Shown here one piece after another: positions 1 to 64,000 of a stretch of DNA of 64,000 nucleotides. Source of the DNA: Minisyncoccota bacterium (GTDB lineage: Bacteria > Patescibacteriota > Minisyncoccia > Phycocordibacterales > XYD1-FULL-46-19). The stretch's first letter is position 1. The number at the start of each line of letters is the position of its first letter. The stretch is taken from contig JBAZRF010000003.1 in NCBI GenBank assembly GCA_041663165.1, positions 11,364-75,363 of the forward strand. The letters run 5' to 3'. A program made the position numbers and the translations under genes. A model generated the notes under the pieces. That model did not search any database. It saw only the letters and a program-made list of their open reading frames with translations, and was not told the origin of the DNA.

Positions 1-660
1 GATCAAGTTGTTACAATATCGCAAACGGCCTACAATACCTATGGTAATACTGGTCATTTGCGTGTTGGTGAAAAGCTTAGTGTCAAAAACCTATTTTACC
101 CACTTCTTTTATCTTCAAGCAATGATGCGGCGGAAGCTCTCGCCGAGGCGGCTGGTCGAGAGAAGTTTATTGCTGAGATGAATCGCCGTGCCAGACAAAT
201 TGGTTTAACGGACACTTTTTTTGATGATGCCAGCGGATTGTCGCCAATTAACATCTCAACCGCGGCCGATCTCGCAAAATTAGCCGGTTATCTTTATCAC
301 TCTCGGCCAGAAATCCTCGCCTTAACTAGAGAGAAAGAGCATCGTTTAGGCAAACATGTATGGGTCAACGTCAATAACATCTCCTTAATGCCTAATTATA
401 TTGGTGGCAAAAATGGTTATACTGAGGAAGCCAACCGCACCCTAGTTTCTATTTTTCAAGTTCCGATTGAGAATTCTTCGGCGGTCAGTACAACTTTGTC
501 CGAAAAAAAGAGCCGATTATTGGCCCTGGTTTTGCTCCAAAGCAACGATCGTAAAAAAGACACAAGCGGTCTCTTAAATTATCTGATGCGCTACACCTCT
601 TACTTAGGTGGTAAAAACGGTTTCGTGCCGATGGCTCCAAACCCGGTGCTTTTGAACTAA
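1..660 (+). CDS. D-alanyl-D-alanine carboxypeptidase (peptidase S11/PBP5-like), C-terminal part; 5-prime end lies outside the window
   Basis: Frame 1 is open from nt 1. Carries the SxN motif (SSSND) and a KTG-like motif (GGKNGYT). Paralogous to the C-terminal half of the next ORF. Confidence 0.7.
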   Translation, partial: DQVVTISQTAYNTYGNTGHLRVGEKLSVKNLFYPLLLSSSNDAAEALAEAAGREKFIAEMNRRARQIGLTDTFFDDASGLSPINISTAADLAKLAGYLYHSRPEILALTREKEHRLGKHVWVNVNNISLMPNYIGGKNGYTEEANRTLVSIFQVPIENSSAVSTTLSEKKSRLLALVLLQSNDRKKDTSGLLNYLMRYTSYLGGKNGFVPMAPNPVLLN

Positions 661-670
661 TAAAGACAAC

Positions 671-2086
671 ATGCTGAAAAATAGAGTGGGGAGAACGATT
701 TTGTTTTTGGTTCTGTCTCTTTTTTTATTCTTTTTGATTTTAAGTTATAGCTTTGCCGACTCTAATTTCTCTAAAGATTTTAACTTAGCCTGGGATCAGT
801 TTGGAACAATTGATTATCGTTCCTCTGACTACTTTAAAAAACAAGATTTAACTTATCGTGATCTGGCCGAAGTTGCCGGAACGGTTGATTTCATTGGCCA
901 GAATTTCATTGGCATCCCGATTAGGGGTAAAGCAGTTTTGGCTGATCTCCAAAAGATGTCCATTAGTCTCTATCAGGATGGACAAATAATAAAAATTTTT
1001 TCCATTGTTTCTATTGGCCAATCGGGATTGCCATGGGAAACGCCTCGTGGCCAGTTTAATATCTTAACAAAAGAAGAAAATCATCAGTCAACGGTTACTG
1101 ACGTGTGGATGCCATACAGTATGCAATTTTTAGGTAATTATTTTATTCATGGCTGGCCGTATTATGACGATCTAACTCCGGTTGGGTTAGGTTTTTCCGG
1201 TGGCTGTATCAGACTAAAGACGATTGATGCCGAAGAAGTTTTTGCTTTTGTCGATCGTGGTACGCCATTGATTGTTGCCGGCAATAACTTACCCGATGGC
1301 TCTCTTGGTCGCTATCTGGCCAAAGACAGAAACTTGTTGCCAACGGTTACTGCCGAAAGTTATCTGGTTGCTGATCTTGATAATGGCGCGGTTATCGTTA
1401 AAAAAAATAGCAAAAAACTTTATTCCATTGCTTCTTTAACAAAACTCATGACTGCCCTGGTCTTTCTTGATCAAGTCAATCCTATTAATCAAATTGTCAT
1501 CGGCGAAGATCATCAAATTATCCCTTATCGCGAGGTGGGTAAACTTGAGACGGGTGAGGTTTTTGTTGCTAAAGACCTGCTTTGGCCCCTGCTTTTGGAA
1601 TCAAGCAATAAGGCGGCTGAAGTCCTGGCCTCTCGCCTTGGCGAAAAAAGGTTTGTTACTGAAATGAATAACCGGGCAAAAACAATTGGTCTGATTAATT
1701 CGGTCTTTGCCGATCCAGCGGGAATTGATGCTCTTAATATTTCTTCGGCCGAAGATTTATTTCGCCTCGCCCGGCATATATTTTTTGAGAAAAATTACAT
1801 TTTTTCGGTCTCTCGTCAGAACAAAATTGCAGTTGCTAGTCATACCTGGCAAAGCTCGAATCCTTTTGTTTCTCGTCCAGATTTTCTTGGCGGGAAGAAT
1901 GGGCAAACCGAAGCGGCGAAGCAAACATCACTTAATTTGTTCGAGTTAAATTTTGGCAACGAAAAAAGGCGAATAGCGATAATTGTGTTAAAAAGCAACG
2001 ACCGCGATGGCGACACCCAAAGGCTACTGGACTATCTGACCAATAACATATACTTTGTTAAGGATGAAAAATTGCCAACCGACTAA
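671..2086 (+). CDS. Fusion protein: N-terminal L,D-transpeptidase (YkuD) domain plus C-terminal D-Ala-D-Ala carboxypeptidase domain
   Basis: N-terminal TM/signal segment. YkuD catalytic region is HGWPYYDD...GFSGGCIRL. Second half has the S11 motifs SIASLTKLM (SxxK), SSNKAAE (SxN) and GGKNGQT. Confidence 0.75.
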   Translation: MLKNRVGRTILFLVLSLFLFFLILSYSFADSNFSKDFNLAWDQFGTIDYRSSDYFKKQDLTYRDLAEVAGTVDFIGQNFIGIPIRGKAVLADLQKMSISLYQDGQIIKIFSIVSIGQSGLPWETPRGQFNILTKEENHQSTVTDVWMPYSMQFLGNYFIHGWPYYDDLTPVGLGFSGGCIRLKTIDAEEVFAFVDRGTPLIVAGNNLPDGSLGRYLAKDRNLLPTVTAESYLVADLDNGAVIVKKNSKKLYSIASLTKLMTALVFLDQVNPINQIVIGEDHQIIPYREVGKLETGEVFVAKDLLWPLLLESSNKAAEVLASRLGEKRFVTEMNNRAKTIGLINSVFADPAGIDALNISSAEDLFRLARHIFFEKNYIFSVSRQNKIAVASHTWQSSNPFVSRPDFLGGKNGQTEAAKQTSLNLFELNFGNEKRRIAIIVLKSNDRDGDTQRLLDYLTNNIYFVKDEKLPTD

Positions 2087-3119
2087 AAATTTTTGGCTAG
2101 ACCTGACCAAGCCCTTTTTTGCTTTGGCGCCGATGTATGACGTGACCGACGCGGCGTTTCGAGCGATGTTTGTAAGACACAGTAAAAGCCGTGCGAAGTC
2201 GGATCTGGCTACGCGAGATACGACTTCGCACGACCTCGTCTTGTTTACTGAATTTGTGTCCGCTGACGGTTTGGCGAGCGAAGCGGGGCGACTGAAGCTC
2301 CGCCGCGAACTTTATTACACGGAGGCCGAACGGCCGATTGTGGCCCAGATTTTTGGCTCTAAACTGGAGAGTATTGAACAGGCCATTAAATTGGTTAAAG
2401 AGCTGGGTTTTGACGGCGTGGACATCAATATGGGCTGTCCCGATCGAGCGGTGGAGAAACAGGGGGCGGGAGCTGCTTTGATTAAAAATCCCAAGTTAGC
2501 GCGAGAAATTATCGCGGCGGCGAAAAAGGCGGCTGGGAAGATGCCCGTCTCAGTGAAAACACGAATTGGTTACAATAAAATAGATTTCGATTGGATCCAG
2601 ACAATTTTAGACGCTAAACCCGATGCGGTTACTTTTCATTTACGTACTCGTAAAGAAATGTCAGACGTGCCAGCGCATTATGAAGTTGTCCCTGAAATTG
2701 TGAGAATTTTTAAAAGCAGTGGCATTCCCATCATAATCAATGGCGATGTGAAGAGTGTTGAGGAGGGTCAAGAATTGGTAAAAAAATACAGTATTGATGG
2801 AGTGATGATTGGCCGAGGGGCGTTTGGGAAGCCCTGGGTGTTCGCTAAAGACGCAGTGCGAAGTCGCATTTCAGGCTCACTTGAAAAACGACTTCGCATG
2901 GCCGTTGAACATTCTAAACTTTTTTGGGATTTATACGGAGATACTCAAACTAACCAAAAACTTTTCAACGGCCACACCAAAAACTTTGCCGTTATGCGCA
3001 AGCATTTCAAAGCCTACGCCTCTGGCTTCAAAGGGGCAACGGCTCTTCGGGCCAAATTAATGCAAGCAAATAATCCCGATGAAGTTGAAAAGATAATAGA
3101 CGAATTCTTGCTGGATTGA
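2064..3119 (+). CDS. dus: tRNA-dihydrouridine synthase
   Basis: FALAPMYDVTDAAFR and INMGCP motifs with TIM-barrel Dus layout. The ORF track starts at TTG 2055; ATG 2064 is the more likely start. Contains two in-frame palindromic inserts. Confidence 0.8.
   Translation: MKNCQPTKNFWLDLTKPFFALAPMYDVTDAAFRAMFVRHSKSRAKSDLATRDTTSHDLVLFTEFVSADGLASEAGRLKLRRELYYTEAERPIVAQIFGSKLESIEQAIKLVKELGFDGVDINMGCPDRAVEKQGAGAALIKNPKLAREIIAAAKKAAGKMPVSVKTRIGYNKIDFDWIQTILDAKPDAVTFHLRTRKEMSDVPAHYEVVPEIVRIFKSSGIPIIINGDVKSVEEGQELVKKYSIDGVMIGRGAFGKPWVFAKDAVRSRISGSLEKRLRMAVEHSKLFWDLYGDTQTNQKLFNGHTKNFAVMRKHFKAYASGFKGATALRAKLMQANNPDEVEKIIDEFLLD
2191..2231. repeat. Palindromic element, family A (GTGCGAAGTCG-GATCTGGCTACGCGAGATA-CGACTTCGCAC), in-frame within dus
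   Basis: Perfect 11-bp terminal inverted repeat. The core recurs at 31558, 33219 and 41833. Confidence 0.8.
2856..2899. repeat. Palindromic element, family B (GTGCGAAGTCGCATTT...AAAAACGACTTCGCA), in-frame within dus
   Basis: Inverted termini GTGCGAAGTCG/CGACTTCGCA. A near copy lies in prmC at 12986-13026. Confidence 0.7.
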
Positions 3120-3189
3120 TTAATCATCATTTTGTGTTATAAATAAAGACGGAAGAAACTGGTTCCGTTCTACAAGGGAGGGTTGGGTC

Positions 3190-3480
3190 ATGTTTTTAGG
3201 ACTTCGCAGTTGGGTTTGGTGCGTTCTAACGTTCTTGGCTAGGATGGCTTTGGACTGGGACAACGCTGAGCTGGTCAGTTTGTCCGAAATAATCGAAAGA
3301 CTTCACTCTGGCCAGGAGGGCGTGAATCTCGAGTTAGAAGATCGGGAATCTCTCGCCTGTCGACTCGAGGAGCAAGAAGCAGAGTTGCGTGCCAAGGTGT
3401 CTTTGCTTGAGAGGAGGTTGTCTTGGTGGAGGAAGGTTCTCTATCTTCCGAGTCTTTCCGTGACAGGTGGCGGGGTATGA
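3190..3480 (+). CDS. Hypothetical small protein (96 aa, hydrophobic N-terminus plus coiled-coil) in a GC-rich island
   Basis: SD-like GGGAGGG lies 8 nt upstream of ATG. The region is GC-rich, with several overlapping short ORFs on both strands, so coding status is uncertain. Confidence 0.25.
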   Translation: MFLGLRSWVWCVLTFLARMALDWDNAELVSLSEIIERLHSGQEGVNLELEDRESLACRLEEQEAELRAKVSLLERRLSWWRKVLYLPSLSVTGGGV

Positions 3481-3683
3481 GGGATTCTTTTTCTCGGCTC
3501 CTATCCCTATGTCTCGGTGGGGACTCGCGTTGCCCCTCCAAAGCTGAGGCTGAAACTCACAAGGGGCCCAAGATAGACCCTCTCGGTTCGCCGTCCGAGC
3601 CGCAGAGGATTCGCTCCGGCGGCGGGGGAGTTCCTGCCGCCAAGATTGTCGCCTGTTACCGGGCGACTGACCCCGTTTGCGAT

Positions 3684-3720
3684 GCCGTCACTCGTCCCGA
3701 GTGACGGCATTTCGTGATTT
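3684..3720 (+). terminator. Rho-independent terminator-like hairpin (GCCGTCACTC-GTCCC-GAGTGACGGC followed by ATTTCGTGATTT) ending the GC-rich segment upstream of dnaX
   Basis: 10-bp perfect stem followed by a T-rich tract. Confidence 0.4.
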
Positions 3721-3767
3721 ACTATCTACTACTTTTACTCCTTACTACTTGCTGTTATAATCCCCGT

Positions 3768-4805
3768 ATGTCCGAACTAGCCCTTTATCGCAAATATCGT
3801 CCCTCAAAATTTAGCGAGGTCATCGGCCAAGAGCAGGTAACCGGTGTTTTGGAATCAGCCATTAAGCAAGGCAACCTTGTCCACGCCTATCTCTTTGTCG
3901 GTTCGCGGGGCACGGGCAAAACGAGCGTAGCCCGGATTTTCGCTAAAACGATTGGCACTAGCGACAATGACCTGATTGAGATCGATGGCGCCTCCAACCG
4001 CGGTATCGATGAAATTAGAGCCTTACGCTAGGCCGTGCGCACCCTGCCGTTCGAATCCAAGTATAAGGTTTATATTATTGACGAGGTGCACATGCTCACT
4101 AAAGACGCCTTCAATGCCCTGCTCAAAACTCTTGAAGAGCCTCCGGCCCATGTCATCTTTATTTTAGCCACAACCGAACAACATAAAGTTATAGACACGA
4201 TCGTCTCACGTTGCCAAACCTTCATTTTTAAAAAACCAACCAACGAGATTCTTAAAAAAGTTGCCAAAGATATTGCTAAGAAAGAGGGCTTCACTATCGC
4301 CGATGATGTCGCCGATTTGCTCGCTTTTATGGGTGATGGCTCCTTTCGTGACACCATCGGTATTTTGCAAAAAATAATTGGTTCGTCGGCTGACAAAAAG
4401 ATCGCGCTTGAAGAGGTACAAAATATCACTGGCGCGCCACCGCTTAAGTTAGTTTATGATTTAGTCGAAGCGATTGCTGATAATAATTTAGATGGTGCAC
4501 TCACGGTCATTGACCAAACGGCTGAGGCGGGGACAGATTTTAAAATTTTCCTAAAACTCGTAATGCGCGAGATTCGCTTGGCCCTGCTCACCACCATGTC
4601 GCCCACTTTAAAAACTAAAATTTTGGCCGAAGCGGGGGATAAAGAAAAAGAATTTTTCACCACCCTCTCTACCAAACCCGGCTCGAAAAATCTTGCCACT
4701 GCCTTGCGCGAATTTCTCGATACTTATAACCTTCTCGGTGGCAGTTTCTCCCCCCAGATTCCATTAGAGCTAGCGGTGGTGAAAATTTTGGAACCAAAAG
4801 CTTAA
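3768..4805 (+). CDS. dnaX: DNA polymerase III subunit gamma/tau, interrupted by an in-frame TAG at 4029-4031
   Basis: Walker A GSRGTGKTS, then YKVYIIDEVHM and SRC motifs. Both ORF pieces (3714-4031 and 4035-4805) are in the same frame and are separated only by TAG. Confidence 0.8.
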
Positions 4806-4812
4806 GGTCCTT

Positions 4813-5208
4813 ATGAAAACATACGCTTTTAGATTACATCCCGGGCAAGATTTGCGAGAAGAGATTGATAGGTTTGTTACCGAAAAAAATATTAAGGCCG
4901 GAGCTATTTTGACTTGTGTTGGTAATCTTTCAAAGGCGATTATCAGGATGGCCGATGCTAATCTTACTAAAATTTGGGAAGGAACTTTTGAAATAGTCTC
5001 ACTGGTTGGGACAACAGAAGATGGCAATAGTCATCTGCATCTGTCAATTTCAGATAAAGATGGGAATGTTTTTGGCGGTCATCTTAAAAAAGGGTCTATT
5101 GTCGGTATCACGGCCGAGATAGTTATCGGGGAATTAGAGGGTCTAAAATTCAAAAGAGAATTCGATGAAAAAACCGGTTACGAAGAATTAGTGGTTGAAG
5201 AGAAATAA
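4813..5208 (+). CDS. PPC/DUF296 domain protein
   Basis: Shows the RLHPGQDL...FEIVSLVGT...HLHLSISD pattern typical of PPC/DUF296. Confidence 0.6.
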   Translation: MKTYAFRLHPGQDLREEIDRFVTEKNIKAGAILTCVGNLSKAIIRMADANLTKIWEGTFEIVSLVGTTEDGNSHLHLSISDKDGNVFGGHLKKGSIVGITAEIVIGELEGLKFKREFDEKTGYEELVVEEK

Positions 5209-5209
5209 A

Positions 5210-5785
5210 ATGATTGAACCGGCAACATCTTCACAAGTTTTAGAAGCAACCCCCGATGACATCAGGGGAATTTTAGATGTCCAAAATAGTGTACTGCACA
5301 CCAATAACAAGGAATTAGATCGAGGTTTCCTCTGGTATCCACTCGACACTGAGGAATTGGAGGAGATTATTGCTCATCCAGAAAGCCACGCTTTAATGGT
5401 GGCCAAGGAGGGCAAAAACGTCATCGGCTATTTTCTTGGCTATGATTTAGACGAATGGCAAAAACATAAACCCGATTGGTTTGAAGCGCTTGATGTCCCA
5501 GCTGATCTAAAAGAAAAAATCAAAAGCCAAAAAGTTTTTTATTGTCGTCATATTGCTACTGCTAACCAGCGCTCTGGCATCGGTTCTGTTTTAAGCCAAT
5601 CGTTGCAGAAAGTCGCGAAAGATCGGGGTTATAATATGGTATTGGCCGAGGTTATGAGAAAACCAATTGAGAATGTTGCCTCAATTGTCCACCATTTAAA
5701 ACAGGGTTGCCGCGAAGTTGGCTCAATTTCTTACTCCGATGGCACCGAGTGGGGAGTTTTTATACATGATTTAAAGAGCGAGTAA
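5210..5785 (+). CDS. GNAT-family N-acetyltransferase (putative)
   Basis: Q-R-S-G-I-G acetyl-CoA-binding-like motif. The ORF track starts at 5195; ATG 5210 is the more likely start. Confidence 0.5.
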   Translation: MIEPATSSQVLEATPDDIRGILDVQNSVLHTNNKELDRGFLWYPLDTEELEEIIAHPESHALMVAKEGKNVIGYFLGYDLDEWQKHKPDWFEALDVPADLKEKIKSQKVFYCRHIATANQRSGIGSVLSQSLQKVAKDRGYNMVLAEVMRKPIENVASIVHHLKQGCREVGSISYSDGTEWGVFIHDLKSE

Positions 5786-6190
5786 GATCGCTCCGAGCGA
5801 AACTAAGAGCGCACCAAGGCCGGTTTTCCAAGTGAGGGCTTCGCCGAGAAAGAGAACGGCGAGGACGAGAACAAAAACGACACTTAAGCGATCAAGAGCG
5901 GCCACGGCGGTGGCCGGGCCGTTTTTGAGCGCGCCGAAATAGAAGAACCAAGATAATGCGCCGGCGAGACCCGACAGGGCAATGAAGATCAGAGCTTTGT
6001 TATCAATTTTGCTTAAATCAAATTTACCAAGCGATAGGGCAGCTAACACCAAGGCGACAGCCATAATCACCGAGCGAATAGCAGTGGCGAGCGTAGTGTC
6101 GACATGGCTAATGCCGATTTTGCCAAAGATGGCGACTAGCGCCGCGCAAACGGCCGAAAGGATGGCATAAATAATCCACGAACTAATCAT
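5771..6190 (-). CDS. EamA-like small membrane transporter (DMT superfamily, 4 TM)
   Basis: 139 aa with four hydrophobic helices and an EamA-like pattern. Confidence 0.55.
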   Translation of the reverse strand: MISSWIIYAILSAVCAALVAIFGKIGISHVDTTLATAIRSVIMAVALVLAALSLGKFDLSKIDNKALIFIALSGLAGALSWFFYFGALKNGPATAVAALDRLSVVFVLVLAVLFLGEALTWKTGLGALLVSLGAILLAL

Positions 6191-6320
6191 GGCCCTTATT
6201 ATAACATGGGTTTCATCAAAAATTTAGAACTTAAACGGTATCATGTAGCGTAATTAAAAATATAAAGGTCGGGCAGCTTTAAATTCTTATTTATATTATC
6301 AACTTAAGACAAAAAACATT

Positions 6321-6518
6321 ATGAAAAGAATCGCTTGTAAAGATATTAATCCCGGCACCGATTGTGCTTTTGAGGTCGACGGTAAAACGGTCAAGGAGGT
6401 GGCTGACAAAATGATGGAGCATATCAAAATGGAACATCAGGATGACCTGGCCAAGATGAAGATGGATATGTCCGAAAAGGAGATTCTGAAGATGGTGGAG
6501 AATAAGGTGCACTTCTAA
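6321..6518 (+). CDS. DUF1059-like small protein
   Basis: 65 aa with CKDINPGTDCAF...H..MEH pattern. Confidence 0.4.
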   Translation: MKRIACKDINPGTDCAFEVDGKTVKEVADKMMEHIKMEHQDDLAKMKMDMSEKEILKMVENKVHF

Positions 6519-8320
6519 CTCCTTGTTAATCTTTCTAGCTCAATGATATCTCGCTCAATACCCTTTAGGCCGGCTTCGAAAAAGGCCGGCTTACTGGTGT
6601 CGATACCGATGGATTTAAAGATATCTTCCGGACTCATTGATCGGCCGGCCGAAAGAAATTGTTTTATTTTTTTCGCATAGCTTGGATCCGCTTGCCATTT
6701 TTCATAAAGCGCTCGGCTAATTAGCTGTCCATAAGCATAGGTGTAAACATAAAAGAAATTACGAATATGCGGCCAATAAACAAAGAAATAACCATCGTCA
6801 GGTGTCACCTCAACCGCTTCGCCCAGGTAAGATTTTAGATGTTTCGACATCAGGTTGGCCATTTCTTCTTTCGAAATTTGACCAGCGGCACGGATTTTTT
6901 GGTGGAGTTCTAACTCAAAATTAAAGCAGGCAATTTGGCGAAAGATGGTAGATATATCACCCATAATTTTGTTATGAAGTAAAAATACTTTTTCTTTCGG
7001 CGAAAGATGTTTTTCAACCTCGGCCGAGATAATTTGTTCAAAAAAAGTACTAGCCACCTCGGCTGTCGCGATCGAGTGCCCTTGATAAGCTGGCGGTTGG
7101 GATTTGCTTAATTCGGTATGGATAGCATGGCCCATCTCGTGGGCCAAAGTCTCAAGCGACCTTAGGTCATCAGTGTGGTTAAGGAGTAAGAAGGTCGGGA
7201 GTCGGCCACTGCCCCAGCAATAGGCTCCGCCTTTTTTACCCTTTTTCGGATAAACATCGATTTGACCATTGGTTAAAAAGTTTTCAAACAAAGTGGCATA
7301 TTCCGGATCAATTTTATTAAGCGTTGATTGAAGAATGGAGACTGAAGCGGGGAAATCGAATTTGGTTTTTATCTCGCCAATTTGGGCGCTACGGTCAGCG
7401 AGGGTAATCTTTTTTTCACCCAAAAGTTTGGTGTGCAATTTGTAAAAGCGGTGAGCAATCTTAAAGTTCTTCGAGATTAGCGTGACAAAGTTCTCAATTG
7501 CATGCTCGTCATTTTCATAACCGAGGATGGTGGAGCTATAAGGTTTCTCATAACCCCGTCGTTTATCCATCACCTTTTTGTAACTATAGACGGCATTAAT
7601 CTCGCCCTCGGCAACGTGGCTGATGGACTTTAGAACGGCATTAACTTTATTGTGGATTTCCCGGCGATCTCTTTTGGACGAGTCTGATATCTTAGCGATG
7701 GCTTCGGCAATGGGTAAATCTTTATCGTGGTGTTTAATAGTTTGTTGACTAAGCAATTTTCCTTGAACATCTATCCACATCGAATAACTTGTCTGCTTTA
7801 GTAAACTCTTTAATTGCTCTTCACCCTCTGGCAAATTAAATTTGGCCTGCTTAAAAATGCGGGTTAGGGCGTAGACATGGGGTTTTAATGGAGTATAGGC
7901 CAGAAAAGCCCTTTGTCTTTTAGGGTCAATCTTGGCAATCTCCAAACCGAAAAATTTAATCCGATTAAAAGCCTCAGTCATTCTTTGGCCATATTTGGTC
8001 GCTAGGGCGCGAGACTGGCTATCGGCCGAATCGAGGTCGGTCTTGAGAGCAAAATACCAAGCTGGTTCAAGTTGGCTGAGTCGGGTGTCTAGCTTCTCGA
8101 TGTCGTCGTAGGCGGTAGCGAGTTTTTTGGGCGAGGCCATAGAATTCTTCCCGCGATACTTTTTCTCAAAAGTTTCGCAGCGCTGCTCGATTTCTCGCAG
8201 ATCCTTCTCAATTTGCGGATCATCACCACTTTTATAAAGCAACTTTAAGTTCCAAGCAGTTTTGATTTTCATTGTCTCAGAATACCAAAAAATTAGCTTG
8301 ATGACCAATTGTTTCGCCAT
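6515..8320 (-). CDS. pepF: Oligoendopeptidase F (M3B zinc metallopeptidase)
   Basis: HEMGHAIH (HExxH) motif and M3B length. Confidence 0.85.
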   Translation of the reverse strand: MAKQLVIKLIFWYSETMKIKTAWNLKLLYKSGDDPQIEKDLREIEQRCETFEKKYRGKNSMASPKKLATAYDDIEKLDTRLSQLEPAWYFALKTDLDSADSQSRALATKYGQRMTEAFNRIKFFGLEIAKIDPKRQRAFLAYTPLKPHVYALTRIFKQAKFNLPEGEEQLKSLLKQTSYSMWIDVQGKLLSQQTIKHHDKDLPIAEAIAKISDSSKRDRREIHNKVNAVLKSISHVAEGEINAVYSYKKVMDKRRGYEKPYSSTILGYENDEHAIENFVTLISKNFKIAHRFYKLHTKLLGEKKITLADRSAQIGEIKTKFDFPASVSILQSTLNKIDPEYATLFENFLTNGQIDVYPKKGKKGGAYCWGSGRLPTFLLLNHTDDLRSLETLAHEMGHAIHTELSKSQPPAYQGHSIATAEVASTFFEQIISAEVEKHLSPKEKVFLLHNKIMGDISTIFRQIACFNFELELHQKIRAAGQISKEEMANLMSKHLKSYLGEAVEVTPDDGYFFVYWPHIRNFFYVYTYAYGQLISRALYEKWQADPSYAKKIKQFLSAGRSMSPEDIFKSIGIDTSKPAFFEAGLKGIERDIIELERLTRS

Positions 8321-8369
8321 TTGCTAAATAACGAAAAATCGTGTTAACATATAGTTGTTTTTAAACAAT

Positions 8370-8440
8370 TGCGGGATCGTCTAAAGGTAGGACATGAGCC
8401 TTTGAAGCTCAGTATCTTGGTTCGATTCCAAGTCCCGCAG
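8370..8440 (+). tRNA. tRNA-Gln (anticodon TTG)
   Basis: Cloverleaf drawn by hand. Anticodon loop CTTTGAA, T-loop TTCGATT, U1:A72 pair as in bacterial tRNA-Gln. CCA is not encoded. Confidence 0.8.
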
Positions 8441-8463
8441 CAGCGTGATAAAATAAGAGAGTT

Positions 8464-8697
8464 ATGGAACAATTAGATTTTTTTGACCAAGGATCTGAAC
8501 CAGAGACAGGGCCAGAGACGCCCGAAATTCAGGAAGATGTGTCAGTTGAATCTCTTGGGGCCGTGAGTCGATCGCCCGAAATAGTTTTTGGTCCACCGGT
8601 TAATCCAGATGATGATTGCCCTCACAATGACACCTATCGCAATTGTCCCTTTTGTCGATTTAGATTTCCATTCAAAAAGCCAAGAAAAGCCGCTTAA
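8464..8697 (+). CDS. Hypothetical acidic small protein with C-terminal Cys cluster (CPHNDTYRNCPFC)
   Basis: ORF with a zinc-ribbon-like CxnCxxC motif. Confidence 0.3.
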   Translation: MEQLDFFDQGSEPETGPETPEIQEDVSVESLGAVSRSPEIVFGPPVNPDDDCPHNDTYRNCPFCRFRFPFKKPRKAA

Positions 8698-8774
8698 AAA
8701 ACAAAAACCTTTATCCCGAGCCTGTCGAAGGGCCAAAGAAAAAGGTTTTTGTTTGGTGTAATCAAATTAACAAA

Positions 8775-8936
8775 CTAAGCAGCGAGATCCATTTCGTCGG
8801 CGGTCGGCTCATCGGACTCTGGGTCGGCCTCAGTATCGGCGGCGCTCACTTTCTCGCAGCAACCACAATTCACATCGTTGCACTTACAAGTGCAATCCTC
8901 AGTACATTTGCAGTCGCTCTTTTTATCGTCGTCCAT
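8775..8936 (-). CDS. Cys-rich small protein, metallothionein-like (53 aa: MDDDKKSDCKCTEDCTCKCNDVNCGCCEKVSAADTEADPESDEPTADEMDLAA)
   Basis: Translated by hand; it is below the ORF-track length cutoff. 10 Cys in 21 residues, arranged as CxC/CC pairs. Confidence 0.45.
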   Translation of the reverse strand: MDDDKKSDCKCTEDCTCKCNDVNCGCCEKVSAADTEADPESDEPTADEMDLAA

Positions 8937-9014
8937 ATTTAATTATTAAAAACTGATAATCCGTCAATTATAGGGTAATTGTATAATTAAAGCAATTGCG
9001 TTATACTCGGAGGA

Positions 9015-9039
9015 GTTCTCCACGGGGAGAATTTTTTTA
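9015..9039 (+). promoter_or_regulatory. Terminator-like hairpin plus U-tract in the typA 5-prime leader (possible attenuator)
   Basis: GGAGTTCTCC-ACGG-GGAGAA followed by TTTTTTT. The alternative pairing GGAG-TT-CTCC is also possible. Confidence 0.3.
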
Positions 9040-9068
9040 CCTCGAAATTAAGTGGGGTTAATCTACAT

Positions 9069-10898
9069 ATGGAAATTCGTAATATTGCCATCATCGCCCA
9101 CGTTGACCACGGTAAAACCAAATTGACCGACGCTCTTTTGCGCCAGACGGGTATGGTAGCCGAGGGCTTTAGTATGGACACTAACGCTCTTGAACAAGAG
9201 CGGGGTATTACGATTTACTCTAAAAATGCCTCGCTGTTCTATCCTTCGACGAGCTCAGGACGTCCCGTAACTAAAATCAATATCGTTGATACTCCGGGCC
9301 ACGCCGACTTTGGTTCAGAGGTTGAACGGGTTTTGCGCTCAATTGATGACGTTGTCTTGGTCGTTGATGCACAGGAAGGGCCAATGCCGCAAACTCGTTT
9401 TGTCTTAAAGAAATCACTTGAGCTTGGTTTGAAACCGATTGTGGTCCTTAATAAAATTGATAAACCGGCCGCTGATCCTAAACGGGCCGAGGAGGAGGTG
9501 CTCGAACTTTTTATGGATCTCGGCGCTCATGATGACCAGCTTAATTTCTCGGTGGTCTACGCGGTTGGTCGAGATGGTATTGCCAAATTGGACCTTGAGG
9601 ATGAGAGCACTGATATTACACCCCTACTCGACACGATTTTGGCCAAAATTCCACCCGCCAAGACCGATACGACCTTGCCATTTCGCGCTCAGCCCTTTAA
9701 TTTGGCCTACGACAACTATTTAGGTCGTTTGGCTATTTGTCGGGTTTATGAGGGAAAAATCAAATCTGGCGATACTGTTATTATTAAAAAATTAGGCAGC
9801 GCCGATTACACCGGTAAAATTACCAAGATTTTTACCTTCCGTGGTTTAGCGCGAGAAGAGGTAAGCGAAGCGACAGCTGGCGATATTGTCATGATTGCTG
9901 GTATCCCGCAAATTTATATCGGCGAGACAATTTGTGTCGAAGCCGATAGCGAATTACTTCCCGCCATTTTGGTTGATGAGCCAACCATTGCTCTTAATTT
10001 TATGGTTAATGACTCGCCGTTTGGCGGTCGGGAAGGCAAATATGTGACTAGCCGGCAGATTCGTGAACGGCTCGAACGAGAACTCGAAGTCAATGTTGGT
10101 CTTAGGGTTGATTTTTCGGGTGGCGATAAATATCAGGTTTTTGGTCGTGGCGAGCTCCATATTTCCATCTTGCTCGAGAATATGCGTCGCGAAGGCTACG
10201 AACTTTGCGTTTCTCAACCCCAAGTAATTATTAAAGAGGTTGACGGAGTAAAAATGGAACCATTTGAAGAGGTAACCATTGATACGCCAACAGAGTTTCA
10301 GGGTGCGATTATCGATCGGCTCGGTCAGCGTGGGGCAGTGATGGCGAGTCTCAAGCCAACTCACCATGGTTCGACGACGGTCCGTTTAACTTTTGAGGGA
10401 CCAACTCGTGGCCTCTTGGGTTACCGCAATCAATTTATTATTGATACTCGTGGCGAAGGGATTATGTCATTTCGCGTTCTCGGTTTCAGGCCTTACGCTG
10501 GCGAAATCCGCAAAACCAGTGTTGGCTCAATGATCTCAATGATCACTGGCAAGGTATTGGCCTATGCTTTAGACAATTTGCAAACTCGCGGCACGCTTTA
10601 TGTCGCGCCTGGTGATGAGGTCTATGAGGGTCAGGTGATCGGCAATACTTCCAAGGGTGAAGAGATGCCTGTTAATCCAATTAAAGGTAAACAGCTCACT
10701 AACATGCGGGCGGCTGGGACCGACGACAAGGTCATGCTTGCCCCACCATTTATTTTAAGTATTGAGCGGGGACTTGAGGTGATGACTGATGACGAGTATC
10801 TTGAAGTCACGCCGAAATCAGTTCGCTTACGCAAAGCGCTTTTAACCGAGACTGAACGCTCACGCTCTAAGCGTACCACCTTCAAGCCCGGAGTTTAA
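9069..10898 (+). CDS. typA: Translational GTPase TypA/BipA
   Basis: AHVDHGKT and DTPGHADF G-motifs, with EF-G-like domain order. Confidence 0.9.
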   Translation: MEIRNIAIIAHVDHGKTKLTDALLRQTGMVAEGFSMDTNALEQERGITIYSKNASLFYPSTSSGRPVTKINIVDTPGHADFGSEVERVLRSIDDVVLVVDAQEGPMPQTRFVLKKSLELGLKPIVVLNKIDKPAADPKRAEEEVLELFMDLGAHDDQLNFSVVYAVGRDGIAKLDLEDESTDITPLLDTILAKIPPAKTDTTLPFRAQPFNLAYDNYLGRLAICRVYEGKIKSGDTVIIKKLGSADYTGKITKIFTFRGLAREEVSEATAGDIVMIAGIPQIYIGETICVEADSELLPAILVDEPTIALNFMVNDSPFGGREGKYVTSRQIRERLERELEVNVGLRVDFSGGDKYQVFGRGELHISILLENMRREGYELCVSQPQVIIKEVDGVKMEPFEEVTIDTPTEFQGAIIDRLGQRGAVMASLKPTHHGSTTVRLTFEGPTRGLLGYRNQFIIDTRGEGIMSFRVLGFRPYAGEIRKTSVGSMISMITGKVLAYALDNLQTRGTLYVAPGDEVYEGQVIGNTSKGEEMPVNPIKGKQLTNMRAAGTDDKVMLAPPFILSIERGLEVMTDDEYLEVTPKSVRLRKALLTETERSRSKRTTFKPGV

Positions 10899-11003
10899 TT
10901 AGAATAAAAAAAGTTGCCGTGCGTGCTTTTTAAAAATGTCTGGCCGAAATCGTAGATTGAGGAGATCCGAGGACTTTTTAAAAAGCAGGCACAAAGCTTT
11001 TTG

Positions 11004-11711
11004 TTACCTTCCCAAATAATGTTTTAGCGTGTACAGCCAATCCTCATCTTGTTCGCCGTCTTCAAGTTTTTGTTTATAAAGCCATTCAAGATAACCGCGG
11101 TCGGTTTTGGCAATTTCTTCAAGTGTTTTATCCTTGTGCTTGCCAAACGGCATTTTTTTATAGATGGTCGGTTGGCTCGAAATTCTGATCATTTCGGCAA
11201 TGGCCGCTTCTTCATCCAAGCCTTGATCCAAGAATTTTTGCAATTGGCGGTTAAAAATCGCTTCAGTTACCAATACGTCACTAAGGGCGTCGTGGGCCGT
11301 GCCCTCGACCTCGAGATCAAGATAATAGCGTAAGAATTGCAGATTATATTCGGGGATAACTCCGTTTTCGTCTAGGTATCGGGCGATGCGCAAAGTGCAA
11401 ATAAACTTCGGCACTTTCAACCCCTCGGCCTCGAGCATGGCGATATCAAATTTGGCATTATGGGCAACCAACGCGTGATTTTCGAGCAAGTCTCTAAGAT
11501 TTCTTTGCATCTCACTGCCCTCAAATGGCGCTTTGTTCTCCACCATTTTGTTGGTGATATGAGTGATGCTCGAGGACTTTATCGAGATGGGTAGCGGGGG
11601 CTTAAAATATTCAGTGTGCGTTTTGGTCGTTGTCTTATAACAGACCTGACAGAGGCGATCTTTGGCCACATCGTTACCAGTGGTTTCGGTATCTAAGAAG
11701 AGGAGTTTCAT
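11004..11711 (-). CDS. DEDD-family 3-prime to 5-prime exonuclease (DnaQ/epsilon-like)
   Basis: LFLDTETTG Exo I motif and HNAKFD Exo II-like motif. Confidence 0.7.
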   Translation of the reverse strand: MKLLFLDTETTGNDVAKDRLCQVCYKTTTKTHTEYFKPPLPISIKSSSITHITNKMVENKAPFEGSEMQRNLRDLLENHALVAHNAKFDIAMLEAEGLKVPKFICTLRIARYLDENGVIPEYNLQFLRYYLDLEVEGTAHDALSDVLVTEAIFNRQLQKFLDQGLDEEAAIAEMIRISSQPTIYKKMPFGKHKDKTLEEIAKTDRGYLEWLYKQKLEDGEQDEDWLYTLKHYLGR

Positions 11712-12427
11712 TACTCGCTGATCGTTACGTTTTTGATAAGCACTTGGTCGATTGGGTGATCATTGGCATCAGTTTTAACATTGCCAATTTTGTTAACAAT
11801 CTCTTGTCCTTTGGTGACCTTGCCAAAAATCGTGTAATTATTTGGCAGCGGATTATCGGCTAACATAATAAAGAATTGCGAGCCGTTAGTATTGGGACCA
11901 GAGTTGGCCATCGCTACCACACCGGTTTTATAGCCAGCTTGATAAGAGGGGGTCGCCGGATTTAACTCATCAGCAAATTGATAACCGGGACCGCCCGTAC
12001 CGCAAGGGCCCTTAGAGCGTTCGGGGGTGCAATTGGGATCGCCGCCTTGAATCATGAAGCCCTTAATAATCCGGTGAAAGGAGAGACCATTATAAAAGCC
12101 TTGGCCGGCTAACTTCACAAAATTAGCCACAGTGTTTGGCGCATCTTGGTTATAAGTGGTGAACTGAATTTGACCGAGCGAAGTTTCTAAAGTAATAAGT
12201 TGCATTTTTTTGTTTTGATTAACTTGTGGTGAGCTTGTCGAACCATTATTCGAACCTGCTTGAGGAACGCTTGAGGTCGCGACATTGATCAAGACGTCTG
12301 GCGAAGTGCTGGCGACTAAAGTATCAAGGGTTGAATTGCCATTTGAGCGGGTGGCGCCCCAGCCGACAATAATTAAGCCGATAACGATTACGATCAAGAT
12401 GATACTGATTAGGGTTTTGTTCTGCAT
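11711..12427 (-). CDS. Peptidyl-prolyl cis-trans isomerase, cyclophilin type, with N-terminal membrane anchor
   Basis: FHRIIKGFMIQGGDP cyclophilin signature plus an N-terminal TM helix. Confidence 0.85.
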   Translation of the reverse strand: MQNKTLISIILIVIVIGLIIVGWGATRSNGNSTLDTLVASTSPDVLINVATSSVPQAGSNNGSTSSPQVNQNKKMQLITLETSLGQIQFTTYNQDAPNTVANFVKLAGQGFYNGLSFHRIIKGFMIQGGDPNCTPERSKGPCGTGGPGYQFADELNPATPSYQAGYKTGVVAMANSGPNTNGSQFFIMLADNPLPNNYTIFGKVTKGQEIVNKIGNVKTDANDHPIDQVLIKNVTISE

Positions 12428-12551
12428 TTATCTAAAAATATTTAGTGATAATGATAAGATTATAACTAAAGTCAGGAAATTTTTATAGTTGACGGTTATT
12501 GTTTTTTTGCGTATAAATAGACCAGGGTTCAGCAACTAAGGAGAGGTTGAT

Positions 12552-12698
12552 ATGCACACGCTGATCTTTTTAGGTGGCGCCGCAGTTGGGCTTGTCGTCG
12601 GGATAGTCGTCGGCGTCCTCTTGGCCTGTATTGTTATGGCCAAGCACGAGGAAAATGAACGTCTGCTGCGGGATCGGGTAGACAGTGATGGGGGCTAA
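12552..12698 (+). CDS. Hypothetical 48-aa membrane peptide
   Basis: SD AAGGAGAGG lies 6 nt upstream of ATG. Single TM helix. Preferred over the antisense ORF 12570-12791. Confidence 0.3.
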   Translation: MHTLIFLGGAAVGLVVGIVVGVLLACIVMAKHEENERLLRDRVDSDGG

Positions 12699-12722
12699 CC
12701 ACCCCCTTAATTTTTTAAAAAA

Positions 12723-13637
12723 ATGAAGAAAAATAATTTCGATAAAGAAATAACTTGGCTTAAACGTGATCGGCCTGATTATTATGCCCAAGGGATAAAA
12801 AGGCTAAAGACTGGCGAGCCTGTCGACTATGTCATCGGCTGGCGAGAATTTTTGGGCTGTAAAATCGATTTGTCGGCAAAGCCCTTGATTCCGCGCGAAG
12901 AGACTGAATTTTGGGTGGGCGAGGTTTTGAGAAGTTGGACTTCGATGAGCCCGAAGTCCAACTTCGCGAAACCGAACAAAGCGGCGTGCGAAGTCGCATT
13001 TAGTTCCACAAAAAACGACTTCTCACAACCGCTTAGAGTCCTCGATTTGTTTGCTGGTTCCGGCTGCATCGGCCTGGCCATTCTTAAACATATTCCTAAC
13101 GCCCATGTTACTTTTGCCGAGAAAGATCCGAAACTTTGCGAGCAAATTAAAAAAAATCTCTCTCTCTTTCCCCCGACAACCCGTAAGGGTGCCCAAGGGT
13201 TGTCGGGTCGAGCGCGGGTCATTCAATCAGACATTTTTCAAGCTTATCGAAGTCGAACTTCGATAAGCCCTAAAAAGTTGGGGATAAAGTATACAAAAAA
13301 CCCTTATTTATTGAAGTTGGACTTCGTGCAAGAGAAATTCGACGTTATCTTCGCTAATCCACCCTATGCCGCCACTAGCAAAATGAAATTAATTAGCCCA
13401 TCGGTGCTCCAGTGGGAACCGAAAAAGGCGGTGCTTGGTGGCGTTGACGGCTTAACTTTTATCAAAAAATTTCTCAAACAAGCCAAAGATCATTTAAATA
13501 CTAATGGGCGAATTTATCTCGAATTTGGTCAGGGGCAAAAAACGAAAATTGAGAAGTTGATTAAACAGTTCGACTACGCTCACTGCCGATTTCATCGGGA
13601 TCAATTCGGCAAATGGCGCTTCGTGGTGATAGAATAA
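12723..13637 (+). CDS. prmC: Release-factor glutamine N5-methyltransferase PrmC/HemK
   Basis: NPPY motif (FANPPY) and SAM-binding DLFAGSGCIG. About 25-30 aa longer than typical because of in-frame repeat inserts. Confidence 0.8.
   Translation: MKKNNFDKEITWLKRDRPDYYAQGIKRLKTGEPVDYVIGWREFLGCKIDLSAKPLIPREETEFWVGEVLRSWTSMSPKSNFAKPNKAACEVAFSSTKNDFSQPLRVLDLFAGSGCIGLAILKHIPNAHVTFAEKDPKLCEQIKKNLSLFPPTTRKGAQGLSGRARVIQSDIFQAYRSRTSISPKKLGIKYTKNPYLLKLDFVQEKFDVIFANPPYAATSKMKLISPSVLQWEPKKAVLGGVDGLTFIKKFLKQAKDHLNTNGRIYLEFGQGQKTKIEKLIKQFDYAHCRFHRDQFGKWRFVVIE
12931..13026. repeat. Composite palindromic element cluster in prmC (GAAGTTGGACTTCG, CGAAGTCCAACTTCG and a family-B unit)
   Basis: Nested inverted repeats. 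Encodes an extra about 30 aa (WTSMSPKSNFAKPNKAACEVAFSSTKNDFS). Confidence 0.7.
13245..13327. repeat. Palindromic elements in prmC (perfect palindrome TTATCGAAGTCGAACTTCGATAA, then AAAAACCCTTATTTATTGAAGTTGGACTTCG)
   Basis: The second unit is the reverse-orientation copy of the uvrC unit at 41078-41110. Confidence 0.65.
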
Positions 13638-13641
13638 AGTC

Positions 13642-13878
13642 ATGGGCGAACATAAGGTAATCGTTTATTCAACTCGGTCTTGCCCTTATTGTATTATCGC
13701 CAAAGAATATTTGGAGAGAGTTGGTGTTCCTTTTGAAAACAAAGATGTTGGCAAAGATCCGATTGCCAGCCAAGAAATGGTCGCCAAGAGCGGGCAAATG
13801 GGCGTACCGGTAATTGAAATTGACGGAGAAATTATTGTCGGTTTTGATTTTGAAACTATTGAAAAATTATTAAGCTAA
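13642..13878 (+). CDS. Glutaredoxin-like protein (NrdH/Grx family)
   Basis: CPYC active site in a 78-aa thioredoxin fold. Confidence 0.75.
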   Translation: MGEHKVIVYSTRSCPYCIIAKEYLERVGVPFENKDVGKDPIASQEMVAKSGQMGVPVIEIDGEIIVGFDFETIEKLLS

Positions 13879-13886
13879 TAAAAATT

Positions 13887-14273
13887 GTGGATAACACAGA
13901 TAACACAAAAGAGACGGGGCCGTCTAGCCAATTTGAGAAATTTCTTGGCCAGACGGTTAAGGTAAAAATTGATCGAGCTTTGGGGTCAAAGCATCCCAAA
14001 CATGATTTTGTTTACGATGCCAATTATGGTTTTGTTCCCGGTGTCATGGCGCCAGACGGCGAAGAATTAGATGCCTATGTTTTAGGTATCTCCGAGCCCG
14101 TTCAGGAATTTGAAGGTAAATGTGTGGCAATTATCCACCGCTTAAACGACGATGACGATAAATTGGTAATCGTCCCGCCCGAAGGCGAAAATATTACCGA
14201 CGAGGAAATTCGCCAAGCCACTAATTTTCAAGAGCAATTTTTTGAGTCGGTTATTATAAGGAAATATAACTAG
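13887..14273 (+). CDS. Inorganic pyrophosphatase-like protein (short form)
   Basis: DGEELDAYVLG resembles the family-I PPase DGDPLDVLV core, but at 128 aa it is shorter than canonical. Confidence 0.45.
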   Translation: MDNTDNTKETGPSSQFEKFLGQTVKVKIDRALGSKHPKHDFVYDANYGFVPGVMAPDGEELDAYVLGISEPVQEFEGKCVAIIHRLNDDDDKLVIVPPEGENITDEEIRQATNFQEQFFESVIIRKYN

Positions 14274-14309
14274 ACAAGTTTTTTAAAAGTAATAGAGTTA
14301 CAAGTGAAT

Positions 14310-14327
14310 GGTTCTTGTTGTTTCAGG
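14310..14327. repeat. Direct repeat GGTTCTTGTTGTTTCAGG; left boundary of the Cys-rich-ORF cassette
   Basis: Matches 14614-14632 (GGGTTCTGTTGTTTATGG). An ACTTCAGGA motif sits next to both copies. Confidence 0.5.
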
Positions 14328-14354
14328 TGCTTAACTTCAGGAAGGAGGCCGCTT

Positions 14355-14573
14355 ATGGCCACAGTCGAGGGTCACGTTCACGTGACCAAAGAGGAAATGG
14401 ACGCTCTTTGCCAGTGTTCATTCCAAGGTACACCGGATGAGAAGAACGCGCAGGGGACAGCCATTCTTGTTCGGATAAGAGACGAGGGCTGCGCTTCTTG
14501 CCGAACGGCCTGGCAGCGGTACATGGCCTCGCACAAGTGCTCACCCTGCCCGGCGGAGGCATCCAACGTGTGA
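14355..14573 (+). CDS. Cys-rich small protein (72 aa) in a GC-rich cassette
   Basis: Consensus SD GGAAGGAGG lies 6 nt upstream. 8 Cys (CQC...CASC...CSPC). GC-rich compared with flanks. Confidence 0.4.
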   Translation: MATVEGHVHVTKEEMDALCQCSFQGTPDEKNAQGTAILVRIRDEGCASCRTAWQRYMASHKCSPCPAEASNV

Positions 14574-14613
14574 ACCCGTTCTGCGCTCGTCCTACTTCAG
14601 GACCTGCGTGGGC

Positions 14614-14632
14614 GGGTTCTGTTGTTTATGGT
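14614..14632. repeat. Direct repeat; right boundary of the Cys-rich-ORF cassette
   Basis: See 14310-14327. Confidence 0.5.
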
Positions 14633-14644
14633 AGGATTATTAAA

Positions 14645-15901
14645 ATGAAAAAAGACGAAAACTATGAGGTAATAGTTATCGGTGGCGGGCCGTCGGGGAT
14701 GATGGCAGCGGGGATTGCCGGTGAGAAAGGCAAACGGGTCTTGTTGTTAGAGAAAAATGAAAGATTGGGCGATAAACTCAAGGCGACTGGCGGCGGGCGG
14801 TGCAATATCACTAATGCCGAGGAGGACAAGGAGGCCTTGCTTCGTCATTATGGCGAGGCTAAAGATTTTCTCCAATCGCCCTTTGCGCAATTTGGCGTGG
14901 CCGATACTTTTAAATTTTTCGAATCGCACGGCTTACCCCTCGTGGTTGAGGCACGCAAACGAGCCTTCCCGGCGACCCAAAAAGCTGAAGATGTTTTTCG
15001 CGTGCTGGAGAAATTCATGCGGGCCGGTAAAGTTACCGTTAAAACCGGCGCTAAGGTAGTGAAATTGATTAAAGATAATGATCAAAAAGTCACGGGAGTG
15101 ATACTTTCAAATCACGACAAGCACTTTGCCTCAAATTTCATTTTCGCCACTGGCGGTCTCTCGCACCCCGAACTGGGCGCCACAGGCGATGGCTTTGCTT
15201 GGCTTCGCTCGCTTGGTCATAAGGTTAAAGAATCTTCGCCCGATATTGTACCGCTCGCGGTTAAAGAGAAGTGGGCTAAGGATCTCTCTGGTGTGTCGCT
15301 CTCGTTTATGAAGATTACTTTTTTCTTAGATGGAGTTAAAAGGTTTTCAAAAAAAGGCAAAATTCTTTTTACTCATTTTGGTTTGTCGAGTCCCCTAATC
15401 CTAAATAGCGCGCGCGAGGTTAAACCGTTAATTCAAACTGGTGGTATCGTTACGGCCACCATCGACACTTGCCCCGATACCGATATCGGTTCGCTTGAAA
15501 AGCAGGTGATCAAAATTTTAGATCAAAATAAAAATAAGGTTTTAAAAAACACCTTACCGGCGCTCGCCCCTGACGGGCTCGCGCCAGCGTTAGCCCTCTT
15601 GCTTGCCAAAAAGCTCAACCTCGATAAAAAAGTCCACAGTATTACCAAAGATGAGCGTCGTGTTATTGTCGATTTGCTCAAAGCTTTGCCTCTCACCATT
15701 ACCGGCCTCATGGGCTTCGATCGTGCCGTGGTCTCCGATGGGGGAGTTGAACTGGCCGAAATTGATCTCCGCACCATGCGCTCGCGTCTCCACCCCAACA
15801 TCTACGTTACTGGCGATCTCCTCAATATCTCCCGCCCCTCCGGCGGCTTCTCTCTCCAACTCTGCTGGACCACAGGGTATGTAGCCGGGAGGAGTGTGTA
15901 A
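14645..15901 (+). CDS. FAD-dependent oxidoreductase, HI0933/BaiN-like flavoprotein family
   Basis: N-terminal Rossmann VIVIGGGPSGMMAAG with HI0933-like layout. The ORF-track start at 14498 is an upstream over-extension into the cassette. Confidence 0.8.
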   Translation: MKKDENYEVIVIGGGPSGMMAAGIAGEKGKRVLLLEKNERLGDKLKATGGGRCNITNAEEDKEALLRHYGEAKDFLQSPFAQFGVADTFKFFESHGLPLVVEARKRAFPATQKAEDVFRVLEKFMRAGKVTVKTGAKVVKLIKDNDQKVTGVILSNHDKHFASNFIFATGGLSHPELGATGDGFAWLRSLGHKVKESSPDIVPLAVKEKWAKDLSGVSLSFMKITFFLDGVKRFSKKGKILFTHFGLSSPLILNSAREVKPLIQTGGIVTATIDTCPDTDIGSLEKQVIKILDQNKNKVLKNTLPALAPDGLAPALALLLAKKLNLDKKVHSITKDERRVIVDLLKALPLTITGLMGFDRAVVSDGGVELAEIDLRTMRSRLHPNIYVTGDLLNISRPSGGFSLQLCWTTGYVAGRSV

Positions 15902-15902
15902 G
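15854..15902 (+). repeat. Repeat copy A: the 3-prime end of the flavoprotein gene (CTCCAACTCTGCTGGACCACAGGGTATGTAGCCGGGAGGAGTGTGTAAG)
   Basis: Repeated at 16682-16762, with a 31-nt internal insertion, and partly at 18393-18425. Confidence 0.85.
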
Positions 15903-15904
15903 TA

Positions 15905-15933
15905 TTGACATAATACGATACAGGCCTTATAAT
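15905..15933 (+). promoter_or_regulatory. Consensus sigma70-type promoter (TTGACA-17nt-TATAAT) driving the cassette membrane-protein gene
   Basis: Exact TTGACA at 15905-15910, a 17-nt spacer, and exact TATAAT at 15928-15933. Confidence 0.5.
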
Positions 15934-16013
15934 AATAAATAGATGTTTGCCGTAAGCCGAAGAATGTTTTCTTCGGGGCGGATTGTTTTTAGACAGGAAG
16001 GAGGACGGACTGG

Positions 16014-16610
16014 ATGTTGATTGGAAAAATGCTAGGTCTGGTGGCGGCGCTGTTGCAGACCGTCGCCTATCTTGATTACAACCAGAAGGTGCTTCGAGGG
16101 GAAACAAAGCCGAATGGTGCAACCTGGCTCATCTGGGCCTCGCTTGCGGGGCTAAACGCTTCGAGCTACCTGGTCATGACCAGCAGGGAACTTGCAACGG
16201 CTCTCTTGCCGCTTATCAACACTCTTCTTTGTATCGGGACATTTTTTCTTGCTCTCCGATTGAGAAAGTTTGATTGGCCGGATCTCTGGGATTGGCTGGC
16301 TCTGGCGACGGGACTAATTTCTGCCGTGACTTGGTGGCAGTACCAGTCAGCAGTGTCGGCCAACATGATCTTGCAGTTCGCGATATTTTTGGGTTTTATC
16401 CCAACTTATCGTCTGGTCTGGCGAGATCCTCAAGCAGAACGCCCGCGCCCTTGGTGGATTTGGGTGGGAGCCTATTGCGTCCTGACCATAACCGTAATCG
16501 TGTGCTGGAAAAACCAATGGCAAGACCTCGGCTATCCGGTAAACTGCTTGGTGCTCCACAGCCTAGTGCCCGGTATCGCGTTCGCGAGCTTCAAGCTAAG
16601 GGTTAAGTAA
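16014..16610 (+). CDS. Hypothetical polytopic membrane protein (198 aa) in a GC-rich cassette
   Basis: GGAAGGAGG SD lies 9 nt upstream. About 5 TM helices. GC-rich. Confidence 0.5.
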   Translation: MLIGKMLGLVAALLQTVAYLDYNQKVLRGETKPNGATWLIWASLAGLNASSYLVMTSRELATALLPLINTLLCIGTFFLALRLRKFDWPDLWDWLALATGLISAVTWWQYQSAVSANMILQFAIFLGFIPTYRLVWRDPQAERPRPWWIWVGAYCVLTITVIVCWKNQWQDLGYPVNCLVLHSLVPGIAFASFKLRVK

Positions 16611-16630
16611 TTGAATCATCGCCCACAACG

Positions 16631-16656
16631 AAAACCGTTGGAGGGCGGTTTTCTAT
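16631..16656 (+). terminator. Rho-independent terminator-like hairpin (AAAACCG-TTGGAGGG-CGGTTTT)
   Basis: Stem plus T-tract directly after the 16014-16610 gene. Confidence 0.4.
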
Positions 16657-16681
16657 TGTTTCAAATACGTTCGAATCTTTC

Positions 16682-16762
16682 CTCCAACTCTGCTGGACCA
16701 CGGGGTATGTGCCTTGCCGGCCGTAATCTCGATGAAGGCTGAGCCGGGAGGAGTGTGTAAGG
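16682..16762 (+). repeat. Repeat copy B: a degenerate duplicate of the flavoprotein 3-prime end
   Basis: CTCCAACTCTGCTGGACCACGGGGTATGT, a 31-nt insertion, then GCCGGGAGGAGTGTGTAAGG. Confidence 0.85.
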
Positions 16763-16805
16763 TCCAATCTTCTGTTTTGGCGCATTTGTGGTATAATGCA
16801 ATGGT

Positions 16806-18425
16806 ATGCCAGATCGCAGTTTAGACGAAACAACCCTGCCAAGTTCCTATGATTTAAGCCGGATTGATATGACCGGCACGGAGTATGAGGAATTCGAAGG
16901 TCATCAGCTTGGAGAAGTGGTCAATTATAACAATTTAAGAAAGGAGGTTATTGCCCAGTTCGATTTCAAAGAATTTCTCAACTCATACAATAAATCGATT
17001 GAATTTTTTACTGAGAAAGATTTTAAAAATTGCGAATCTGTCGCCGAGAAAATCTTAAGAATAATTACCTCGCCTAAATATCGAAATGGATCTCTGGACA
17101 CCATCAATTTAGAAAAGTTTAAAACTTTCTTTTTAGAAAAAATAAATTTCTGGGTAGAGAAGAATGAACAGATACAGTTTATGTTGCCCGCCTTCCCTTT
17201 TAAGGTTGCCAACCCGCTAAAATCTTCACGTCGAGACGCGGATCTTGCCGAAGTGGGAGCTTTTTGTAAATTTAACGAAATCAACCTACAAATAAAAGAG
17301 ATTTACTCTCCGGGAATACGTTTTATTATTTTTCATGACGGCCATTTATATTATCGGCACTTTCTCCATACCAAAGAAGATGCCGATCGCTACTTCTCTT
17401 CGTTAAATAAATTTGTTGACGCCCTTGGCCTAAAAGAGGTGGTTGAATTGCGAGACGCTTACAAAGAGTTGGAACAAATGGATAATTTTGAAGAAATCTC
17501 TCAAACCGCGAGGCAAGAAATAACTAAGCTTTGGGAGAACTCAGCTTCAAACGAAAAAATATCGCAAATCTTAGAGTCAGCTAAGCAAAATATAAATTTG
17601 TCAGATGTGCCCCTTAATCTATTACGCAAGATCGCTGAGTTTGAAGAATGGGACCTTTCCAACACCGAGAAGGAAATAAAACGAAAAATACAAGAAAAGG
17701 CCAAAAACTGTGCTTTTGAATACATGGTTGTTCAACATGCATTAGAGAAGGCCAACTTTTTTGATTCCCGTGTTCCCAATGGGATTAGGCTCACGGTCCA
17801 TCCAAAAGAGGGGCAAATAGGTATCTACCTAGTTCGGAAAAAAACCTATCTGTTGCCTTGGATGGGGGTGGGGGTTTTGAAAAACAATGGTGAAGTCTCT
17901 GTTCATTATGAAAGTGATTTGATCATGAGTGGTAAGTATCATCCCGTTTTTATTGAAGGGGAGCAATATCCTTTTTATTATAAAGAGGCCGAGATAATTT
18001 ATGAGGGGCTTGAGCAATTTAAGGGGCTGTTTGATTCTGTTGTTCGCGATCTTAAAAAAGATGATTATTATCGAGTTTTTGCTTTTGGCCCCGAATATCA
18101 CAATGTCGAGGTTAGAGAGATACTGTCCAATGTTCATAAGGCGCTAGAAGATCGCCAGATTAGTGACCAGGCTATTTGCAAAAAAGAAAATCTGGATTCA
18201 TTGTTAGAAACGTATAAAGATAATTCAAATATTGAAATAAGGCCAACCGAAGATGAAGTCCCGGTCGGAGTAATTATTTTAAGAGATCGGGTAATTAATC
18301 TTTTATGGGGTACCGAACCGGCCGCCTTTGAAATTACCGATCCTGAAATCGTGGCGAGATATAACGATTATTTTAAAGAGGTTTGGGATAAGACCACGAG
18401 GTATGCCGCCGGGAGGAGTGTGTGA
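16806..18425 (+). CDS. Hypothetical 539-aa protein; N-terminal half possibly Dit1/PvcA-like (isonitrile-synthase family)
   Basis: Segment LPAFPFKVANPLKS...DADLAE...IYSPGIRFIIFHDGH recalls the Dit1/PvcA pattern from memory. The C-terminus ends in the shared repeat (AAGRSV). Confidence 0.45.
   Translation: MPDRSLDETTLPSSYDLSRIDMTGTEYEEFEGHQLGEVVNYNNLRKEVIAQFDFKEFLNSYNKSIEFFTEKDFKNCESVAEKILRIITSPKYRNGSLDTINLEKFKTFFLEKINFWVEKNEQIQFMLPAFPFKVANPLKSSRRDADLAEVGAFCKFNEINLQIKEIYSPGIRFIIFHDGHLYYRHFLHTKEDADRYFSSLNKFVDALGLKEVVELRDAYKELEQMDNFEEISQTARQEITKLWENSASNEKISQILESAKQNINLSDVPLNLLRKIAEFEEWDLSNTEKEIKRKIQEKAKNCAFEYMVVQHALEKANFFDSRVPNGIRLTVHPKEGQIGIYLVRKKTYLLPWMGVGVLKNNGEVSVHYESDLIMSGKYHPVFIEGEQYPFYYKEAEIIYEGLEQFKGLFDSVVRDLKKDDYYRVFAFGPEYHNVEVREILSNVHKALEDRQISDQAICKKENLDSLLETYKDNSNIEIRPTEDEVPVGVIILRDRVINLLWGTEPAAFEITDPEIVARYNDYFKEVWDKTTRYAAGRSV
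18393..18425 (+). repeat. Repeat copy C (ACCACGAGGTATGCCGCCGGGAGGAGTGTGTGA) forming the 3-prime end of the 539-aa ORF
   Basis: 16/16-nt identity with copies A and B over GCCGGGAGGAGTGTGT. Confidence 0.8.
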
Positions 18426-18477
18426 TATAGGAGAAGTTATTTAAATATGCTGTGTAAAGTGCTACCATATTGGCAAT

Positions 18478-18978
18478 ATGTTTGAAAGCATATTTTGGAC
18501 CATAATCAGTGGGGTAGCTGTTTTCGTTGTCAGCCAGCTTGTTTTGGAACTCTGCATAAAACCATATAGAGAGTATCGGGATATAAAATATCGTATATCA
18601 AACAAACTAAAGTATTACTCGAACCTAATTACGAATCCTCTCAATTTGCTGGAACCCGTCGAGAATTTATTTACTACTGTTACAAAAACTCGTCAAGATG
18701 ATTTACAAGAGATAAATCGCAAAGAAGTTTTAGATTATTACTTAAAAACTTCTAGTGAAATGCGAAAACTTTCTTGCGACCTGGAAACTGGCTATTTTAA
18801 TAATTTAGATTTAATCAGGAAAATTTTTATAAAAGAGGATCTCCAGGATATAGATAAAGCCTCATCTCTCTTAATCAGAATATCAAACTGTCTTTTTGAG
18901 CCACGGATGGCTTTACAAAACGGCAAAGACATTGACGAAATCAAAAAACATCTTAATTTAAAATCAATTAATAATTAA
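18478..18978 (+). CDS. Hypothetical protein with N-terminal TM helix (166 aa)
   Basis: ORF with a hydrophobic N-terminus. Confidence 0.4.
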   Translation: MFESIFWTIISGVAVFVVSQLVLELCIKPYREYRDIKYRISNKLKYYSNLITNPLNLLEPVENLFTTVTKTRQDDLQEINRKEVLDYYLKTSSEMRKLSCDLETGYFNNLDLIRKIFIKEDLQDIDKASSLLIRISNCLFEPRMALQNGKDIDEIKKHLNLKSINN

Positions 18979-18987
18979 TAAAAAACC

Positions 18988-19311
18988 ATGGATCATAACA
19001 ACACCACTACGGCGTTTGAGTTGCCGGGGAAGAAGATTGTAAAAAATTTAGGGGTCGTGAAGGGGATCATTGTTCGCTCGCGCTCAATTGTGGGCACGAT
19101 TGGCGGGTCGCTCCAAACCATTTTGGGCGGGAATATCTCGCTCTTTACCGAACTCTGCGAAAAAACGCGCGAGGAGGCCTACGAGCTAATGATTAAACAT
19201 GCCGAAGAGAAGGGGGCCAACGCCATCATCGGCGTGCGTTACGACACCACCGAGCTGATGCAAAGCGTGACCGAAGTGCTTTGCTACGGTACGGCCGTTG
19301 TCGTCGAATAG
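18988..19311 (+). CDS. YbjQ/UPF0145 family protein
   Basis: 107 aa; [11 protein letters not shown] motif typical of UPF0145. Confidence 0.7.
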
Positions 19312-19323
19312 CCTTTCACCATA

Positions 19324-19360
19324 AAAATAACATCCTTACAAACTTGAGAATGTAAGGATG
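19324..19360. repeat. Hairpin repeat copy 1 (AAAATAA-CATCCTTACA-AACTTGAGAA-TGTAAGGATG)
   Basis: 37/37 identical to 23040-23076. Contains a 10-bp perfect palindrome. Confidence 0.85.
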
Positions 19361-19385
19361 AGAATTGATCCGAATAAACCCGCTT

Positions 19386-19751
19386 TTATTTAGTAAGTCT
19401 TTTCCGCCAATTGATGAGAAACAAAATGCCGATCAGAAAGGCTGGGCCGGCGATTATTACCGACCACGAGATCATGTACCATTCAAATCTGGGCTTCATG
19501 GCTAAGAGGAGAATATAAAGCAAGCCAGCGAGAATAAAAGCGATTCCGCCCACGATCTCATAGCGCCAAGAAATCCATAGGATGATCGCCAAAACAAAGA
19601 CCGGAATATTGTGCATGAATAGTCCAACGACGGTTCCCCAAAAACCGTAATTGCCATCAAAGATATCTAAAGAAAACATTGCTAGAAAAATAATAAAGAC
19701 AACTGAAGCAATTCTTGGCATCCAATAGATAAATTTGTTGATTTTGGTCAT
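19386..19751 (-). CDS. Hypothetical small membrane protein (121 aa, 3-4 TM)
   Basis: Hydrophobic ORF co-directional with the 942-aa gene. Confidence 0.45.
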   Translation of the reverse strand: MTKINKFIYWMPRIASVVFIIFLAMFSLDIFDGNYGFWGTVVGLFMHNIPVFVLAIILWISWRYEIVGGIAFILAGLLYILLLAMKPRFEWYMISWSVIIAGPAFLIGILFLINWRKRLTK

Positions 19752-19756
19752 CGTTT

Positions 19757-20116
19757 TTATCCCCTAACTTTTTTGTAAATGATTATTCCCAAACTGACGA
19801 AGAGAAAGATGGCACTTAAAAACCAGGTTAGAATATATTTATTTATACAAATCTCAAAAAAACCGTGGCAGTAATCGGGAGTGAAAACCTCGGCCAGAAC
19901 TGATAAGGGGATAAAGATGATGGCAAATTTACTCCATGTTTTGAATATTTGGTTAGAAAAAAACAAAAGGATGACTAGAGTTAAAATTATTATTGGTGTT
20001 GCTATAGCTAAGGGTAAACCAAGAGAAAAAGCACTAGATTTTAACCAAAAATCCGCCCAAACGTAAAGAGCTAGACAAATAGCGATAAACACCCAAATAG
20101 TTTTTTTGTGAGACAT
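19757..20116 (-). CDS. Hypothetical small membrane protein (119 aa)
   Basis: Hydrophobic ORF. Confidence 0.45.
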   Translation of the reverse strand: MSHKKTIWVFIAICLALYVWADFWLKSSAFSLGLPLAIATPIIILTLVILLFFSNQIFKTWSKFAIIFIPLSVLAEVFTPDYCHGFFEICINKYILTWFLSAIFLFVSLGIIIYKKVRG

Positions 20117-20117
20117 T

Positions 20118-22946
20118 TTATTTCAAATTATCTAATAATTGATTAAGCATTTTAACAAGAATATCTTTGTCTGATTGGGGAATTATTTGCCGGTTGCGCC
20201 AGTGCGGACGATCGGCCAGCCAAACGGTCAATTTTATTCTGCGTTCAACGTTCTTTATTTTTCCTCGCTCGATTAATTTTATCATATTATCGATCCTCGC
20301 TTCTAATAACTTTTCCACTAAAGGCTTAAGGTCAAAACTGGCGACAACCTTTTTCATCATTTGTAAGTAAAGAATTAGATCAAAACCGGTATTTGGTTTA
20401 ACGGCAAAATCATTTTTGCCATCACCATCGGCGTCGATTAATAGAGTTGTCGAAGTTCCAGCCGAGACGTTTAAACTGGCTATCGTCATTGGCGTAACGG
20501 GGATATCGGTAAATGATACAGTTGTAGTACTAACACCATCGGTTGTTTCTTCTTGCTCGTAACTAAAAATACCAAAGCTTAACCCCGCTAATTTTATCGC
20601 ATAATTAGCTGGGGCGAGCCCGTTTCCGAAGGGTAAAACAATGTATTTACCCTCGCCAAAATCAAGATATTTGCTATTAGGGATATCCTCTTCGATCAAT
20701 TGCAAATCTGAATTCGGGTTCGGATTAGGAATAAGCCCAGTGTGATTGCCTAAATTATCATAAGCATTAAGCGAGACGGGCGAATGGACGCTAATGAGTA
20801 AGTTTTTTTGCCCTGCCGTTGGAGTCGGTTTGGCTAGAGAAAAATAATTTGGTAAATCAATAGTGTTTTTGATGAGATTTGTGATTTCTTGTTGCACAGA
20901 GCTCATTTCGAAAATATCTTTATGCACCCAACTTTTATTATTAACCTCATTGTATTTCTGTATATCAAGGTAAAAATCTCTATGACTCCCCACTGCTCCG
21001 GTGGCGCTTGGCGAAACCACCGTCCCGTCGCCGTCGGTGGTGAGGAGGGGGTGGATGTCGAGCTTGTTGTCTTTAGCTAAATACTCGGTGGTTTTGAGGG
21101 TGGGGATGCCCCAACCGGCGATTTGAATTACCTCGGTCGTTGTCGGGAATTGCCAATTGTCGAGGTTATCATGAGTAATCTGACTTTTGGTGAACATTTG
21201 GGAATTTAAAATATTGGGGGTCGCCAGGTTGGTTACCGCCGGTTTGGCTCGGCCGTCAAGTTGACCAAGCGCAAATTGCTGGAGTTTGTCGGCCGATGAA
21301 ATTTCGGTGCCGTAGCTAGCCAAACCGGGCATAATTTTTACCGCTGACTGGTCGAATTTAATTACTGGTTCTTGCACGGTGGCAAAATATTTGGTTGAAG
21401 GGAGGAGATTGTAAGCTGACGGCATATTCTCAACCGCTTGGCGCGCGACCGATTGATTAAGGAGAAAGCCGTAACCTAAGGCTTGATCAGCGCCATGGAG
21501 CATGGTGGGGATAGCTTCAGGCGTGCCGAGTTGTGGTACCGCTACCAAAATTACTTTATCAATTTTGTCGACTAAATCGCTTTGGTTAGAGGTTTTCATT
21601 TCTTGTAATTTTTGCATTAAAGCCTTTGCCACCAAACCCCCGTTTGAGTGGGCAACAATTGTCACCTTGCCATTTTTGGAGCGGTTGGCTAATTTTTGAA
21701 TCTCGGCGATCATGTAGGGAAGTTGTCCGGCCGACAAGTCGGAAGTATAAGAAATACCCTTTGTTGTCGTTGCCCCGCGCGCAACCACTTTATCTAAATC
21801 AAAACGCCAATCATAAGGCAGGGGTTCAAAATCGGCAATATCGCCAGCGGCCACCATTTTATTCATTGATTTGATGAAACCATCATAAATCGGCATGAAG
21901 CCGAGAAAAGCGTTATCAATTACTTCGCGGGTGTAGATTGAAGGATCAACACTCTCGCCAGCGGTCGTCATAAATAATTTACGGGCATCATCGTTGCGGT
22001 TAGGCACCCACAATTCGTTCTCACAATTAAACAACGTGCAACCCGGTTCTTGGCGATACAAGAAGCTGGCTTCGACACCGGGGATAAAAACAACACTTGA
22101 GAAACCGAACGGCGAGGTGGTAAAAGAATTCTCATCACTTACGGTTGGCGGGATAACTGCTGGCGTTTGGCCAATCCAGGGGTCAAAAAGGACATTAGCG
22201 CCAACGATCTTATCACCTAAACCGTTTGGGTTAAGATCGACATGGTAGGGTCCGCTATTATCGCCCCACCAATTATGGCGCGCGTCCATTGCTCGACCAT
22301 AATAGTCTCGCAGGCCAGCCTCGGTATTATGATGAATTTGACTTTGCGTGATATTGGCCGTGCCGTCTATGAAACCAAAACCAACATTATTATTGGTCAA
22401 AATACTGGCGCTGATGGTGGTGGAGCCACTTTCTTGATAAATACCTAGCGGATTGTTGGTTAACTGCGAATCGGTGATCAGTGATTCGCCGCCAGCGGCG
22501 TGGATAGCCGCGCCACCAGAATAAAAACCAGCATAACGAGCGATCACGTGAGCGAAATTAAGATGACCGGTGGCGAGGACATATAATTGATCCCAATCGC
22601 GCATCGCCGGTATGGTGGTGGTGCCATCGCCGTTTGAGTCGCCACTAATCGAATCATCTTTGTAAGAAGTAAAATAAATTTCGTCACCGGTGTTGCCTTG
22701 GGCGCTAAGCTCCCCGTTGATGTAAAAAGCGGATTTATTTTTGAATTTGACAATAGTACCCGGTTCGAGGGCGAGGGTTACGCCGTTATTAATATAAACG
22801 TCATCGGTTATGATGTAGGGGCTAGCAGCTTTGGTCCAAGTGGTATTAGTGCTTAGGCTGGCACCCGAAATTATCGTCTCAGCGAAAAGTGACAGAGGCG
22901 AGCTTAATAAAAGTAACGTTATCAAAAAAATAAATCTTTGAAACAT
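20118..22946 (-). CDS. Secreted 942-aa protein: N-terminal parallel beta-helix repeats, then an alpha/beta-hydrolase (lipase/esterase-like) domain
   Basis: Signal peptide; NxxGxxF beta-helix-like repeats; nucleophile-elbow-like VAHSNGG; long C-terminal region of unknown function. Confidence 0.55.
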   Translation of the reverse strand: MFQRFIFLITLLLLSSPLSLFAETIISGASLSTNTTWTKAASPYIITDDVYINNGVTLALEPGTIVKFKNKSAFYINGELSAQGNTGDEIYFTSYKDDSISGDSNGDGTTTIPAMRDWDQLYVLATGHLNFAHVIARYAGFYSGGAAIHAAGGESLITDSQLTNNPLGIYQESGSTTISASILTNNNVGFGFIDGTANITQSQIHHNTEAGLRDYYGRAMDARHNWWGDNSGPYHVDLNPNGLGDKIVGANVLFDPWIGQTPAVIPPTVSDENSFTTSPFGFSSVVFIPGVEASFLYRQEPGCTLFNCENELWVPNRNDDARKLFMTTAGESVDPSIYTREVIDNAFLGFMPIYDGFIKSMNKMVAAGDIADFEPLPYDWRFDLDKVVARGATTTKGISYTSDLSAGQLPYMIAEIQKLANRSKNGKVTIVAHSNGGLVAKALMQKLQEMKTSNQSDLVDKIDKVILVAVPQLGTPEAIPTMLHGADQALGYGFLLNQSVARQAVENMPSAYNLLPSTKYFATVQEPVIKFDQSAVKIMPGLASYGTEISSADKLQQFALGQLDGRAKPAVTNLATPNILNSQMFTKSQITHDNLDNWQFPTTTEVIQIAGWGIPTLKTTEYLAKDNKLDIHPLLTTDGDGTVVSPSATGAVGSHRDFYLDIQKYNEVNNKSWVHKDIFEMSSVQQEITNLIKNTIDLPNYFSLAKPTPTAGQKNLLISVHSPVSLNAYDNLGNHTGLIPNPNPNSDLQLIEEDIPNSKYLDFGEGKYIVLPFGNGLAPANYAIKLAGLSFGIFSYEQEETTDGVSTTTVSFTDIPVTPMTIASLNVSAGTSTTLLIDADGDGKNDFAVKPNTGFDLILYLQMMKKVVASFDLKPLVEKLLEARIDNMIKLIERGKIKNVERRIKLTVWLADRPHWRNRQIIPQSDKDILVKMLNQLLDNLK

Positions 22947-23039
22947 TTTTTACTTTTTTATTTTACACCCAACTTGATTTTTATTAAAACTTTTGCGGAC
23001 AACCTAAGTGCCTTGCAGCAATCACGGGGGTGTCTTGCC

Positions 23040-23081
23040 AAAATAACATCCTTACAAACTTGAGAATGTAAGGATGTTATT
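23040..23081. repeat. Hairpin repeat copy 2 (15-bp stem), lying in the divergent promoter region
   Basis: AATAACATCCTTACA-AACTTGAGAA-TGTAAGGATGTTATT. Confidence 0.85.
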
Positions 23082-23094
23082 GTAAAATATAGAA

Positions 23095-23382
23095 GTGGCA
23101 GGCAAATTAAAAACAACCAAACAAATGGAGCGCCATCTCAAAGGGATGGCCAATCATTATCGAATTGGGATTTTGTTGCTGGTAGCTGAACAGCCCAAAA
23201 TCACGCTTGAGGAAATTGCCGACACACTAAAGGGAAATCCTAAAACAATTGGCGAACATACTCGGCGGCTTAATACCGCCGGCTTGATTAACAAAAAATA
23301 TCACGGAAAGTTCGTGGAACACGAGTTGTCGGCCTACGGCAAAATCTTCGTCAAATTCTTGCAATCTTTCCAACGGCTATGA
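23095..23382 (+). CDS. ArsR/SmtB-like winged-HTH transcriptional regulator
   Basis: 95 aa with an HTH core (ITLEEIADTL...HTRRLNTAGLI). Confidence 0.5.
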   Translation: MAGKLKTTKQMERHLKGMANHYRIGILLLVAEQPKITLEEIADTLKGNPKTIGEHTRRLNTAGLINKKYHGKFVEHELSAYGKIFVKFLQSFQRL

Positions 23383-23387
23383 TTGTC

Positions 23388-23425
23388 CATAATATCATTC
23401 TTACAAACTGGAGTTTGTTGGGATG
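23388..23425. repeat. Hairpin repeat copy 3 (degenerate)
   Basis: CATCATTCTTACAAAC-TGGA-GTTTGTTGGGATG. Confidence 0.6.
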
Positions 23426-23449
23426 AAACAGGTTTGATATTATAAAAAC

Positions 23450-23977
23450 ATGATTGAGATTTCTCAAGCTAAACCAGAAGATGCGGCTGGAGCCCAACAG
23501 GTTTTTTATAAAACCTGGTTGGATACTTACCCTAACGAAGAATGTGGTATTACCGCTGCTGATATCGAAGATCGATTTAAAGATCGGATAACTGATGAGG
23601 GTATTGCTAAGATGGCTGACAAAATTGCTAATCCTGAGCCTAACTCCCTATTTTTATTGGCCAAAGATGGAAACAAAATTGTCGGGGTTTGCCGGGCTCT
23701 GAAAAATGAAGAGAAAAATCAATTAACCGCTATCTACGTTTTGCCCGAATACCAGGGCAGGGGTGTTGGACAAATGTTTTGGCAAAAGGTTAAAAAGTTT
23801 TTTGATCCTAATAAAAAGATAACCGTTGAGGTGGCAACCTACAATCAAAAAGGGATAAGTTTTTATCAACAACTTGGTTTTGTTGATACTGGCCGACGTT
23901 TTTCTCCTGAAAATACTCGGATGAAAAGCGGTTCGCTTATCCCCGAAATGGAAATGGTGACGGAGAATAATTGTTGA
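23450..23977 (+). CDS. GNAT-family N-acetyltransferase
   Basis: QGRGVGQ motif and GNAT length. Confidence 0.7.
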   Translation: MIEISQAKPEDAAGAQQVFYKTWLDTYPNEECGITAADIEDRFKDRITDEGIAKMADKIANPEPNSLFLLAKDGNKIVGVCRALKNEEKNQLTAIYVLPEYQGRGVGQMFWQKVKKFFDPNKKITVEVATYNQKGISFYQQLGFVDTGRRFSPENTRMKSGSLIPEMEMVTENNC

Positions 23978-24240
23978 TGAAGACCTTTACGGAAAAAGTT
24001 TTGGCGGTGGTGGGGAGGATCCCGAAAGGGAAGGTTTTAACATATGGGGAGGTGGCGAAAAAGGCGGGCAATGCCAAGGCGAGCCGAGCTGTCGGGAATA
24101 TTTTGAATAAAAATCACGACCCAGCTATTCCCTGTCATCGAGTCATTAGATCAGACGGTAAATTGGGCGGTTATAACCGCGGCGCCAAAGCCAAAGCTGA
24201 TTTGCTCAAAAAAGAAGGGTTCAGAAAGATGGGGGGCTAA
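23971..24240 (+). CDS. Methylated-DNA-protein-cysteine methyltransferase catalytic domain only (Ogt/MGMT C-terminal domain)
   Basis: PCHRVI active-site motif in an 89-aa protein. Confidence 0.7.
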   Translation: MLMKTFTEKVLAVVGRIPKGKVLTYGEVAKKAGNAKASRAVGNILNKNHDPAIPCHRVIRSDGKLGGYNRGAKAKADLLKKEGFRKMGG

Positions 24241-24264
24241 GTGTGCTATACTTAGTAAAATAAC

Positions 24265-25173
24265 ATGTTTTTATATCGCAAAAATAGCAAATGGGAGGAT
24301 AATACCGGTCCGGCGGTTAAGGCGCTTAGGTTAGTCTTGCTGGTCTTGATTGTTGTTGGTTTAGTTCTGATCTTCACGAAAAATCTTTGGGTGCCCAAAT
24401 TGGTTGATTATATTTTGCAAACCAAGGGCCAGCCGGAGGGGGTGATCAATGCCGTAACATTCAATTGTCAGGATGAAAAAGCGATCGACGCCATCTTTTT
24501 TAAAGATCGAGCTGAGCTGACTTTAAATGATGGACGTCACCTGCTTTTGAATCAGGCTGTCTCGGCCTCGGGCGCGCGTTATGCTAACCGCGATGAGAGT
24601 TTTGTATTCTGGAATAAGGGCGATACTGCTTTTATAACTGAAAAGGATCCTTTGGCTTCGCTCGGGACAAGCAAAACGACTTTTGCTAATTGTGTGCTTG
24701 CCGAGAATAATCAAACAGGTACGGTCGAACAATATTTTAGTCAAAATCTTAAAACGTTTGTCGACGATGAAACCGGTATTACCTTTCAATATCCTGATAA
24801 AATTTTAACCAAATATATCGAAACCGTTGACTGGCCACCTAAGGTCCAAGAATTGCGGGAACCTTTTTCTTGTGTCGAAACTGGAGCTGAAACTGGCCGG
24901 GCCGGTAAAACGGCGAGGCAAATAATTAATGGGCAAGACTATTGTGTCACCAAGGAAAGCGAGGGCGCGGCTGGCAGTATTTATACCAATTATGTCTACG
25001 CTTTTCCTTACAATAATACAACGATCATTTTTACTTTTAGCCTCCGGTTCGTGCAGTGCGACAATTATGATGATCCGCAAAAAAGCGCCTGCAAACAAGA
25101 GCGATCATTGTTTAGCCCCGATAATGCCACTGATCAAATGGCGGAGAGCTTGAGTTTTCAGATCCAACAATAA
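24265..25173 (+). CDS. Membrane-anchored MliC-like (C-type lysozyme inhibitor) domain protein
   Basis: N-terminal TM helix; FNCQDE...SASGARYAN...FWNKGDTAF matches the MliC pattern. Confidence 0.5.
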   Translation: MFLYRKNSKWEDNTGPAVKALRLVLLVLIVVGLVLIFTKNLWVPKLVDYILQTKGQPEGVINAVTFNCQDEKAIDAIFFKDRAELTLNDGRHLLLNQAVSASGARYANRDESFVFWNKGDTAFITEKDPLASLGTSKTTFANCVLAENNQTGTVEQYFSQNLKTFVDDETGITFQYPDKILTKYIETVDWPPKVQELREPFSCVETGAETGRAGKTARQIINGQDYCVTKESEGAAGSIYTNYVYAFPYNNTTIIFTFSLRFVQCDNYDDPQKSACKQERSLFSPDNATDQMAESLSFQIQQ

Positions 25174-25181
25174 GTTTACCC

Positions 25182-26126
25182 ATGAAAATCTTTCGGCTTA
25201 GATTTTTTGTTGACTTGCTCATCATTTTAGCGCTGTTAGGCGCGGGCTATTATTACCGCGCTGATCTTGGCCGGATTGGGCGAGAACTGGTGAATCGAAC
25301 TGTACCTTGTTCGCAATCCATTACTTATTCTCTTGGCAACATTGACCCGCGTTTTGGTTTAACCAAGGCCGAAGTTTTGGCTGATATTAAACAAGCCGAG
25401 AAAATTTGGGAAGCGCCAGTTGATAAACAGCTCTTCGAATCCTCGCCCACCGGGGCCTTAAAAATAAATTTTATTTATGACGATCGGCAAAAAGCGACTA
25501 ATGCTTTGAAAAAAATGGGCCTAACAATCGACAATGACCGGGCGACCTACGATGCCCTCAAGGTCAAATATGACTCGCTGGTTACTTTGTATAACCAAGA
25601 TAAAGCGCAAATCGAAGCCTTGGTGGCGAATTATCAGGCCGATCAAAATGCCTATAATCAAGAGGTAAGTTCTTGGAATAGCCGCGGTGGTGCGCCAAAA
25701 GCCGAATTTAATGCCTTGGAACAAAAAAGACTAGAGTTAAATAATCAAATCGCGGTAATTAATCAGGACCAAAAAAACTTCAATAGCTTGGTCGATAGTA
25801 TTAATTCAACCGAGCTGGTACTTAACAAATTGGTTAGCATTCTTAATCTCCATGTCAGCGCCTATAATACGACCGGGTCATCAGTGGGTGAGCAGTTTAA
25901 TGAGGGAGAATATAAGAGCGACGTGAGCGGAATAGCCATCGACATTTATCAATTTAACGATAATAATCAGCTAACCAGAGTGTTGGCTCACGAACTCGGG
26001 CACGCTTTAGGACTGGACCATATCAATAATCCAAAGGCCATCATGTATTATCTTAACGAAGGTTTGAATATAAAATTAACTGCCGACGACCTTGCTGCCC
26101 TGAAAAAAGAGTGTGGAATCAAGTAA
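25182..26126 (+). CDS. Membrane-anchored zinc metalloprotease, metzincin/matrixin-like
   Basis: HELGHALGLDH (HExxHxxGxxH) plus a downstream Met-turn (IMYY). N-terminal TM helix and a coiled-coil middle. Confidence 0.65.
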   Translation: MKIFRLRFFVDLLIILALLGAGYYYRADLGRIGRELVNRTVPCSQSITYSLGNIDPRFGLTKAEVLADIKQAEKIWEAPVDKQLFESSPTGALKINFIYDDRQKATNALKKMGLTIDNDRATYDALKVKYDSLVTLYNQDKAQIEALVANYQADQNAYNQEVSSWNSRGGAPKAEFNALEQKRLELNNQIAVINQDQKNFNSLVDSINSTELVLNKLVSILNLHVSAYNTTGSSVGEQFNEGEYKSDVSGIAIDIYQFNDNNQLTRVLAHELGHALGLDHINNPKAIMYYLNEGLNIKLTADDLAALKKECGIK

Positions 26127-26175
26127 ATTTAGCGAGCTTGTATATTGGGGTAATTGCTTATAAGATAGGTATATT

Positions 26176-26460
26176 ATGGTAGACCCAAAACAAGTAGATT
26201 TTAATCAATTACCTAAGAAGTTTTGCGACGGGGCAATTGGCGCTTATGGCAAAGAACTTTTCTCGTTTGCCTTAACTTCGGGCAATAGCTTGGATTCTTT
26301 TATTACTACCCCGCAAATTATGAAGAGTATTGCCATTTGGCTAGACGGTCAGGTGCAAAATTACGAAAAGCAATTTGGCGAGATTGATATGACTCCGCCC
26401 AAAATCGAGAGTCCAATCCAGCGCGCTGATTTAGAAAAACCAAGCGACGATAGTAAATGA
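26176..26460 (+). CDS. Hypothetical protein (94 aa)
   Basis: ORF only. Could be the N-terminal part of the next gene. Confidence 0.3.
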   Translation: MVDPKQVDFNQLPKKFCDGAIGAYGKELFSFALTSGNSLDSFITTPQIMKSIAIWLDGQVQNYEKQFGEIDMTPPKIESPIQRADLEKPSDDSK

Positions 26461-26464
26461 AATC

Positions 26465-26845
26465 TTGAGGAGATTTTTTATCAAGCGATCGATTTTGCGT
26501 GGTTTTAGCCGACGCAATTATTTAAAGCATAAAGAGCTGGCAAGGGCTTTGGTTTTGGCGCGAGTTGAATATTTTAATCAAATTTATAAATTGCCCGTTG
26601 GTCGGATCAGTATTCGTAACCAACGGTCGCGCTGGGGGAGTTGCTCTAAAAAGGGGAATTTGAATTTTAATTATAAAGTCGCCCTTATCCCAGCTCATCT
26701 CGCTGATTACATTATCGTTCATGAGTTGTGCCACTTAAAAGAGTTCAATCACTCCAAAAGGTTTTGGGCGCTGGTTGGACAAAGCACCCCTAATTATTTG
26801 GAACTTAGGCGAGAATTGCGTGGCTTTACAATCCCAATCCGCTAA
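26465..26845 (+). CDS. YgjP/DUF45 (SprT-like) predicted zinc metallohydrolase
   Basis: WGSCS...IVHELCHL motifs. Confidence 0.6.
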   Translation: MRRFFIKRSILRGFSRRNYLKHKELARALVLARVEYFNQIYKLPVGRISIRNQRSRWGSCSKKGNLNFNYKVALIPAHLADYIIVHELCHLKEFNHSKRFWALVGQSTPNYLELRRELRGFTIPIR

Positions 26846-27089
26846 GTTGGGAGACATAATCGTTCATAAACATCGGGAGAACAAACATTAGCCCGATCAC
26901 CGGGATGACCAACACGACAACGGTAATAATCAGCGTCCAGAGAAAGTATTTTCGCGTTTTTTCGACCGAAAGGTAAATGTTATCAATTTTTTCTTCGAGC
27001 TTGATTAAGCGTTGTTCAAAATTTGGTTCCATAACCATAATTATAGCAAGGACGGAAAATCTTGTAAAAGGAAAAGATTTGTGGTACAA
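26826..27089 (-). CDS. Hypothetical small membrane protein
   Basis: ORF with one TM helix. Confidence 0.3.
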   Translation of the reverse strand: MYHKSFPFTRFSVLAIIMVMEPNFEQRLIKLEEKIDNIYLSVEKTRKYFLWTLIITVVVLVIPVIGLMFVLPMFMNDYVSQLSGLGL

Positions 27090-27141
27090 TTGTGGAGTGA
27101 AAGCTGACTATAAAAAGGAACAAGAGATTAACTTTGCCGAC

Positions 27142-27330
27142 ATGACGCTTGAAGGCTTCGCCAATTACTATAATAAAAATATCCCAGCCTCCTTTCCTCG
27201 GGCAACCAAAGAGGCCCTAGAAGAATTTAAGACTACCCACGCGACCCTTTTTGACACTAGCGGTCGATGGACTATCGACAAACATCGCCGCCGCCTAATG
27301 GATTGGCTACCCTCATATCGCACCAATTAA
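27142..27330 (+). CDS. Hypothetical 62-aa protein
   Basis: Internal ATG of ORF 26977-27330, chosen to avoid overlap with the minus-strand gene. A terminator hairpin follows at about 27331-27366. Confidence 0.3.
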   Translation: MTLEGFANYYNKNIPASFPRATKEALEEFKTTHATLFDTSGRWTIDKHRRRLMDWLPSYRTN

Positions 27331-27572
27331 GAAAAGAGCTCAAAAATGAGTCCTTTTCTTTTTATGGACTGGTGATAAAATGTATAGGTATGAAAAACAC
27401 TGGAAAGGTTGGTAATAAAAAGGGGCAGCCGAAGTTTCGGACGCCTTCAACCTTTATTGCCAATCAAAGTTTAAAAAATAATTTTAGGAAGGCCAACAAT
27501 TTCAAAAATCGGCCGACTAAAGTTTTTAATCGCGGTAAATAATCTCTCGACCTTGCTCGAGACAAAAAAATT

Positions 27573-28298
27573 ATGAACAAAGATTCCATTGTTTTTGCCG
27601 GCCTATTGCTCGGGCTCTGCATCATTATTTCTACGGCGGTGGGCGGCTATTCTTTTTATAACGTGCGCTCGCTCGACAATTCACTCACGGTGACTGGTTC
27701 GGCCAAAATGTCGGTAAAATCTGACACGGTTAAGTGGACTACTTTTTTTGTGCGAGCGGTTGATGTCAGTACGCTTAAAGATGGCTACGCCAAAATGGCG
27801 AGCGACTTGATTGCTGTCAAAAAGTTTTATGCCGATAATGGTTACGCTGATAAAGATCTGATTATCTCTCCGGTTTTTATGGAGGAAATTTATAATCCAA
27901 ATGGCAACGCGCAAAACAAACAATATCAATTACGCCAAACGATCGAATTAAACTCCATTACCGATTTGGAAAAAGTTACTGGCTTGTCTAAAAATACCCA
28001 AAGCCTAATTGATTCGGGTGTCGTCTTCTCAACCCAATCGCTCGAATACTATTATTCTAAATTGCCCGATCTGCGCGTTAAACTCCTTGCCGCCGCCCTG
28101 GCCGATGCCAAAGCGCGTGCTGTCGAAATTGCCAAGGCTGGTGGCCGCTCGGTTGGAGCGCTAAAGTCCGCCTCCTCGGGAGTGGTTCAAGTTTTGCCTC
28201 CCAACTCCGTAGACGTGAGCGATTATGGCAATTATGACACTTCAAGTGTCAATAAGGAGGTAATGGTTACTGCCAAGGCCTCGTTTGTGATCAAATAG
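27573..28298 (+). CDS. SIMPL/DUF541 (BP26-like) periplasmic protein
   Basis: N-terminal TM helix; LLAAALADAKARA motif of SIMPL. Confidence 0.7.
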   Translation: MNKDSIVFAGLLLGLCIIISTAVGGYSFYNVRSLDNSLTVTGSAKMSVKSDTVKWTTFFVRAVDVSTLKDGYAKMASDLIAVKKFYADNGYADKDLIISPVFMEEIYNPNGNAQNKQYQLRQTIELNSITDLEKVTGLSKNTQSLIDSGVVFSTQSLEYYYSKLPDLRVKLLAAALADAKARAVEIAKAGGRSVGALKSASSGVVQVLPPNSVDVSDYGNYDTSSVNKEVMVTAKASFVIK

Positions 28299-28347
28299 CC
28301 CCATATTTTTTGTCTATTTTTATTTGCTCCTGTATAATATGGGGCAT

Positions 28348-30810
28348 ATGGAAAAATCTAAAGCTTTCGTTATTTGGTTCAAAGATCTGGGTATCAGTGA
28401 CGTCCCGCTAGTTGGCGGTAAAAACGCCGCTCTCGGTGAAATGTGTAATAATCTAACGCAATTGGGCGTAAATGTGCCCGATGGCTTTGCCATTACCGCT
28501 TATGCCTACAGCTATTTTATTGAAAAAACCGGCCTGAAGAATCGAATCAAAGATTGCTTGGAGGGTTTAAATACCCACAACATTAATGATCTGCAAAAAC
28601 GTGGCAAACAAGTTCGCGACATGATCATTAAAGAGCAATTACCCGACGAATTAACAGTTGAGATCACTAATGCTTATCGAGAACTCTCCGCTAACTACCA
28701 TAAGCCAACTATTGATGTGGCCGTGCGTTCATCGGCGACGGCTGAAGATTTGCCTGGCGCCTCGTTTGCCGGCCAGCAAGAGACTTATCTTAACGTGGTC
28801 GGCGAAGCGATGCTTTTAGAATCGGTGAGGAAGTGTATTGCCTCGCTCTTTACCAATCGCGCCATTTCTTATCGCGTCGATAAGGGCTTTTCAATGTTCG
28901 ATATTGCGCTCTCGGTGGGCGTACAAAAAATGGTTAGGAGCGACGTGGGCGCTTCGGGCGTGATGTTTTCAATTGATACCGAAACTGGTTTTGACAAGGT
29001 AGTGGTAATTGACGGTGCTTACGGTTTGGGCGAGATGGTGGTGCAAGGTCAAGTAATCCCTGATGAATTTGTGATTTTCAAACCATCGCTCGAACGGGGT
29101 TTCTACCCGATTTTATCGAAGACACTGGGCCAAAAGGATGTCAAATTAATTTATGGTAAAAAGGGAACAGTCCGAGTCAAAGTTGCGCCTAAAGAACAAA
29201 CCAAGTTCTGCCTAACCGATGATGAAGCGACCAAAATGGCTACTTGGGCGGTCACGATTGAAAAATATTTTTCGAATCGCCGCGGTAAATACCAGCCAAT
29301 GGATATGGAATGGGCTAAGGACGGCGTAACTGGTGAGCTCTTTATTGTTCAGGCCCGACCCGAGACTATTCATGCCGAGGCTGACAAGAGTGTTTACAAA
29401 GAATGGGTACTCAAAAAATCCGCCTCCGCCAAAGGCTCCGGCGAGACAAGGGAACTAATTAAGGGAATTGCCATTGGTTCAAAGATCGCGACTGGTCCGG
29501 TGCGGATCATTCGCGACGCTAAACAAATGAACACCTTTAAGAAGGGCGAAATCTTGGTAACCGAAATTACCGATCCTGATTGGGAGCCGATTATGAAGAT
29601 TGCTTCAGCGATTATTACGGAGAAGGGTGGACGCACCAGCCACGCCGCCATCGTTTCGCGCGAGCTCGGCGTACCGTGCATTGTTGGCACCGGCACCGCC
29701 ACGAAAAAATTAAAAAATGGCCAAGTAGTTACTGTTGACTGCTCATCAGGCAAAGACGGAATTGCCTATGCTGGTAAAATTGATTTCGAAATTGTTGAGC
29801 ACCACTTAGATCGCTTGCCGAAAACGCGCACCAAGGTGATGGTGAACATCGGTTCGCCTGAAGACGCAATGCGTAATTATTATTTACCGGTCGCCGGTGT
29901 TGGCTTGGGACGCGTTGAATTTATCATCAGCTCCTATATCAAAGTTCACCCAAATGCGCTAATTGATTATGATAAGTTAAAAAAGGCTAAAGATGCTAAA
30001 ACGAAAAAGTTAATTAAGCAAATTGATGAGCTAACAACCGAATATCAAGGCCAAAAGAAGACCAATTATTATGTCAACGAATTGGCCGAGGGCGTGGCCC
30101 TGATCGGCGCCGCTTTTTGGCCCAATGAAGTAATTATTCGTTTCTCCGATTTTAAAACCAACGAATATAGCACCTTAATTGGCGGGGATTTATATGAGCC
30201 GAGGGAGGAAAATCCGATGATCGGCTGGCGGGGCGCCTCTCGCTACTATGATCCTAAATTTAAAGCCGCTTTTGCTCTCGAGTGCCGGGCGCTCGCCAAG
30301 GTGCGCAAAGAAATGGGGCTCACTAACATCGTCACGATGGTACCATTCTGTCGCACTGTTGAGGAGGGCAAAGCTGTACTTGAATTGATGGAAGATAATG
30401 GCTTGGCTCGCATGGAGGATCCGAGCTTGAAAATTTATGTGATGTGCGAAATTCCGTCGAACGTGACCGAAGCCGATGAATTCTTGGAAATTTTTGATGG
30501 GATGTCGATTGGCTCAAACGATCTAACGCAATTAACGCTCGGTCTTGATCGTGATTCAGGGATTGTCAGTCATATTGCCAACGAAAATCACCCGTCAGTT
30601 AAAAAATTAATCGAAGTGGCCATTAGTGCTTGCCGACGTCATAATAAATACGTTGGCATTTGCGGGCAGGCCCCGTCTGATTACCCCGAATATGCCGAGT
30701 TCTTAATTAAGAATGGTATTGAGAGCATTTCGCTCAATCCCGACACCGTTATTAAAACCTTGCCGATCATCGAAGCGGCGGAGAAAAAGTATCCAACGCC
30801 GAATGCGTAG
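28348..30810 (+). CDS. ppsA: Phosphoenolpyruvate synthase (pyruvate, water dikinase)
   Basis: GGRTSHAAIVSRELGVPCIVG phosphohistidine motif, PEP-utilizing C-terminal domain, and a TATAAT just upstream. The ORF track starts at 28324. Confidence 0.9.
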   Translation: MEKSKAFVIWFKDLGISDVPLVGGKNAALGEMCNNLTQLGVNVPDGFAITAYAYSYFIEKTGLKNRIKDCLEGLNTHNINDLQKRGKQVRDMIIKEQLPDELTVEITNAYRELSANYHKPTIDVAVRSSATAEDLPGASFAGQQETYLNVVGEAMLLESVRKCIASLFTNRAISYRVDKGFSMFDIALSVGVQKMVRSDVGASGVMFSIDTETGFDKVVVIDGAYGLGEMVVQGQVIPDEFVIFKPSLERGFYPILSKTLGQKDVKLIYGKKGTVRVKVAPKEQTKFCLTDDEATKMATWAVTIEKYFSNRRGKYQPMDMEWAKDGVTGELFIVQARPETIHAEADKSVYKEWVLKKSASAKGSGETRELIKGIAIGSKIATGPVRIIRDAKQMNTFKKGEILVTEITDPDWEPIMKIASAIITEKGGRTSHAAIVSRELGVPCIVGTGTATKKLKNGQVVTVDCSSGKDGIAYAGKIDFEIVEHHLDRLPKTRTKVMVNIGSPEDAMRNYYLPVAGVGLGRVEFIISSYIKVHPNALIDYDKLKKAKDAKTKKLIKQIDELTTEYQGQKKTNYYVNELAEGVALIGAAFWPNEVIIRFSDFKTNEYSTLIGGDLYEPREENPMIGWRGASRYYDPKFKAAFALECRALAKVRKEMGLTNIVTMVPFCRTVEEGKAVLELMEDNGLARMEDPSLKIYVMCEIPSNVTEADEFLEIFDGMSIGSNDLTQLTLGLDRDSGIVSHIANENHPSVKKLIEVAISACRRHNKYVGICGQAPSDYPEYAEFLIKNGIESISLNPDTVIKTLPIIEAAEKKYPTPNA

Positions 30811-30818
30811 TTAATTTA

Positions 30819-30855
30819 GAAGTCGTACTTCAAGTGAGCCCGAAGTCCGACTTCG
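30819..30855. repeat. Intergenic palindromic elements (GAAGTCGTACTTC then CCCGAAGTCCGACTTCG)
   Basis: Same GAAGTC...GACTTC motif family as the intragenic copies. Confidence 0.6.
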
Positions 30856-30945
30856 AAATTATTTAAACCTAGAAAAAAGAAAACCCGCCACACGCCAACG
30901 GTGGGTTCTCCCAGTGCGTTGATGCGGGGCGGGGACAGGCAGGGG

Positions 30946-31395
30946 CTATTTCAGGAGTTCGAAATCCAGCGATCCGTCAGGACCCATGCTCGGAGCACAC
31001 ACTTCAAGCTTTTTGAAACCGTTTGTGCTCCACGGGATGCGAATTTCGATTCGCTCGACACCTTCCACCTTCATCGCTTGCCTGATTGCGATGAGGAAAT
31101 GTCGTTGTGTCGGAGTTGGCATACCGGCATAGCGGAGGAATAGCTCCTGATTGTCGAAGAAGATATCCACGCCATTGTCGGCGGCCGGGATTCGGAAGCG
31201 TGGTTTCGATTTAGACTCGCCCCTTAGTTCTTTTTCAACACCGGGCAAATCTTCTCCTATTCCCACCTGCTGTCCGGCCCACCATCTCTTATAGAATTCG
31301 TCGAAAAGACACTCCAACACCTTACGAGTAGTAACTTGCATGACAAACTCCTTTCTTTGGCTCGAATCACTGCGCAGGATGCGTTTTGCGCTCAT
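30946..31395 (-). CDS. Hypothetical protein (149 aa), GC-richer than its surroundings
   Basis: ORF with a TTGACA-containing promoter-like sequence upstream on the minus strand. Confidence 0.4.
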   Translation of the reverse strand: MSAKRILRSDSSQRKEFVMQVTTRKVLECLFDEFYKRWWAGQQVGIGEDLPGVEKELRGESKSKPRFRIPAADNGVDIFFDNQELFLRYAGMPTPTQRHFLIAIRQAMKVEGVERIEIRIPWSTNGFKKLEVCAPSMGPDGSLDFELLK

Positions 31396-31486
31396 TCGGC
31401 CAGTTGTGCATCCGATATAATAAAACCAGTTTTAATAAAAGATGTCAAGTATTTTAAAATAAGCCGAAGTTGTATAATTAACAAAT

Positions 31487-32548
31487 ATGAAAACAATATT
31501 TTTTGAATTAGAAAATTGGGAAAAAGAGTATATCGAAGCGAGTTCGGGGTCGGATTCGCAAAGTTCGAAATCGGATCTGGCTACGCGAGATACGATTTCG
31601 AACTTTGTTTTTGTCGATGGGATTTTGGATGAGGAGACGGTTGGTAAATTAACAGACGAGCAAAAGGGCACAGATATTATTTCGATTTTTGTTGACTCGG
31701 TAATCAATGCAAAAATTTTGGCGAGTTTTCCCAATCTCAAATTAATTTGCACTCGTTCGACCGGCTATGATCACATTGATATCGAAGCGTGTAAGGCCAA
31801 GGGCGTAGCGGTGGCGACTGTGCCCAGTTATGGCGAAGAGACGGTGGCGGAATACGCTTTTGCTTTAATGCTCACGCTCTCACGCAAAATTTTTGAAAGT
31901 TACGACCGCATTAAAAAGACGGGGAGCTTTGACCTTACCGGCATGCGCGGTTTTGATTTAAATGGTAAAACTCTAGGAGTAATTGGCACGGGCAAGATCG
32001 GCAAAAATGTGATTGAGATTGCCAAAGGCTTTAATATGAAAGTGATTGCTTATGATAAATTCCCCGACGAGGCTTATAAACAAAAAATGGGTTATGACTA
32101 CTTAATGATGGACGAAGTGCTGGCTCAAGCTGATATTTTGACCTTGCATGTGCCCTACCTGCCCGAAAACCACCATTTAATCAATGCCGAAATAATTGCC
32201 AAAATGAAAAAGGGTGTTTACTTAATCAACACCGCTCGCGGAGCGTTGGTTGAGACGGAAGCTTTGCTCAAGGGTCTTAAAGGTGGAGTGATTGCCGGCG
32301 CCGGTTTAGATGTGCTTGAAGAAGAGGGGATAATTAAAGATGAGCTAAACTTCTTGACGGGTGCTCACCCGGGCGAGCACGATTTGCGGGTGGTGCTCGA
32401 AAATCACGTTCTTGTCGATATGCCAAATGTTGTCGTCACGCCCCACAACGCCTTCAACACTTGGGAGGCTCTGCAACGCATCCTCAATACGACGCTTGAA
32501 AATATAAAATCTTTCTCTTCCGGAATGCCGCAAAACGTGGTAAAGTAG
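31487..32548 (+). CDS. D-isomer-specific 2-hydroxyacid dehydrogenase (D-lactate/phosphoglycerate dehydrogenase family)
   Basis: NAD-binding GVIGTGKIG with catalytic R/E/H layout. Carries a family-A palindromic insert near the N-terminus. Confidence 0.8.
   Translation: MKTIFFELENWEKEYIEASSGSDSQSSKSDLATRDTISNFVFVDGILDEETVGKLTDEQKGTDIISIFVDSVINAKILASFPNLKLICTRSTGYDHIDIEACKAKGVAVATVPSYGEETVAEYAFALMLTLSRKIFESYDRIKKTGSFDLTGMRGFDLNGKTLGVIGTGKIGKNVIEIAKGFNMKVIAYDKFPDEAYKQKMGYDYLMMDEVLAQADILTLHVPYLPENHHLINAEIIAKMKKGVYLINTARGALVETEALLKGLKGGVIAGAGLDVLEEEGIIKDELNFLTGAHPGEHDLRVVLENHVLVDMPNVVVTPHNAFNTWEALQRILNTTLENIKSFSSGMPQNVVK
31558..31606. repeat. Palindromic element, family A variant (CAAAGTTCGAAATCG-GATCTGGCTACGCGAGATA-CGATTTCGAACTTTG)
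   Basis: Perfect 15-bp terminal inverted repeats. The core loop is identical to 2191-2231. Confidence 0.8.
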
Positions 32549-32552
32549 CGGA

Positions 32553-33848
32553 GTGAAATTCGAAATACAGAAGAAAATGCAGGCTGGTCTAGGCCGGGCC
32601 GGAGTAATTCATACAGCGCATGGCGATATTGAGACGCCGGCGTTTGTAACGGTGGGGACTAAGGCGACGGTTAAGGCGCTCACGCCCGAGATGGTTAATT
32701 CGCTCGGTGCGCAGGTGGTGCTCGCCAACACTTACCATTTATATCTTCAGCCGGGAGATGAACTGATAAAAAAAGCCGGCGGTCTCCATAAGTTTATGAA
32801 CTACAACGGCCCAGTGATGACCGACTCGGGCGGTTTTCAGGTCTTCTCTCTTGGCGCGGCGTTCGGCGAAGGGGGTATTTCGAAATTTGTTAAAAACTCT
32901 GATAATCTGTGTACAAAATCGTCAAATAAGTCTTATTTTTCGAAATCCAACTTCGAACACGAGGAGGCCATCGTCAAGTTGGCCAAAATTGACGAAGACG
33001 GTGTAACTTTTAAATCAATTATTGACGGTTCGGAGCATCGCTTTACACCGGAGCGGTCGATGCAAATTCAGCATAATCTTGGTGCAGATATTATTTTTGC
33101 TTTTGATGAATGTACTTCACCTCTTGCCGATTATGAATATCAAAAGCAAGCGATGGAGCGAACCCATCGCTGGGCGGAACGGTCTTTGGCTGAACATCAG
33201 AGATTAAACGCCGAAGCTGGTTCGAAGTCGGATCTGGCCCCCACTTCGCCAAGGCTCCGAGGGGTAAATACGCGAGATACGACTTCTAACCCAGCCCTGT
33301 TTGGTATTGTGCAGGGTGGTCGACATCAAGATTTGAGAGAAGAAAGCGCGCGATTTTTGGCCGGATTATGTCCGCCTACTGGCGGATTTGACGGCTTTGG
33401 CATTGGTGGATCATTTAATAAAGAAGACATGGGCACGGCTGTTGGTTGGGTGAGCCAGATTTTGCCCGAAGATAAACCGCGACACTTGCTGGGCATTGGT
33501 GAACCAGCCGATATTATTGAGGGTATTAAAAATGGCGCCGATACTTTTGATTGTGTCACGCCTACCCGGATGGCCCGCAACGGGACGCTAATGGTTAAGG
33601 GTGGAAGACTTAATATCTTTAACGCTCAATATCGCGAAGATTTTGGCCCGATCGAAGAGGGTTGTGGTTGTTACACTTGCCAGCTCAACTCTGATGGCAC
33701 GGCCAAATATTCTCGCGCTTACTTGGCCCATCTCTTTCGCGCGAAAGAAATTCTCGCTTCAACTCTCGCTTCGATTCATAACCTTTATTTTTTGGTAAAC
33801 TTTACAAAACAAATTCGGAGTGATATTTTAGAAAACAGACTTGGCTAA
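32553..33848 (+). CDS. tgt: Queuine tRNA-ribosyltransferase (tRNA-guanine transglycosylase)
   Basis: VMTDSGGFQVFSL, zinc site CGCYTC, ending HNLYF. About 55 aa longer than typical because of two in-frame inserts. Confidence 0.85.
   Translation: MKFEIQKKMQAGLGRAGVIHTAHGDIETPAFVTVGTKATVKALTPEMVNSLGAQVVLANTYHLYLQPGDELIKKAGGLHKFMNYNGPVMTDSGGFQVFSLGAAFGEGGISKFVKNSDNLCTKSSNKSYFSKSNFEHEEAIVKLAKIDEDGVTFKSIIDGSEHRFTPERSMQIQHNLGADIIFAFDECTSPLADYEYQKQAMERTHRWAERSLAEHQRLNAEAGSKSDLAPTSPRLRGVNTRDTTSNPALFGIVQGGRHQDLREESARFLAGLCPPTGGFDGFGIGGSFNKEDMGTAVGWVSQILPEDKPRHLLGIGEPADIIEGIKNGADTFDCVTPTRMARNGTLMVKGGRLNIFNAQYREDFGPIEEGCGCYTCQLNSDGTAKYSRAYLAHLFRAKEILASTLASIHNLYFLVNFTKQIRSDILENRLG
32876..32960. repeat. 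AT-rich palindromic insert in tgt (AAATTTCGAAATTT ... TTTTTCGAAATCCAACTTCGAA)
   Basis: A perfect 14-bp palindrome plus a CGAAATCCAACTTCG unit. Encodes an extra about 30 aa after the FSLG motif. Confidence 0.6.
33219..33291. repeat. Family-A palindromic element with an internal 32-nt insertion, in-frame in tgt
   Basis: TTCGAAGTCGGATCTGGC, then an insert, then CGCGAGATACGACTTCTAA. Confidence 0.75.
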
Positions 33849-33888
33849 AACTCAGAAAGGGGGCTAAGCCCTGAGAACGTTTATTGGA

Positions 33889-34104
33889 ATGTTTCGCTCC
33901 CTGTTGAACGGGATTGTCTTAAGTGGACGGATCACTAAGACTCAAAAGGAAGCGATTATCTGTCTCGTCTACCTTACCTCTCCTCTGGAGGTTGGTCGTC
34001 TGGGCACATACCTAGAAGATCTTCGGATATTTGATCGCCTGACAGAAGGAGAGGAGAGAGATCTCCTGGGTTTTGCCGCAGAAATGCGGAAGAGAATGAA
34101 GTAA
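33889..34104 (+). CDS. Hypothetical 71-aa protein in a GC-rich patch
   Basis: AAAGGGGG SD-like sequence upstream. A terminator hairpin (GCCAGGGCTGTCTCTGGC plus T-tract) follows at about 34127-34160. Confidence 0.3.
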   Translation: MFRSLLNGIVLSGRITKTQKEAIICLVYLTSPLEVGRLGTYLEDLRIFDRLTEGEERDLLGFAAEMRKRMK

Positions 34105-34192
34105 TCCCACGGACTTAACTCGTTTAGCAACTGCCAGGGCTGTCTCTGGCGGTTTTTGTTTTGGTAAAATTTGTGATAACATAATCCTGCTT

Positions 34193-36202
34193 ATGTCAAA
34201 TAAGATATTCAATTTAAAATCAAAATTTGCTCCGGCGGGCGATCAACCTAGAGCGATTAAAGAACTGGTGGTGGGGTTGAAAAAGGGTAAAAGGCACCAG
34301 ACGCTTTTAGGCGTGACGGGGTCGGGTAAGACTTTTACGATGGCTAATGTGATTGAGGCCTATAATAAGCCGACCCTGGTGATTGCTCACAATAAAACAT
34401 TGGCCGCGCAATTGGCGCAAGAATATCGCGACTTTTTCCCTGATCACGCCGTTCATTATTTTGTGTCTTATTACGATTATTATCAGCCCGAGGCCTATAT
34501 TGCGCACTCGGATACTTATATCGAGAAGGACGCGAGTATTAACGAAGAAATTGAACGTTTGCGCCACGCTTCAACTCAAGCTCTCTTAACTCGTCGGGAT
34601 GTGATTATTGTCGCTTCGGTCTCGTGTATTTATGGCTTGGGCAGTCCGGAGGAATATGCTAAGAGTTTTGTGCGTCTGCTCGTGGGCGATAAATATACTC
34701 GTCAGGAAATCATTGAGAAATTGATCAGTGTTTATTATGAACGAACCAACGCTGACCTCACGCCGGGTACTTTTAGGGCGATTGGTAACTCAATTGAGAT
34801 TATGCCACCGGGCGAACGCGAAATTGTAAATCTTAAAATGATCGACGACCGGATTGACCAAATTTTAATTATTGACGCGATTTCGCGCAAAATCATTAAT
34901 GAGCCAAACGAAACTTATCTTTATCCGGCTAAGCATTTTATTACGACCGACGATGAGCGTGATCGAGCAATTTCTTCGATTAAGCTTGAGCTTGAAGAGC
35001 GACTAAAAGAGTTAAATAAAAATAGTAAATTATTGGAGGCCGAAAGATTGAAGCGGCGAACCAATTATGACCTGGCAATGATTAAAGAGATTGGTTATTG
35101 CAACGGTATTGAAAATTATTCGCGTCACTTGTCGGGACGAAAGAAAGGGGAGGCGCCGGCTACTCTCTTAGATTATTTTCCCAAAACGGCTGATGGAAAG
35201 GCTGATTTTCTGACAATTATTGATGAGTCGCACGTGGCTGTACCACAAATTCGCGGGATGTTTGCCGGTGATGAGAGTCGAAAGAAAAATTTGGTGGAAT
35301 ACGGTTTTCGTCTGCCCAGCGCACTTGATAATCGACCGCTCCGCTTTCCTGAATTTGAGGAGCGAGTAAACCAGGTGATTTACACTAGCGCGACGCCGGG
35401 TGAATATGAATTTGGGCAGTCTGGAGCCGACGGTGTAATCGAACAAATAATCAGACCGACCGGTTTAATTGATCCAGAAATTGAGGTTCGTCCCATCCTA
35501 AACAATCAAATTAAAGACTTTATTAAAGAGGCGCAAAAAGAAATTAAAAATGGCCATCGCGTGATTGCGACGACCCTAACCAAAAAAATGGCCGAGGATT
35601 TGGCCGAATATTTAAAAAATGAAGGCGTTAAGGCTGAATATCTGCATAGTGAAGTAAAAACAATGGAGCGCATCAAAATCCTGACAGATTTTCGTCGTGG
35701 GGTTTTCGATTGTCTCGTCGGCGTCAACTTATTGCGCGAGGGCTTAGATTTGCCCGAAGTTTCGTTTATCGGGATTCTCGATGCTGACAAGGAGGGCTTT
35801 TTGCGCTCTGAAGTTTCGCTCATCCAAACTATTGGCCGGGCCGCGCGCAATTTGGCCGGGCGAGTAATTCTCTATGCCGATATGGTAACCGGCTCGATGA
35901 AAAAGGCGATCGATGAGACTAATCGTCGGCGCGCAATCCAGCTCAAATATAACAAAGATAACCACATTACGCCCGTTTCTATTACCAAAAAAATTCACGA
36001 TATCACTGACTCGCTCTCGACCGAACGTCATAAAGCGGTAGCTAATTTGCTGGCCATTGAAACACCCGGGCTCGATAAAAAAGGATATAAGAAATTAGTC
36101 AAAGATAAGACCAAACAAATGAATGAGGCGGTCAAAAATCTCGACTTCGAAACCGCCGCCATTTTGCGGGATGAGATCCGAGCGTTAGAAAATATAAAAT
36201 AA
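34193..36202 (+). CDS. uvrB: Excinuclease ABC subunit B
   Basis: GVTGSGKTFT Walker A, helicase motifs, C-terminal UVR domain. Confidence 0.9.
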   Translation: MSNKIFNLKSKFAPAGDQPRAIKELVVGLKKGKRHQTLLGVTGSGKTFTMANVIEAYNKPTLVIAHNKTLAAQLAQEYRDFFPDHAVHYFVSYYDYYQPEAYIAHSDTYIEKDASINEEIERLRHASTQALLTRRDVIIVASVSCIYGLGSPEEYAKSFVRLLVGDKYTRQEIIEKLISVYYERTNADLTPGTFRAIGNSIEIMPPGEREIVNLKMIDDRIDQILIIDAISRKIINEPNETYLYPAKHFITTDDERDRAISSIKLELEERLKELNKNSKLLEAERLKRRTNYDLAMIKEIGYCNGIENYSRHLSGRKKGEAPATLLDYFPKTADGKADFLTIIDESHVAVPQIRGMFAGDESRKKNLVEYGFRLPSALDNRPLRFPEFEERVNQVIYTSATPGEYEFGQSGADGVIEQIIRPTGLIDPEIEVRPILNNQIKDFIKEAQKEIKNGHRVIATTLTKKMAEDLAEYLKNEGVKAEYLHSEVKTMERIKILTDFRRGVFDCLVGVNLLREGLDLPEVSFIGILDADKEGFLRSEVSLIQTIGRAARNLAGRVILYADMVTGSMKKAIDETNRRRAIQLKYNKDNHITPVSITKKIHDITDSLSTERHKAVANLLAIETPGLDKKGYKKLVKDKTKQMNEAVKNLDFETAAILRDEIRALENIK

Positions 36203-36254
36203 TTGGCGGGAAAGAATTTGTATGGTATAATGAGAAAACCGCGAGGCGGTTTTT

Positions 36255-38021
36255 GTGTTTATGAAAGACAATACTAAAAAAACTCTAAAAATCTTTTGGC
36301 AACACGCCATCAAATATAAATGGTTGGGGTCTTTGCTAGTGGCTAGTACTGTTGCGGTTACTGTTTTTGAGATAATTGTTCCGCTCTTTTATCGGCGCCT
36401 TTTCAATTCGTTGGCCAGCGGTCAACCGGTTGATCAAATTGCTCGCGAATGTATTATCGTGTTGCTCTGGATTACCGCCCTCTACTTAATTCAGTGGGCA
36501 GTGCGTCGAGTCTCTAATTTTTCGGCTAATTATTTTGAGGCGCGCGTCATCTCCGACTTATCAAGTTATTGTTTTAATTATTTGCACCGGCACTCCTTCT
36601 CTTACTTTAACAATAATTTTGTCGGCTCGCTCGTCAAACGGGTCAAGTGGTTTACCGGCGCCTTTGAGACCGTGACCGATAAATTGCTCTGGGATATTGT
36701 CCCGCTCATCATAACCGCGATAGCAATCACGGTTATTCTTGGTTTGGCCAACATCTGGCTCGCGGTCGGCGTTATTGTTTGGATGATTATCTTTATCCTC
36801 ATCAACTTACTCTTAGCTCGCTATAAAATCCGCTATGACATTAAGCGCAATGAAGTTGAGTCGAGTAATACGGGCTTACTGGCCGACACGATTACCAATA
36901 ATGCCAACGTTAAATTATTTAATGGTTATCATCGCGAGGTAAACGCCTATGCCAAATCAAATGAAGAGGTACGTTATTGGCGGCTTTTTACTTGGAATTT
37001 GGGGAGCTTTTTTGACGCCGTTCAGGGCTTTTTGGCCGTGGTGCTGGAAGTCGGTGTCTTCTATTTTGCCATCCGCTTATGGCAACAAGGGGTGTTAACG
37101 ATTGGCGATTTTGCCATGATTCAGGCCTATCTCATCCGGATTTTTGAGCAAATTTGGAGCTTTGGTAATGTTATTCGCCGGCTTTACGAATCATTGTCGG
37201 ACGCTGAGGAGATGACCATTATTCTTGAATTGCCCCATGAAATAAAAGACACGCCCAATGCCAAAACGCTCAAAGTTAAAAAGGGAGAAATTGAATTTAA
37301 AAATGTTCTCTTTAAATATCACAAAAGTCGCAAGGTGCTTGATAATTTTAATCTTACCGTGGCCCCCGCCGAGTCGGTGGCCTTAATCGGCCCGTCGGGT
37401 GCCGGTAAAACAACCGTGGTCAAATTATTATTGCGCATGCACGATGTTACCAATGGCCAAATTTTGATTGACGGTCAAGACATTGCCAAAGTGACGCAAG
37501 AAAGTTTGTGGCAAAATGTCAGCCTCGTTCCGCAAGACCCGATCCTCTTTCATCGCACCCTGATGGAGAATATTCGCTATGGCCAGCCGAAGGCGACCGA
37601 TAAAGAAGTGATTGAGGCGGCCAAGAAGGCTCATTGTCACGAATTTATTTCGCACCTCGAGTTTGGCTACGAAACTTTTGTTGGTGAGCGGGGGATTAAA
37701 CTCTCGGGCGGGGAGCGCCAACGCGTGGCCATTGCTCGGGCGATTTTGCGCAATGCGCCAATCCTGGTCTTGGATGAGGCCACCTCGTCGCTCGATTCCG
37801 AATCCGAGCACCTAATTCAAGAAGCGCTTAACGAATTAATGAAAAACAAAACCGTGCTAGTGATTGCTCACCGGCTCTCCACAATTCGCCATGCCGACCG
37901 TATCTTGGTCATTGATAAGGGCCAGGTGGTTGAGGAGGGTTCGCACGACGATCTCACTAGTCAAACTGGTGGCATCTACGCCAAACTCTGGCAATTCCAA
38001 GCCGGCGGGTTTGTGAAATAG
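36255..38021 (+). CDS. ABC exporter, fused permease/ATPase (MsbA-like)
   Basis: 6-TM N-terminal domain; Walker A GPSGAGKTT; signature LSGGERQR; Walker B ILVLDEATS. Confidence 0.85.
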   Translation: MFMKDNTKKTLKIFWQHAIKYKWLGSLLVASTVAVTVFEIIVPLFYRRLFNSLASGQPVDQIARECIIVLLWITALYLIQWAVRRVSNFSANYFEARVISDLSSYCFNYLHRHSFSYFNNNFVGSLVKRVKWFTGAFETVTDKLLWDIVPLIITAIAITVILGLANIWLAVGVIVWMIIFILINLLLARYKIRYDIKRNEVESSNTGLLADTITNNANVKLFNGYHREVNAYAKSNEEVRYWRLFTWNLGSFFDAVQGFLAVVLEVGVFYFAIRLWQQGVLTIGDFAMIQAYLIRIFEQIWSFGNVIRRLYESLSDAEEMTIILELPHEIKDTPNAKTLKVKKGEIEFKNVLFKYHKSRKVLDNFNLTVAPAESVALIGPSGAGKTTVVKLLLRMHDVTNGQILIDGQDIAKVTQESLWQNVSLVPQDPILFHRTLMENIRYGQPKATDKEVIEAAKKAHCHEFISHLEFGYETFVGERGIKLSGGERQRVAIARAILRNAPILVLDEATSSLDSESEHLIQEALNELMKNKTVLVIAHRLSTIRHADRILVIDKGQVVEEGSHDDLTSQTGGIYAKLWQFQAGGFVK

Positions 38022-38093
38022 AATACGTGTGTTATGATCGCGCTATCACCCTATGGGCAAACCAGAGGGCCATTCATGGTGTGTATATAGAGT

Positions 38094-40697
38094 ATGGAAG
38101 AAAATAAGATTAAAATTAAGGGCGCACGAACGCATAACCTTAAGAATATTAGTTTAGAAATACCGCGGAACAAGCTGGTGGTTTTTACGGGTCTCTCAGG
38201 TTCGGGCAAATCAAGCCTCGCTTTTGATACAATTTTTGCCGAGGGACAAAGACGATATGTGGAATCGCTCTCGGCTTACGCCCGACAATTTTTAAAGCAA
38301 TTACCTAAGCCTGACGTAGACGAAATCAGCGGTCTCTCACCGGCGATTTCGATTGATCAAAAATCTCGTTCCCATAACCCAAGGTCAACAGTAGCCACAA
38401 TCACTGAAATCTACGATTATTTGCGTGTGCTTTACGCGCGGATTGGCCAGCCCCATTGTCCAATTTGCGGAGAACGGATTGAGAAATTATCGCATGAGGA
38501 GATTGTGAATTTTGTGAAAACCAAAATGGTGGAGGCTGAAACTTCCGGAGCCATCTCCCTTTTGGCGCCGATCGTACGAGGCAGAAAAGGCGAATACTAT
38601 CAGCTTCTCTACGACTTAATTGATAAGGGTTACTCCGAAGTTTTAATTGATGGTAAAAAATACAAATTGCGTGAGCGAATTATCCTGACCAAAACTAAGA
38701 AGCACGATATTGATGTTGTTATTGATGAGATTCCCTTAGCAGATTTCACTGGTCGAGGCTCAACCTCGACCGAAGTTAAACCCAAAAAACAAAAGGGGGA
38801 TTTGGGCTCTTTGGTTGCTTCCGCTAAGTCCGATTCGGCCAACGAACGCCTAACCGAAGGGGTTGAGCGGGCGCTTAAAGAATCTGACGGTTTGGTCAAA
38901 ATTGTTTTGGCGGGGGAGACTTCCCTTTTATCTTCAAAATTTGCCTGTCCAAACGACGGCTTCTCTTTTCCCGAGATTGAGCCACGTCTTTTCTCTTTTA
39001 ACTCACCTTATGGGGCATGTCCCGAGTGTCATGGTCTTGGTACTAAACACATGTGGGGTAACGAAGTCTGTGAGGTTTGCAATGGCGCACGCTTGCGACC
39101 AGAAGCTTTGCAAGTAAAGATTGCGGGCAAAAACATTGTCGAGACAGTTAATCTTTCAATCGGCGAGGCCAAGAAACTTTTTGATACTGTAAAATTAACG
39201 CCCAAAGAAAAAGCGATCTCCGAAGTTTTGTTTAAAGAGATTGGCGCTCGGCTTAAATTTTTAAACGATGTTGGATTAGATTATATCGAGTTAAGCCGGC
39301 GGGCTGATACTTTATCGGGGGGAGAAGCGCAACGTATTCGTTTGGCGTCACAACTTGGCTCGCGTTTGGTGGGTACACTTTATGTGCTTGATGAGCCAAC
39401 TATCGGTTTGCACGCGCGCGACAACGATAAGTTAATTAAGACCTTGCTTGAATTACGCGACTTGGGTAACTCGATTGTCGTGGTTGAGCATGACGAAGAC
39501 ACAATTTTCGCTTCTGATTATCTCGTTGATATTGGCCCGGGTGCTGGTGTGCATGGCGGTCATATTGTTGTGGCTGGCGAAACAGACAAGCTCTTAACTT
39601 CAAAAAAGAATGACTATAACTCGCTAACTGTTGATTATCTGCGTGGGGATATTGAGATTCCCGTGCCCGAAAAACGTCGGTCAAAAGATAAGGGGACGAT
39701 CAAAATCCGCGGGGGCAATATCTTTAATATCAAAAATCTTAATGTCGATATTCCCCTTGGCAAATTAGTGGCGATTACTGGCGTGTCAGGTTCAGGTAAA
39801 TCTTCGCTTGTTTACGAAATCTTGCATAAAAATTTGCAAGCTCGACTCGAACGACGTTATCGCACTAATGAATTGTTTAATTGCAAAGAGTTTTCGGGCA
39901 GTGAATATGTTAGTCGAGTGGTAATGATTGACCAATCGCCCATTGGTCGAACCCCGCGTTCGAATCCCGCCACTTATACTGGCGCCTTCACCTTTATTCG
40001 CGAATTACTAGCCGAAACCGCCTTGGCTCGGGCAAGAGGGTGGAAGGCATCACGTTTCTCCTTCAACGTGCAAGGTGGACGGTGCGAGGCTTGCCAAGGT
40101 AATGGCGAAGTGGCCGTTGAGATGCACTTTTTGCCGACTATTTATGTGCCGTGCGATGTGTGCCTGGGTACGCGTTACGAAAAGGATACGCTTGAGGTTC
40201 AATACAAAAAAAAGAATATCAGCCAGATTTTGCACATGACGGTGGAGGAGGCGCTTGAATTCTTTAATGATATCCCCGCCATTCATGATCGGCTTAAGAG
40301 CCTAAACGATGTTGGTTTGGGCTATCTCGAACTTGGCCAATCAGCGACCGACCTCTCGGGTGGCGAAGCGCAACGGGTGAAAATTTCGTCCGAACTTTAT
40401 CGGCCCTATACCGAACGTACCATTTATGTCTTAGATGAACCAACAATTGGTTTGCATTATGAAGACGTAAAAAAATTAAATGAGATTTTGCAAAAATTAG
40501 TCGAGAAGGGAAACACAGTGGTGGTGATTGAACATAATATGGAGGTAATCAAATGCGCCGATTACATTATTGATATGGGCCCTGAAGGTGGCTTGGGTGG
40601 TGGTAACTTGGTGGCCAAAGGCACACCTGAAGAAGTGGCTTACGCGCCGGGATCTTACACGGCAAAGTATTTGAAAAGGGCGTTAAGAAAAAAATAA
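38094..40697 (+). CDS. uvrA: Excinuclease ABC subunit A
   Basis: Two ABC ATPase modules (GLSGSGKSS and GVSGSGKSS), two LSGGE signatures, and zinc-finger Cys clusters. Confidence 0.9.
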
Positions 40698-40702
40698 CAA
40701 AT

Positions 40703-42109
40703 ATGGAGTCTCGCGACTTAAAAAAATATAGATTACCCGATAGGCCTGGGGTGTACTTTTTTAAACGTCAACGGAAAATTCTTTATATTGGCAAAGCAAC
40801 ATCACTTAAAGACCGAGTGAAGAGTTACTTTGCTGGTGATTTGGGCGAAACACGTGGGCCAAAGATTACCCAGATGCTGGCTTTGGCCAAAAAAATTGAT
40901 TGGCAAGAAACCGATTCGGTTTTAGAGGCCTTATTGTTGGAAACGGAATTAATTAAGAAGCATCAACCGCCTTACAATACCCGCGAGAAGGATGATAAGA
41001 GTTATTGGTATGTGATTATCACCGACGAAGACTTTCCGCGCATTTTGCCCATCCGTGGCCGGGAACTAGAAAACTCAAAAAACCCTTATTTTGCGAAATC
41101 CAACTTCGAATTTGGGCCGTTTCCGTATGGGGCCGAGATGAAAGAAGCGCTTAAAATAATTCGCAAGATTTTCCCGTATCGGGACAAATGTGAGCCTTGC
41201 AAACTACGCGAGGAACGACCTCGGGCGCACTTGAGGTCGCACCTCTCTCCGTTTTGCAAAGCTTGTTTTAATCGCCAGATTGGTTTATGCCCGGGTGTCT
41301 GCACTGGCGAAATTTCGAAAACTGATTATCAAAAAATCGTCAGAAACATCAAATTGTTTTTCGAAGGCAAGAAAAAAGAAGTACTTAAAAATCTTGAACG
41401 AGAAATGAAGATTCTGGCGAAAGAACAAGAATTTGAAAAAGCGAGTAAAACTAGAGATCAGATTTTTGCATTAAATCATATTAGGGATGTGTCATTGCTT
41501 AAGAAGAAAGGACGAGCGGAGAGAGGTGAATCCTCAAGTGAGCCCGAGGTCTCACCTCGCGGAGCTCGTTCTATTAGAATTGAAGCTTACGATATTGCTC
41601 ACCTATCCGGTAAAAATACCACTGGCGCAATGGTGGTGTGGCAAAATGGCGAAATGGATAAAAATGAGTATCGTAAGTTTAAGCTAAAGGGATCAAAAGC
41701 TAATCAACCTGATGACTCGGCCAATTTGCGCGAAATCCTAGAGCGACGTTTTAATCACCCGGAGTGGTCCTTACCAGATATTATTGTGGTGGATGGGAAT
41801 CAGGTGCAAAGGGATGTCGTTGAAGAGGTTTTGCGAAGTCGCATCTGGCTACGCGAGAAACGACTTCTCAAAACGGGCCCTGGCGATGTGAGAAATGCGA
41901 CTTCAAGTGCGCCCGAAGTCGTTTTTCGCACAGAGCCAGAACAAATTAAAGCCATTGCCGTGACCAAAGACGACAGGCATAAGGCTTCTAACCTCATCGG
42001 AGATTCGGCTATTATTCGGGATTACCACCGCCCAATAATTGAGGCCAATGCCGAAGCCCATCGTTTTGCACTGGCCTACCATAGAAAATTACGCCGGCGA
42101 TTGGTATAA
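40703..42109 (+). CDS. uvrC: Excinuclease ABC subunit C (short form, 468 aa, no recognisable C-terminal HhH region)
   Basis: GIY-YIG N-terminus (GVYFF...ILYIGKA), a Cys-rich region and a UvrB-interaction-like region. Carries at least five palindromic-element copies. Confidence 0.8.
   Translation: MESRDLKKYRLPDRPGVYFFKRQRKILYIGKATSLKDRVKSYFAGDLGETRGPKITQMLALAKKIDWQETDSVLEALLLETELIKKHQPPYNTREKDDKSYWYVIITDEDFPRILPIRGRELENSKNPYFAKSNFEFGPFPYGAEMKEALKIIRKIFPYRDKCEPCKLREERPRAHLRSHLSPFCKACFNRQIGLCPGVCTGEISKTDYQKIVRNIKLFFEGKKKEVLKNLEREMKILAKEQEFEKASKTRDQIFALNHIRDVSLLKKKGRAERGESSSEPEVSPRGARSIRIEAYDIAHLSGKNTTGAMVVWQNGEMDKNEYRKFKLKGSKANQPDDSANLREILERRFNHPEWSLPDIIVVDGNQVQRDVVEEVLRSRIWLREKRLLKTGPGDVRNATSSAPEVVFRTEPEQIKAIAVTKDDRHKASNLIGDSAIIRDYHRPIIEANAEAHRFALAYHRKLRRRLV
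41093..41110. repeat. Palindromic unit GCGAAATCCAACTTCGAA in uvrC
   Basis: With upstream AAAAACCCTTATTTT it mirrors the prmC unit at 13290-13327 in reverse orientation. Confidence 0.6.
41216..41250. repeat. Element copy (CGACCTCGGGCGCACTTGAGGTCGCACCTCTCTCC), inverted relative to 41518-41556
   Basis: 30/35 match to the reverse complement of 41518-41552. Also 23/25 to the reverse complement of 41897-41921. Confidence 0.7.
41518..41556. repeat. Element copy (GGAGAGAGGTGAATCCTCAAGTGAGCCCGAGGTCTCACC)
   Basis: Forms an inverted-repeat pair with 41216-41250, about 270 bp away, inside the uvrC coding sequence. Confidence 0.7.
41833..41869. repeat. Family-A palindromic element (GCGAAGTCGCATCTGGCTACGCGAGAAACGACTTCTC) in uvrC
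   Basis: Same core as 2191-2231. Confidence 0.8.
41897..41921. repeat. Element copy GCGACTTCAAGTGCGCCCGAAGTCG
   Basis: The CAAGTG(C/A)GCCCGA(A/G)GTC motif is also present at 30826-30855, 41231-41250 and 41535-41552. Confidence 0.7.
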
Positions 42110-43100
42110 TATGGGAGTGTTAGAGCCATTCGCTAATTTTTCTTTTGTTAATTACCCCAGCTTCTGGGCAATCTTGCTGATTTTCTTTGTGGCCGTTTTT
42201 TATCTCGGCCGATTTTGGCAAAGTCGCGAGAGTCATTTGCAAATTTTGATTAATGAGGCCAATCTCAAGACCCAACAAATTCAGGAGTTGGAAAAGGTGA
42301 ATCAAGAACTTGAGTCTAAAAATCGAGAGCTTTATTCTAAAGAACTCGGCCTGACTCTGGCTAATAAGAAACTCCAATCACTTGAAGAGGCCAAGTCAAA
42401 ATTTGTTTCAGTCACAACCCATCAACTAAGAACACCGCTGGCGGCGATTAAGTGGACGCTCGACATGGCGGCTAAGGGCCAGCTGGGAACAGTTACTGAT
42501 GAACAAAAAAAATATTTGTCGCAAGGACTAATAAGTACGGAGCGTGTAATCTCGATCGTAAATGATCTGCTCAAAATAGATGCCATTGACGCTGAGCGCG
42601 CTGATTACACTTTTCGTCCGACTGACTTGGTCAAATTAATTTCTAATATCATTTTCGAATTCACTAATCAAGCGGCGATTAAGAAAATAAATTTTCTCTT
42701 TCTTAAACCGCAAAACACCATTCCTTTAGTTGAGATGGACCCCGATAAGGTCCGGATGGTTTTAGAAAATCTAATTGATAATGCCATTAAATATACCTCA
42801 TCGGGCGGTAAGGTTACCATCAAGATATCTGACGAGCGAATAAATAGTGCCGAGGGGGCAATAGAAATCAAAATTATTGACTCTGGCATCGGTATTCCCT
42901 CAAGCGAGACGGACAAAATTTTCCAAAAATTCTTTCGAGCGTCTAATGCTATTAAGGCTGAGCCGGACGGTTCTGGTTTAGGGCTATTTATTGCTAGAGA
43001 TATTATTGAGAAGCATAACGGGGCCATTTGGTTTGAAAATGATCCCGGGGATGGGACCGTCTTTTCCTTCACTTTACCTTTGCACCAAAAGAAAGTATAA
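42039..43100 (+). CDS. Sensor histidine kinase (TM helix, coiled-coil, HisKA and HATPase_c domains)
   Basis: H-box TTHQLRTPLAAIKW; N/G-box DNAIKYT...GSGLGL. The start is uncertain; ATG 42108, just after a TATAAT, is an alternative. Confidence 0.75.
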   Translation: MRPMPKPIVLHWPTIENYAGDWYNMGVLEPFANFSFVNYPSFWAILLIFFVAVFYLGRFWQSRESHLQILINEANLKTQQIQELEKVNQELESKNRELYSKELGLTLANKKLQSLEEAKSKFVSVTTHQLRTPLAAIKWTLDMAAKGQLGTVTDEQKKYLSQGLISTERVISIVNDLLKIDAIDAERADYTFRPTDLVKLISNIIFEFTNQAAIKKINFLFLKPQNTIPLVEMDPDKVRMVLENLIDNAIKYTSSGGKVTIKISDERINSAEGAIEIKIIDSGIGIPSSETDKIFQKFFRASNAIKAEPDGSGLGLFIARDIIEKHNGAIWFENDPGDGTVFSFTLPLHQKKV

Positions 43101-43200
43101 TTTACCCTGTGGAGTAATGATGCTTGAGCATCATAAAATTATAAAATAATTTTTACTCAACAGGGTGAACCCTTAATTAATAACCTAACTTAAAAAGATT

Positions 43201-43581
43201 ATGGACAACGCTGAGGCTAAAAAAGTTTTAATTGTCGAGGATGATGAATTTTTACGGTCCCTAAACGCTAAACGTTTGGAGACGGAAGGTTTTAAAGTGG
43301 TGGTGGCTGTTGATGGCCAAAATGCTATTGATCTTATCCCTCAAGAAATGCCCAATTTGATTTTTTTGGACCTGCTCTTGCCGGGTATCGACGGTTTCGA
43401 GGTGTTGAAAAGAATTAAGGCGGATGAAAAAACCAAGGCCATTCCGGTTATTGTTTTCTCTAACCTCGGGCAAAAAGAGGATATTGAAAAAGCTCACAAT
43501 CTTGGGGCGGCCGACTTTTTAATCAAGGCCAATTTTACCCTTGATGATGTTGTCGTCAAAATTAAAGAAATTTTAAAATAA
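43201..43581 (+). CDS. Stand-alone response-regulator receiver domain (CheY-like)
   Basis: Acidic pocket VEDDE, phospho-acceptor D in IFLDLLLPG, and conserved K in FLIKA. Confidence 0.8.
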   Translation: MDNAEAKKVLIVEDDEFLRSLNAKRLETEGFKVVVAVDGQNAIDLIPQEMPNLIFLDLLLPGIDGFEVLKRIKADEKTKAIPVIVFSNLGQKEDIEKAHNLGAADFLIKANFTLDDVVVKIKEILK

Positions 43582-43585
43582 ACAA

Positions 43586-44563
43586 ATGGGAGCACCAATC
43601 AGGGTTGGTATTTTGCGTGGTGGCGCCGGGCACGAATATGACGTGTCGCTTAAGACTGGTGCTAGTATCCTAAAAAATCTGCCCAACGATAAGTACCAAC
43701 CAGTCGACATGCTTTTGTCGCGTGATGGCACCTGGCATGTTAATGGTTTGCCAGTACCACCAGAGCGGGCGGTGCGCAGTGTCGACGTTATTTTTAATGC
43801 CTTGCACGGTGAATTTGGCGAGGATGGCCAAGTTCAACAAATTCTTGATTATCTGGCCACCCCCTACACCGGCTCTGGCGCTGTTGCCTCGGCACTGGGT
43901 ATGGATAAACCACGGGCCAAAGAAATTTTTAAAAAAGCGGGGATTAAGGTGCCCAATGGTGTTGTAACAAAAAGAGATTATCAAACTGATGCCGAGGCTG
44001 TTGCTTACGACGTTTTTCAAAAAATTGCCCCGCCCTGGATCGTTAAGCCAGCCGGGAGCGGTTCATCGGTGGGTCTGTACTTAGCTCACTCTTACCCTGA
44101 ACTCGTTCGGGCGGTTGAAAGCTGTTTTGAGCTTAGCGACTCGATTTTAATTGAGGAATATATCAGGGGTAAGGAAGCGACTTGTGGTGTGGTGGATAAT
44201 TTGCGCGGACAAGATCATTACCCGCTTTTACCGATTGAAATTGTTACCCCTGCCAACAAATCGTTGTTTGACTACGAAGCAAAGTACACAGGTATCACCT
44301 CAGAAATTTGCCCGGGTCGTTTTACTAAAGAAGAAAAAGCCGCGCTCGAACGCTTGGCCGCCGAAATTCACAAAGTTCTCGGCCTACGCCATTATTCGCG
44401 ATCCGATTTTATTATCTCGCCACGTGGCATCTATACGCTTGAGGTTAATACTTTACCCGGCCTAACCGAAGAATCATTAATTCCTAAATCATTAAAGGCG
44501 GCGGGTATTCCCTACGACCAATTTCTTGATCATATTGTTACTTTGGCGCTAAACAGGCGTTAA
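43586..44563 (+). CDS. ddl: D-alanine--D-alanine ligase
   Basis: ATP-grasp fold; VKPAGSGSSVG; EVNTLPG near the C-terminus. Confidence 0.85.
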   Translation: MGAPIRVGILRGGAGHEYDVSLKTGASILKNLPNDKYQPVDMLLSRDGTWHVNGLPVPPERAVRSVDVIFNALHGEFGEDGQVQQILDYLATPYTGSGAVASALGMDKPRAKEIFKKAGIKVPNGVVTKRDYQTDAEAVAYDVFQKIAPPWIVKPAGSGSSVGLYLAHSYPELVRAVESCFELSDSILIEEYIRGKEATCGVVDNLRGQDHYPLLPIEIVTPANKSLFDYEAKYTGITSEICPGRFTKEEKAALERLAAEIHKVLGLRHYSRSDFIISPRGIYTLEVNTLPGLTEESLIPKSLKAAGIPYDQFLDHIVTLALNRR

Positions 44564-44623
44564 AAATTATTTAAATAAATGGTGAAGGGCCGGTAGCTGC
44601 AACACGCAGATACCGGCCCGAGC

Positions 44624-45136
44624 TTACTTTTTCTTTCGGCGGAACTTCTTTTTCTGGATCTCGGCCCAAGCCAAGATTCTGGGAGTTAGATCTGGCAAAC
44701 TCCGTTTGAAGACGTCAATGCAGTAACAGTTAGCTGCTCCTGTTACCACGAAGAGGCCGACGTTGATCCAAAACAATGTCCAGAAAGTGTGCCTGGACAC
44801 ATCCATCCACAACCATAAACTGATGGCGTAGGACAGGTCCTTGTACACCGAGATAGATATGGTGTCGAAGACCGTTTTGTGCCAGAAATTCTCCCTGTCG
44901 ACAAACTCAAGGTCGTACACTCCCTCGCGGATGAGACCGAAAGGGTATGCCAGAACAGAGTCCAGCACCCAACTGAAGAACCGAAAGCCGGCAATTCCTA
45001 GCGGGGGCAGCCCGATCAGCCATTCAATTGGAGAACCGATCGCTAATCGAAAGACACCTCCGGCATTAAGCCCCATCCAGTTGGCGAACCATGTCCAGAA
45101 GTCCTTTCGCCGCTTGGCACTTAGTCTGTATCTCAT
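44624..45136 (-). CDS. Hypothetical membrane protein (170 aa), GC-rich
   Basis: GGAAGGAGG SD lies 9 nt upstream of ATG on the minus strand. Several TM helices. A hairpin (GGGCCGGTA...TACCGGCCC) lies between this gene and the convergent ddl. Confidence 0.45.
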   Translation of the reverse strand: MRYRLSAKRRKDFWTWFANWMGLNAGGVFRLAIGSPIEWLIGLPPLGIAGFRFFSWVLDSVLAYPFGLIREGVYDLEFVDRENFWHKTVFDTISISVYKDLSYAISLWLWMDVSRHTFWTLFWINVGLFVVTGAANCYCIDVFKRSLPDLTPRILAWAEIQKKKFRRKKK

Positions 45137-45382
45137 TGACAGAAACCTCCTTCCATCAATATCCTAGCAAAGTTATCCACAGATTACCAGGCTCAAGTAA
45201 TTATTGGCTTTTAGCAAATTCCTTATTTTTCAACCCTTTCTATCGGACAAAAGTTAATTTGTCTTTTAGAACCCAAATGGCCCTATTTTGGGCTCAAAGT
45301 AAAGTCTTGACTTTGGCTTGGGGTACGCTATTTTGCCTGTAGTGAGTTTTAATTAAAAACATTATTAACCTTAATTTTATTT

Positions 45383-47137
45383 ATGAATAAGAAACTTTTA
45401 ACTAGTCTGCAATTAGGCCTAGTTTTGTTCGTTGTTTTGGCCATTTCCTCGTCGTTCTTAATTAGTAGCCCGATAAAAGCCTTAGCCGATGCCTCGACAA
45501 CCAAAATCGGCGATGGATCTGTTCCGGCTACTGAAACTGGTTACGGATCATCGTACTCAGGAGCGGGGATGATGTTAATGAGTCTGCCTTTAGTTTTGGC
45601 CCCCATACCGCCGGCCAATGCCGGTATCCTTACTTACTTAATTTCCGAACCAATTATTTCCCCGGACAATTCAACGAGTGTTGGAACCAAGGACAACACC
45701 TCAATTGATATTGCTTTCTCATCCCAGGTGGATACGGTTGATCTAGATATTGTCGACGGGTTAGATAATTTAATTAAACACCTCTACACTGGCAATAACG
45801 TCACCGATCCATTGCCTAAACCATGGGACGGAAAAGATGGATCTAGCAATTTTGTTTCTGATGGGACCTATACAATAAAGATAACTTATTCTGACGCCGG
45901 CGGAACAACGATTGATACCAGCCGTACGATTATTGTCGACAACACCTCACCCGTTGTTACTCAAGAAATTATTCCGTCAGCAGCAACGACGACCGGTTTG
46001 GTGATCGGTGGCAACTCGATTGCTCAAGCTGAAGTGGTTGAGACCGGTTCGGGCATTAGTGGCGGATGTTTCTTTACTTTTGATGGTGCTTCAACTTGGA
46101 ATTATGATCCGGCCGCCTTTGACTCAGTAACTAGCCGCTGTTCGATTGCCCATACAATAATCCCAGACGGCAGCAGTGTCGATATCAAGGTTTTTGATGT
46201 CGCCGGTAATCAGTCAACAGTCACTAATCCCTATATTAACGTCGTTTGGGATAAAGAAGCCCCGACTGTTGGCCCAATCAGTTTTAGCCCATCCGAGGTA
46301 ATTGGTTCTGATCTCTATCTTTCGCCACTAACAACAATTTCTGCAACAGCAACCGATATCGGCGGGATCGGAGTTAATCCTAACTCTTGTCGTTATTCGA
46401 TTGACGGCGGTTCTTCTTGGGTATTAGCGACGACGGCTTATAATTCGACGACTAATAGTTGCGTCATAAATAGTATTGATACTTCAATCGCTTCGGGTGT
46501 TACTGTGTCGATTGACGATTTGGCGGCCAATAGCTTTGATACCTCGAGTTCTTGGGTGCCGGTTAAAGTTGATACTGTCGTCCCAGTGATAACTTTACTA
46601 GGTGATGCCACGGTTAACCTTAAAGTCAGCGACACTTACGTTGAGGCTGGTGCCACAGCTCTCGATAGTCTCGATGGCGATATAACTTCTCGAATAGTTA
46701 CTACCGGTTTGGTTAATACTAGCGTTGTCGGTACCTATATTCTAACCTATAACGTTAGTGACGATCTGGGTAATGTTGCAACGGCAGTAACCAGGACGGT
46801 TAAAGTTGAACCGGCACCAGGCTCTTCTAGTCATACCGGCGACTATATTCCCGGTTGGGGACCGGGTCGCCAAATCAGGGGACAAGTTCTTGGAACTTCA
46901 ACTGCTAAAATTATTAGGGCATCAACAACCAATACGACCGAGTTGGCTAGGCAAAAAAAGATTCAGCAGCTGAAGAAAAAATTGAACGATCTAAAAGTTC
47001 AAAGATATAACCTTAAGCATTCTCAAGCGGCCCTAGCTGCTCAGGGGGGAGCGAATACTACAATAGATAATCCTAATCTCAAACCAACTTCGACCGCGTC
47101 AACCACCCCAGCTAAGCCCTTTTGGAAATTCTGGTAA
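45383..47137 (+). CDS. Secreted Thr/Ser-rich surface protein with Ig-like (DUF5011/HYR-like) domain(s)
   Basis: Signal peptide. Segment VITLLGDATVNLKVSDTYVEAGATALDSLDGDIT...TYILTYNVSDDLGN is typical of DUF5011 Ig-like domains. Confidence 0.5.
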   Translation: MNKKLLTSLQLGLVLFVVLAISSSFLISSPIKALADASTTKIGDGSVPATETGYGSSYSGAGMMLMSLPLVLAPIPPANAGILTYLISEPIISPDNSTSVGTKDNTSIDIAFSSQVDTVDLDIVDGLDNLIKHLYTGNNVTDPLPKPWDGKDGSSNFVSDGTYTIKITYSDAGGTTIDTSRTIIVDNTSPVVTQEIIPSAATTTGLVIGGNSIAQAEVVETGSGISGGCFFTFDGASTWNYDPAAFDSVTSRCSIAHTIIPDGSSVDIKVFDVAGNQSTVTNPYINVVWDKEAPTVGPISFSPSEVIGSDLYLSPLTTISATATDIGGIGVNPNSCRYSIDGGSSWVLATTAYNSTTNSCVINSIDTSIASGVTVSIDDLAANSFDTSSSWVPVKVDTVVPVITLLGDATVNLKVSDTYVEAGATALDSLDGDITSRIVTTGLVNTSVVGTYILTYNVSDDLGNVATAVTRTVKVEPAPGSSSHTGDYIPGWGPGRQIRGQVLGTSTAKIIRASTTNTTELARQKKIQQLKKKLNDLKVQRYNLKHSQAALAAQGGANTTIDNPNLKPTSTASTTPAKPFWKFW

Positions 47138-47153
47138 GATCCTGACTTAACGC

Positions 47154-47184
47154 AAAATCCCCCGAAAAGCTCGGGGGATTTTGC
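47154..47184 (+). terminator. Rho-independent terminator (AAAATCCCCCGAAAAGCTCGGGGGATTTT)
   Basis: 8-bp GC-rich stem followed by a T-run. Confidence 0.6.
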
Positions 47185-47398
47185 TATGATTTTTTTAGAA
47201 AAATTTCGGCAGGTGTGGGGTAGAGCACGCCCCACACCTGTGCCGGCTGGGAACCCCACACCTCGGAGATCCAGAACCAGACTAGCAAACTCGTTATTGT
47301 CCGTAAAGGGAGAATTAATTTTGTATAAAAATTTGCAAAGGGGTGGGGATTTTAGACTTCCCAAATATTGAGAAGTTTGTTATATTATCAAGCGTTAA

Positions 47399-47471
47399 GG
47401 GCCATTAGCTCACTTGGTAGAGCGCTTCCATGGCATGGAAGAGGTAAGCGGTTCGATCCCGCTATGGTCCA
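47399..47471 (+). tRNA. tRNA-Ala (anticodon GGC)
   Basis: Cloverleaf drawn by hand. G3:U70 identity pair, anticodon loop ATGGCAT, T-loop TTCGATC. No encoded CCA. Confidence 0.75.
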
Positions 47472-47539
47472 CTGCTCCGCTCCCGCTACGCAGTACACGC
47501 ACTTTCTAAATTTATCGACATAGTGCAAACACGACTACT

Positions 47540-47612
47540 GGGCCGTTAGCTCATCTGGTAGAGCGCCTGCTTTGCAAGCAGGAGGTAAGCGGTTCGAGTC
47601 CGCTACGGTCCA
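47540..47612 (+). tRNA. tRNA-Ala (anticodon TGC)
   Basis: G3:U70 pair, anticodon loop TTTGCAA, T-loop TTCGAGT. No encoded CCA. Confidence 0.8.
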
Positions 47613-47678
47613 CATAGGGCAAATTTCGAGTTTTGTGCTATAATATATTTAATTAATAATTAACCAACATTAATTTTT

Positions 47679-48713
47679 ATGGATGAAACTAATCTGGCGA
47701 CGAGAAGGGTTGTAAGAATTTCTCGCCGAAAATTGGTAGTTTTTGTTGTAATCATTTTAATTTTAATTGCTCTCGGATTTGTTGTGTTGTCGTCACTTTC
47801 CTCAGCCCGGATAAGGACGGCCAATTATGTCGGAATGTCAGCGCCAGAAATGGGCCTTGGCGATAGTTACACCGCTAAAACAATATCGCCATATTATGAC
47901 GGTGGCCAACAACCATCGATCGCTGATACCAGAGAATTTTTAAAAACCAGTTATTCCTCAACAATTAAAACCCGGGATGTCTCAGGCGTAATCAAAGATG
48001 TTAAAAGCGCGATTAAGGTGGCCGATGGCCGGATCGACAATTTGTATAGTTCCGAGAAAAGCGGTCGCATTAGTTTTGTCGTCGCCAAAAGTAAATTTGA
48101 AGATTTTAGATCTGAAATTGAAAGTTTAACCTATACCAAGTTATATACTGAGAGTATCTCGTCGCAAAATCTGCTTAGTCAAAAACAAGGAATCGAAAGC
48201 CAAACAATCAGTGTCTTAAATACGCTTGAGAGTTTAAAGAAACAAAAAGATGATCTGGGCCTTAAACATACTCAGACGATCAATTCTATTAGCAATGAAC
48301 TGGCTCGGATTCGTGCCGAGTTAGCCGATGTGAGAATAACGATTGCCGAAGAAACAGATTCCTCGACAATTACCCTTTTAAGGAATCAGGAAAATTCATT
48401 GGTTGAGCAAGAGGCTCTTCAAAGACAAAAATTGAGTGGCGAGAATAATAATTATTCAAGTCAAAATCAGAACCTCGATAGAATGATTAGTAATGCTAAT
48501 AATAACTTAACGAGTGTTAATGACCAAAGTAGCCAGTTCGCAAATAATATCGAAACAGTGAACGGAACAATTACAATCAGCTGGGTCAGCTGGTGGCAGA
48601 TAGCTAAGATCTATTCTCCAATCTCGCCAACGGTCATCGTAATTGCCATCATCATCATTCTTTGGATTTTGTTCAGGCGCAAGGGCTGGATTCCTAAAAT
48701 TATCTTTGACTAA
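47679..48713 (+). CDS. Hypothetical bitopic membrane protein with a long coiled-coil ectodomain (TM helices at both ends)
   Basis: N-terminal and C-terminal hydrophobic helices; Q/N/S-rich coiled-coil middle. Confidence 0.4.
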   Translation: MDETNLATRRVVRISRRKLVVFVVIILILIALGFVVLSSLSSARIRTANYVGMSAPEMGLGDSYTAKTISPYYDGGQQPSIADTREFLKTSYSSTIKTRDVSGVIKDVKSAIKVADGRIDNLYSSEKSGRISFVVAKSKFEDFRSEIESLTYTKLYTESISSQNLLSQKQGIESQTISVLNTLESLKKQKDDLGLKHTQTINSISNELARIRAELADVRITIAEETDSSTITLLRNQENSLVEQEALQRQKLSGENNNYSSQNQNLDRMISNANNNLTSVNDQSSQFANNIETVNGTITISWVSWWQIAKIYSPISPTVIVIAIIIILWILFRRKGWIPKIIFD

Positions 48714-48730
48714 AGCCAACTAAACTAAAA

Positions 48731-48961
48731 ATGTTTAAAGAATTCTTTGTTAAGCGTGAATTAAAGAAGATGGGCGTATCTGGTGAGCAATTAGATGCCA
48801 TGATGAAGGTGGTTAAGGGTAATCCCGGTCTCTTTCAAAAACTCGGAGCTGAAATTGAAGAAAAGGTAAGCAAAAATAAAATGGGTCATCAGGAAGCGGC
48901 TTTAGCGGTGACAACTAAATATCGAGCGGAGCTTGCTAAAATCTTTAGTCAAAAATCTTAA
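48731..48961 (+). CDS. Hypothetical 76-aa protein
   Basis: ORF only. Confidence 0.3.
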   Translation: MFKEFFVKRELKKMGVSGEQLDAMMKVVKGNPGLFQKLGAEIEEKVSKNKMGHQEAALAVTTKYRAELAKIFSQKS

Positions 48962-49380
48962 ATCGCTTGACGTGCTATCTTAGAGAAAATAAAGGTTCGA
49001 TAAATAAGATAATTGGCAATCGCCAAACCGGCGAGAATAATCACTTGATCTAGTAGATACCAAATATGCAACTGGTCGTTTAAGATGTACATGGCCAGGG
49101 CTGAGACAACGAGATTGAGGCTGGTGATAGAAAAATAAAAAAAAGCCTGTTTAAGCCAACGGGGGGACTGATCTTTAAAAGTCCAGATTTTATGAAGAGT
49201 AAAACCAATCGTGCCCGAAATTAAACTCGCACCAATCGTCCCCCAGACTGGCCAGAGGCCCAAACCGCTCACCAAAACAAAAATAGTCAGGAGCGAAGAA
49301 GCCGACGAGATACTTCCGGCGATTAAAAATTTAATGGGCTCAAAAATTGACCAATCTGGGTCATTTTTAAAATTAAACAT
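48958..49380 (-). CDS. GtrA-family small membrane protein (polyprenyl-phosphate-sugar translocation-associated)
   Basis: 4 TM helices and a KIWTF motif typical of GtrA-like proteins. Confidence 0.65.
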   Translation of the reverse strand: MFNFKNDPDWSIFEPIKFLIAGSISSASSLLTIFVLVSGLGLWPVWGTIGASLISGTIGFTLHKIWTFKDQSPRWLKQAFFYFSITSLNLVVSALAMYILNDQLHIWYLLDQVIILAGLAIANYLIYRTFIFSKIARQAI

Positions 49381-49494
49381 GAGTATTAATTGATTAACGG
49401 TCCCGCTATTATAACTCGTAATTTAGTTTGGCTCAAGTTTGGTGCAGGGGGGACTTTTGAACCAAAATGAATTATACTAGGCAATAATCTACCC

Positions 49495-50244
49495 ATGACC
49501 GAATCGTGGCAAAAAGTGTCTGGTCTAAGTTGGACGTTGGCCAAGGCCAATTTTAAATTGCGAACCGAGGGGAGCTACTTGGGTGTTTTGTGGTATTTGC
49601 TCGATCCAGTCTTGCTTTTTGCAATCTTGATCTATGTCTTTGGCTCAAATCTGGGAGCTTCTATTAAGTTTTACCCACTATACTTAATTTGGGGTCTGGT
49701 GATGTTTAATTTCTTTACGACGGTCACGAGTCAAGCAACTTCGGTTATTGTTAATAATGCCCTGTTCATTAAATCAATGAAAATTCGATCGGAGGTTCTT
49801 GTCGTCTCGATTCTACTCCAAACAATCTTTTCGCATCTTTTTGAAATCATCGTTTTGGTTGCTCTGACGGTCTATTTTGGCGCATCACTCTTAAGTTTAC
49901 TTATTTATTTGCCAATTTTTATTTTCTTTTGCGCTCTTACCTTGGGCATATCTTTTTTCTTAGCGGCTTTTGGTGTCTATGTTTCTGATCTAAACAACGT
50001 CTGGAAGTTTTTTACTCAGGCGCTCTTTTTTGCCACGCCAATTTTTTATGCCTCGGCAAAACCCTTGATCCTTTTGCTTAATCCGCTAGCTTCTTTTTTG
50101 GCGATTACTCGGGGTCTGATTATTTATCATGAGTGGCCGGGCCTAAAGATTATTTCTTTATCGGCGATAACCAGCGTCCTCGCCCTTTTTGTCGGCTGGT
50201 ATCTATTTAGTTTGGTTAAAAACAAATTTGCCGAAAATCTATGA
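49495..50244 (+). CDS. ABC-2 type polysaccharide/teichoic-acid exporter permease (Wzm/TagG-like)
   Basis: 6-TM ABC-2 layout. Translationally coupled to the following ATPase gene. Confidence 0.75.
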   Translation: MTESWQKVSGLSWTLAKANFKLRTEGSYLGVLWYLLDPVLLFAILIYVFGSNLGASIKFYPLYLIWGLVMFNFFTTVTSQATSVIVNNALFIKSMKIRSEVLVVSILLQTIFSHLFEIIVLVALTVYFGASLLSLLIYLPIFIFFCALTLGISFFLAAFGVYVSDLNNVWKFFTQALFFATPIFYASAKPLILLLNPLASFLAITRGLIIYHEWPGLKIISLSAITSVLALFVGWYLFSLVKNKFAENL

Positions 50245-50984
50245 GAATTAATTTACAGGGAGTTGGTAAAAAATTTAATCTAAATTTCAAAAAGAGGGAA
50301 GGTATCCTTGCCCGTCTGTTGTCGGTTTTTTCCTTGAGCAAAAACACTAACGATTTTTGGGTTTTTCGCGGAATTGATTTTACGCCCGCCGATGGCCAAA
50401 TTGTTGGCATCATTGGCCGAAATGGTTCAGGTAAATCAACTTTGCTTCGGGTACTGGCGGGAATTTATCAAGCTGATGAGGGAACAGTTAAGTTAAAAGG
50501 TCAGGTGGCATATTTAACCGGATTTGGCCAAGGCTTAATGCCCAAATTAACAATGCGCGAAAATATCTATCTGGTCGGTTCTTTGCTTGGCTTGGGTCAA
50601 AAAGAAATTAAACAGCGTTTTGCGGAGATCGTTGAATTTTCTGAACTGGGTGAATACATTGAAACGCCGGTCTACAAATTTTCCTCCGGCATGGTTTCGC
50701 GACTAAGTTTTTCAACCACGATTTTTTGCTTAAAACATCGCAATCCGGATATTTTGTTAATTGACGAGGCTCTCGAGGCCGGGACTGATTTAAACTTTAG
50801 GAATAAGGCTTTAAATAAGATGGAAGAAATTTTACTCACCGGTGCCAATGTCGTTTTAGTTAGCCATGATTTAGTCATGATTGAGAAGTATTGCCATGAT
50901 GTTATTTGGCTAGACAAGGGGAAAATTGTCAAACAGGGACCGGCTAGCGAAGTGGTCGAGGCTTATGTTAAGGTAAACGAGTGA
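50241..50984 (+). CDS. ABC transporter ATP-binding protein (Wzt/TagH-like)
   Basis: Walker A GRNGSGKST, a signature-like FSSGM, and Walker B LLIDEAL. Confidence 0.8.
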   Translation: MRINLQGVGKKFNLNFKKREGILARLLSVFSLSKNTNDFWVFRGIDFTPADGQIVGIIGRNGSGKSTLLRVLAGIYQADEGTVKLKGQVAYLTGFGQGLMPKLTMRENIYLVGSLLGLGQKEIKQRFAEIVEFSELGEYIETPVYKFSSGMVSRLSFSTTIFCLKHRNPDILLIDEALEAGTDLNFRNKALNKMEEILLTGANVVLVSHDLVMIEKYCHDVIWLDKGKIVKQGPASEVVEAYVKVNE

Positions 50985-53900
50985 ACGGAGAAAAAAGACA
51001 AAAAGTAATTTTGGTTCTTGGTATGCACCGAAGCGGTACCTCGGCCTTGGCCGGCATCCTACAGTTTTTGGGAGTGGACTTGGGTCCCAACCTGATGCCG
51101 GCAAGCGAATTTAATCCTCGCGGCTACTTTGAAGATCTTGATATTGTTGGGATAAACGATAAAATTCTGTCAGCTATTGGTTCTGGTTGGAATGATCTAA
51201 ACGAACTCCCTGATAACTGGCCAGTAAGGTTCCCGTCGGTATTGGCGCTTAAAGAAGATCTAAAGAAAATTATCAGTCGAGATTTTGGGTCTTCATCCAT
51301 TTTTGCCATAAAGGATCCTCGCCTTTGTTTATTGTTACCACTTTATTTTGAGATTTTTCAAGATTTAGCCATCGATTCAAGCTTGGTTCGTATCCAGAGA
51401 GCTCCGGCCGAAGTCGCTTTTTCCTTGGGGCGGTCAGAAAAATTGAATCTGGTTAAAGCGTTACAACTTTATCGTAAGTATCAAAAATATCTGGAAAAAT
51501 ACTTGGTCGGACGCCGAGTCGTTACGGTTGAATTTAACCAACTCTTGAACAATCCGGCCCAGGTAATCTCTTTGATTAAAAATCTAGTTCCCGAAATACC
51601 CTTTGATTATCAGGTACGCCAAAAGGAAATAGATGCCTTTTTAGATTATCAGTTAAAACATTTTGGCCAGCAAAGCCAAGATGATTGCCTGTTTTCGCTA
51701 TTGGATAATATTAATGAAAATGAACAGACCATCGTCTTGACCAATCAAACTATCGAACAAGATAAAAAAAGACTGAACGAGGTACTTAACCAAAGAGAGC
51801 GGTTGCAGCAAGAAAACATAAAAAAAGATGTTGAGATCGCCACCCGGCAAGAACAGCTGGAAGAATTAAAGCAACAAAATCTCGAGCGCGATATCTTTAT
51901 TGAATCTCAACATCAGGAACTAGCCACTATAAAAAGTAGCTTGACCTGGAGAATGCAAAAGGTTGTTGATCGATGGATAAGCCTTTTGCTTAGTCGAAAT
52001 GACGGCCAAAGGGGTCGTTCGCGGGAAGAAATTGCCCGCCAATATTTGATTGGTGAGGGAATTGAAATTGGCGCCCTGCATCAGCCGCTTAAATTGGACC
52101 AAAGTAGGGCCAGGGTTCATTATGTTGATTACCTCGACCAAGAGGGATTAAAAAAAGTTTATCCCGAGATAAACTCTGACAGTATCACCACCCCTGAGAT
52201 CATTGCCAAGGCCGAAGACTTGAGTCCGATTGCCGATAGTAGTCAGGATTTCGTCATTGCCAATCATTTACTTGAACATGTTTCTAATCCAGTCGAAGCG
52301 CTCTCGGAATTCTACCGAGTAACCAAAAAGGAGGGTGGAATCGTTTTTTTAACCCTGCCGAACAGTCGATCCTGTTTTGATTCAGCCAGAGAAATTACCA
52401 GATCCCAACACTTCAGAGACGATTTTGATCTTAATAACAGCGAACGAAAAGTTGTAGATCTTGGTCATTATTTAGACTGGGCAATCAACGTCTTAAAAAT
52501 TCAAAATATTGATGAGGCTAATAGAATTGCCCATGAACTAAGCGCTAAGGGGTATCCAATTCATTTCCATGTCTTTAGTTATCAATCGGCCATTGATTTT
52601 ATCAATAGTCTAGAAATTAATTATGGTTTTGGTTGGGAAATGATTTATTCGCAAGAAGACAAGGACGAATTCATATTTATTCTTCGTCCCAAAACAGAAA
52701 AGGTAGAAATAGGTTTAACTGAGAATTATCAACCTCTCGTTTTGCCAGCCTGTGTCGAACCGGAAGTTTCCATTATTATCCCCGTCTATAACAAGTTTAA
52801 ATATACCTACCGGTGTCTAAAGTCTCTCCTTGAGGCGGAACCAGGGTTAAAATATGAAGTCATTGTCGCCGACGATGGCTCGACTGATGAGACTCTAAGA
52901 ATAGGGGAATATTTTAGTCAGATCAGAGTAATCAGAAATGAAACAAATCTTAGATTTTTGAAAAATTGTAACAAAGCGGCCCTTGAAGCCAAAGGTAAAT
53001 ATTTACTGTTTCTAAATAATGACACCAAAATACTGCCTGGTGCGATCTCACACTTACTCGCCACGATCAAAAGTAATGAAACAATTGGGGTTGTCGGCGG
53101 TCGGCTAATTTTGCCTGACCAAACCTTACAGGAGGCTGGCGGTATTTTATGGAGCGATGGAACCTGTTTTGGTTATGGCCGTGGCGATGATCCTTTTAAG
53201 CCCGAGTATTCATATGTGAGAGAAATCGATTATTGTTCAGGCGCTCTTCTCTTGACACCAACTGAATTATTTTTAGGACTAGGCGAGTTTGATATCCGTT
53301 TTGCGCCCGCCTATTATGAAGATGCCGATTATTGTACCGCCGTCATTAATAAAGGGTACAAGGTAATTTATCAGCCGTTGGCCAGTGTGATTCATTATGA
53401 ATTTACCAGCCACGGCAAGAGCTCGGCCACTGAACTTCAAAAAAGAAATGGCCAACTCTTTAGAACTAAGTGGCAGGAATATTTGAATTTTAAATATCCG
53501 GCGGATTTAAAAAACACTTTATGGGCGCGAGACAATCAAAATTTTAAAAGTCGGGTCTTGATTATTGATGACCGATTGCCCAATGCTAAACTTGGCGCTG
53601 GCTACCCGAGGGCTAGGGCCATCCTAGATATTCTGCTAGAGCAAAAAAGGTTTGTTACCTTTTTGCCGACAGAAATTAACTACGAAGAGGATATTGATTG
53701 TCTCAGGGAGCTCCGACAATTAAGCGTCGAAATTCTTTGCCAGACCGAGAGAAATCCCTTCAACGCCGCTAATCTCGCAGATCTTTTGGCCAAACGGGAA
53801 GATTTTTACGATCAGATTGTGATTAGTCGACCCGCCAACATGGCCAGGCTGGGGGATCTTATTAGAGGCAAAATCAATAGGGCAAAGACTAAGATAATCT

Positions 53901-56617
53901 ATGATGCTGAAGCCATTTTTGCTCGGCGCGAGGTTTCTCGGCAGCATCTTTTGGGTGGCGGTTTATCAAAAAAGAAGGAAGAAGAAATAATCGAATCGGA
54001 GGTGGCGCTGGCTAAAGACTCAGATCGAATCATCGCTGTATCAGAGAGTGAGAAAGAAGTCTTCCAAGAATATGGCGTAAAAAACGTTTCGGTTCTTGGT
54101 CAAGCCACTGAAGTTAAACTCTCACCAAACCCCTTTGCGTCACGGAAAGATATTTTATTTGTTGGCAGTGTCCATACGGAGGGCGACGATAACCCCAACT
54201 TTGATTCACTGGTTTATTTTATTAAAGAGGTTTTCCCTTTGATCGCCTCACAACTTGACTGCAACTTGCATATTGTCGGTTTAAATAAATCTGAACAACT
54301 AAAGAAATTGCAGTCAGCGAGAATAAAAATTGTCGGTCAGGTTGATAATCTCAACGATTACTATAATAATTGTCGCGTTTTTGTTGCTCCAACCAGATTT
54401 GCTGCCGGGATTCCCTTAAAAGTGGTCAATGCCGCGGCGGCCGGTCTCCCGAGCGTGGTCACCCCCTTGTTGGGCGAGCAATTGGGCTGGGCAGATTCGA
54501 ACGAGTGTTTAATCGGAAGTTTGCCGACGGAATTTGCTGAGCGGGTGGTAACTTTATACCAAACCCCAAAATTGTGGGAAAAAATAAGAACGAACGCAAC
54601 TCTGGCCATAAGTCGGGAATATTCTCTAGAAATCGCTCGACGAAAAATTTCCGAGATTTTTGATTACAAAAGGGACCGAGACCAAACTAGGGCTAAAGAC
54701 TCCGCATTAGCTAAAAACGCCAAGGCCGAATCTTCCCATTGGGATAAAATCAAAAAAGCCATCCTTGTTGTCCGACACTATCCTTATTATGTTGTTAAAA
54801 ATCCTCTTCTGCTCCCGAGATTTTTTCGAATACTTTTTCGCCAAGGTTTGTACCAGGCCTGGCAAAATGCCTATGATTTTCTTCAACTTCAGGCTAGTAA
54901 TAATTTCTTGGCAACAGCAAGCGCTGGCCGGCCCTTCTTGCCTAGTTCTGACTATGATCAAACTGTCAAACTAAAAGAATCTGACCTCGACTTAAAAAAT
55001 CGAGCGTTCAAACAGATTAAGAACTTTTCGCATCTGCCAAAAATCAGTATCCTGATGCCCGTTTGGGACATCTCTCCCAAGCTATTATCGATTACCATCG
55101 AATCCGTTCTTCGCCAGCATTATCCTTTGTTTGAATTGTGTATCGGTAATGGCAGTCAAAATGCCAAAGTCGTCGAATGTCTTAACCGATATGCCCAAAA
55201 AGATAATCGTATCAAGGTTGTTCACCTCGAGAATAATAAAGGCATATCAGGAAACTCTAACGCCGCTTTGGCGCTCGCCACGGGAGAATTCGTTGCCCTT
55301 CTCGATTATGATGATGAATTAAGCCCAGACGCCCTGTTTGAAGTTGCTAAACTTGTCAATCGAAAACCATCGGCCGATTTGATCTATAGCGACGAAGACA
55401 AGATCAATCTTACTGGGCAGTATTGTTATCCATTTTTCAAGCCAGATTGGTCGCCAAGCCTCTTACTTTCAATGAACTATATTTGCCATCTAACGGTCTT
55501 AAGAAGATCTCTTATTAATAAACTTGGCGGGTTACGCGGGAAGTATGATGGAACTCAAGATTATGATTTAGTCCTTCGGGCGACCGAGCTAACAAACCAA
55601 ATTTTTCATATTCCTAAAGTGCTGTATCACTGGCGAATGACGCTAAACTCAACAGCCTATCGAATTGATGCTAAACCGCAGTGTTATATCTTGGCCCATC
55701 AGGCGATCGAAGAGGCTCTGGAGAGAAGAAAGCTTAGGGCCCGAGTGGCCAAAGAGTCCCTCTTCCCGTTTTTTGTCCGCTATGAAATTGCCGCTGAGCC
55801 ATTGGTTAGCATTATCATTCCCACTAGGGATAAAGCTGACTTGTTGGGCCGGTGCCTAACGAGTATTATCAGCAAAACAAGTTATAAAAATTATGAAATA
55901 ATAATTGCCGACAATGATTCGCGAGAGGAAGAAACAAAAAGGTATTTACGCTGGCTCAAAGATAACCATTCACAGGAAATAAAAGTTGTTGAGTACCATA
56001 AAAAATACAATTATTCAGGCATAAACAATTTTGCGGCCGGCTTTGCTCGCGGCGAGATCCTCTTGTTTTTAAATAATGATACCGAAGTGATTAATTCGGA
56101 TTGGCTTACGGCACTGGTCGAGCAGGCCGAATTGCCAGCGGTTGGTGCGGTTGGCGCTAAATTACTCTACGCTAATAATACGATTCAACATGCGGGAGTT
56201 ATTTTTGGTACGGATAACAACGTGACCCACGCCTTTCGTCAATTGCCGGACGGCCAGCAATCTTATTTTTATCAAGCTGAAGTTATTCGTAATTATGGGG
56301 CGGTCACGGCCGCCTGTCTGGCTATTCGCAAGAATGTTTTTGCTGAACTTGGCGGTTTTGACGAGAGTTATGAAGTGCCCTACAGTGATATTGAACTTTG
56401 TTTACAACTTAGAAAAAAAGGGTATCTGATTGTTTACACTCCGCTGGCCAGGCTTTATCATTTCGAGTCGGCAACGCGAGGACTTGAGCCTTGGTATGCT
56501 GATGCCGAGTTATTTTTTAAGCGTTGGGGAGAAATGATTACCACTAAGCCGGATCCATACTACAATCCTAATCTAAGTCTTAATCCGGAGGAGACTTTTA
56601 CTTGGCGGGGTTATTAG
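50981..56617 (+). CDS. Giant multidomain glycan-assembly enzyme (1878 aa): sulfotransferase, coiled-coil, class-I SAM methyltransferase, GT2, GT4, GT2, GT2
   Basis: Sulfotransferase-like GMHRSGTS at aa 14-21. Coiled-coil about aa 240-330. MTase about aa 340-540 (IEIGALHQP...FVIANHLLEH). GT2 VSIIIPVYNKF...ADDGSTDE. GT4 ILFVGSV...VFVAPTRFAAGIP. Third GT2 ISILMPVWD...DYDDEL. Fourth GT2 VSIIIPTRDK...ADNDS. GTG start overlaps the wzt stop (GTGA). Confidence 0.8.
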   Translation: MNGEKRQKVILVLGMHRSGTSALAGILQFLGVDLGPNLMPASEFNPRGYFEDLDIVGINDKILSAIGSGWNDLNELPDNWPVRFPSVLALKEDLKKIISRDFGSSSIFAIKDPRLCLLLPLYFEIFQDLAIDSSLVRIQRAPAEVAFSLGRSEKLNLVKALQLYRKYQKYLEKYLVGRRVVTVEFNQLLNNPAQVISLIKNLVPEIPFDYQVRQKEIDAFLDYQLKHFGQQSQDDCLFSLLDNINENEQTIVLTNQTIEQDKKRLNEVLNQRERLQQENIKKDVEIATRQEQLEELKQQNLERDIFIESQHQELATIKSSLTWRMQKVVDRWISLLLSRNDGQRGRSREEIARQYLIGEGIEIGALHQPLKLDQSRARVHYVDYLDQEGLKKVYPEINSDSITTPEIIAKAEDLSPIADSSQDFVIANHLLEHVSNPVEALSEFYRVTKKEGGIVFLTLPNSRSCFDSAREITRSQHFRDDFDLNNSERKVVDLGHYLDWAINVLKIQNIDEANRIAHELSAKGYPIHFHVFSYQSAIDFINSLEINYGFGWEMIYSQEDKDEFIFILRPKTEKVEIGLTENYQPLVLPACVEPEVSIIIPVYNKFKYTYRCLKSLLEAEPGLKYEVIVADDGSTDETLRIGEYFSQIRVIRNETNLRFLKNCNKAALEAKGKYLLFLNNDTKILPGAISHLLATIKSNETIGVVGGRLILPDQTLQEAGGILWSDGTCFGYGRGDDPFKPEYSYVREIDYCSGALLLTPTELFLGLGEFDIRFAPAYYEDADYCTAVINKGYKVIYQPLASVIHYEFTSHGKSSATELQKRNGQLFRTKWQEYLNFKYPADLKNTLWARDNQNFKSRVLIIDDRLPNAKLGAGYPRARAILDILLEQKRFVTFLPTEINYEEDIDCLRELRQLSVEILCQTERNPFNAANLADLLAKREDFYDQIVISRPANMARLGDLIRGKINRAKTKIIYDAEAIFARREVSRQHLLGGGLSKKKEEEIIESEVALAKDSDRIIAVSESEKEVFQEYGVKNVSVLGQATEVKLSPNPFASRKDILFVGSVHTEGDDNPNFDSLVYFIKEVFPLIASQLDCNLHIVGLNKSEQLKKLQSARIKIVGQVDNLNDYYNNCRVFVAPTRFAAGIPLKVVNAAAAGLPSVVTPLLGEQLGWADSNECLIGSLPTEFAERVVTLYQTPKLWEKIRTNATLAISREYSLEIARRKISEIFDYKRDRDQTRAKDSALAKNAKAESSHWDKIKKAILVVRHYPYYVVKNPLLLPRFFRILFRQGLYQAWQNAYDFLQLQASNNFLATASAGRPFLPSSDYDQTVKLKESDLDLKNRAFKQIKNFSHLPKISILMPVWDISPKLLSITIESVLRQHYPLFELCIGNGSQNAKVVECLNRYAQKDNRIKVVHLENNKGISGNSNAALALATGEFVALLDYDDELSPDALFEVAKLVNRKPSADLIYSDEDKINLTGQYCYPFFKPDWSPSLLLSMNYICHLTVLRRSLINKLGGLRGKYDGTQDYDLVLRATELTNQIFHIPKVLYHWRMTLNSTAYRIDAKPQCYILAHQAIEEALERRKLRARVAKESLFPFFVRYEIAAEPLVSIIIPTRDKADLLGRCLTSIISKTSYKNYEIIIADNDSREEETKRYLRWLKDNHSQEIKVVEYHKKYNYSGINNFAAGFARGEILLFLNNDTEVINSDWLTALVEQAELPAVGAVGAKLLYANNTIQHAGVIFGTDNNVTHAFRQLPDGQQSYFYQAEVIRNYGAVTAACLAIRKNVFAELGGFDESYEVPYSDIELCLQLRKKGYLIVYTPLARLYHFESATRGLEPWYADAELFFKRWGEMITTKPDPYYNPNLSLNPEETFTWRGY

Positions 56618-57704
56618 CCAGAGTGCCAATCAAGGCTTTGATTTTAGCGATAAAGACTTGGGTATCAAATTTTTGGGCTTGTTTTAGGCAGGCCGCTTGA
56701 TAATTTTCGGCTTGCGGGCCAATTTTTTTAATTGCTTCAATTAGCTTGTTACTGTCAATATTGTCGATTAATTTGCCAGTCTCGCCGTCAATCACGCTTT
56801 CTTTATAACCGCCTTCATTAGGGGCAATCACTGGTTTCCCAGCCGCCATCGCTTCGACGACGGTCATCCCAAAATCTTCATCTTGGGCCGTGGTAATGAA
56901 TCCGCGGCAATTGGCATATAAATCCAACAATTCCTGTCGGCTGACCCAGCTCTTGATCTCAACATTGGCCGGCTGAATCCTCTTAATATAATCGGCATAT
57001 TGCTGAAAATGCCGAGACTGTTCATAACTGCCCACTAAAATTAACTTTTCATTCGGCAAAGCGGAAAAAGCCTTCATTTGTAAATCTACTCGTTTGTGGC
57101 CAATCAATCGGTTAACGCTTAGCCAAAAATTACCATTTGGTTTGCCGTAATAGTCTTTGGTCTCAATCGGCGGATTGATAATGGTTGCCTCTCGGTTCAA
57201 GTATTTGGTCAAACGATTTTTGGTATTCTGCGAATTGCAGGCAATCAGGTCAACGCGCTTAATATACTTTCGATTGTAATAACGATTAAGTTTAACCCAA
57301 AGATCAAAGATTGGTCGCGCCCAGACCGGGACGGTGTTCTTGCGCGTATATTCATAAAGGTCCCAAATTTCACGGATCGGTGAGTGAACATACCACAAAT
57401 TGGGGTAATTATTAACTGCTCCCGCCATCGCCCAGTCGCCGCTGATAATGAAAAAATCGTATTGGTCGCGCAGGTTTAAATGGCGAAAACGCCAGAGCGA
57501 AAATTGTTGTTTAAATGGGGCGTTGACTGGTACGTGGCCAATCGACTTGACAGTTACATCGGCAAAGCCCATCTTGGCAATTTTCTCAATATCAACATTG
57601 GTTGAATAGATGTCCGCTTTAAGTTCGCGGGCCAAGGTCAGGCTCAAGATCTCGGCGCCGCCGATATTGTCCATGAAGTTATGAAAGATGGCGATTTTTT
57701 TCAT
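56598..57704 (-). CDS. Glycosyltransferase family 4 (GT-B, retaining)
   Basis: Glycos_transf_1-like C-terminal region (GFITTAQDEDFGMTVVEAMAAGKPVIA). Confidence 0.75.
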   Translation of the reverse strand: MKKIAIFHNFMDNIGGAEILSLTLARELKADIYSTNVDIEKIAKMGFADVTVKSIGHVPVNAPFKQQFSLWRFRHLNLRDQYDFFIISGDWAMAGAVNNYPNLWYVHSPIREIWDLYEYTRKNTVPVWARPIFDLWVKLNRYYNRKYIKRVDLIACNSQNTKNRLTKYLNREATIINPPIETKDYYGKPNGNFWLSVNRLIGHKRVDLQMKAFSALPNEKLILVGSYEQSRHFQQYADYIKRIQPANVEIKSWVSRQELLDLYANCRGFITTAQDEDFGMTVVEAMAAGKPVIAPNEGGYKESVIDGETGKLIDNIDSNKLIEAIKKIGPQAENYQAACLKQAQKFDTQVFIAKIKALIGTLANNPAK

Positions 57705-57706
57705 CG

Positions 57707-59050
57707 TTAAGAATTTTTAAACCCATTAATTTTTTTCCATCTCAAGACTTCTACGACCTTACTGTCCAGAAATTTTTCTTCGGGGAAGAGGGGGGCGATT
57801 TTGTAGCACTGCCCAACATCTTCCTGCTTAATGTTGGTGTAGCAACCAAGAGCTCTTTGCCCGTTTACTTTTTGATCGTTTGCCCATTTGATAGGCCAAA
57901 CGCTGAACATAAGAAAACTGCCGACCATAAAAGCGAATAAGACCATTTTAAACATCCACCCTTTTTTAAAATCGGCAAAAACAAAAAACAATCCCAAGGG
58001 GAGCAACATTGAAAAGGTTATGTAGCGATAACTTAAGCCCTGAGTAAGGCCAAAGGATGACCTGCCCAGTGCTAAGGTTAAGATAAAGAGTACCCCGAAA
58101 ATTATCAAAACTAAACCCACCAAGCAGTTCTTGTTTAGTCCGGGTTTGAATATTCGATAGATAGCCAGAACTAAAAATACCAATAAGACGAATAACAAAA
58201 TATAGTTAACAAAATCGTTTCTTAAATAAAAAAAGCCACCGCTTAGAGTGGTTGAAAAATATTTTAGAATTGGCAAAGCATCGGCGCTAAGCTTAGTCTG
58301 AAAATCCTGAACATAGCCGATAAAGTAAGAGACAATAATTAAGATATTCGCCAAACCGGCAAACATGATTACTCGCCGCTCCTTCTGATTTTTAAAATAA
58401 TCAAAGAGCGCTAGGCCGATGGTTATTAGGGGTAAGAATAAGCCATGGAAGCTAGAGTAACTGCTTAGAAAAGCGATAATTGTTAAAATTGAATATCGCC
58501 AATCGGTTGATTTTATTTTCAACATAGCGACGAGCCACAGACTGAGAAAGAAAAAGGGCAGGATGAACGAAATTTGAAAGCCCCAAATCAGATTTTCTAC
58601 CTGAAAGATGTTTAAAACGAGAAAGGGAATAAAAATATCGAGCCACTCTAATTTCTGGCTGGCTAGATATTTTGCGTAAGTAAGTAGCCCGGCCGAAGCA
58701 ATCAATAAGAAAGAGATAAATTTTATTTCAAGTAATTGGCTCCAGTTAGAAAAAGATGCCAAAAATTTAATAATGAGCAATCCCACTCCGATTCGGTGCT
58801 CATTATGCTGATAAAAAAACAATTGCCAAAAATTATAATGGGTTTTGTCAGTAATTATGTCGGCTAAACTCCACTGGTCCAAATAGGGGATATCCACGGC
58901 TCGGCTGGCGATAAAAAAGGCAAAGCTATAAACGATGGCGGTAAAACCGGCCAGCAAAAATACTTTTATAAATTTTTCTTCGCCAAACAATTCAATAAAT
59001 TGAAGGCTATATTTTTTTATTTTTTGTACCACAAGCAGCCCTGTTTTCAT
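57707..59050 (-). CDS. Polytopic membrane protein (447 aa), possible GT-C-type glycosyltransferase
   Basis: More than 10 TM helices. Sits among GT2 and GT-C genes. Confidence 0.4.
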   Translation of the reverse strand: MKTGLLVVQKIKKYSLQFIELFGEEKFIKVFLLAGFTAIVYSFAFFIASRAVDIPYLDQWSLADIITDKTHYNFWQLFFYQHNEHRIGVGLLIIKFLASFSNWSQLLEIKFISFLLIASAGLLTYAKYLASQKLEWLDIFIPFLVLNIFQVENLIWGFQISFILPFFFLSLWLVAMLKIKSTDWRYSILTIIAFLSSYSSFHGLFLPLITIGLALFDYFKNQKERRVIMFAGLANILIIVSYFIGYVQDFQTKLSADALPILKYFSTTLSGGFFYLRNDFVNYILLFVLLVFLVLAIYRIFKPGLNKNCLVGLVLIIFGVLFILTLALGRSSFGLTQGLSYRYITFSMLLPLGLFFVFADFKKGWMFKMVLFAFMVGSFLMFSVWPIKWANDQKVNGQRALGCYTNIKQEDVGQCYKIAPLFPEEKFLDSKVVEVLRWKKINGFKNS

Positions 59051-59793
59051 TGTTTTTTATAATCTCCCTGGGATAGCCATTTTTCTAATAGGCAATAAAG
59101 AATAATGAAAAAATAGCGACTGCCCATTTCCTTTATTCGCAATTTGCTCTGGCCGGCCTGGCGATTTGTCCAACAATTAGGCACTATGGCGTAAGTATAG
59201 CCACGAACAATGGCCTTAAGCGGCAGCTCAACCGTTAAGTTAAAATGGTTGCTGAGAAATGGTCTTAAACCTTCAATTACCTCTCGCCGGTAAAGTTTAA
59301 AAGCGTTGGTTGTATCGTTATACTTGATTCCAAACAAAAGTTTAATCAAGTTATTAGTCAACCGGTTCAGATAATATTTAAATTTGGGATAACCGATAAC
59401 CTGGCCGCCAGATATAAATCTTGAGCCAAAGACGCAATCGTAGCCCTCCTCAATTTTCTGATAATATTTTACCAAGTCCTCGGGTCGATCGGAAAGGTCA
59501 GCCATAACGATCGCTACGTAATTACCGGAAAAGTTATCCAAACCCTTTCTGACCGCTAAACCAAAGCCGTTAGGAAGGGGTTTATTAAAATACCTAAGCT
59601 CAATTATTTCTAGCGACAATTCCTCAAGAATTTTTTCTGTTTGATCAGTACTATTATCGTTGACGATGATAATTTCATGGTCAATAAGGGCTTTTTTTAA
59701 TTCGTCGTGAAAGGCGCGAATAGTTTTTGCAATACTGCCACTTTCGTTGTGGGCCGGGATGATGAGGGACAGTTTTTTTGTTGGGCTCGGCAT
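59047..59793 (-). CDS. Glycosyltransferase family 2 (polyprenyl-phosphate sugar synthase, DPM1-like, soluble)
   Basis: LSLIIPAHNE...IIVNDNSTD...DxD-like MADLSD. Confidence 0.75.
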   Translation of the reverse strand: MPSPTKKLSLIIPAHNESGSIAKTIRAFHDELKKALIDHEIIIVNDNSTDQTEKILEELSLEIIELRYFNKPLPNGFGLAVRKGLDNFSGNYVAIVMADLSDRPEDLVKYYQKIEEGYDCVFGSRFISGGQVIGYPKFKYYLNRLTNNLIKLLFGIKYNDTTNAFKLYRREVIEGLRPFLSNHFNLTVELPLKAIVRGYTYAIVPNCWTNRQAGQSKLRIKEMGSRYFFIILYCLLEKWLSQGDYKKQ

Positions 59794-59797
59794 AATT

Positions 59798-60943
59798 TTA
59801 ACGGTTTTTGATGCCCAGGATACTTAGCATAAAAGAGGAAAAGATAGTTTGTAAACCAAGAAAAACCAGGGTTTGCGCCACAATCAAGTTTTTGACTTCA
59901 TCGAGAGAGCTGAAGCTTGAATCATACCAGCGCCAAAAAACTAGACTCATAACAATTATTCCGACTAAGGCCAAACCGATGCCAACCAAGGAGGCCCGCT
60001 CGATACTTAGATGCTTGTAAATTTTCTCTAGCCACGGCGATGGCTCGCCTAAATGAACGTGGGCATAAGTTCGGGCAAAAACGGTGAAGATTATTAATTG
60101 ATAGCCGATGAGTAAAAGAAGTGAGGCGCCAAACATTGGGTGATAATAAAAACGTAAATTGTTCAAGCTGAGCTGGTCAAAATAGAGAAGAATTGTTGTC
60201 AGTAATCCGACCAGAGCCAAAACAATGCCCGGTAATAAGAACAAGAGGGTCGGGCTATAAAGCAAGAGAAATCTCAGGTGTCGCCAGCCGTCAGGAATGG
60301 TCCGCAGTTTGGATTCACCTTGTCGCCGGGCATAATTGATCGGCAACTCAACAATTTTCAAATTTTTCTTGCCGGCTTTAATCATCATCTCTGAGGCAAA
60401 CTCCATGCCAGTGGTTCTTAAATCTAACCGATTGAGCGCGGCGCGCGAAATAGCCCGTTCGCCCGAGTGGATGTCGTTAATCTTCAATCCAAAAAATATT
60501 TTGGTTAAGAAAGCAAAGATGATTCGGCTCAAATAACGATGAGAGGTGGGCATGGCGCCGGACTCGATTTGGCCGGCAAAACGATTGCCGATTACTAAAT
60601 CAGCGCCACTCTGCAATTCTCTTAAAAATTTTGGCAGCTCATCAAAATCATAAGTGCCATCAGCATCAGCCATAAAGATATATTGTCCGCGAGCGGCTTT
60701 AAATCCTTCAAGATAAGCATTGCCGTAACCGTCTTTGTCGTGTTTAACTAAAACCACTCCGGCCTCACGAGCAATTTGCGGTGAACGGTCGGTTGATGAA
60801 TCAGCCACAATAATCTCGGCTGATAAATTATTTTGGGCAATTACTCTCTTGGCTTTGGCAAGACAACTAGCCAATGACGTTTCTTCGTTGCGGCACGGCA
60901 AAACAATGCTAACAAGAACTTTTTCTTCAGAGAAAGTAGACAT
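59798..60943 (-). CDS. Glycosyltransferase family 2 with C-terminal TM helices (GtrB/ArnC-like polyprenyl-phosphate glycosyltransferase)
   Basis: VSIVLPCRNEE...VADSSTDRS...ADADG DxD motif, followed by 3-4 C-terminal TM helices. Confidence 0.75.
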   Translation of the reverse strand: MSTFSEEKVLVSIVLPCRNEETSLASCLAKAKRVIAQNNLSAEIIVADSSTDRSPQIAREAGVVLVKHDKDGYGNAYLEGFKAARGQYIFMADADGTYDFDELPKFLRELQSGADLVIGNRFAGQIESGAMPTSHRYLSRIIFAFLTKIFFGLKINDIHSGERAISRAALNRLDLRTTGMEFASEMMIKAGKKNLKIVELPINYARRQGESKLRTIPDGWRHLRFLLLYSPTLLFLLPGIVLALVGLLTTILLYFDQLSLNNLRFYYHPMFGASLLLLIGYQLIIFTVFARTYAHVHLGEPSPWLEKIYKHLSIERASLVGIGLALVGIIVMSLVFWRWYDSSFSSLDEVKNLIVAQTLVFLGLQTIFSSFMLSILGIKNR

Positions 60944-60945
60944 TT

Positions 60946-62433
60946 TTATTTTATTTTTACAACCGAAAAAAGACTGCTACTTTTTGACTGCCGGAGCACC
61001 TTAAGTCCCGGGCAGTCAAGGGTTTTCATTGTTCTTGGCCAATAAATGATTGTCGCCCCAGTTGATTCTATTATCTTTTGCTTCTGTTCGCAATTACTTG
61101 GCCGATAAAAATTTTCTACGGTTTTGCGGCTACCGTAAAAATTTATTGCTCCGACCGGTTCGTGGTCGGTTAGGGCAACTAGGGCTGTACCAAATGGCAG
61201 CGTCCCCATCACAATTGTTTTTGGTTTTTGAGCAAGAAATTGAATCGCTTCGTAATCATCGGAATTGATTACTTTATAGAGTCGACTTTCTCTTGGTAAA
61301 TTGAAGTAACCGGCGAAAATGGCTAGAAAACTTGTTACTATTAAAATCCCGCCGATTAATCGGGAGTACCGCTGTTTCTCTGGCCAATTAACTAACCAGC
61401 TCGGTAAAGTTTTTTGGGTGAAATAGTATAGACCATAGCCGCTAAAAAGCGGTATAACCAAGGTTAGGTAATAGAGGTTTCGTTGAAATGGGCTAAAAAA
61501 TGAAAAGCCAACAAAGCGATAGATAAGGGTTGAGAAGATAAGAACAATTGACCAAAGAAGATAAAAAGAATAGTGGCGTTGGTCTTGGTGCAAAAGATAG
61601 CTCATCCCAACTAAGGCCCAAAGCCAAGCCGGCCAGGGATAAAGCTCAAATAATGGATTATTTAGTTCAAGTACGCCCCAACCGCGAGAAAATTTTAATA
61701 GAGAAAAAATCTGCTCTAACGCGGCTATTAAACTTTTACCGAAGACCAAAGCAAAGAAACCGACACCAACAATAAAAATCAATAGAGAAAAAATCCATAA
61801 CCATTTTTCTTTTACCGCCTGACGATAATTAATTAAGTCAAAAATTGCGATGATCGGTAGGGAAAACAGAACTGATAGGGGATGGCAAAAAAGTAGTCCG
61901 AACATGATAAAAAAGCCATAAAATAGGTATCTTCTGTTTGCGGTGAGGATTCCTTCGCTTATAAAGTAGGCATAGAGAAAGATAAAAGGAAAAGAGAAGG
62001 ATAGAGGGGTAAAAAACCACAAACCTGTTAAATTAGCGTTGGTGCGAATAGCCATAAAGAAAAGTAGTGATAACCAGGCCAATAAAAAATTTTTGGAACC
62101 TTTTTGGTAGGCAACAAAAAACAGTGCTAGGCCCGAAAAAATTGCCCACAGGGCGGGGAGAAATTTGTAAATCAAAACGACATTAAAAACTTTTGACAGG
62201 AGAAGAATGATTAGTTGAAAACCGACTTCTAAACCGCTCATTGCTCGTCCCGGCTCGGCTCGCAACCAAGTAAAATAATCAGCGGGATTGGCCAAGCGTT
62301 TGGCTTCGGTCAGGTGATGCCACTCATCGACATGAAAAGGAAAAGGATATGAGAAATGGGGCCAAAAAACCAATAGCCCGAAGGATAGAAGGGTAATTGC
62401 GAGAATAGTCCATCGAAGATTGGTCATAAACAA
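60946..62433 (-). CDS. GT-C fold membrane glycosyltransferase (ArnT/PMT-like, 495 aa)
   Basis: About 12 TM helices with an HVDEW acidic motif in the first extracytoplasmic loop, as in GT39/GT83-type enzymes. Confidence 0.5.
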   Translation of the reverse strand: MFMTNLRWTILAITLLSFGLLVFWPHFSYPFPFHVDEWHHLTEAKRLANPADYFTWLRAEPGRAMSGLEVGFQLIILLLSKVFNVVLIYKFLPALWAIFSGLALFFVAYQKGSKNFLLAWLSLLFFMAIRTNANLTGLWFFTPLSFSFPFIFLYAYFISEGILTANRRYLFYGFFIMFGLLFCHPLSVLFSLPIIAIFDLINYRQAVKEKWLWIFSLLIFIVGVGFFALVFGKSLIAALEQIFSLLKFSRGWGVLELNNPLFELYPWPAWLWALVGMSYLLHQDQRHYSFYLLWSIVLIFSTLIYRFVGFSFFSPFQRNLYYLTLVIPLFSGYGLYYFTQKTLPSWLVNWPEKQRYSRLIGGILIVTSFLAIFAGYFNLPRESRLYKVINSDDYEAIQFLAQKPKTIVMGTLPFGTALVALTDHEPVGAINFYGSRKTVENFYRPSNCEQKQKIIESTGATIIYWPRTMKTLDCPGLKVLRQSKSSSLFSVVKIK

Positions 62434-62575
62434 TATTTTTCATGATAAGACGTTGTTGACAATTTGTCCATAAACTTTAAGGTTATCCACAGCTCGTTAC
62501 TAAAAAATAGTTTTTGCTTTGTTTTTTCTGATATAATGTTACCAGTCTTTATTTTTAGTCTAAATTATAATAAAA

Positions 62576-63931
62576 ATGACAAAGAAACGTTTGTTTGTTC
62601 TAGGGGCGCATGTAGTTTTAATAATGCTTTTGCTTGTTTCGGTTGCCTCGGCGCAATTTACAAGAATAGAGGGTGATCCAGACGGACTAGGCTATGGTTA
62701 TGGTTACGGATTCGGCGAAGGTTACGGCTGGGACGCCAGTCTTGATTATATGGCAGGAATCAGACTAACTTCTGAGTTGGCCAATGATGTTTATGGCTAT
62801 GGTTACGGTTATGGTTATTTGGATTCTTCGATTTATAATCCTTCTTCCGATATATTCGGTATTGATGGCGCAGACCCGTCAAGTTTCATGTTATTAATAA
62901 TCGGCGGTGTTGCAGGTGTCGATGGGCTTGAATTGTCGGTTGATCCCGAAGGGGCGCCTACTTTTACCGGGATAACCTTTTATGTTCCGGTGGAGTTCAC
63001 CATTGGCAGCGGTAGTACGGTTGAGGGGGGAGAAAACACCTGTTTCAGCTCGACTGTTCCTCTTGACCGTACTGATCCGAGCGCTAGTTTAATTGGCGTG
63101 GCCGGTATCCCGGTCGTTGATCCTCCTACTGGTTACTCAGCAATAAGCGGAAGTTCCTTGTTGTTTGGCTTACCGAGTTATGGCTTAACTGTTAGCCCGG
63201 CGATTACCATCAACATAAATGTTGGTTCCCGTTATAACGGCACGACTCTTAGTGTCCTGCATAAAGCGGTGGGTGGTCATTGGGTATTGTTAGCAACCTG
63301 TGCGGTTACGGCTAATGTTTGCTCCTTCCAGACAGCGCACTTATCATCATTTGCGGTTGCAACTTATACGGCGCCAGCAGCAGCCCGTCATCTTGGCGGT
63401 AGCGGTGGCAACAATTTGACTGTTCCCGGGGTAACCAGCTCGACAACCGCCGTTTCTATTCCCGTTATCACTAAGGTCTTAAGGTATAAAATGATAAGTA
63501 AGGAAGTTAATTTATTGCAACAACTACTAAAAGGTCTTGACTATTTGTCAATAAAAAACACCACTAATTATTTTGGAGTAACAACCCGAGATGCCCTTAA
63601 AAGGTATCAGAAAGATCGTCGTTTAAGAGCTTCTGGTATCACCGATGTTCCTACTCGAGCTTTCCTAAATCAAGATCTGGCGAATCCACTTCTAGCCAAG
63701 CACGCGGTCATTAATCAGCTCACCAAAAATCTTGCTTATAAATCTACCGGGTCAATGGTCAAGTCATTGCAGGAAAAACTGAAAAAACTTGGCTACTTTG
63801 CGGGAGAAACTACCAATTATTATGGTTTGGTTACTAAAAAAGCCGTGACCGATTTCCAAAAGAAGATGGGAATTAAACCAGCGAACGGACTTGTTGGTTC
63901 TACAACTCGAGCGACATTAAATAGCCTTTAA
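62576..63931 (+). CDS. Secreted GYG-repeat protein with two C-terminal peptidoglycan-binding (PG_binding_1-like) domains
   Basis: Signal peptide; GYGYGYGFGEGYGW and GYGYGYGY repeats; two repeats of the L..LK.LGY....T.YG..T..A...FQ...G pattern. Confidence 0.6.
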   Translation: MTKKRLFVLGAHVVLIMLLLVSVASAQFTRIEGDPDGLGYGYGYGFGEGYGWDASLDYMAGIRLTSELANDVYGYGYGYGYLDSSIYNPSSDIFGIDGADPSSFMLLIIGGVAGVDGLELSVDPEGAPTFTGITFYVPVEFTIGSGSTVEGGENTCFSSTVPLDRTDPSASLIGVAGIPVVDPPTGYSAISGSSLLFGLPSYGLTVSPAITININVGSRYNGTTLSVLHKAVGGHWVLLATCAVTANVCSFQTAHLSSFAVATYTAPAAARHLGGSGGNNLTVPGVTSSTTAVSIPVITKVLRYKMISKEVNLLQQLLKGLDYLSIKNTTNYFGVTTRDALKRYQKDRRLRASGITDVPTRAFLNQDLANPLLAKHAVINQLTKNLAYKSTGSMVKSLQEKLKKLGYFAGETTNYYGLVTKKAVTDFQKKMGIKPANGLVGSTTRATLNSL

Positions 63932-64000
63932 TTTCCCTTCTCTCTCTTTTTTCGCTAGAATCAACTGATGGGGTTATCTATCGGGATAGTTGGTCTACCA

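Follow-up and report, generated by a model that had tools for sequence, protein, structure and literature searches.

A predicted single-chain glycan synthase with a sulfotransferase fold, a long helix and four glycosyltransferase modules in a Patescibacteria contig

The protein described here quite plausibly (we regard the matter as evenly balanced) acts as a membrane-associated synthase of a surface glycopolymer exported by Wzm/Wzt, capping the chain with sulfate, using a coiled coil as ruler and built like the WbbB and ORF6(O7) fusions. Within the window (the whole stretch of 64,000 nucleotides that was analysed) it is encoded by a single open frame with a GTG start and zero internal stops, as seen from the ORF list and its translation. 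An identical NCBI entry (P0001) is named 'MAG: glycosyltransferase [Candidatus Paceibacterota bacterium]'. The modules follow in the order sulfotransferase, helix, methyltransferase, GT2, GT4-type GT-B, basic linker, GT2 and GT2:

50981..56617, + strand: whole ORF, predicted 1878-aa multi-module glycan synthase (ORF list, translation, Pfam)
50981..51667, + strand: sulfotransferase-fold domain, aa 1-229 (family profile, Pfam in relatives, AF2, Foldseek), with motifs from the invariant columns of family alignment A1: 5'-PSB loop GMHRSGTS (aa 14-21), E51, KDPR (111-114) and 3'-PB-like R140/P142/S148
51668..51991, + strand: single long helix, predicted coiled coil, aa 230-337, about 16 nm (heptad test, AF2)
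51935..51970, + strand: post-coil motif SSLTWRMQKVVD, aa 319-330 (regex, family motif S-x-S/T-W-K/R)
52022..52690, + strand: class I SAM-dependent methyltransferase, aa 348-570 (Pfam Methyltransf_11, 6.2e-11; AF2 pLDDT >90)
52757..53545, + strand: GT2 module a, aa 593-855 (Pfam Glycos_transf_2)
53546..54670, + strand: GT4-type (GT-B) module, aa 856-1230 (Pfam Glyco_trans_1_4 aa 1056-1194, 2.3e-21)
54671..55030, + strand: basic/aromatic linker ahead of the conserved GT2-GT2 core, aa 1231-1350 (no Pfam match)
55031..55780, + strand: GT2 module c, aa 1351-1600 (Pfam, NCBIfam from aa 1353)
55781..56614, + strand: GT2 module d, aa 1601-1878 (Pfam Glyco_tranf_2_3 aa 1609-1830)

Besides Methyltransf_11 and Glyco_trans_1_4, Pfam recognises Glycos_transf_2 three times (from aa 597, 1353 and 1609). 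The domain order, the class I methyltransferase and the four glycosyltransferase modules are evident at sequence level; sequence and predicted structure together establish the sulfotransferase fold, with its cofactor-binding motifs intact, and the 108-residue helix. An earlier note on this DNA had called one such polypeptide with glycosyltransferases in the order GT2-GT4-GT2-GT2. This is confirmed by the uninterrupted frame, Pfam and AlphaFold, and the AlphaFold models of the sulfotransferase, the helix and the methyltransferase agree with the called modules.

The N-terminal domain, which the note had recognised correctly from its P-loop, is sulfotransferase-like according to family profile, AlphaFold model and Foldseek. 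Taken alone it yields a sub-threshold Pfam Sulfotransfer_3 match (E 0.011, aa 10-28 only) and no phmmer match in the PDB. With a profile built from 28 family sequences, the significant PDB matches are exclusively sulfotransferases (SULT1A3 2.5e-5, TPSTs about 1e-4, CurM ST 6e-4), and 25 of these 28 members match Sulfotransfer_3, the present domain being the most divergent. Its AlphaFold (AF2) model has a pLDDT of 92.4, and the best 12 Foldseek matches are all sulfotransferases. The domain agrees with alignment A1 at each of the 19 invariant columns, among them the PAPS-binding loop, KDPR and R140/S148. No biochemical data on any member of this family were found in the searchable literature.

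The predicted coiled coil (estimated earlier at 80-100 aa) is real: aa 230-341 contain zero Pro or Gly, the heptad register is unbroken over aa 243-322 (shuffle p = 0.003) and AF2 gives one 108-residue helix (model residues 6-113). A regex locates the post-coil motif at aa 320 here and C-terminal to the coil in most homologues, and it probably marks the membrane-proximal coil end. Wherever the motif is detected in homologues the sulfotransferase lies N-terminal to it, at a spacing of about 240 to more than 1000 residues; the present coil ranks among the family's shortest. Foldseek and PDB profile matches of the methyltransferase are generic class I enzymes, and the WbdD structure is absent among the listed PDB sequence-profile matches and the top 50 fold matches. 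The side of the coil on which the methyltransferase lies differs between homologues; here it is the polymerase side and not the distal one, so that the layout gives no reason to expect a methyl cap gated by the ruler.

GT2 a and the GT4 module are 41-44% identical to the C-terminal GT2-GT4 unit of P0012, P0025, P0028 and P0077; in the 'HEA' motif of GT4 the Glu found in four of five aligned homologues is Asn here. The linker is common to P0002 and P0003 within a single HSP (aa 1238/1245-1878), and 135 of the retrieved proteins run across the junction between GT2 c and GT2 d. For GT2 c the best solved relative is the K4CP chondroitin polymerase (5.6e-18). Among solved structures, the polymerase part comes closest to bifunctional GT2 polymerases, K4CP and heparosan synthase being examples, which supports a polymerase role.

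The surrounding locus contains an exporter and further candidate glycosylation genes:

48958..49380, - strand: GtrA-like small membrane protein, candidate polyprenyl-phosphate-sugar flippase (Pfam GtrA_DPMS_TM 5.5e-17; equal position in the syntenic relative L082)
49495..50244, + strand: wzm, ABC-2 permease, glycan exporter (Pfam ABC2_membrane 1.2e-8; 4-nt overlap with wzt)
50241..50984, + strand: wzt, nucleotide-binding subunit, 247 aa (Pfam ABC_tran aa 43-178)
56598..57704, - strand: standalone GT4 glycosyltransferase, 368 aa (Pfam Glycos_transf_1 8.2e-27; kept in L081 and L082)
57707..59050, - strand: 447-aa polytopic membrane protein, candidate GT-C-type extracytoplasmic glycosyltransferase (hydrophobic multi-span; no Pfam; L082 orthologue)
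59047..59793, - strand: GT2 glycosyltransferase, 248 aa (Pfam Glycos_transf_2 5.8e-26)
59798..60943, - strand: GT2 with C-terminal membrane region, 381 aa, GtrB/CsbB-like candidate polyprenyl-phosphate sugar synthase (Pfam Glycos_transf_2 4.5e-28)
60946..62433, - strand: 495-aa polytopic membrane protein, second GT-C-like candidate (no Pfam; equivalents in L081 and L082)

The giant ORF begins with a GTG that shares GTGA with the wzt stop codon, and AAGG is located 9 nt upstream. Together with the wzm/wzt overlap this suggests translational coupling of the three genes, as the note had correctly proposed. Pfam finds no C-terminal CBM (Wzt_C) in the short window Wzt. The gene order flanking the giant ORF is the same in L082, where the counterpart of the 381-aa GT2, of equal length and position, carries GT2_TM_C. 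In the 64-kb window a Pfam and gene survey shows no APS kinase, ATP sulfurylase, nucleotide-sugar, initiating-transferase or ligase gene, and no LPS or outer-membrane genes.

Homology searches place the protein in a widespread family. The sulfotransferase module is present in 113 of the 119 other top homologues, and the domain family comprises 14,880 clusters (50% identity) at E<=1e-30, with occurrences in at least 595 species genomes. Sulfotransferase, coil, methyltransferase and GT2s are combined in single chains in P0002, P0004, a class of about 1295 aa and cyanobacterial proteins, while P0027 is colinear with aa 15-1215 (sulfotransferase, coil, MT, GT2, GT4). The combination is thus not rare, and by sequence the giant protein stands alone only in the exact order of its seven modules; that the note did not know of it as one protein reflects its reader's knowledge. 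Among 80 related genome loci, 27 have wzm and a strong wzt near the sulfotransferase gene. Wzt is at least 380 aa long in 18 of these 27 (short in nine), and a Wzt_C CBM is present in each of the nine long Wzt tested. Twelve of the 80 loci include an APS kinase gene within 10 kb, and one directly follows the giant gene of P0003 (the closest homologue with a source name, from a Patescibacteria MAG); both observations support PAPS dependence. Standalone sulfotransferase proteins in related loci have WbdD-like helical tails that end just past an S-x-S-W-K/R motif; other family members are 245-300 aa long with little or no tail. The Wzt_C counts, the APS kinases and the WbdD-like forms support a sulfate-capping terminator, and the very large family to which the giant protein belongs probably caps surface sugar chains with sulfate.

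A terminator-ruler logic of the WbdD/WbbB type, as put forward in the note, is by analogy the best reading and is supported by the family context. Chain extension, on a polyprenol carrier and on the cytoplasmic side of the membrane, would be the task of the core of two GT2 modules (aa 1351-1878) together with the GT2-GT4 unit (aa 593-1230); these four modules could form as many as four kinds of linkage. The coil would keep the sulfotransferase about 16 nm off, at its end away from the polymerase. Once long enough to reach it, the chain would receive sulfate from PAPS on its non-reducing terminal sugar, and this would stop extension and so set the chain length. Of the sulfate and/or methyl cap that the note predicted, the sulfate part belongs to this reading; the methyltransferase is more likely to place O-methyl groups on residues while the chain is being polymerised or afterwards. 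Every characterised terminated system has a Wzt with a cap-reading CBM (PMC11231755), and since the window Wzt has none, the cap-gated export step of the prototypes is missing and export would not depend on reading a cap. Once the polymer has been exported, side-chain sugars are probably attached to it outside the membrane by the GtrA-like, GtrB-like and polytopic proteins, much as happens in Gram-positive wall polysaccharides.

It might be argued instead that the sulfotransferase decorates internal residues, with the helix as oligomerisation element or scaffold and length set by coupling of polymerisation and export as in Klebsiella O2a. We consider this possible but doubtful. The CBM-less window Wzt, the short Wzt in nine of 27 loci, the nearly tail-less family members and the variable position of the methyltransferase favour it, as do the CBM-less O1/O2a transporters, which have coupled export and terminal groups with no chain-length role (PMC11231755). 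Nonetheless, in homologues the sulfotransferase is nearly always paired with a downstream coil and lies on its distal side, Wzt_C is found on most neighbouring Wzt, and an internal modifier would be expected beside the polymerase rather than about 16 nm off. An inactive domain, repurposed as structural or binding head of a protein that is polymerase and methyltransferase only, is unlikely. The argument would be that PAPS synthesis is beyond a reduced CPR genome: the domain is highly divergent and below the Pfam threshold, and no PAPS-synthesis gene is seen in the window or within 10 kb in L082. However, all 19 invariant residues are kept, the 64% identity to the closest relative P0002 over aa 1-572 indicates purifying selection, the Patescibacteria locus of P0003 has its APS kinase beside the giant synthase, and our PAPS-gene survey spans 64 kb of the genome.

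An artefact, either an assembly chimera (raised already in the note) or a sequencing error near aa 1235 that merged two adjacent genes, is very improbable. That GT4/linker junction alone is spanned by none of the homologues compared, P0002 being without aa 573-1237 and P0027 terminating at this position. The frame is nevertheless open for 5.6 kb with uniform GC content, the junction DNA is in frame and shows neither a stop codon nor a long homopolymer run nor a start/RBS signal, L082 has identical flanking gene order, and P0003 shows comparable MT-GT4-linker-GT2-GT2 continuity in one chain; all other domain junctions are spanned by independent homologues. The nearest named relatives of the UvrB encoded here (70-91% identity) come without exception from Paceibacterota, Vogelbacteria or other Patescibacteria. 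The Paceibacterota/CPR lineage is expected to be monoderm, with no outer membrane and no LPS. The product would therefore be an envelope glycopolymer, and the O-antigen framing of the note was wrong. An LPS O-antigen synthase of a diderm hardly comes into consideration, even though numerous diderms have homologues, among them Rudaea, Stenotrophomonas, Pseudomonas and cyanobacteria, some labelled 'O-antigen biosynthesis protein' by JGI: besides UvrB and the Patescibacteria origin of P0003, the 64 kb hold no LPS or outer-membrane gene and GtrA/GtrB/GT-C-type genes are typically seen where monoderms glycosylate their wall polymers.

Gram-positive rhamnose-rich wall polysaccharide and teichoic-acid systems likewise make an ABC-transporter-dependent polymer in a monoderm, and the GtrA-like, GT2-with-TM and polytopic genes resemble their three-component glycosylation (GtrA/GtcA, CsbB/GtrB, GT-C). 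We know of no coiled-coil terminator or sulfotransferase in those systems, and unlike them the window shows no LCP ligase or initiating transferase. TPSTs, the CurM/OLS sulfotransferase domains and Stf9 (Sulfotransfer_3-type) share the fold of the N-terminal domain: GMHRSGTS corresponds to G-x-P-R-S-G-T-T, KDPR to KDPF, and R-x-P...S aligns with the 3'-phosphate-binding segment, at just 15-17% identity and TM-scores of about 0.5. Their acceptors are peptides or polyketides, whereas here a glycan terminus is presumed.

The framework of coiled-coil terminators and single-chain polymerase-terminators (PMC11231755) provides the closest parallels. WbdD/WbdA (E. coli O9a, Klebsiella O3) shares the catalytic head, coiled-coil ruler and membrane-proximal tail, and its layout is mirrored by the standalone sulfotransferase-coil proteins of related loci; WbdD is separate from the polymerase and has a methyltransferase and a protein-kinase-like domain. 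ORF6 of Klebsiella pneumoniae O7 similarly joins an N-terminal methyltransferase and cryptic kinase, a coiled coil and two C-terminal GT2s in one chain. Its cap is an anionic group plus methyl, with a kinase (phosphate) in place of the sulfotransferase; its methyltransferase is distal to the coil instead of after it, and O7 export requires termination, a gating against which the CBM-less Wzt argues here. WbbB of Klebsiella pneumoniae O12/Raoultella terrigena likewise has an N-terminal terminator, an extended coiled coil and C-terminal polymerising glycosyltransferases, together with Wzm/Wzt (PMC11231755). Its terminator is a Kdo transferase instead of a sulfotransferase-fold domain, it has two polymerase glycosyltransferases against four modules plus a methyltransferase, the O12 Wzt carries a CBM, and the host is an enterobacterium rather than a CPR bacterium.

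The giant ORF (50981-56617, forward strand) is one reading frame of 1878 codons with zero internal stops. It begins at a GTG that shares bases with the TGA stop of wzt, the preceding gene (GTGA); an AAGG is found 9 nt upstream, and the GC content is even across the region. As the earlier note had proposed, the Wzm/Wzt exporter genes sit beside the synthase, directly upstream and joined by 4-nt overlaps.

Exporter genes directly upstream of the giant ORF.
49495-50244, wzm, Pfam ABC2_membrane, 4-nt overlap with wzt
50241-50984, wzt, Pfam ABC_tran, 4-nt overlap with wzm

NCBI lists an identical protein, encoded on an 84.5-kb contig, under the name 'MAG: glycosyltransferase [Candidatus Paceibacterota bacterium]'. 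The giant protein (the query) was compared by BLAST with all fetched proteins, looking for single alignments across domain junctions: every junction is spanned in this way except one near aa 1235, where the DNA is in frame and contains neither a stop codon nor a long homopolymer run. The homologue P0027 (1181 aa) is colinear with query aa 15-1215 (sulfotransferase, coil, methyltransferase, GT2 and GT4), a second homologue, P0002, shares 64% identity over aa 1-572 and 54% over aa 1238-1878, and the GT2-GT4 unit (query aa 586-1227) recurs in P0012, P0025, P0028 and P0077 at 41-44% identity. Given these alignments and the intact junction DNA, two descriptions of the query fit equally well: a P0002-type chain that has gained a GT2-GT4 unit, or a P0027-type chain joined to the common GT2-GT2 core. 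The assembly chimera with stops or frameshifts that the earlier note had considered is rejected, and judged from its sequence the 1878-aa fusion appears to be real in this assembly.

A related locus (L082, JGI 3300014204, positions 7983-21220) is syntenic gene for gene with window positions 48958-63931, from gtrA through the PG_binding_1 gene, but the GT2-GT4 unit (query aa 573-1237) is missing from its giant gene, which encodes 1251 aa. The two apparently represent a natural module insertion or deletion between close relatives; differing by exactly one GT2-GT4 module, they form a natural pair for relating module content to glycan structure.

The combination of domains had been put forward as not known in a single protein. 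This holds for the exact seven-module order, found in no other protein examined, but single chains with sulfotransferase, coil, methyltransferase and GT2 modules are frequent, so that the combination as such is not unique. The position of the methyltransferase varies: it precedes the sulfotransferase in a class of about 1295 aa and in the homologue P0004, follows the coil in the query, P0002 and P0003, and is C-terminal in cyanobacterial proteins. In a profile search of 1.84 billion cluster representatives, 14,880 matched at E<=1e-30 and, with the looser limit of E<=1e-10, 24,915, these sulfotransferase-family proteins measuring about 245 to over 2200 aa, and a one-genome-per-species scan gave at least 595 relatives. 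Among the matches listed, relatives come from Proteobacteria, Acidobacteriota, Gemmatimonadota, Nitrospirae, Verrucomicrobia, Chloroflexi, Actinobacteria, Paenibacillus and an archaeon.

For the N-terminal domain, searches with the query only were uninformative: a phmmer search of the first 250-260 aa against the PDB gave no match, and the domain on its own missed the curated Pfam Sulfotransfer_3 threshold (16.5 bits against a cutoff of 27, E 0.011, covering only the P-loop-like segment at aa 10-28). We therefore used a family profile, built on an alignment of 28 sulfotransferase domains, and a structure model. All 19 invariant columns of the alignment (G14-S21, G31, G48, E51, W70, K111-R114, R140, P142 and S148) are retained in the query, and the module G-[MV]-H-R-S-G-T-S followed about 97 residues on by K-D-P-R is found in 113 of the 119 other top homologues. 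Significant PDB matches of the profile are all sulfotransferases (SULT1A3 at 2.5e-5, tyrosylprotein sulfotransferases at about 1e-4, CurM ST at 6e-4); in these alignments GMHRSGTS (aa 14-21) corresponds to the TPST loop G-x-P-R-S-G-T-T and KDPR to KDPF, and R-x-P...S (R140/P142/S148) aligns with the 3'-phosphate-binding segment of TPST and SULT. Both the 5'-phosphosulfate-binding loop and the 3'-phosphate-binding motif are thus present in the query and invariant in the family. Pfam Sulfotransfer_3 matches 25 of the 28 aligned domains at E<=0.01 (best 6e-16). The AlphaFold (AF2) model based on the alignment reaches a pLDDT of 92.4 and a pTM of 0.89, and its 12 best Foldseek matches in the PDB (E 1.8e-6 to 9e-5, TM about 0.5) are sulfotransferases, including CurM ST, TPST2, OLS ST, tick TPST and Stf9; nucleoside kinases of the same superfamily rank only below them. 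Profile, Pfam, model and fold search together bear out the sulfotransferase assignment, and the refutation foreseen in the earlier note, an N-terminal domain without this fold, does not hold.

The coiled coil is borne out as well. Residues 230-341 are the longest stretch free of Pro and Gly within the first 400, and over aa 243-322 one heptad register is maintained, 57% of its a/d positions being hydrophobic (shuffle p = 0.003). In a second AF2 model (aa 225-600) the helix runs unbroken from 230 to 337; after a brief disordered linker, the methyltransferase fold is predicted with confidence at about 348-570. At 0.15 nm per residue, by our own calculation, the 108 helical residues of the model would span about 16 nm, and the query coil is among the shortest in the family. 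The sulfotransferase lies N-terminal and the glycosyltransferases C-terminal to the predicted coil, which separates a distal enzyme from a polymerase part. The helix ends in S-S-L-T-W-R-M, matching the family post-coil motif S-x-S/T-W-K/R. This motif (window 51935-51970 in the query) marks the coil end across the family, and its long form S-x-S-W-K/R-x-T-x-P-x-R is the extreme C-terminus of standalone sulfotransferase proteins at five loci (L016, L035, L054, L060 and L064). Membrane anchoring and polymerase docking are candidate roles for it.

The remaining modules agree with the earlier description of a class I methyltransferase combined with glycosyltransferases: the Pfam assignments are one class I methyltransferase, three GT2 modules and a GT1/GT4-type module. 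The methyltransferase (Methyltransf_11, 6.2e-11), on the polymerase side of the coil, has a Rossmann-like fold and a glycine-rich SAM motif, G-x-G-x-E-I-G-A, that is invariant in the methyltransferase alignment; its AF2 pLDDT is above 90, and Foldseek matches Coq5 and others at 1e-8. We also considered a WbdD-like methyltransferase or a hidden kinase. Pfam finds no kinase domain in the query, the WbdD structure is neither among the listed PDB profile matches nor among the top 50 fold matches of the methyltransferase, and the matches obtained are generic class I enzymes; the idea was rejected. The best solved relatives of the glycosyltransferase modules are bifunctional GT2 polymerases such as K4CP. 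In the GT4-type module, window 54425-54433 (aa 1149-1151) reads V-N-A, against H-H-A in P0027 and H-E-A in most homologues, so that a usually acidic residue is lost: the Glu of four out of five aligned homologues is Asn in the query, while the other conserved positions are all retained.

Related loci provide the genomic context of the sulfotransferase. In 27 of 80 fetched loci wzm and a strong wzt lie near the sulfotransferase gene; most often they immediately precede it, as they do in the window. Eighteen of these Wzt proteins measure at least 380 aa and nine are shorter (236-333 aa); all nine long ones tested, from related sulfotransferase loci, carry the Wzt_C carbohydrate-binding module (CBM; 2e-10 to 5e-29). 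At a Paenibacillus periandrae locus (L043, 15964-17820) TPR repeats and Sulfotransfer_1 take the place of the CBM behind the nucleotide-binding domain of Wzt; this is the second sulfotransferase at that locus. Wzt proteins of similar length (604-623 aa) also occur at L062 and L077, each with an adjoining APS kinase. In characterised systems, capped glycans are marked by two features, a coiled-coil terminator and a Wzt CBM that reads the cap (PMC11231755). Such loci also encode small standalone proteins composed of a sulfotransferase domain, a charged helical tail and the long post-coil motif, a layout shared with WbdD: head, ruler and membrane-proximal tail.

Of the 80 loci, 12 have an APS kinase gene no more than 10 kb away from that of the sulfotransferase, which, by a rough estimate, is far above chance for a single-copy gene. 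Ten of the kinases were confirmed by Pfam (1e-51 to 1e-70); one is a CysN-CysC fusion. An APS kinase adjoins the giant gene of P0003, the closest source-named homologue of the giant protein, which comes from a Patescibacteria MAG. In the Patescibacteria relative L081 the gene right after the giant one encodes an APS kinase with a fused nucleotidyltransferase-like domain. Such fusions to a CTP_transf_like domain with an H-x-G-H motif (L081 6082-6897, L001 6203-7189) stand beside sulfotransferase-glycan genes in either domain order; speculatively, they might be compact bifunctional PAPS synthases with the CTP_transf_like domain replacing ATP sulfurylase. Taken together, the Wzt_C modules, the WbdD-like standalone layout and the APS kinase association favour, as the best reading for the family, a sulfotransferase that would be PAPS-dependent and act at the chain end.

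The window itself differs in its exporter: its Wzt (247 aa) contains ABC_tran only, as in the relatives L081 and L082, and thus cap-gated export is absent. No PAPS-synthesis, nucleotide-sugar, initiation or ligation genes were found in the 64-kb window; a weak APS_kinase match in its UvrA was dismissed as P-loop noise. A further gene set runs on the strand opposite to the giant ORF.

Genes on the strand opposite to the giant ORF.
48958-49380, opposite strand, GtrA-like protein
56598-57704, opposite strand, GT4
57707-59050, opposite strand, polytopic membrane protein without Pfam match
59047-59793, opposite strand, GT2
59798-60943, opposite strand, GT2 (GT2_TM_C tail in the L082 counterpart)
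60946-62433, opposite strand, polytopic membrane protein without Pfam match

By analogy, this set may resemble the GtrA/GtrB/GT-C three-component systems that glycosylate Gram-positive wall polymers outside the membrane. A 584-aa protein with Bact_surface_Ig-like and FlgD_ig domains, encoded immediately ahead of the locus (45383-47137, forward strand), could be a surface protein and possible glycan acceptor, and tandem tRNA-Ala genes (GGC and TGC anticodons; 47399-47613, forward strand) lie about 1.9 kb upstream of the glycan locus. Elsewhere in the window are a 942-aa LCAT-like lipase (20118-22946, reverse strand) and a protein with an MliC lysozyme-inhibitor domain (24265-25173, forward strand), both possible host-interaction factors, and a 539-aa protein (16806-18425, forward strand) matching DIT1_PvcA, the isocyanide-synthase/pyoverdine-dityrosine family, at 6.6e-32; such a secondary-metabolism-type enzyme is unexpected in a reduced candidate-phyla-radiation (CPR) genome.

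The architecture, folds, motifs and genomic associations suggest a scheme for donor, acceptor, termination, length measurement and polymer fate. At the membrane, the glycosyltransferase modules would assemble the chain on a lipid carrier, with the methyltransferase methylating sugars nearer the polymerase. Once the chain reaches the far end of the helix, the sulfotransferase there would sulfate its non-reducing end and growth would stop. Export through Wzm/Wzt would then proceed with no cap being read, and enzymes outside the membrane would decorate the polymer. Sulfation would here be a so far uncharacterised chain-terminating chemistry, and the sulfotransferase, coiled coil and S-x-S-W-K/R motif a portable sulfate-cap ruler found in thousands of clusters and many phyla; since the CPR version lacks a cap-reading Wzt CBM, the ruler alone would set the length of a sulfated, methylated envelope glycan. 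We hold this last reading, of a portable sulfate-cap ruler, tentatively, with somewhat less than even confidence.

Sulfation inside the chain, with the coil acting as a scaffold, is a weaker candidate that we consider rather unlikely. An inactive head is improbable: although the domain misses the Pfam threshold on its own, it retains every invariant column including both phosphate-binding motifs. Very little credence goes to an artefactual ORF, given that homologues span all junctions but the one near aa 1235. The same low credence applies to a true O-antigen, as the earlier note had framed the product. The nearest relatives of the window UvrB (70-91% identity), where named, are all Paceibacterota, Vogelbacteria, Nomurabacteria or Patescibacteria, and on this taxonomy the framing was rejected. 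CPR bacteria are considered to be monoderm. The window ORFs include peptidoglycan enzymes (an L,D-transpeptidase/carboxypeptidase, Ddl and a PG_binding_1 protein), and none of them codes for an LPS or outer-membrane function. Host, peptidoglycan enzymes and lack of LPS genes therefore point to an envelope glycopolymer as the predicted product. We also considered a cap in the form of a methyl-sulfate diester, as a counterpart to the methyl-phosphate of WbdD. It was judged unlikely on chemical grounds, since diesters of this type are reactive and alkylate other molecules, and because the methyltransferase does not lie beside the sulfotransferase in the query.

To our knowledge, chain-length control by a coiled-coil ruler is established only for a handful of O-antigens from enterobacteria, which are capped by methyl, methyl-phosphate or Kdo. 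Here a sulfotransferase stands where the terminator is expected, so a sulfate cap would add a new chemistry of termination, easily testable and in a very large, widespread family. Our literature searches found no experimental data on this sulfotransferase family, and full-text searches found no paper linking a sulfotransferase with Wzt, a coiled coil or CPR; the paper by Mann, Kimber and Whitfield (2019, Glycobiology 29:822), reportedly a bioinformatic census of predicted terminator chemistries, might already predict the link. We know of essentially no described CPR surface glycans, which probably matter for attachment to host cells; if the sulfate-cap reading is true, it would make this glycan the first surface polymer to be defined for a CPR cell.

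The protein is of an already known kind, a predicted coiled-coil polymerase-terminator of an ABC-transporter pathway. It differs from the characterised coiled-coil terminators in having a sulfotransferase as putative terminator, no Wzt CBM, four glycosyltransferase modules and a CPR host. Whereas a WbdD-type terminator pairs its methyltransferase with a kinase, the query has a generic class I methyltransferase and no kinase. The window combines a predicted ruler with a CBM-less Wzt and so uncouples two features that go together in every prototype studied.
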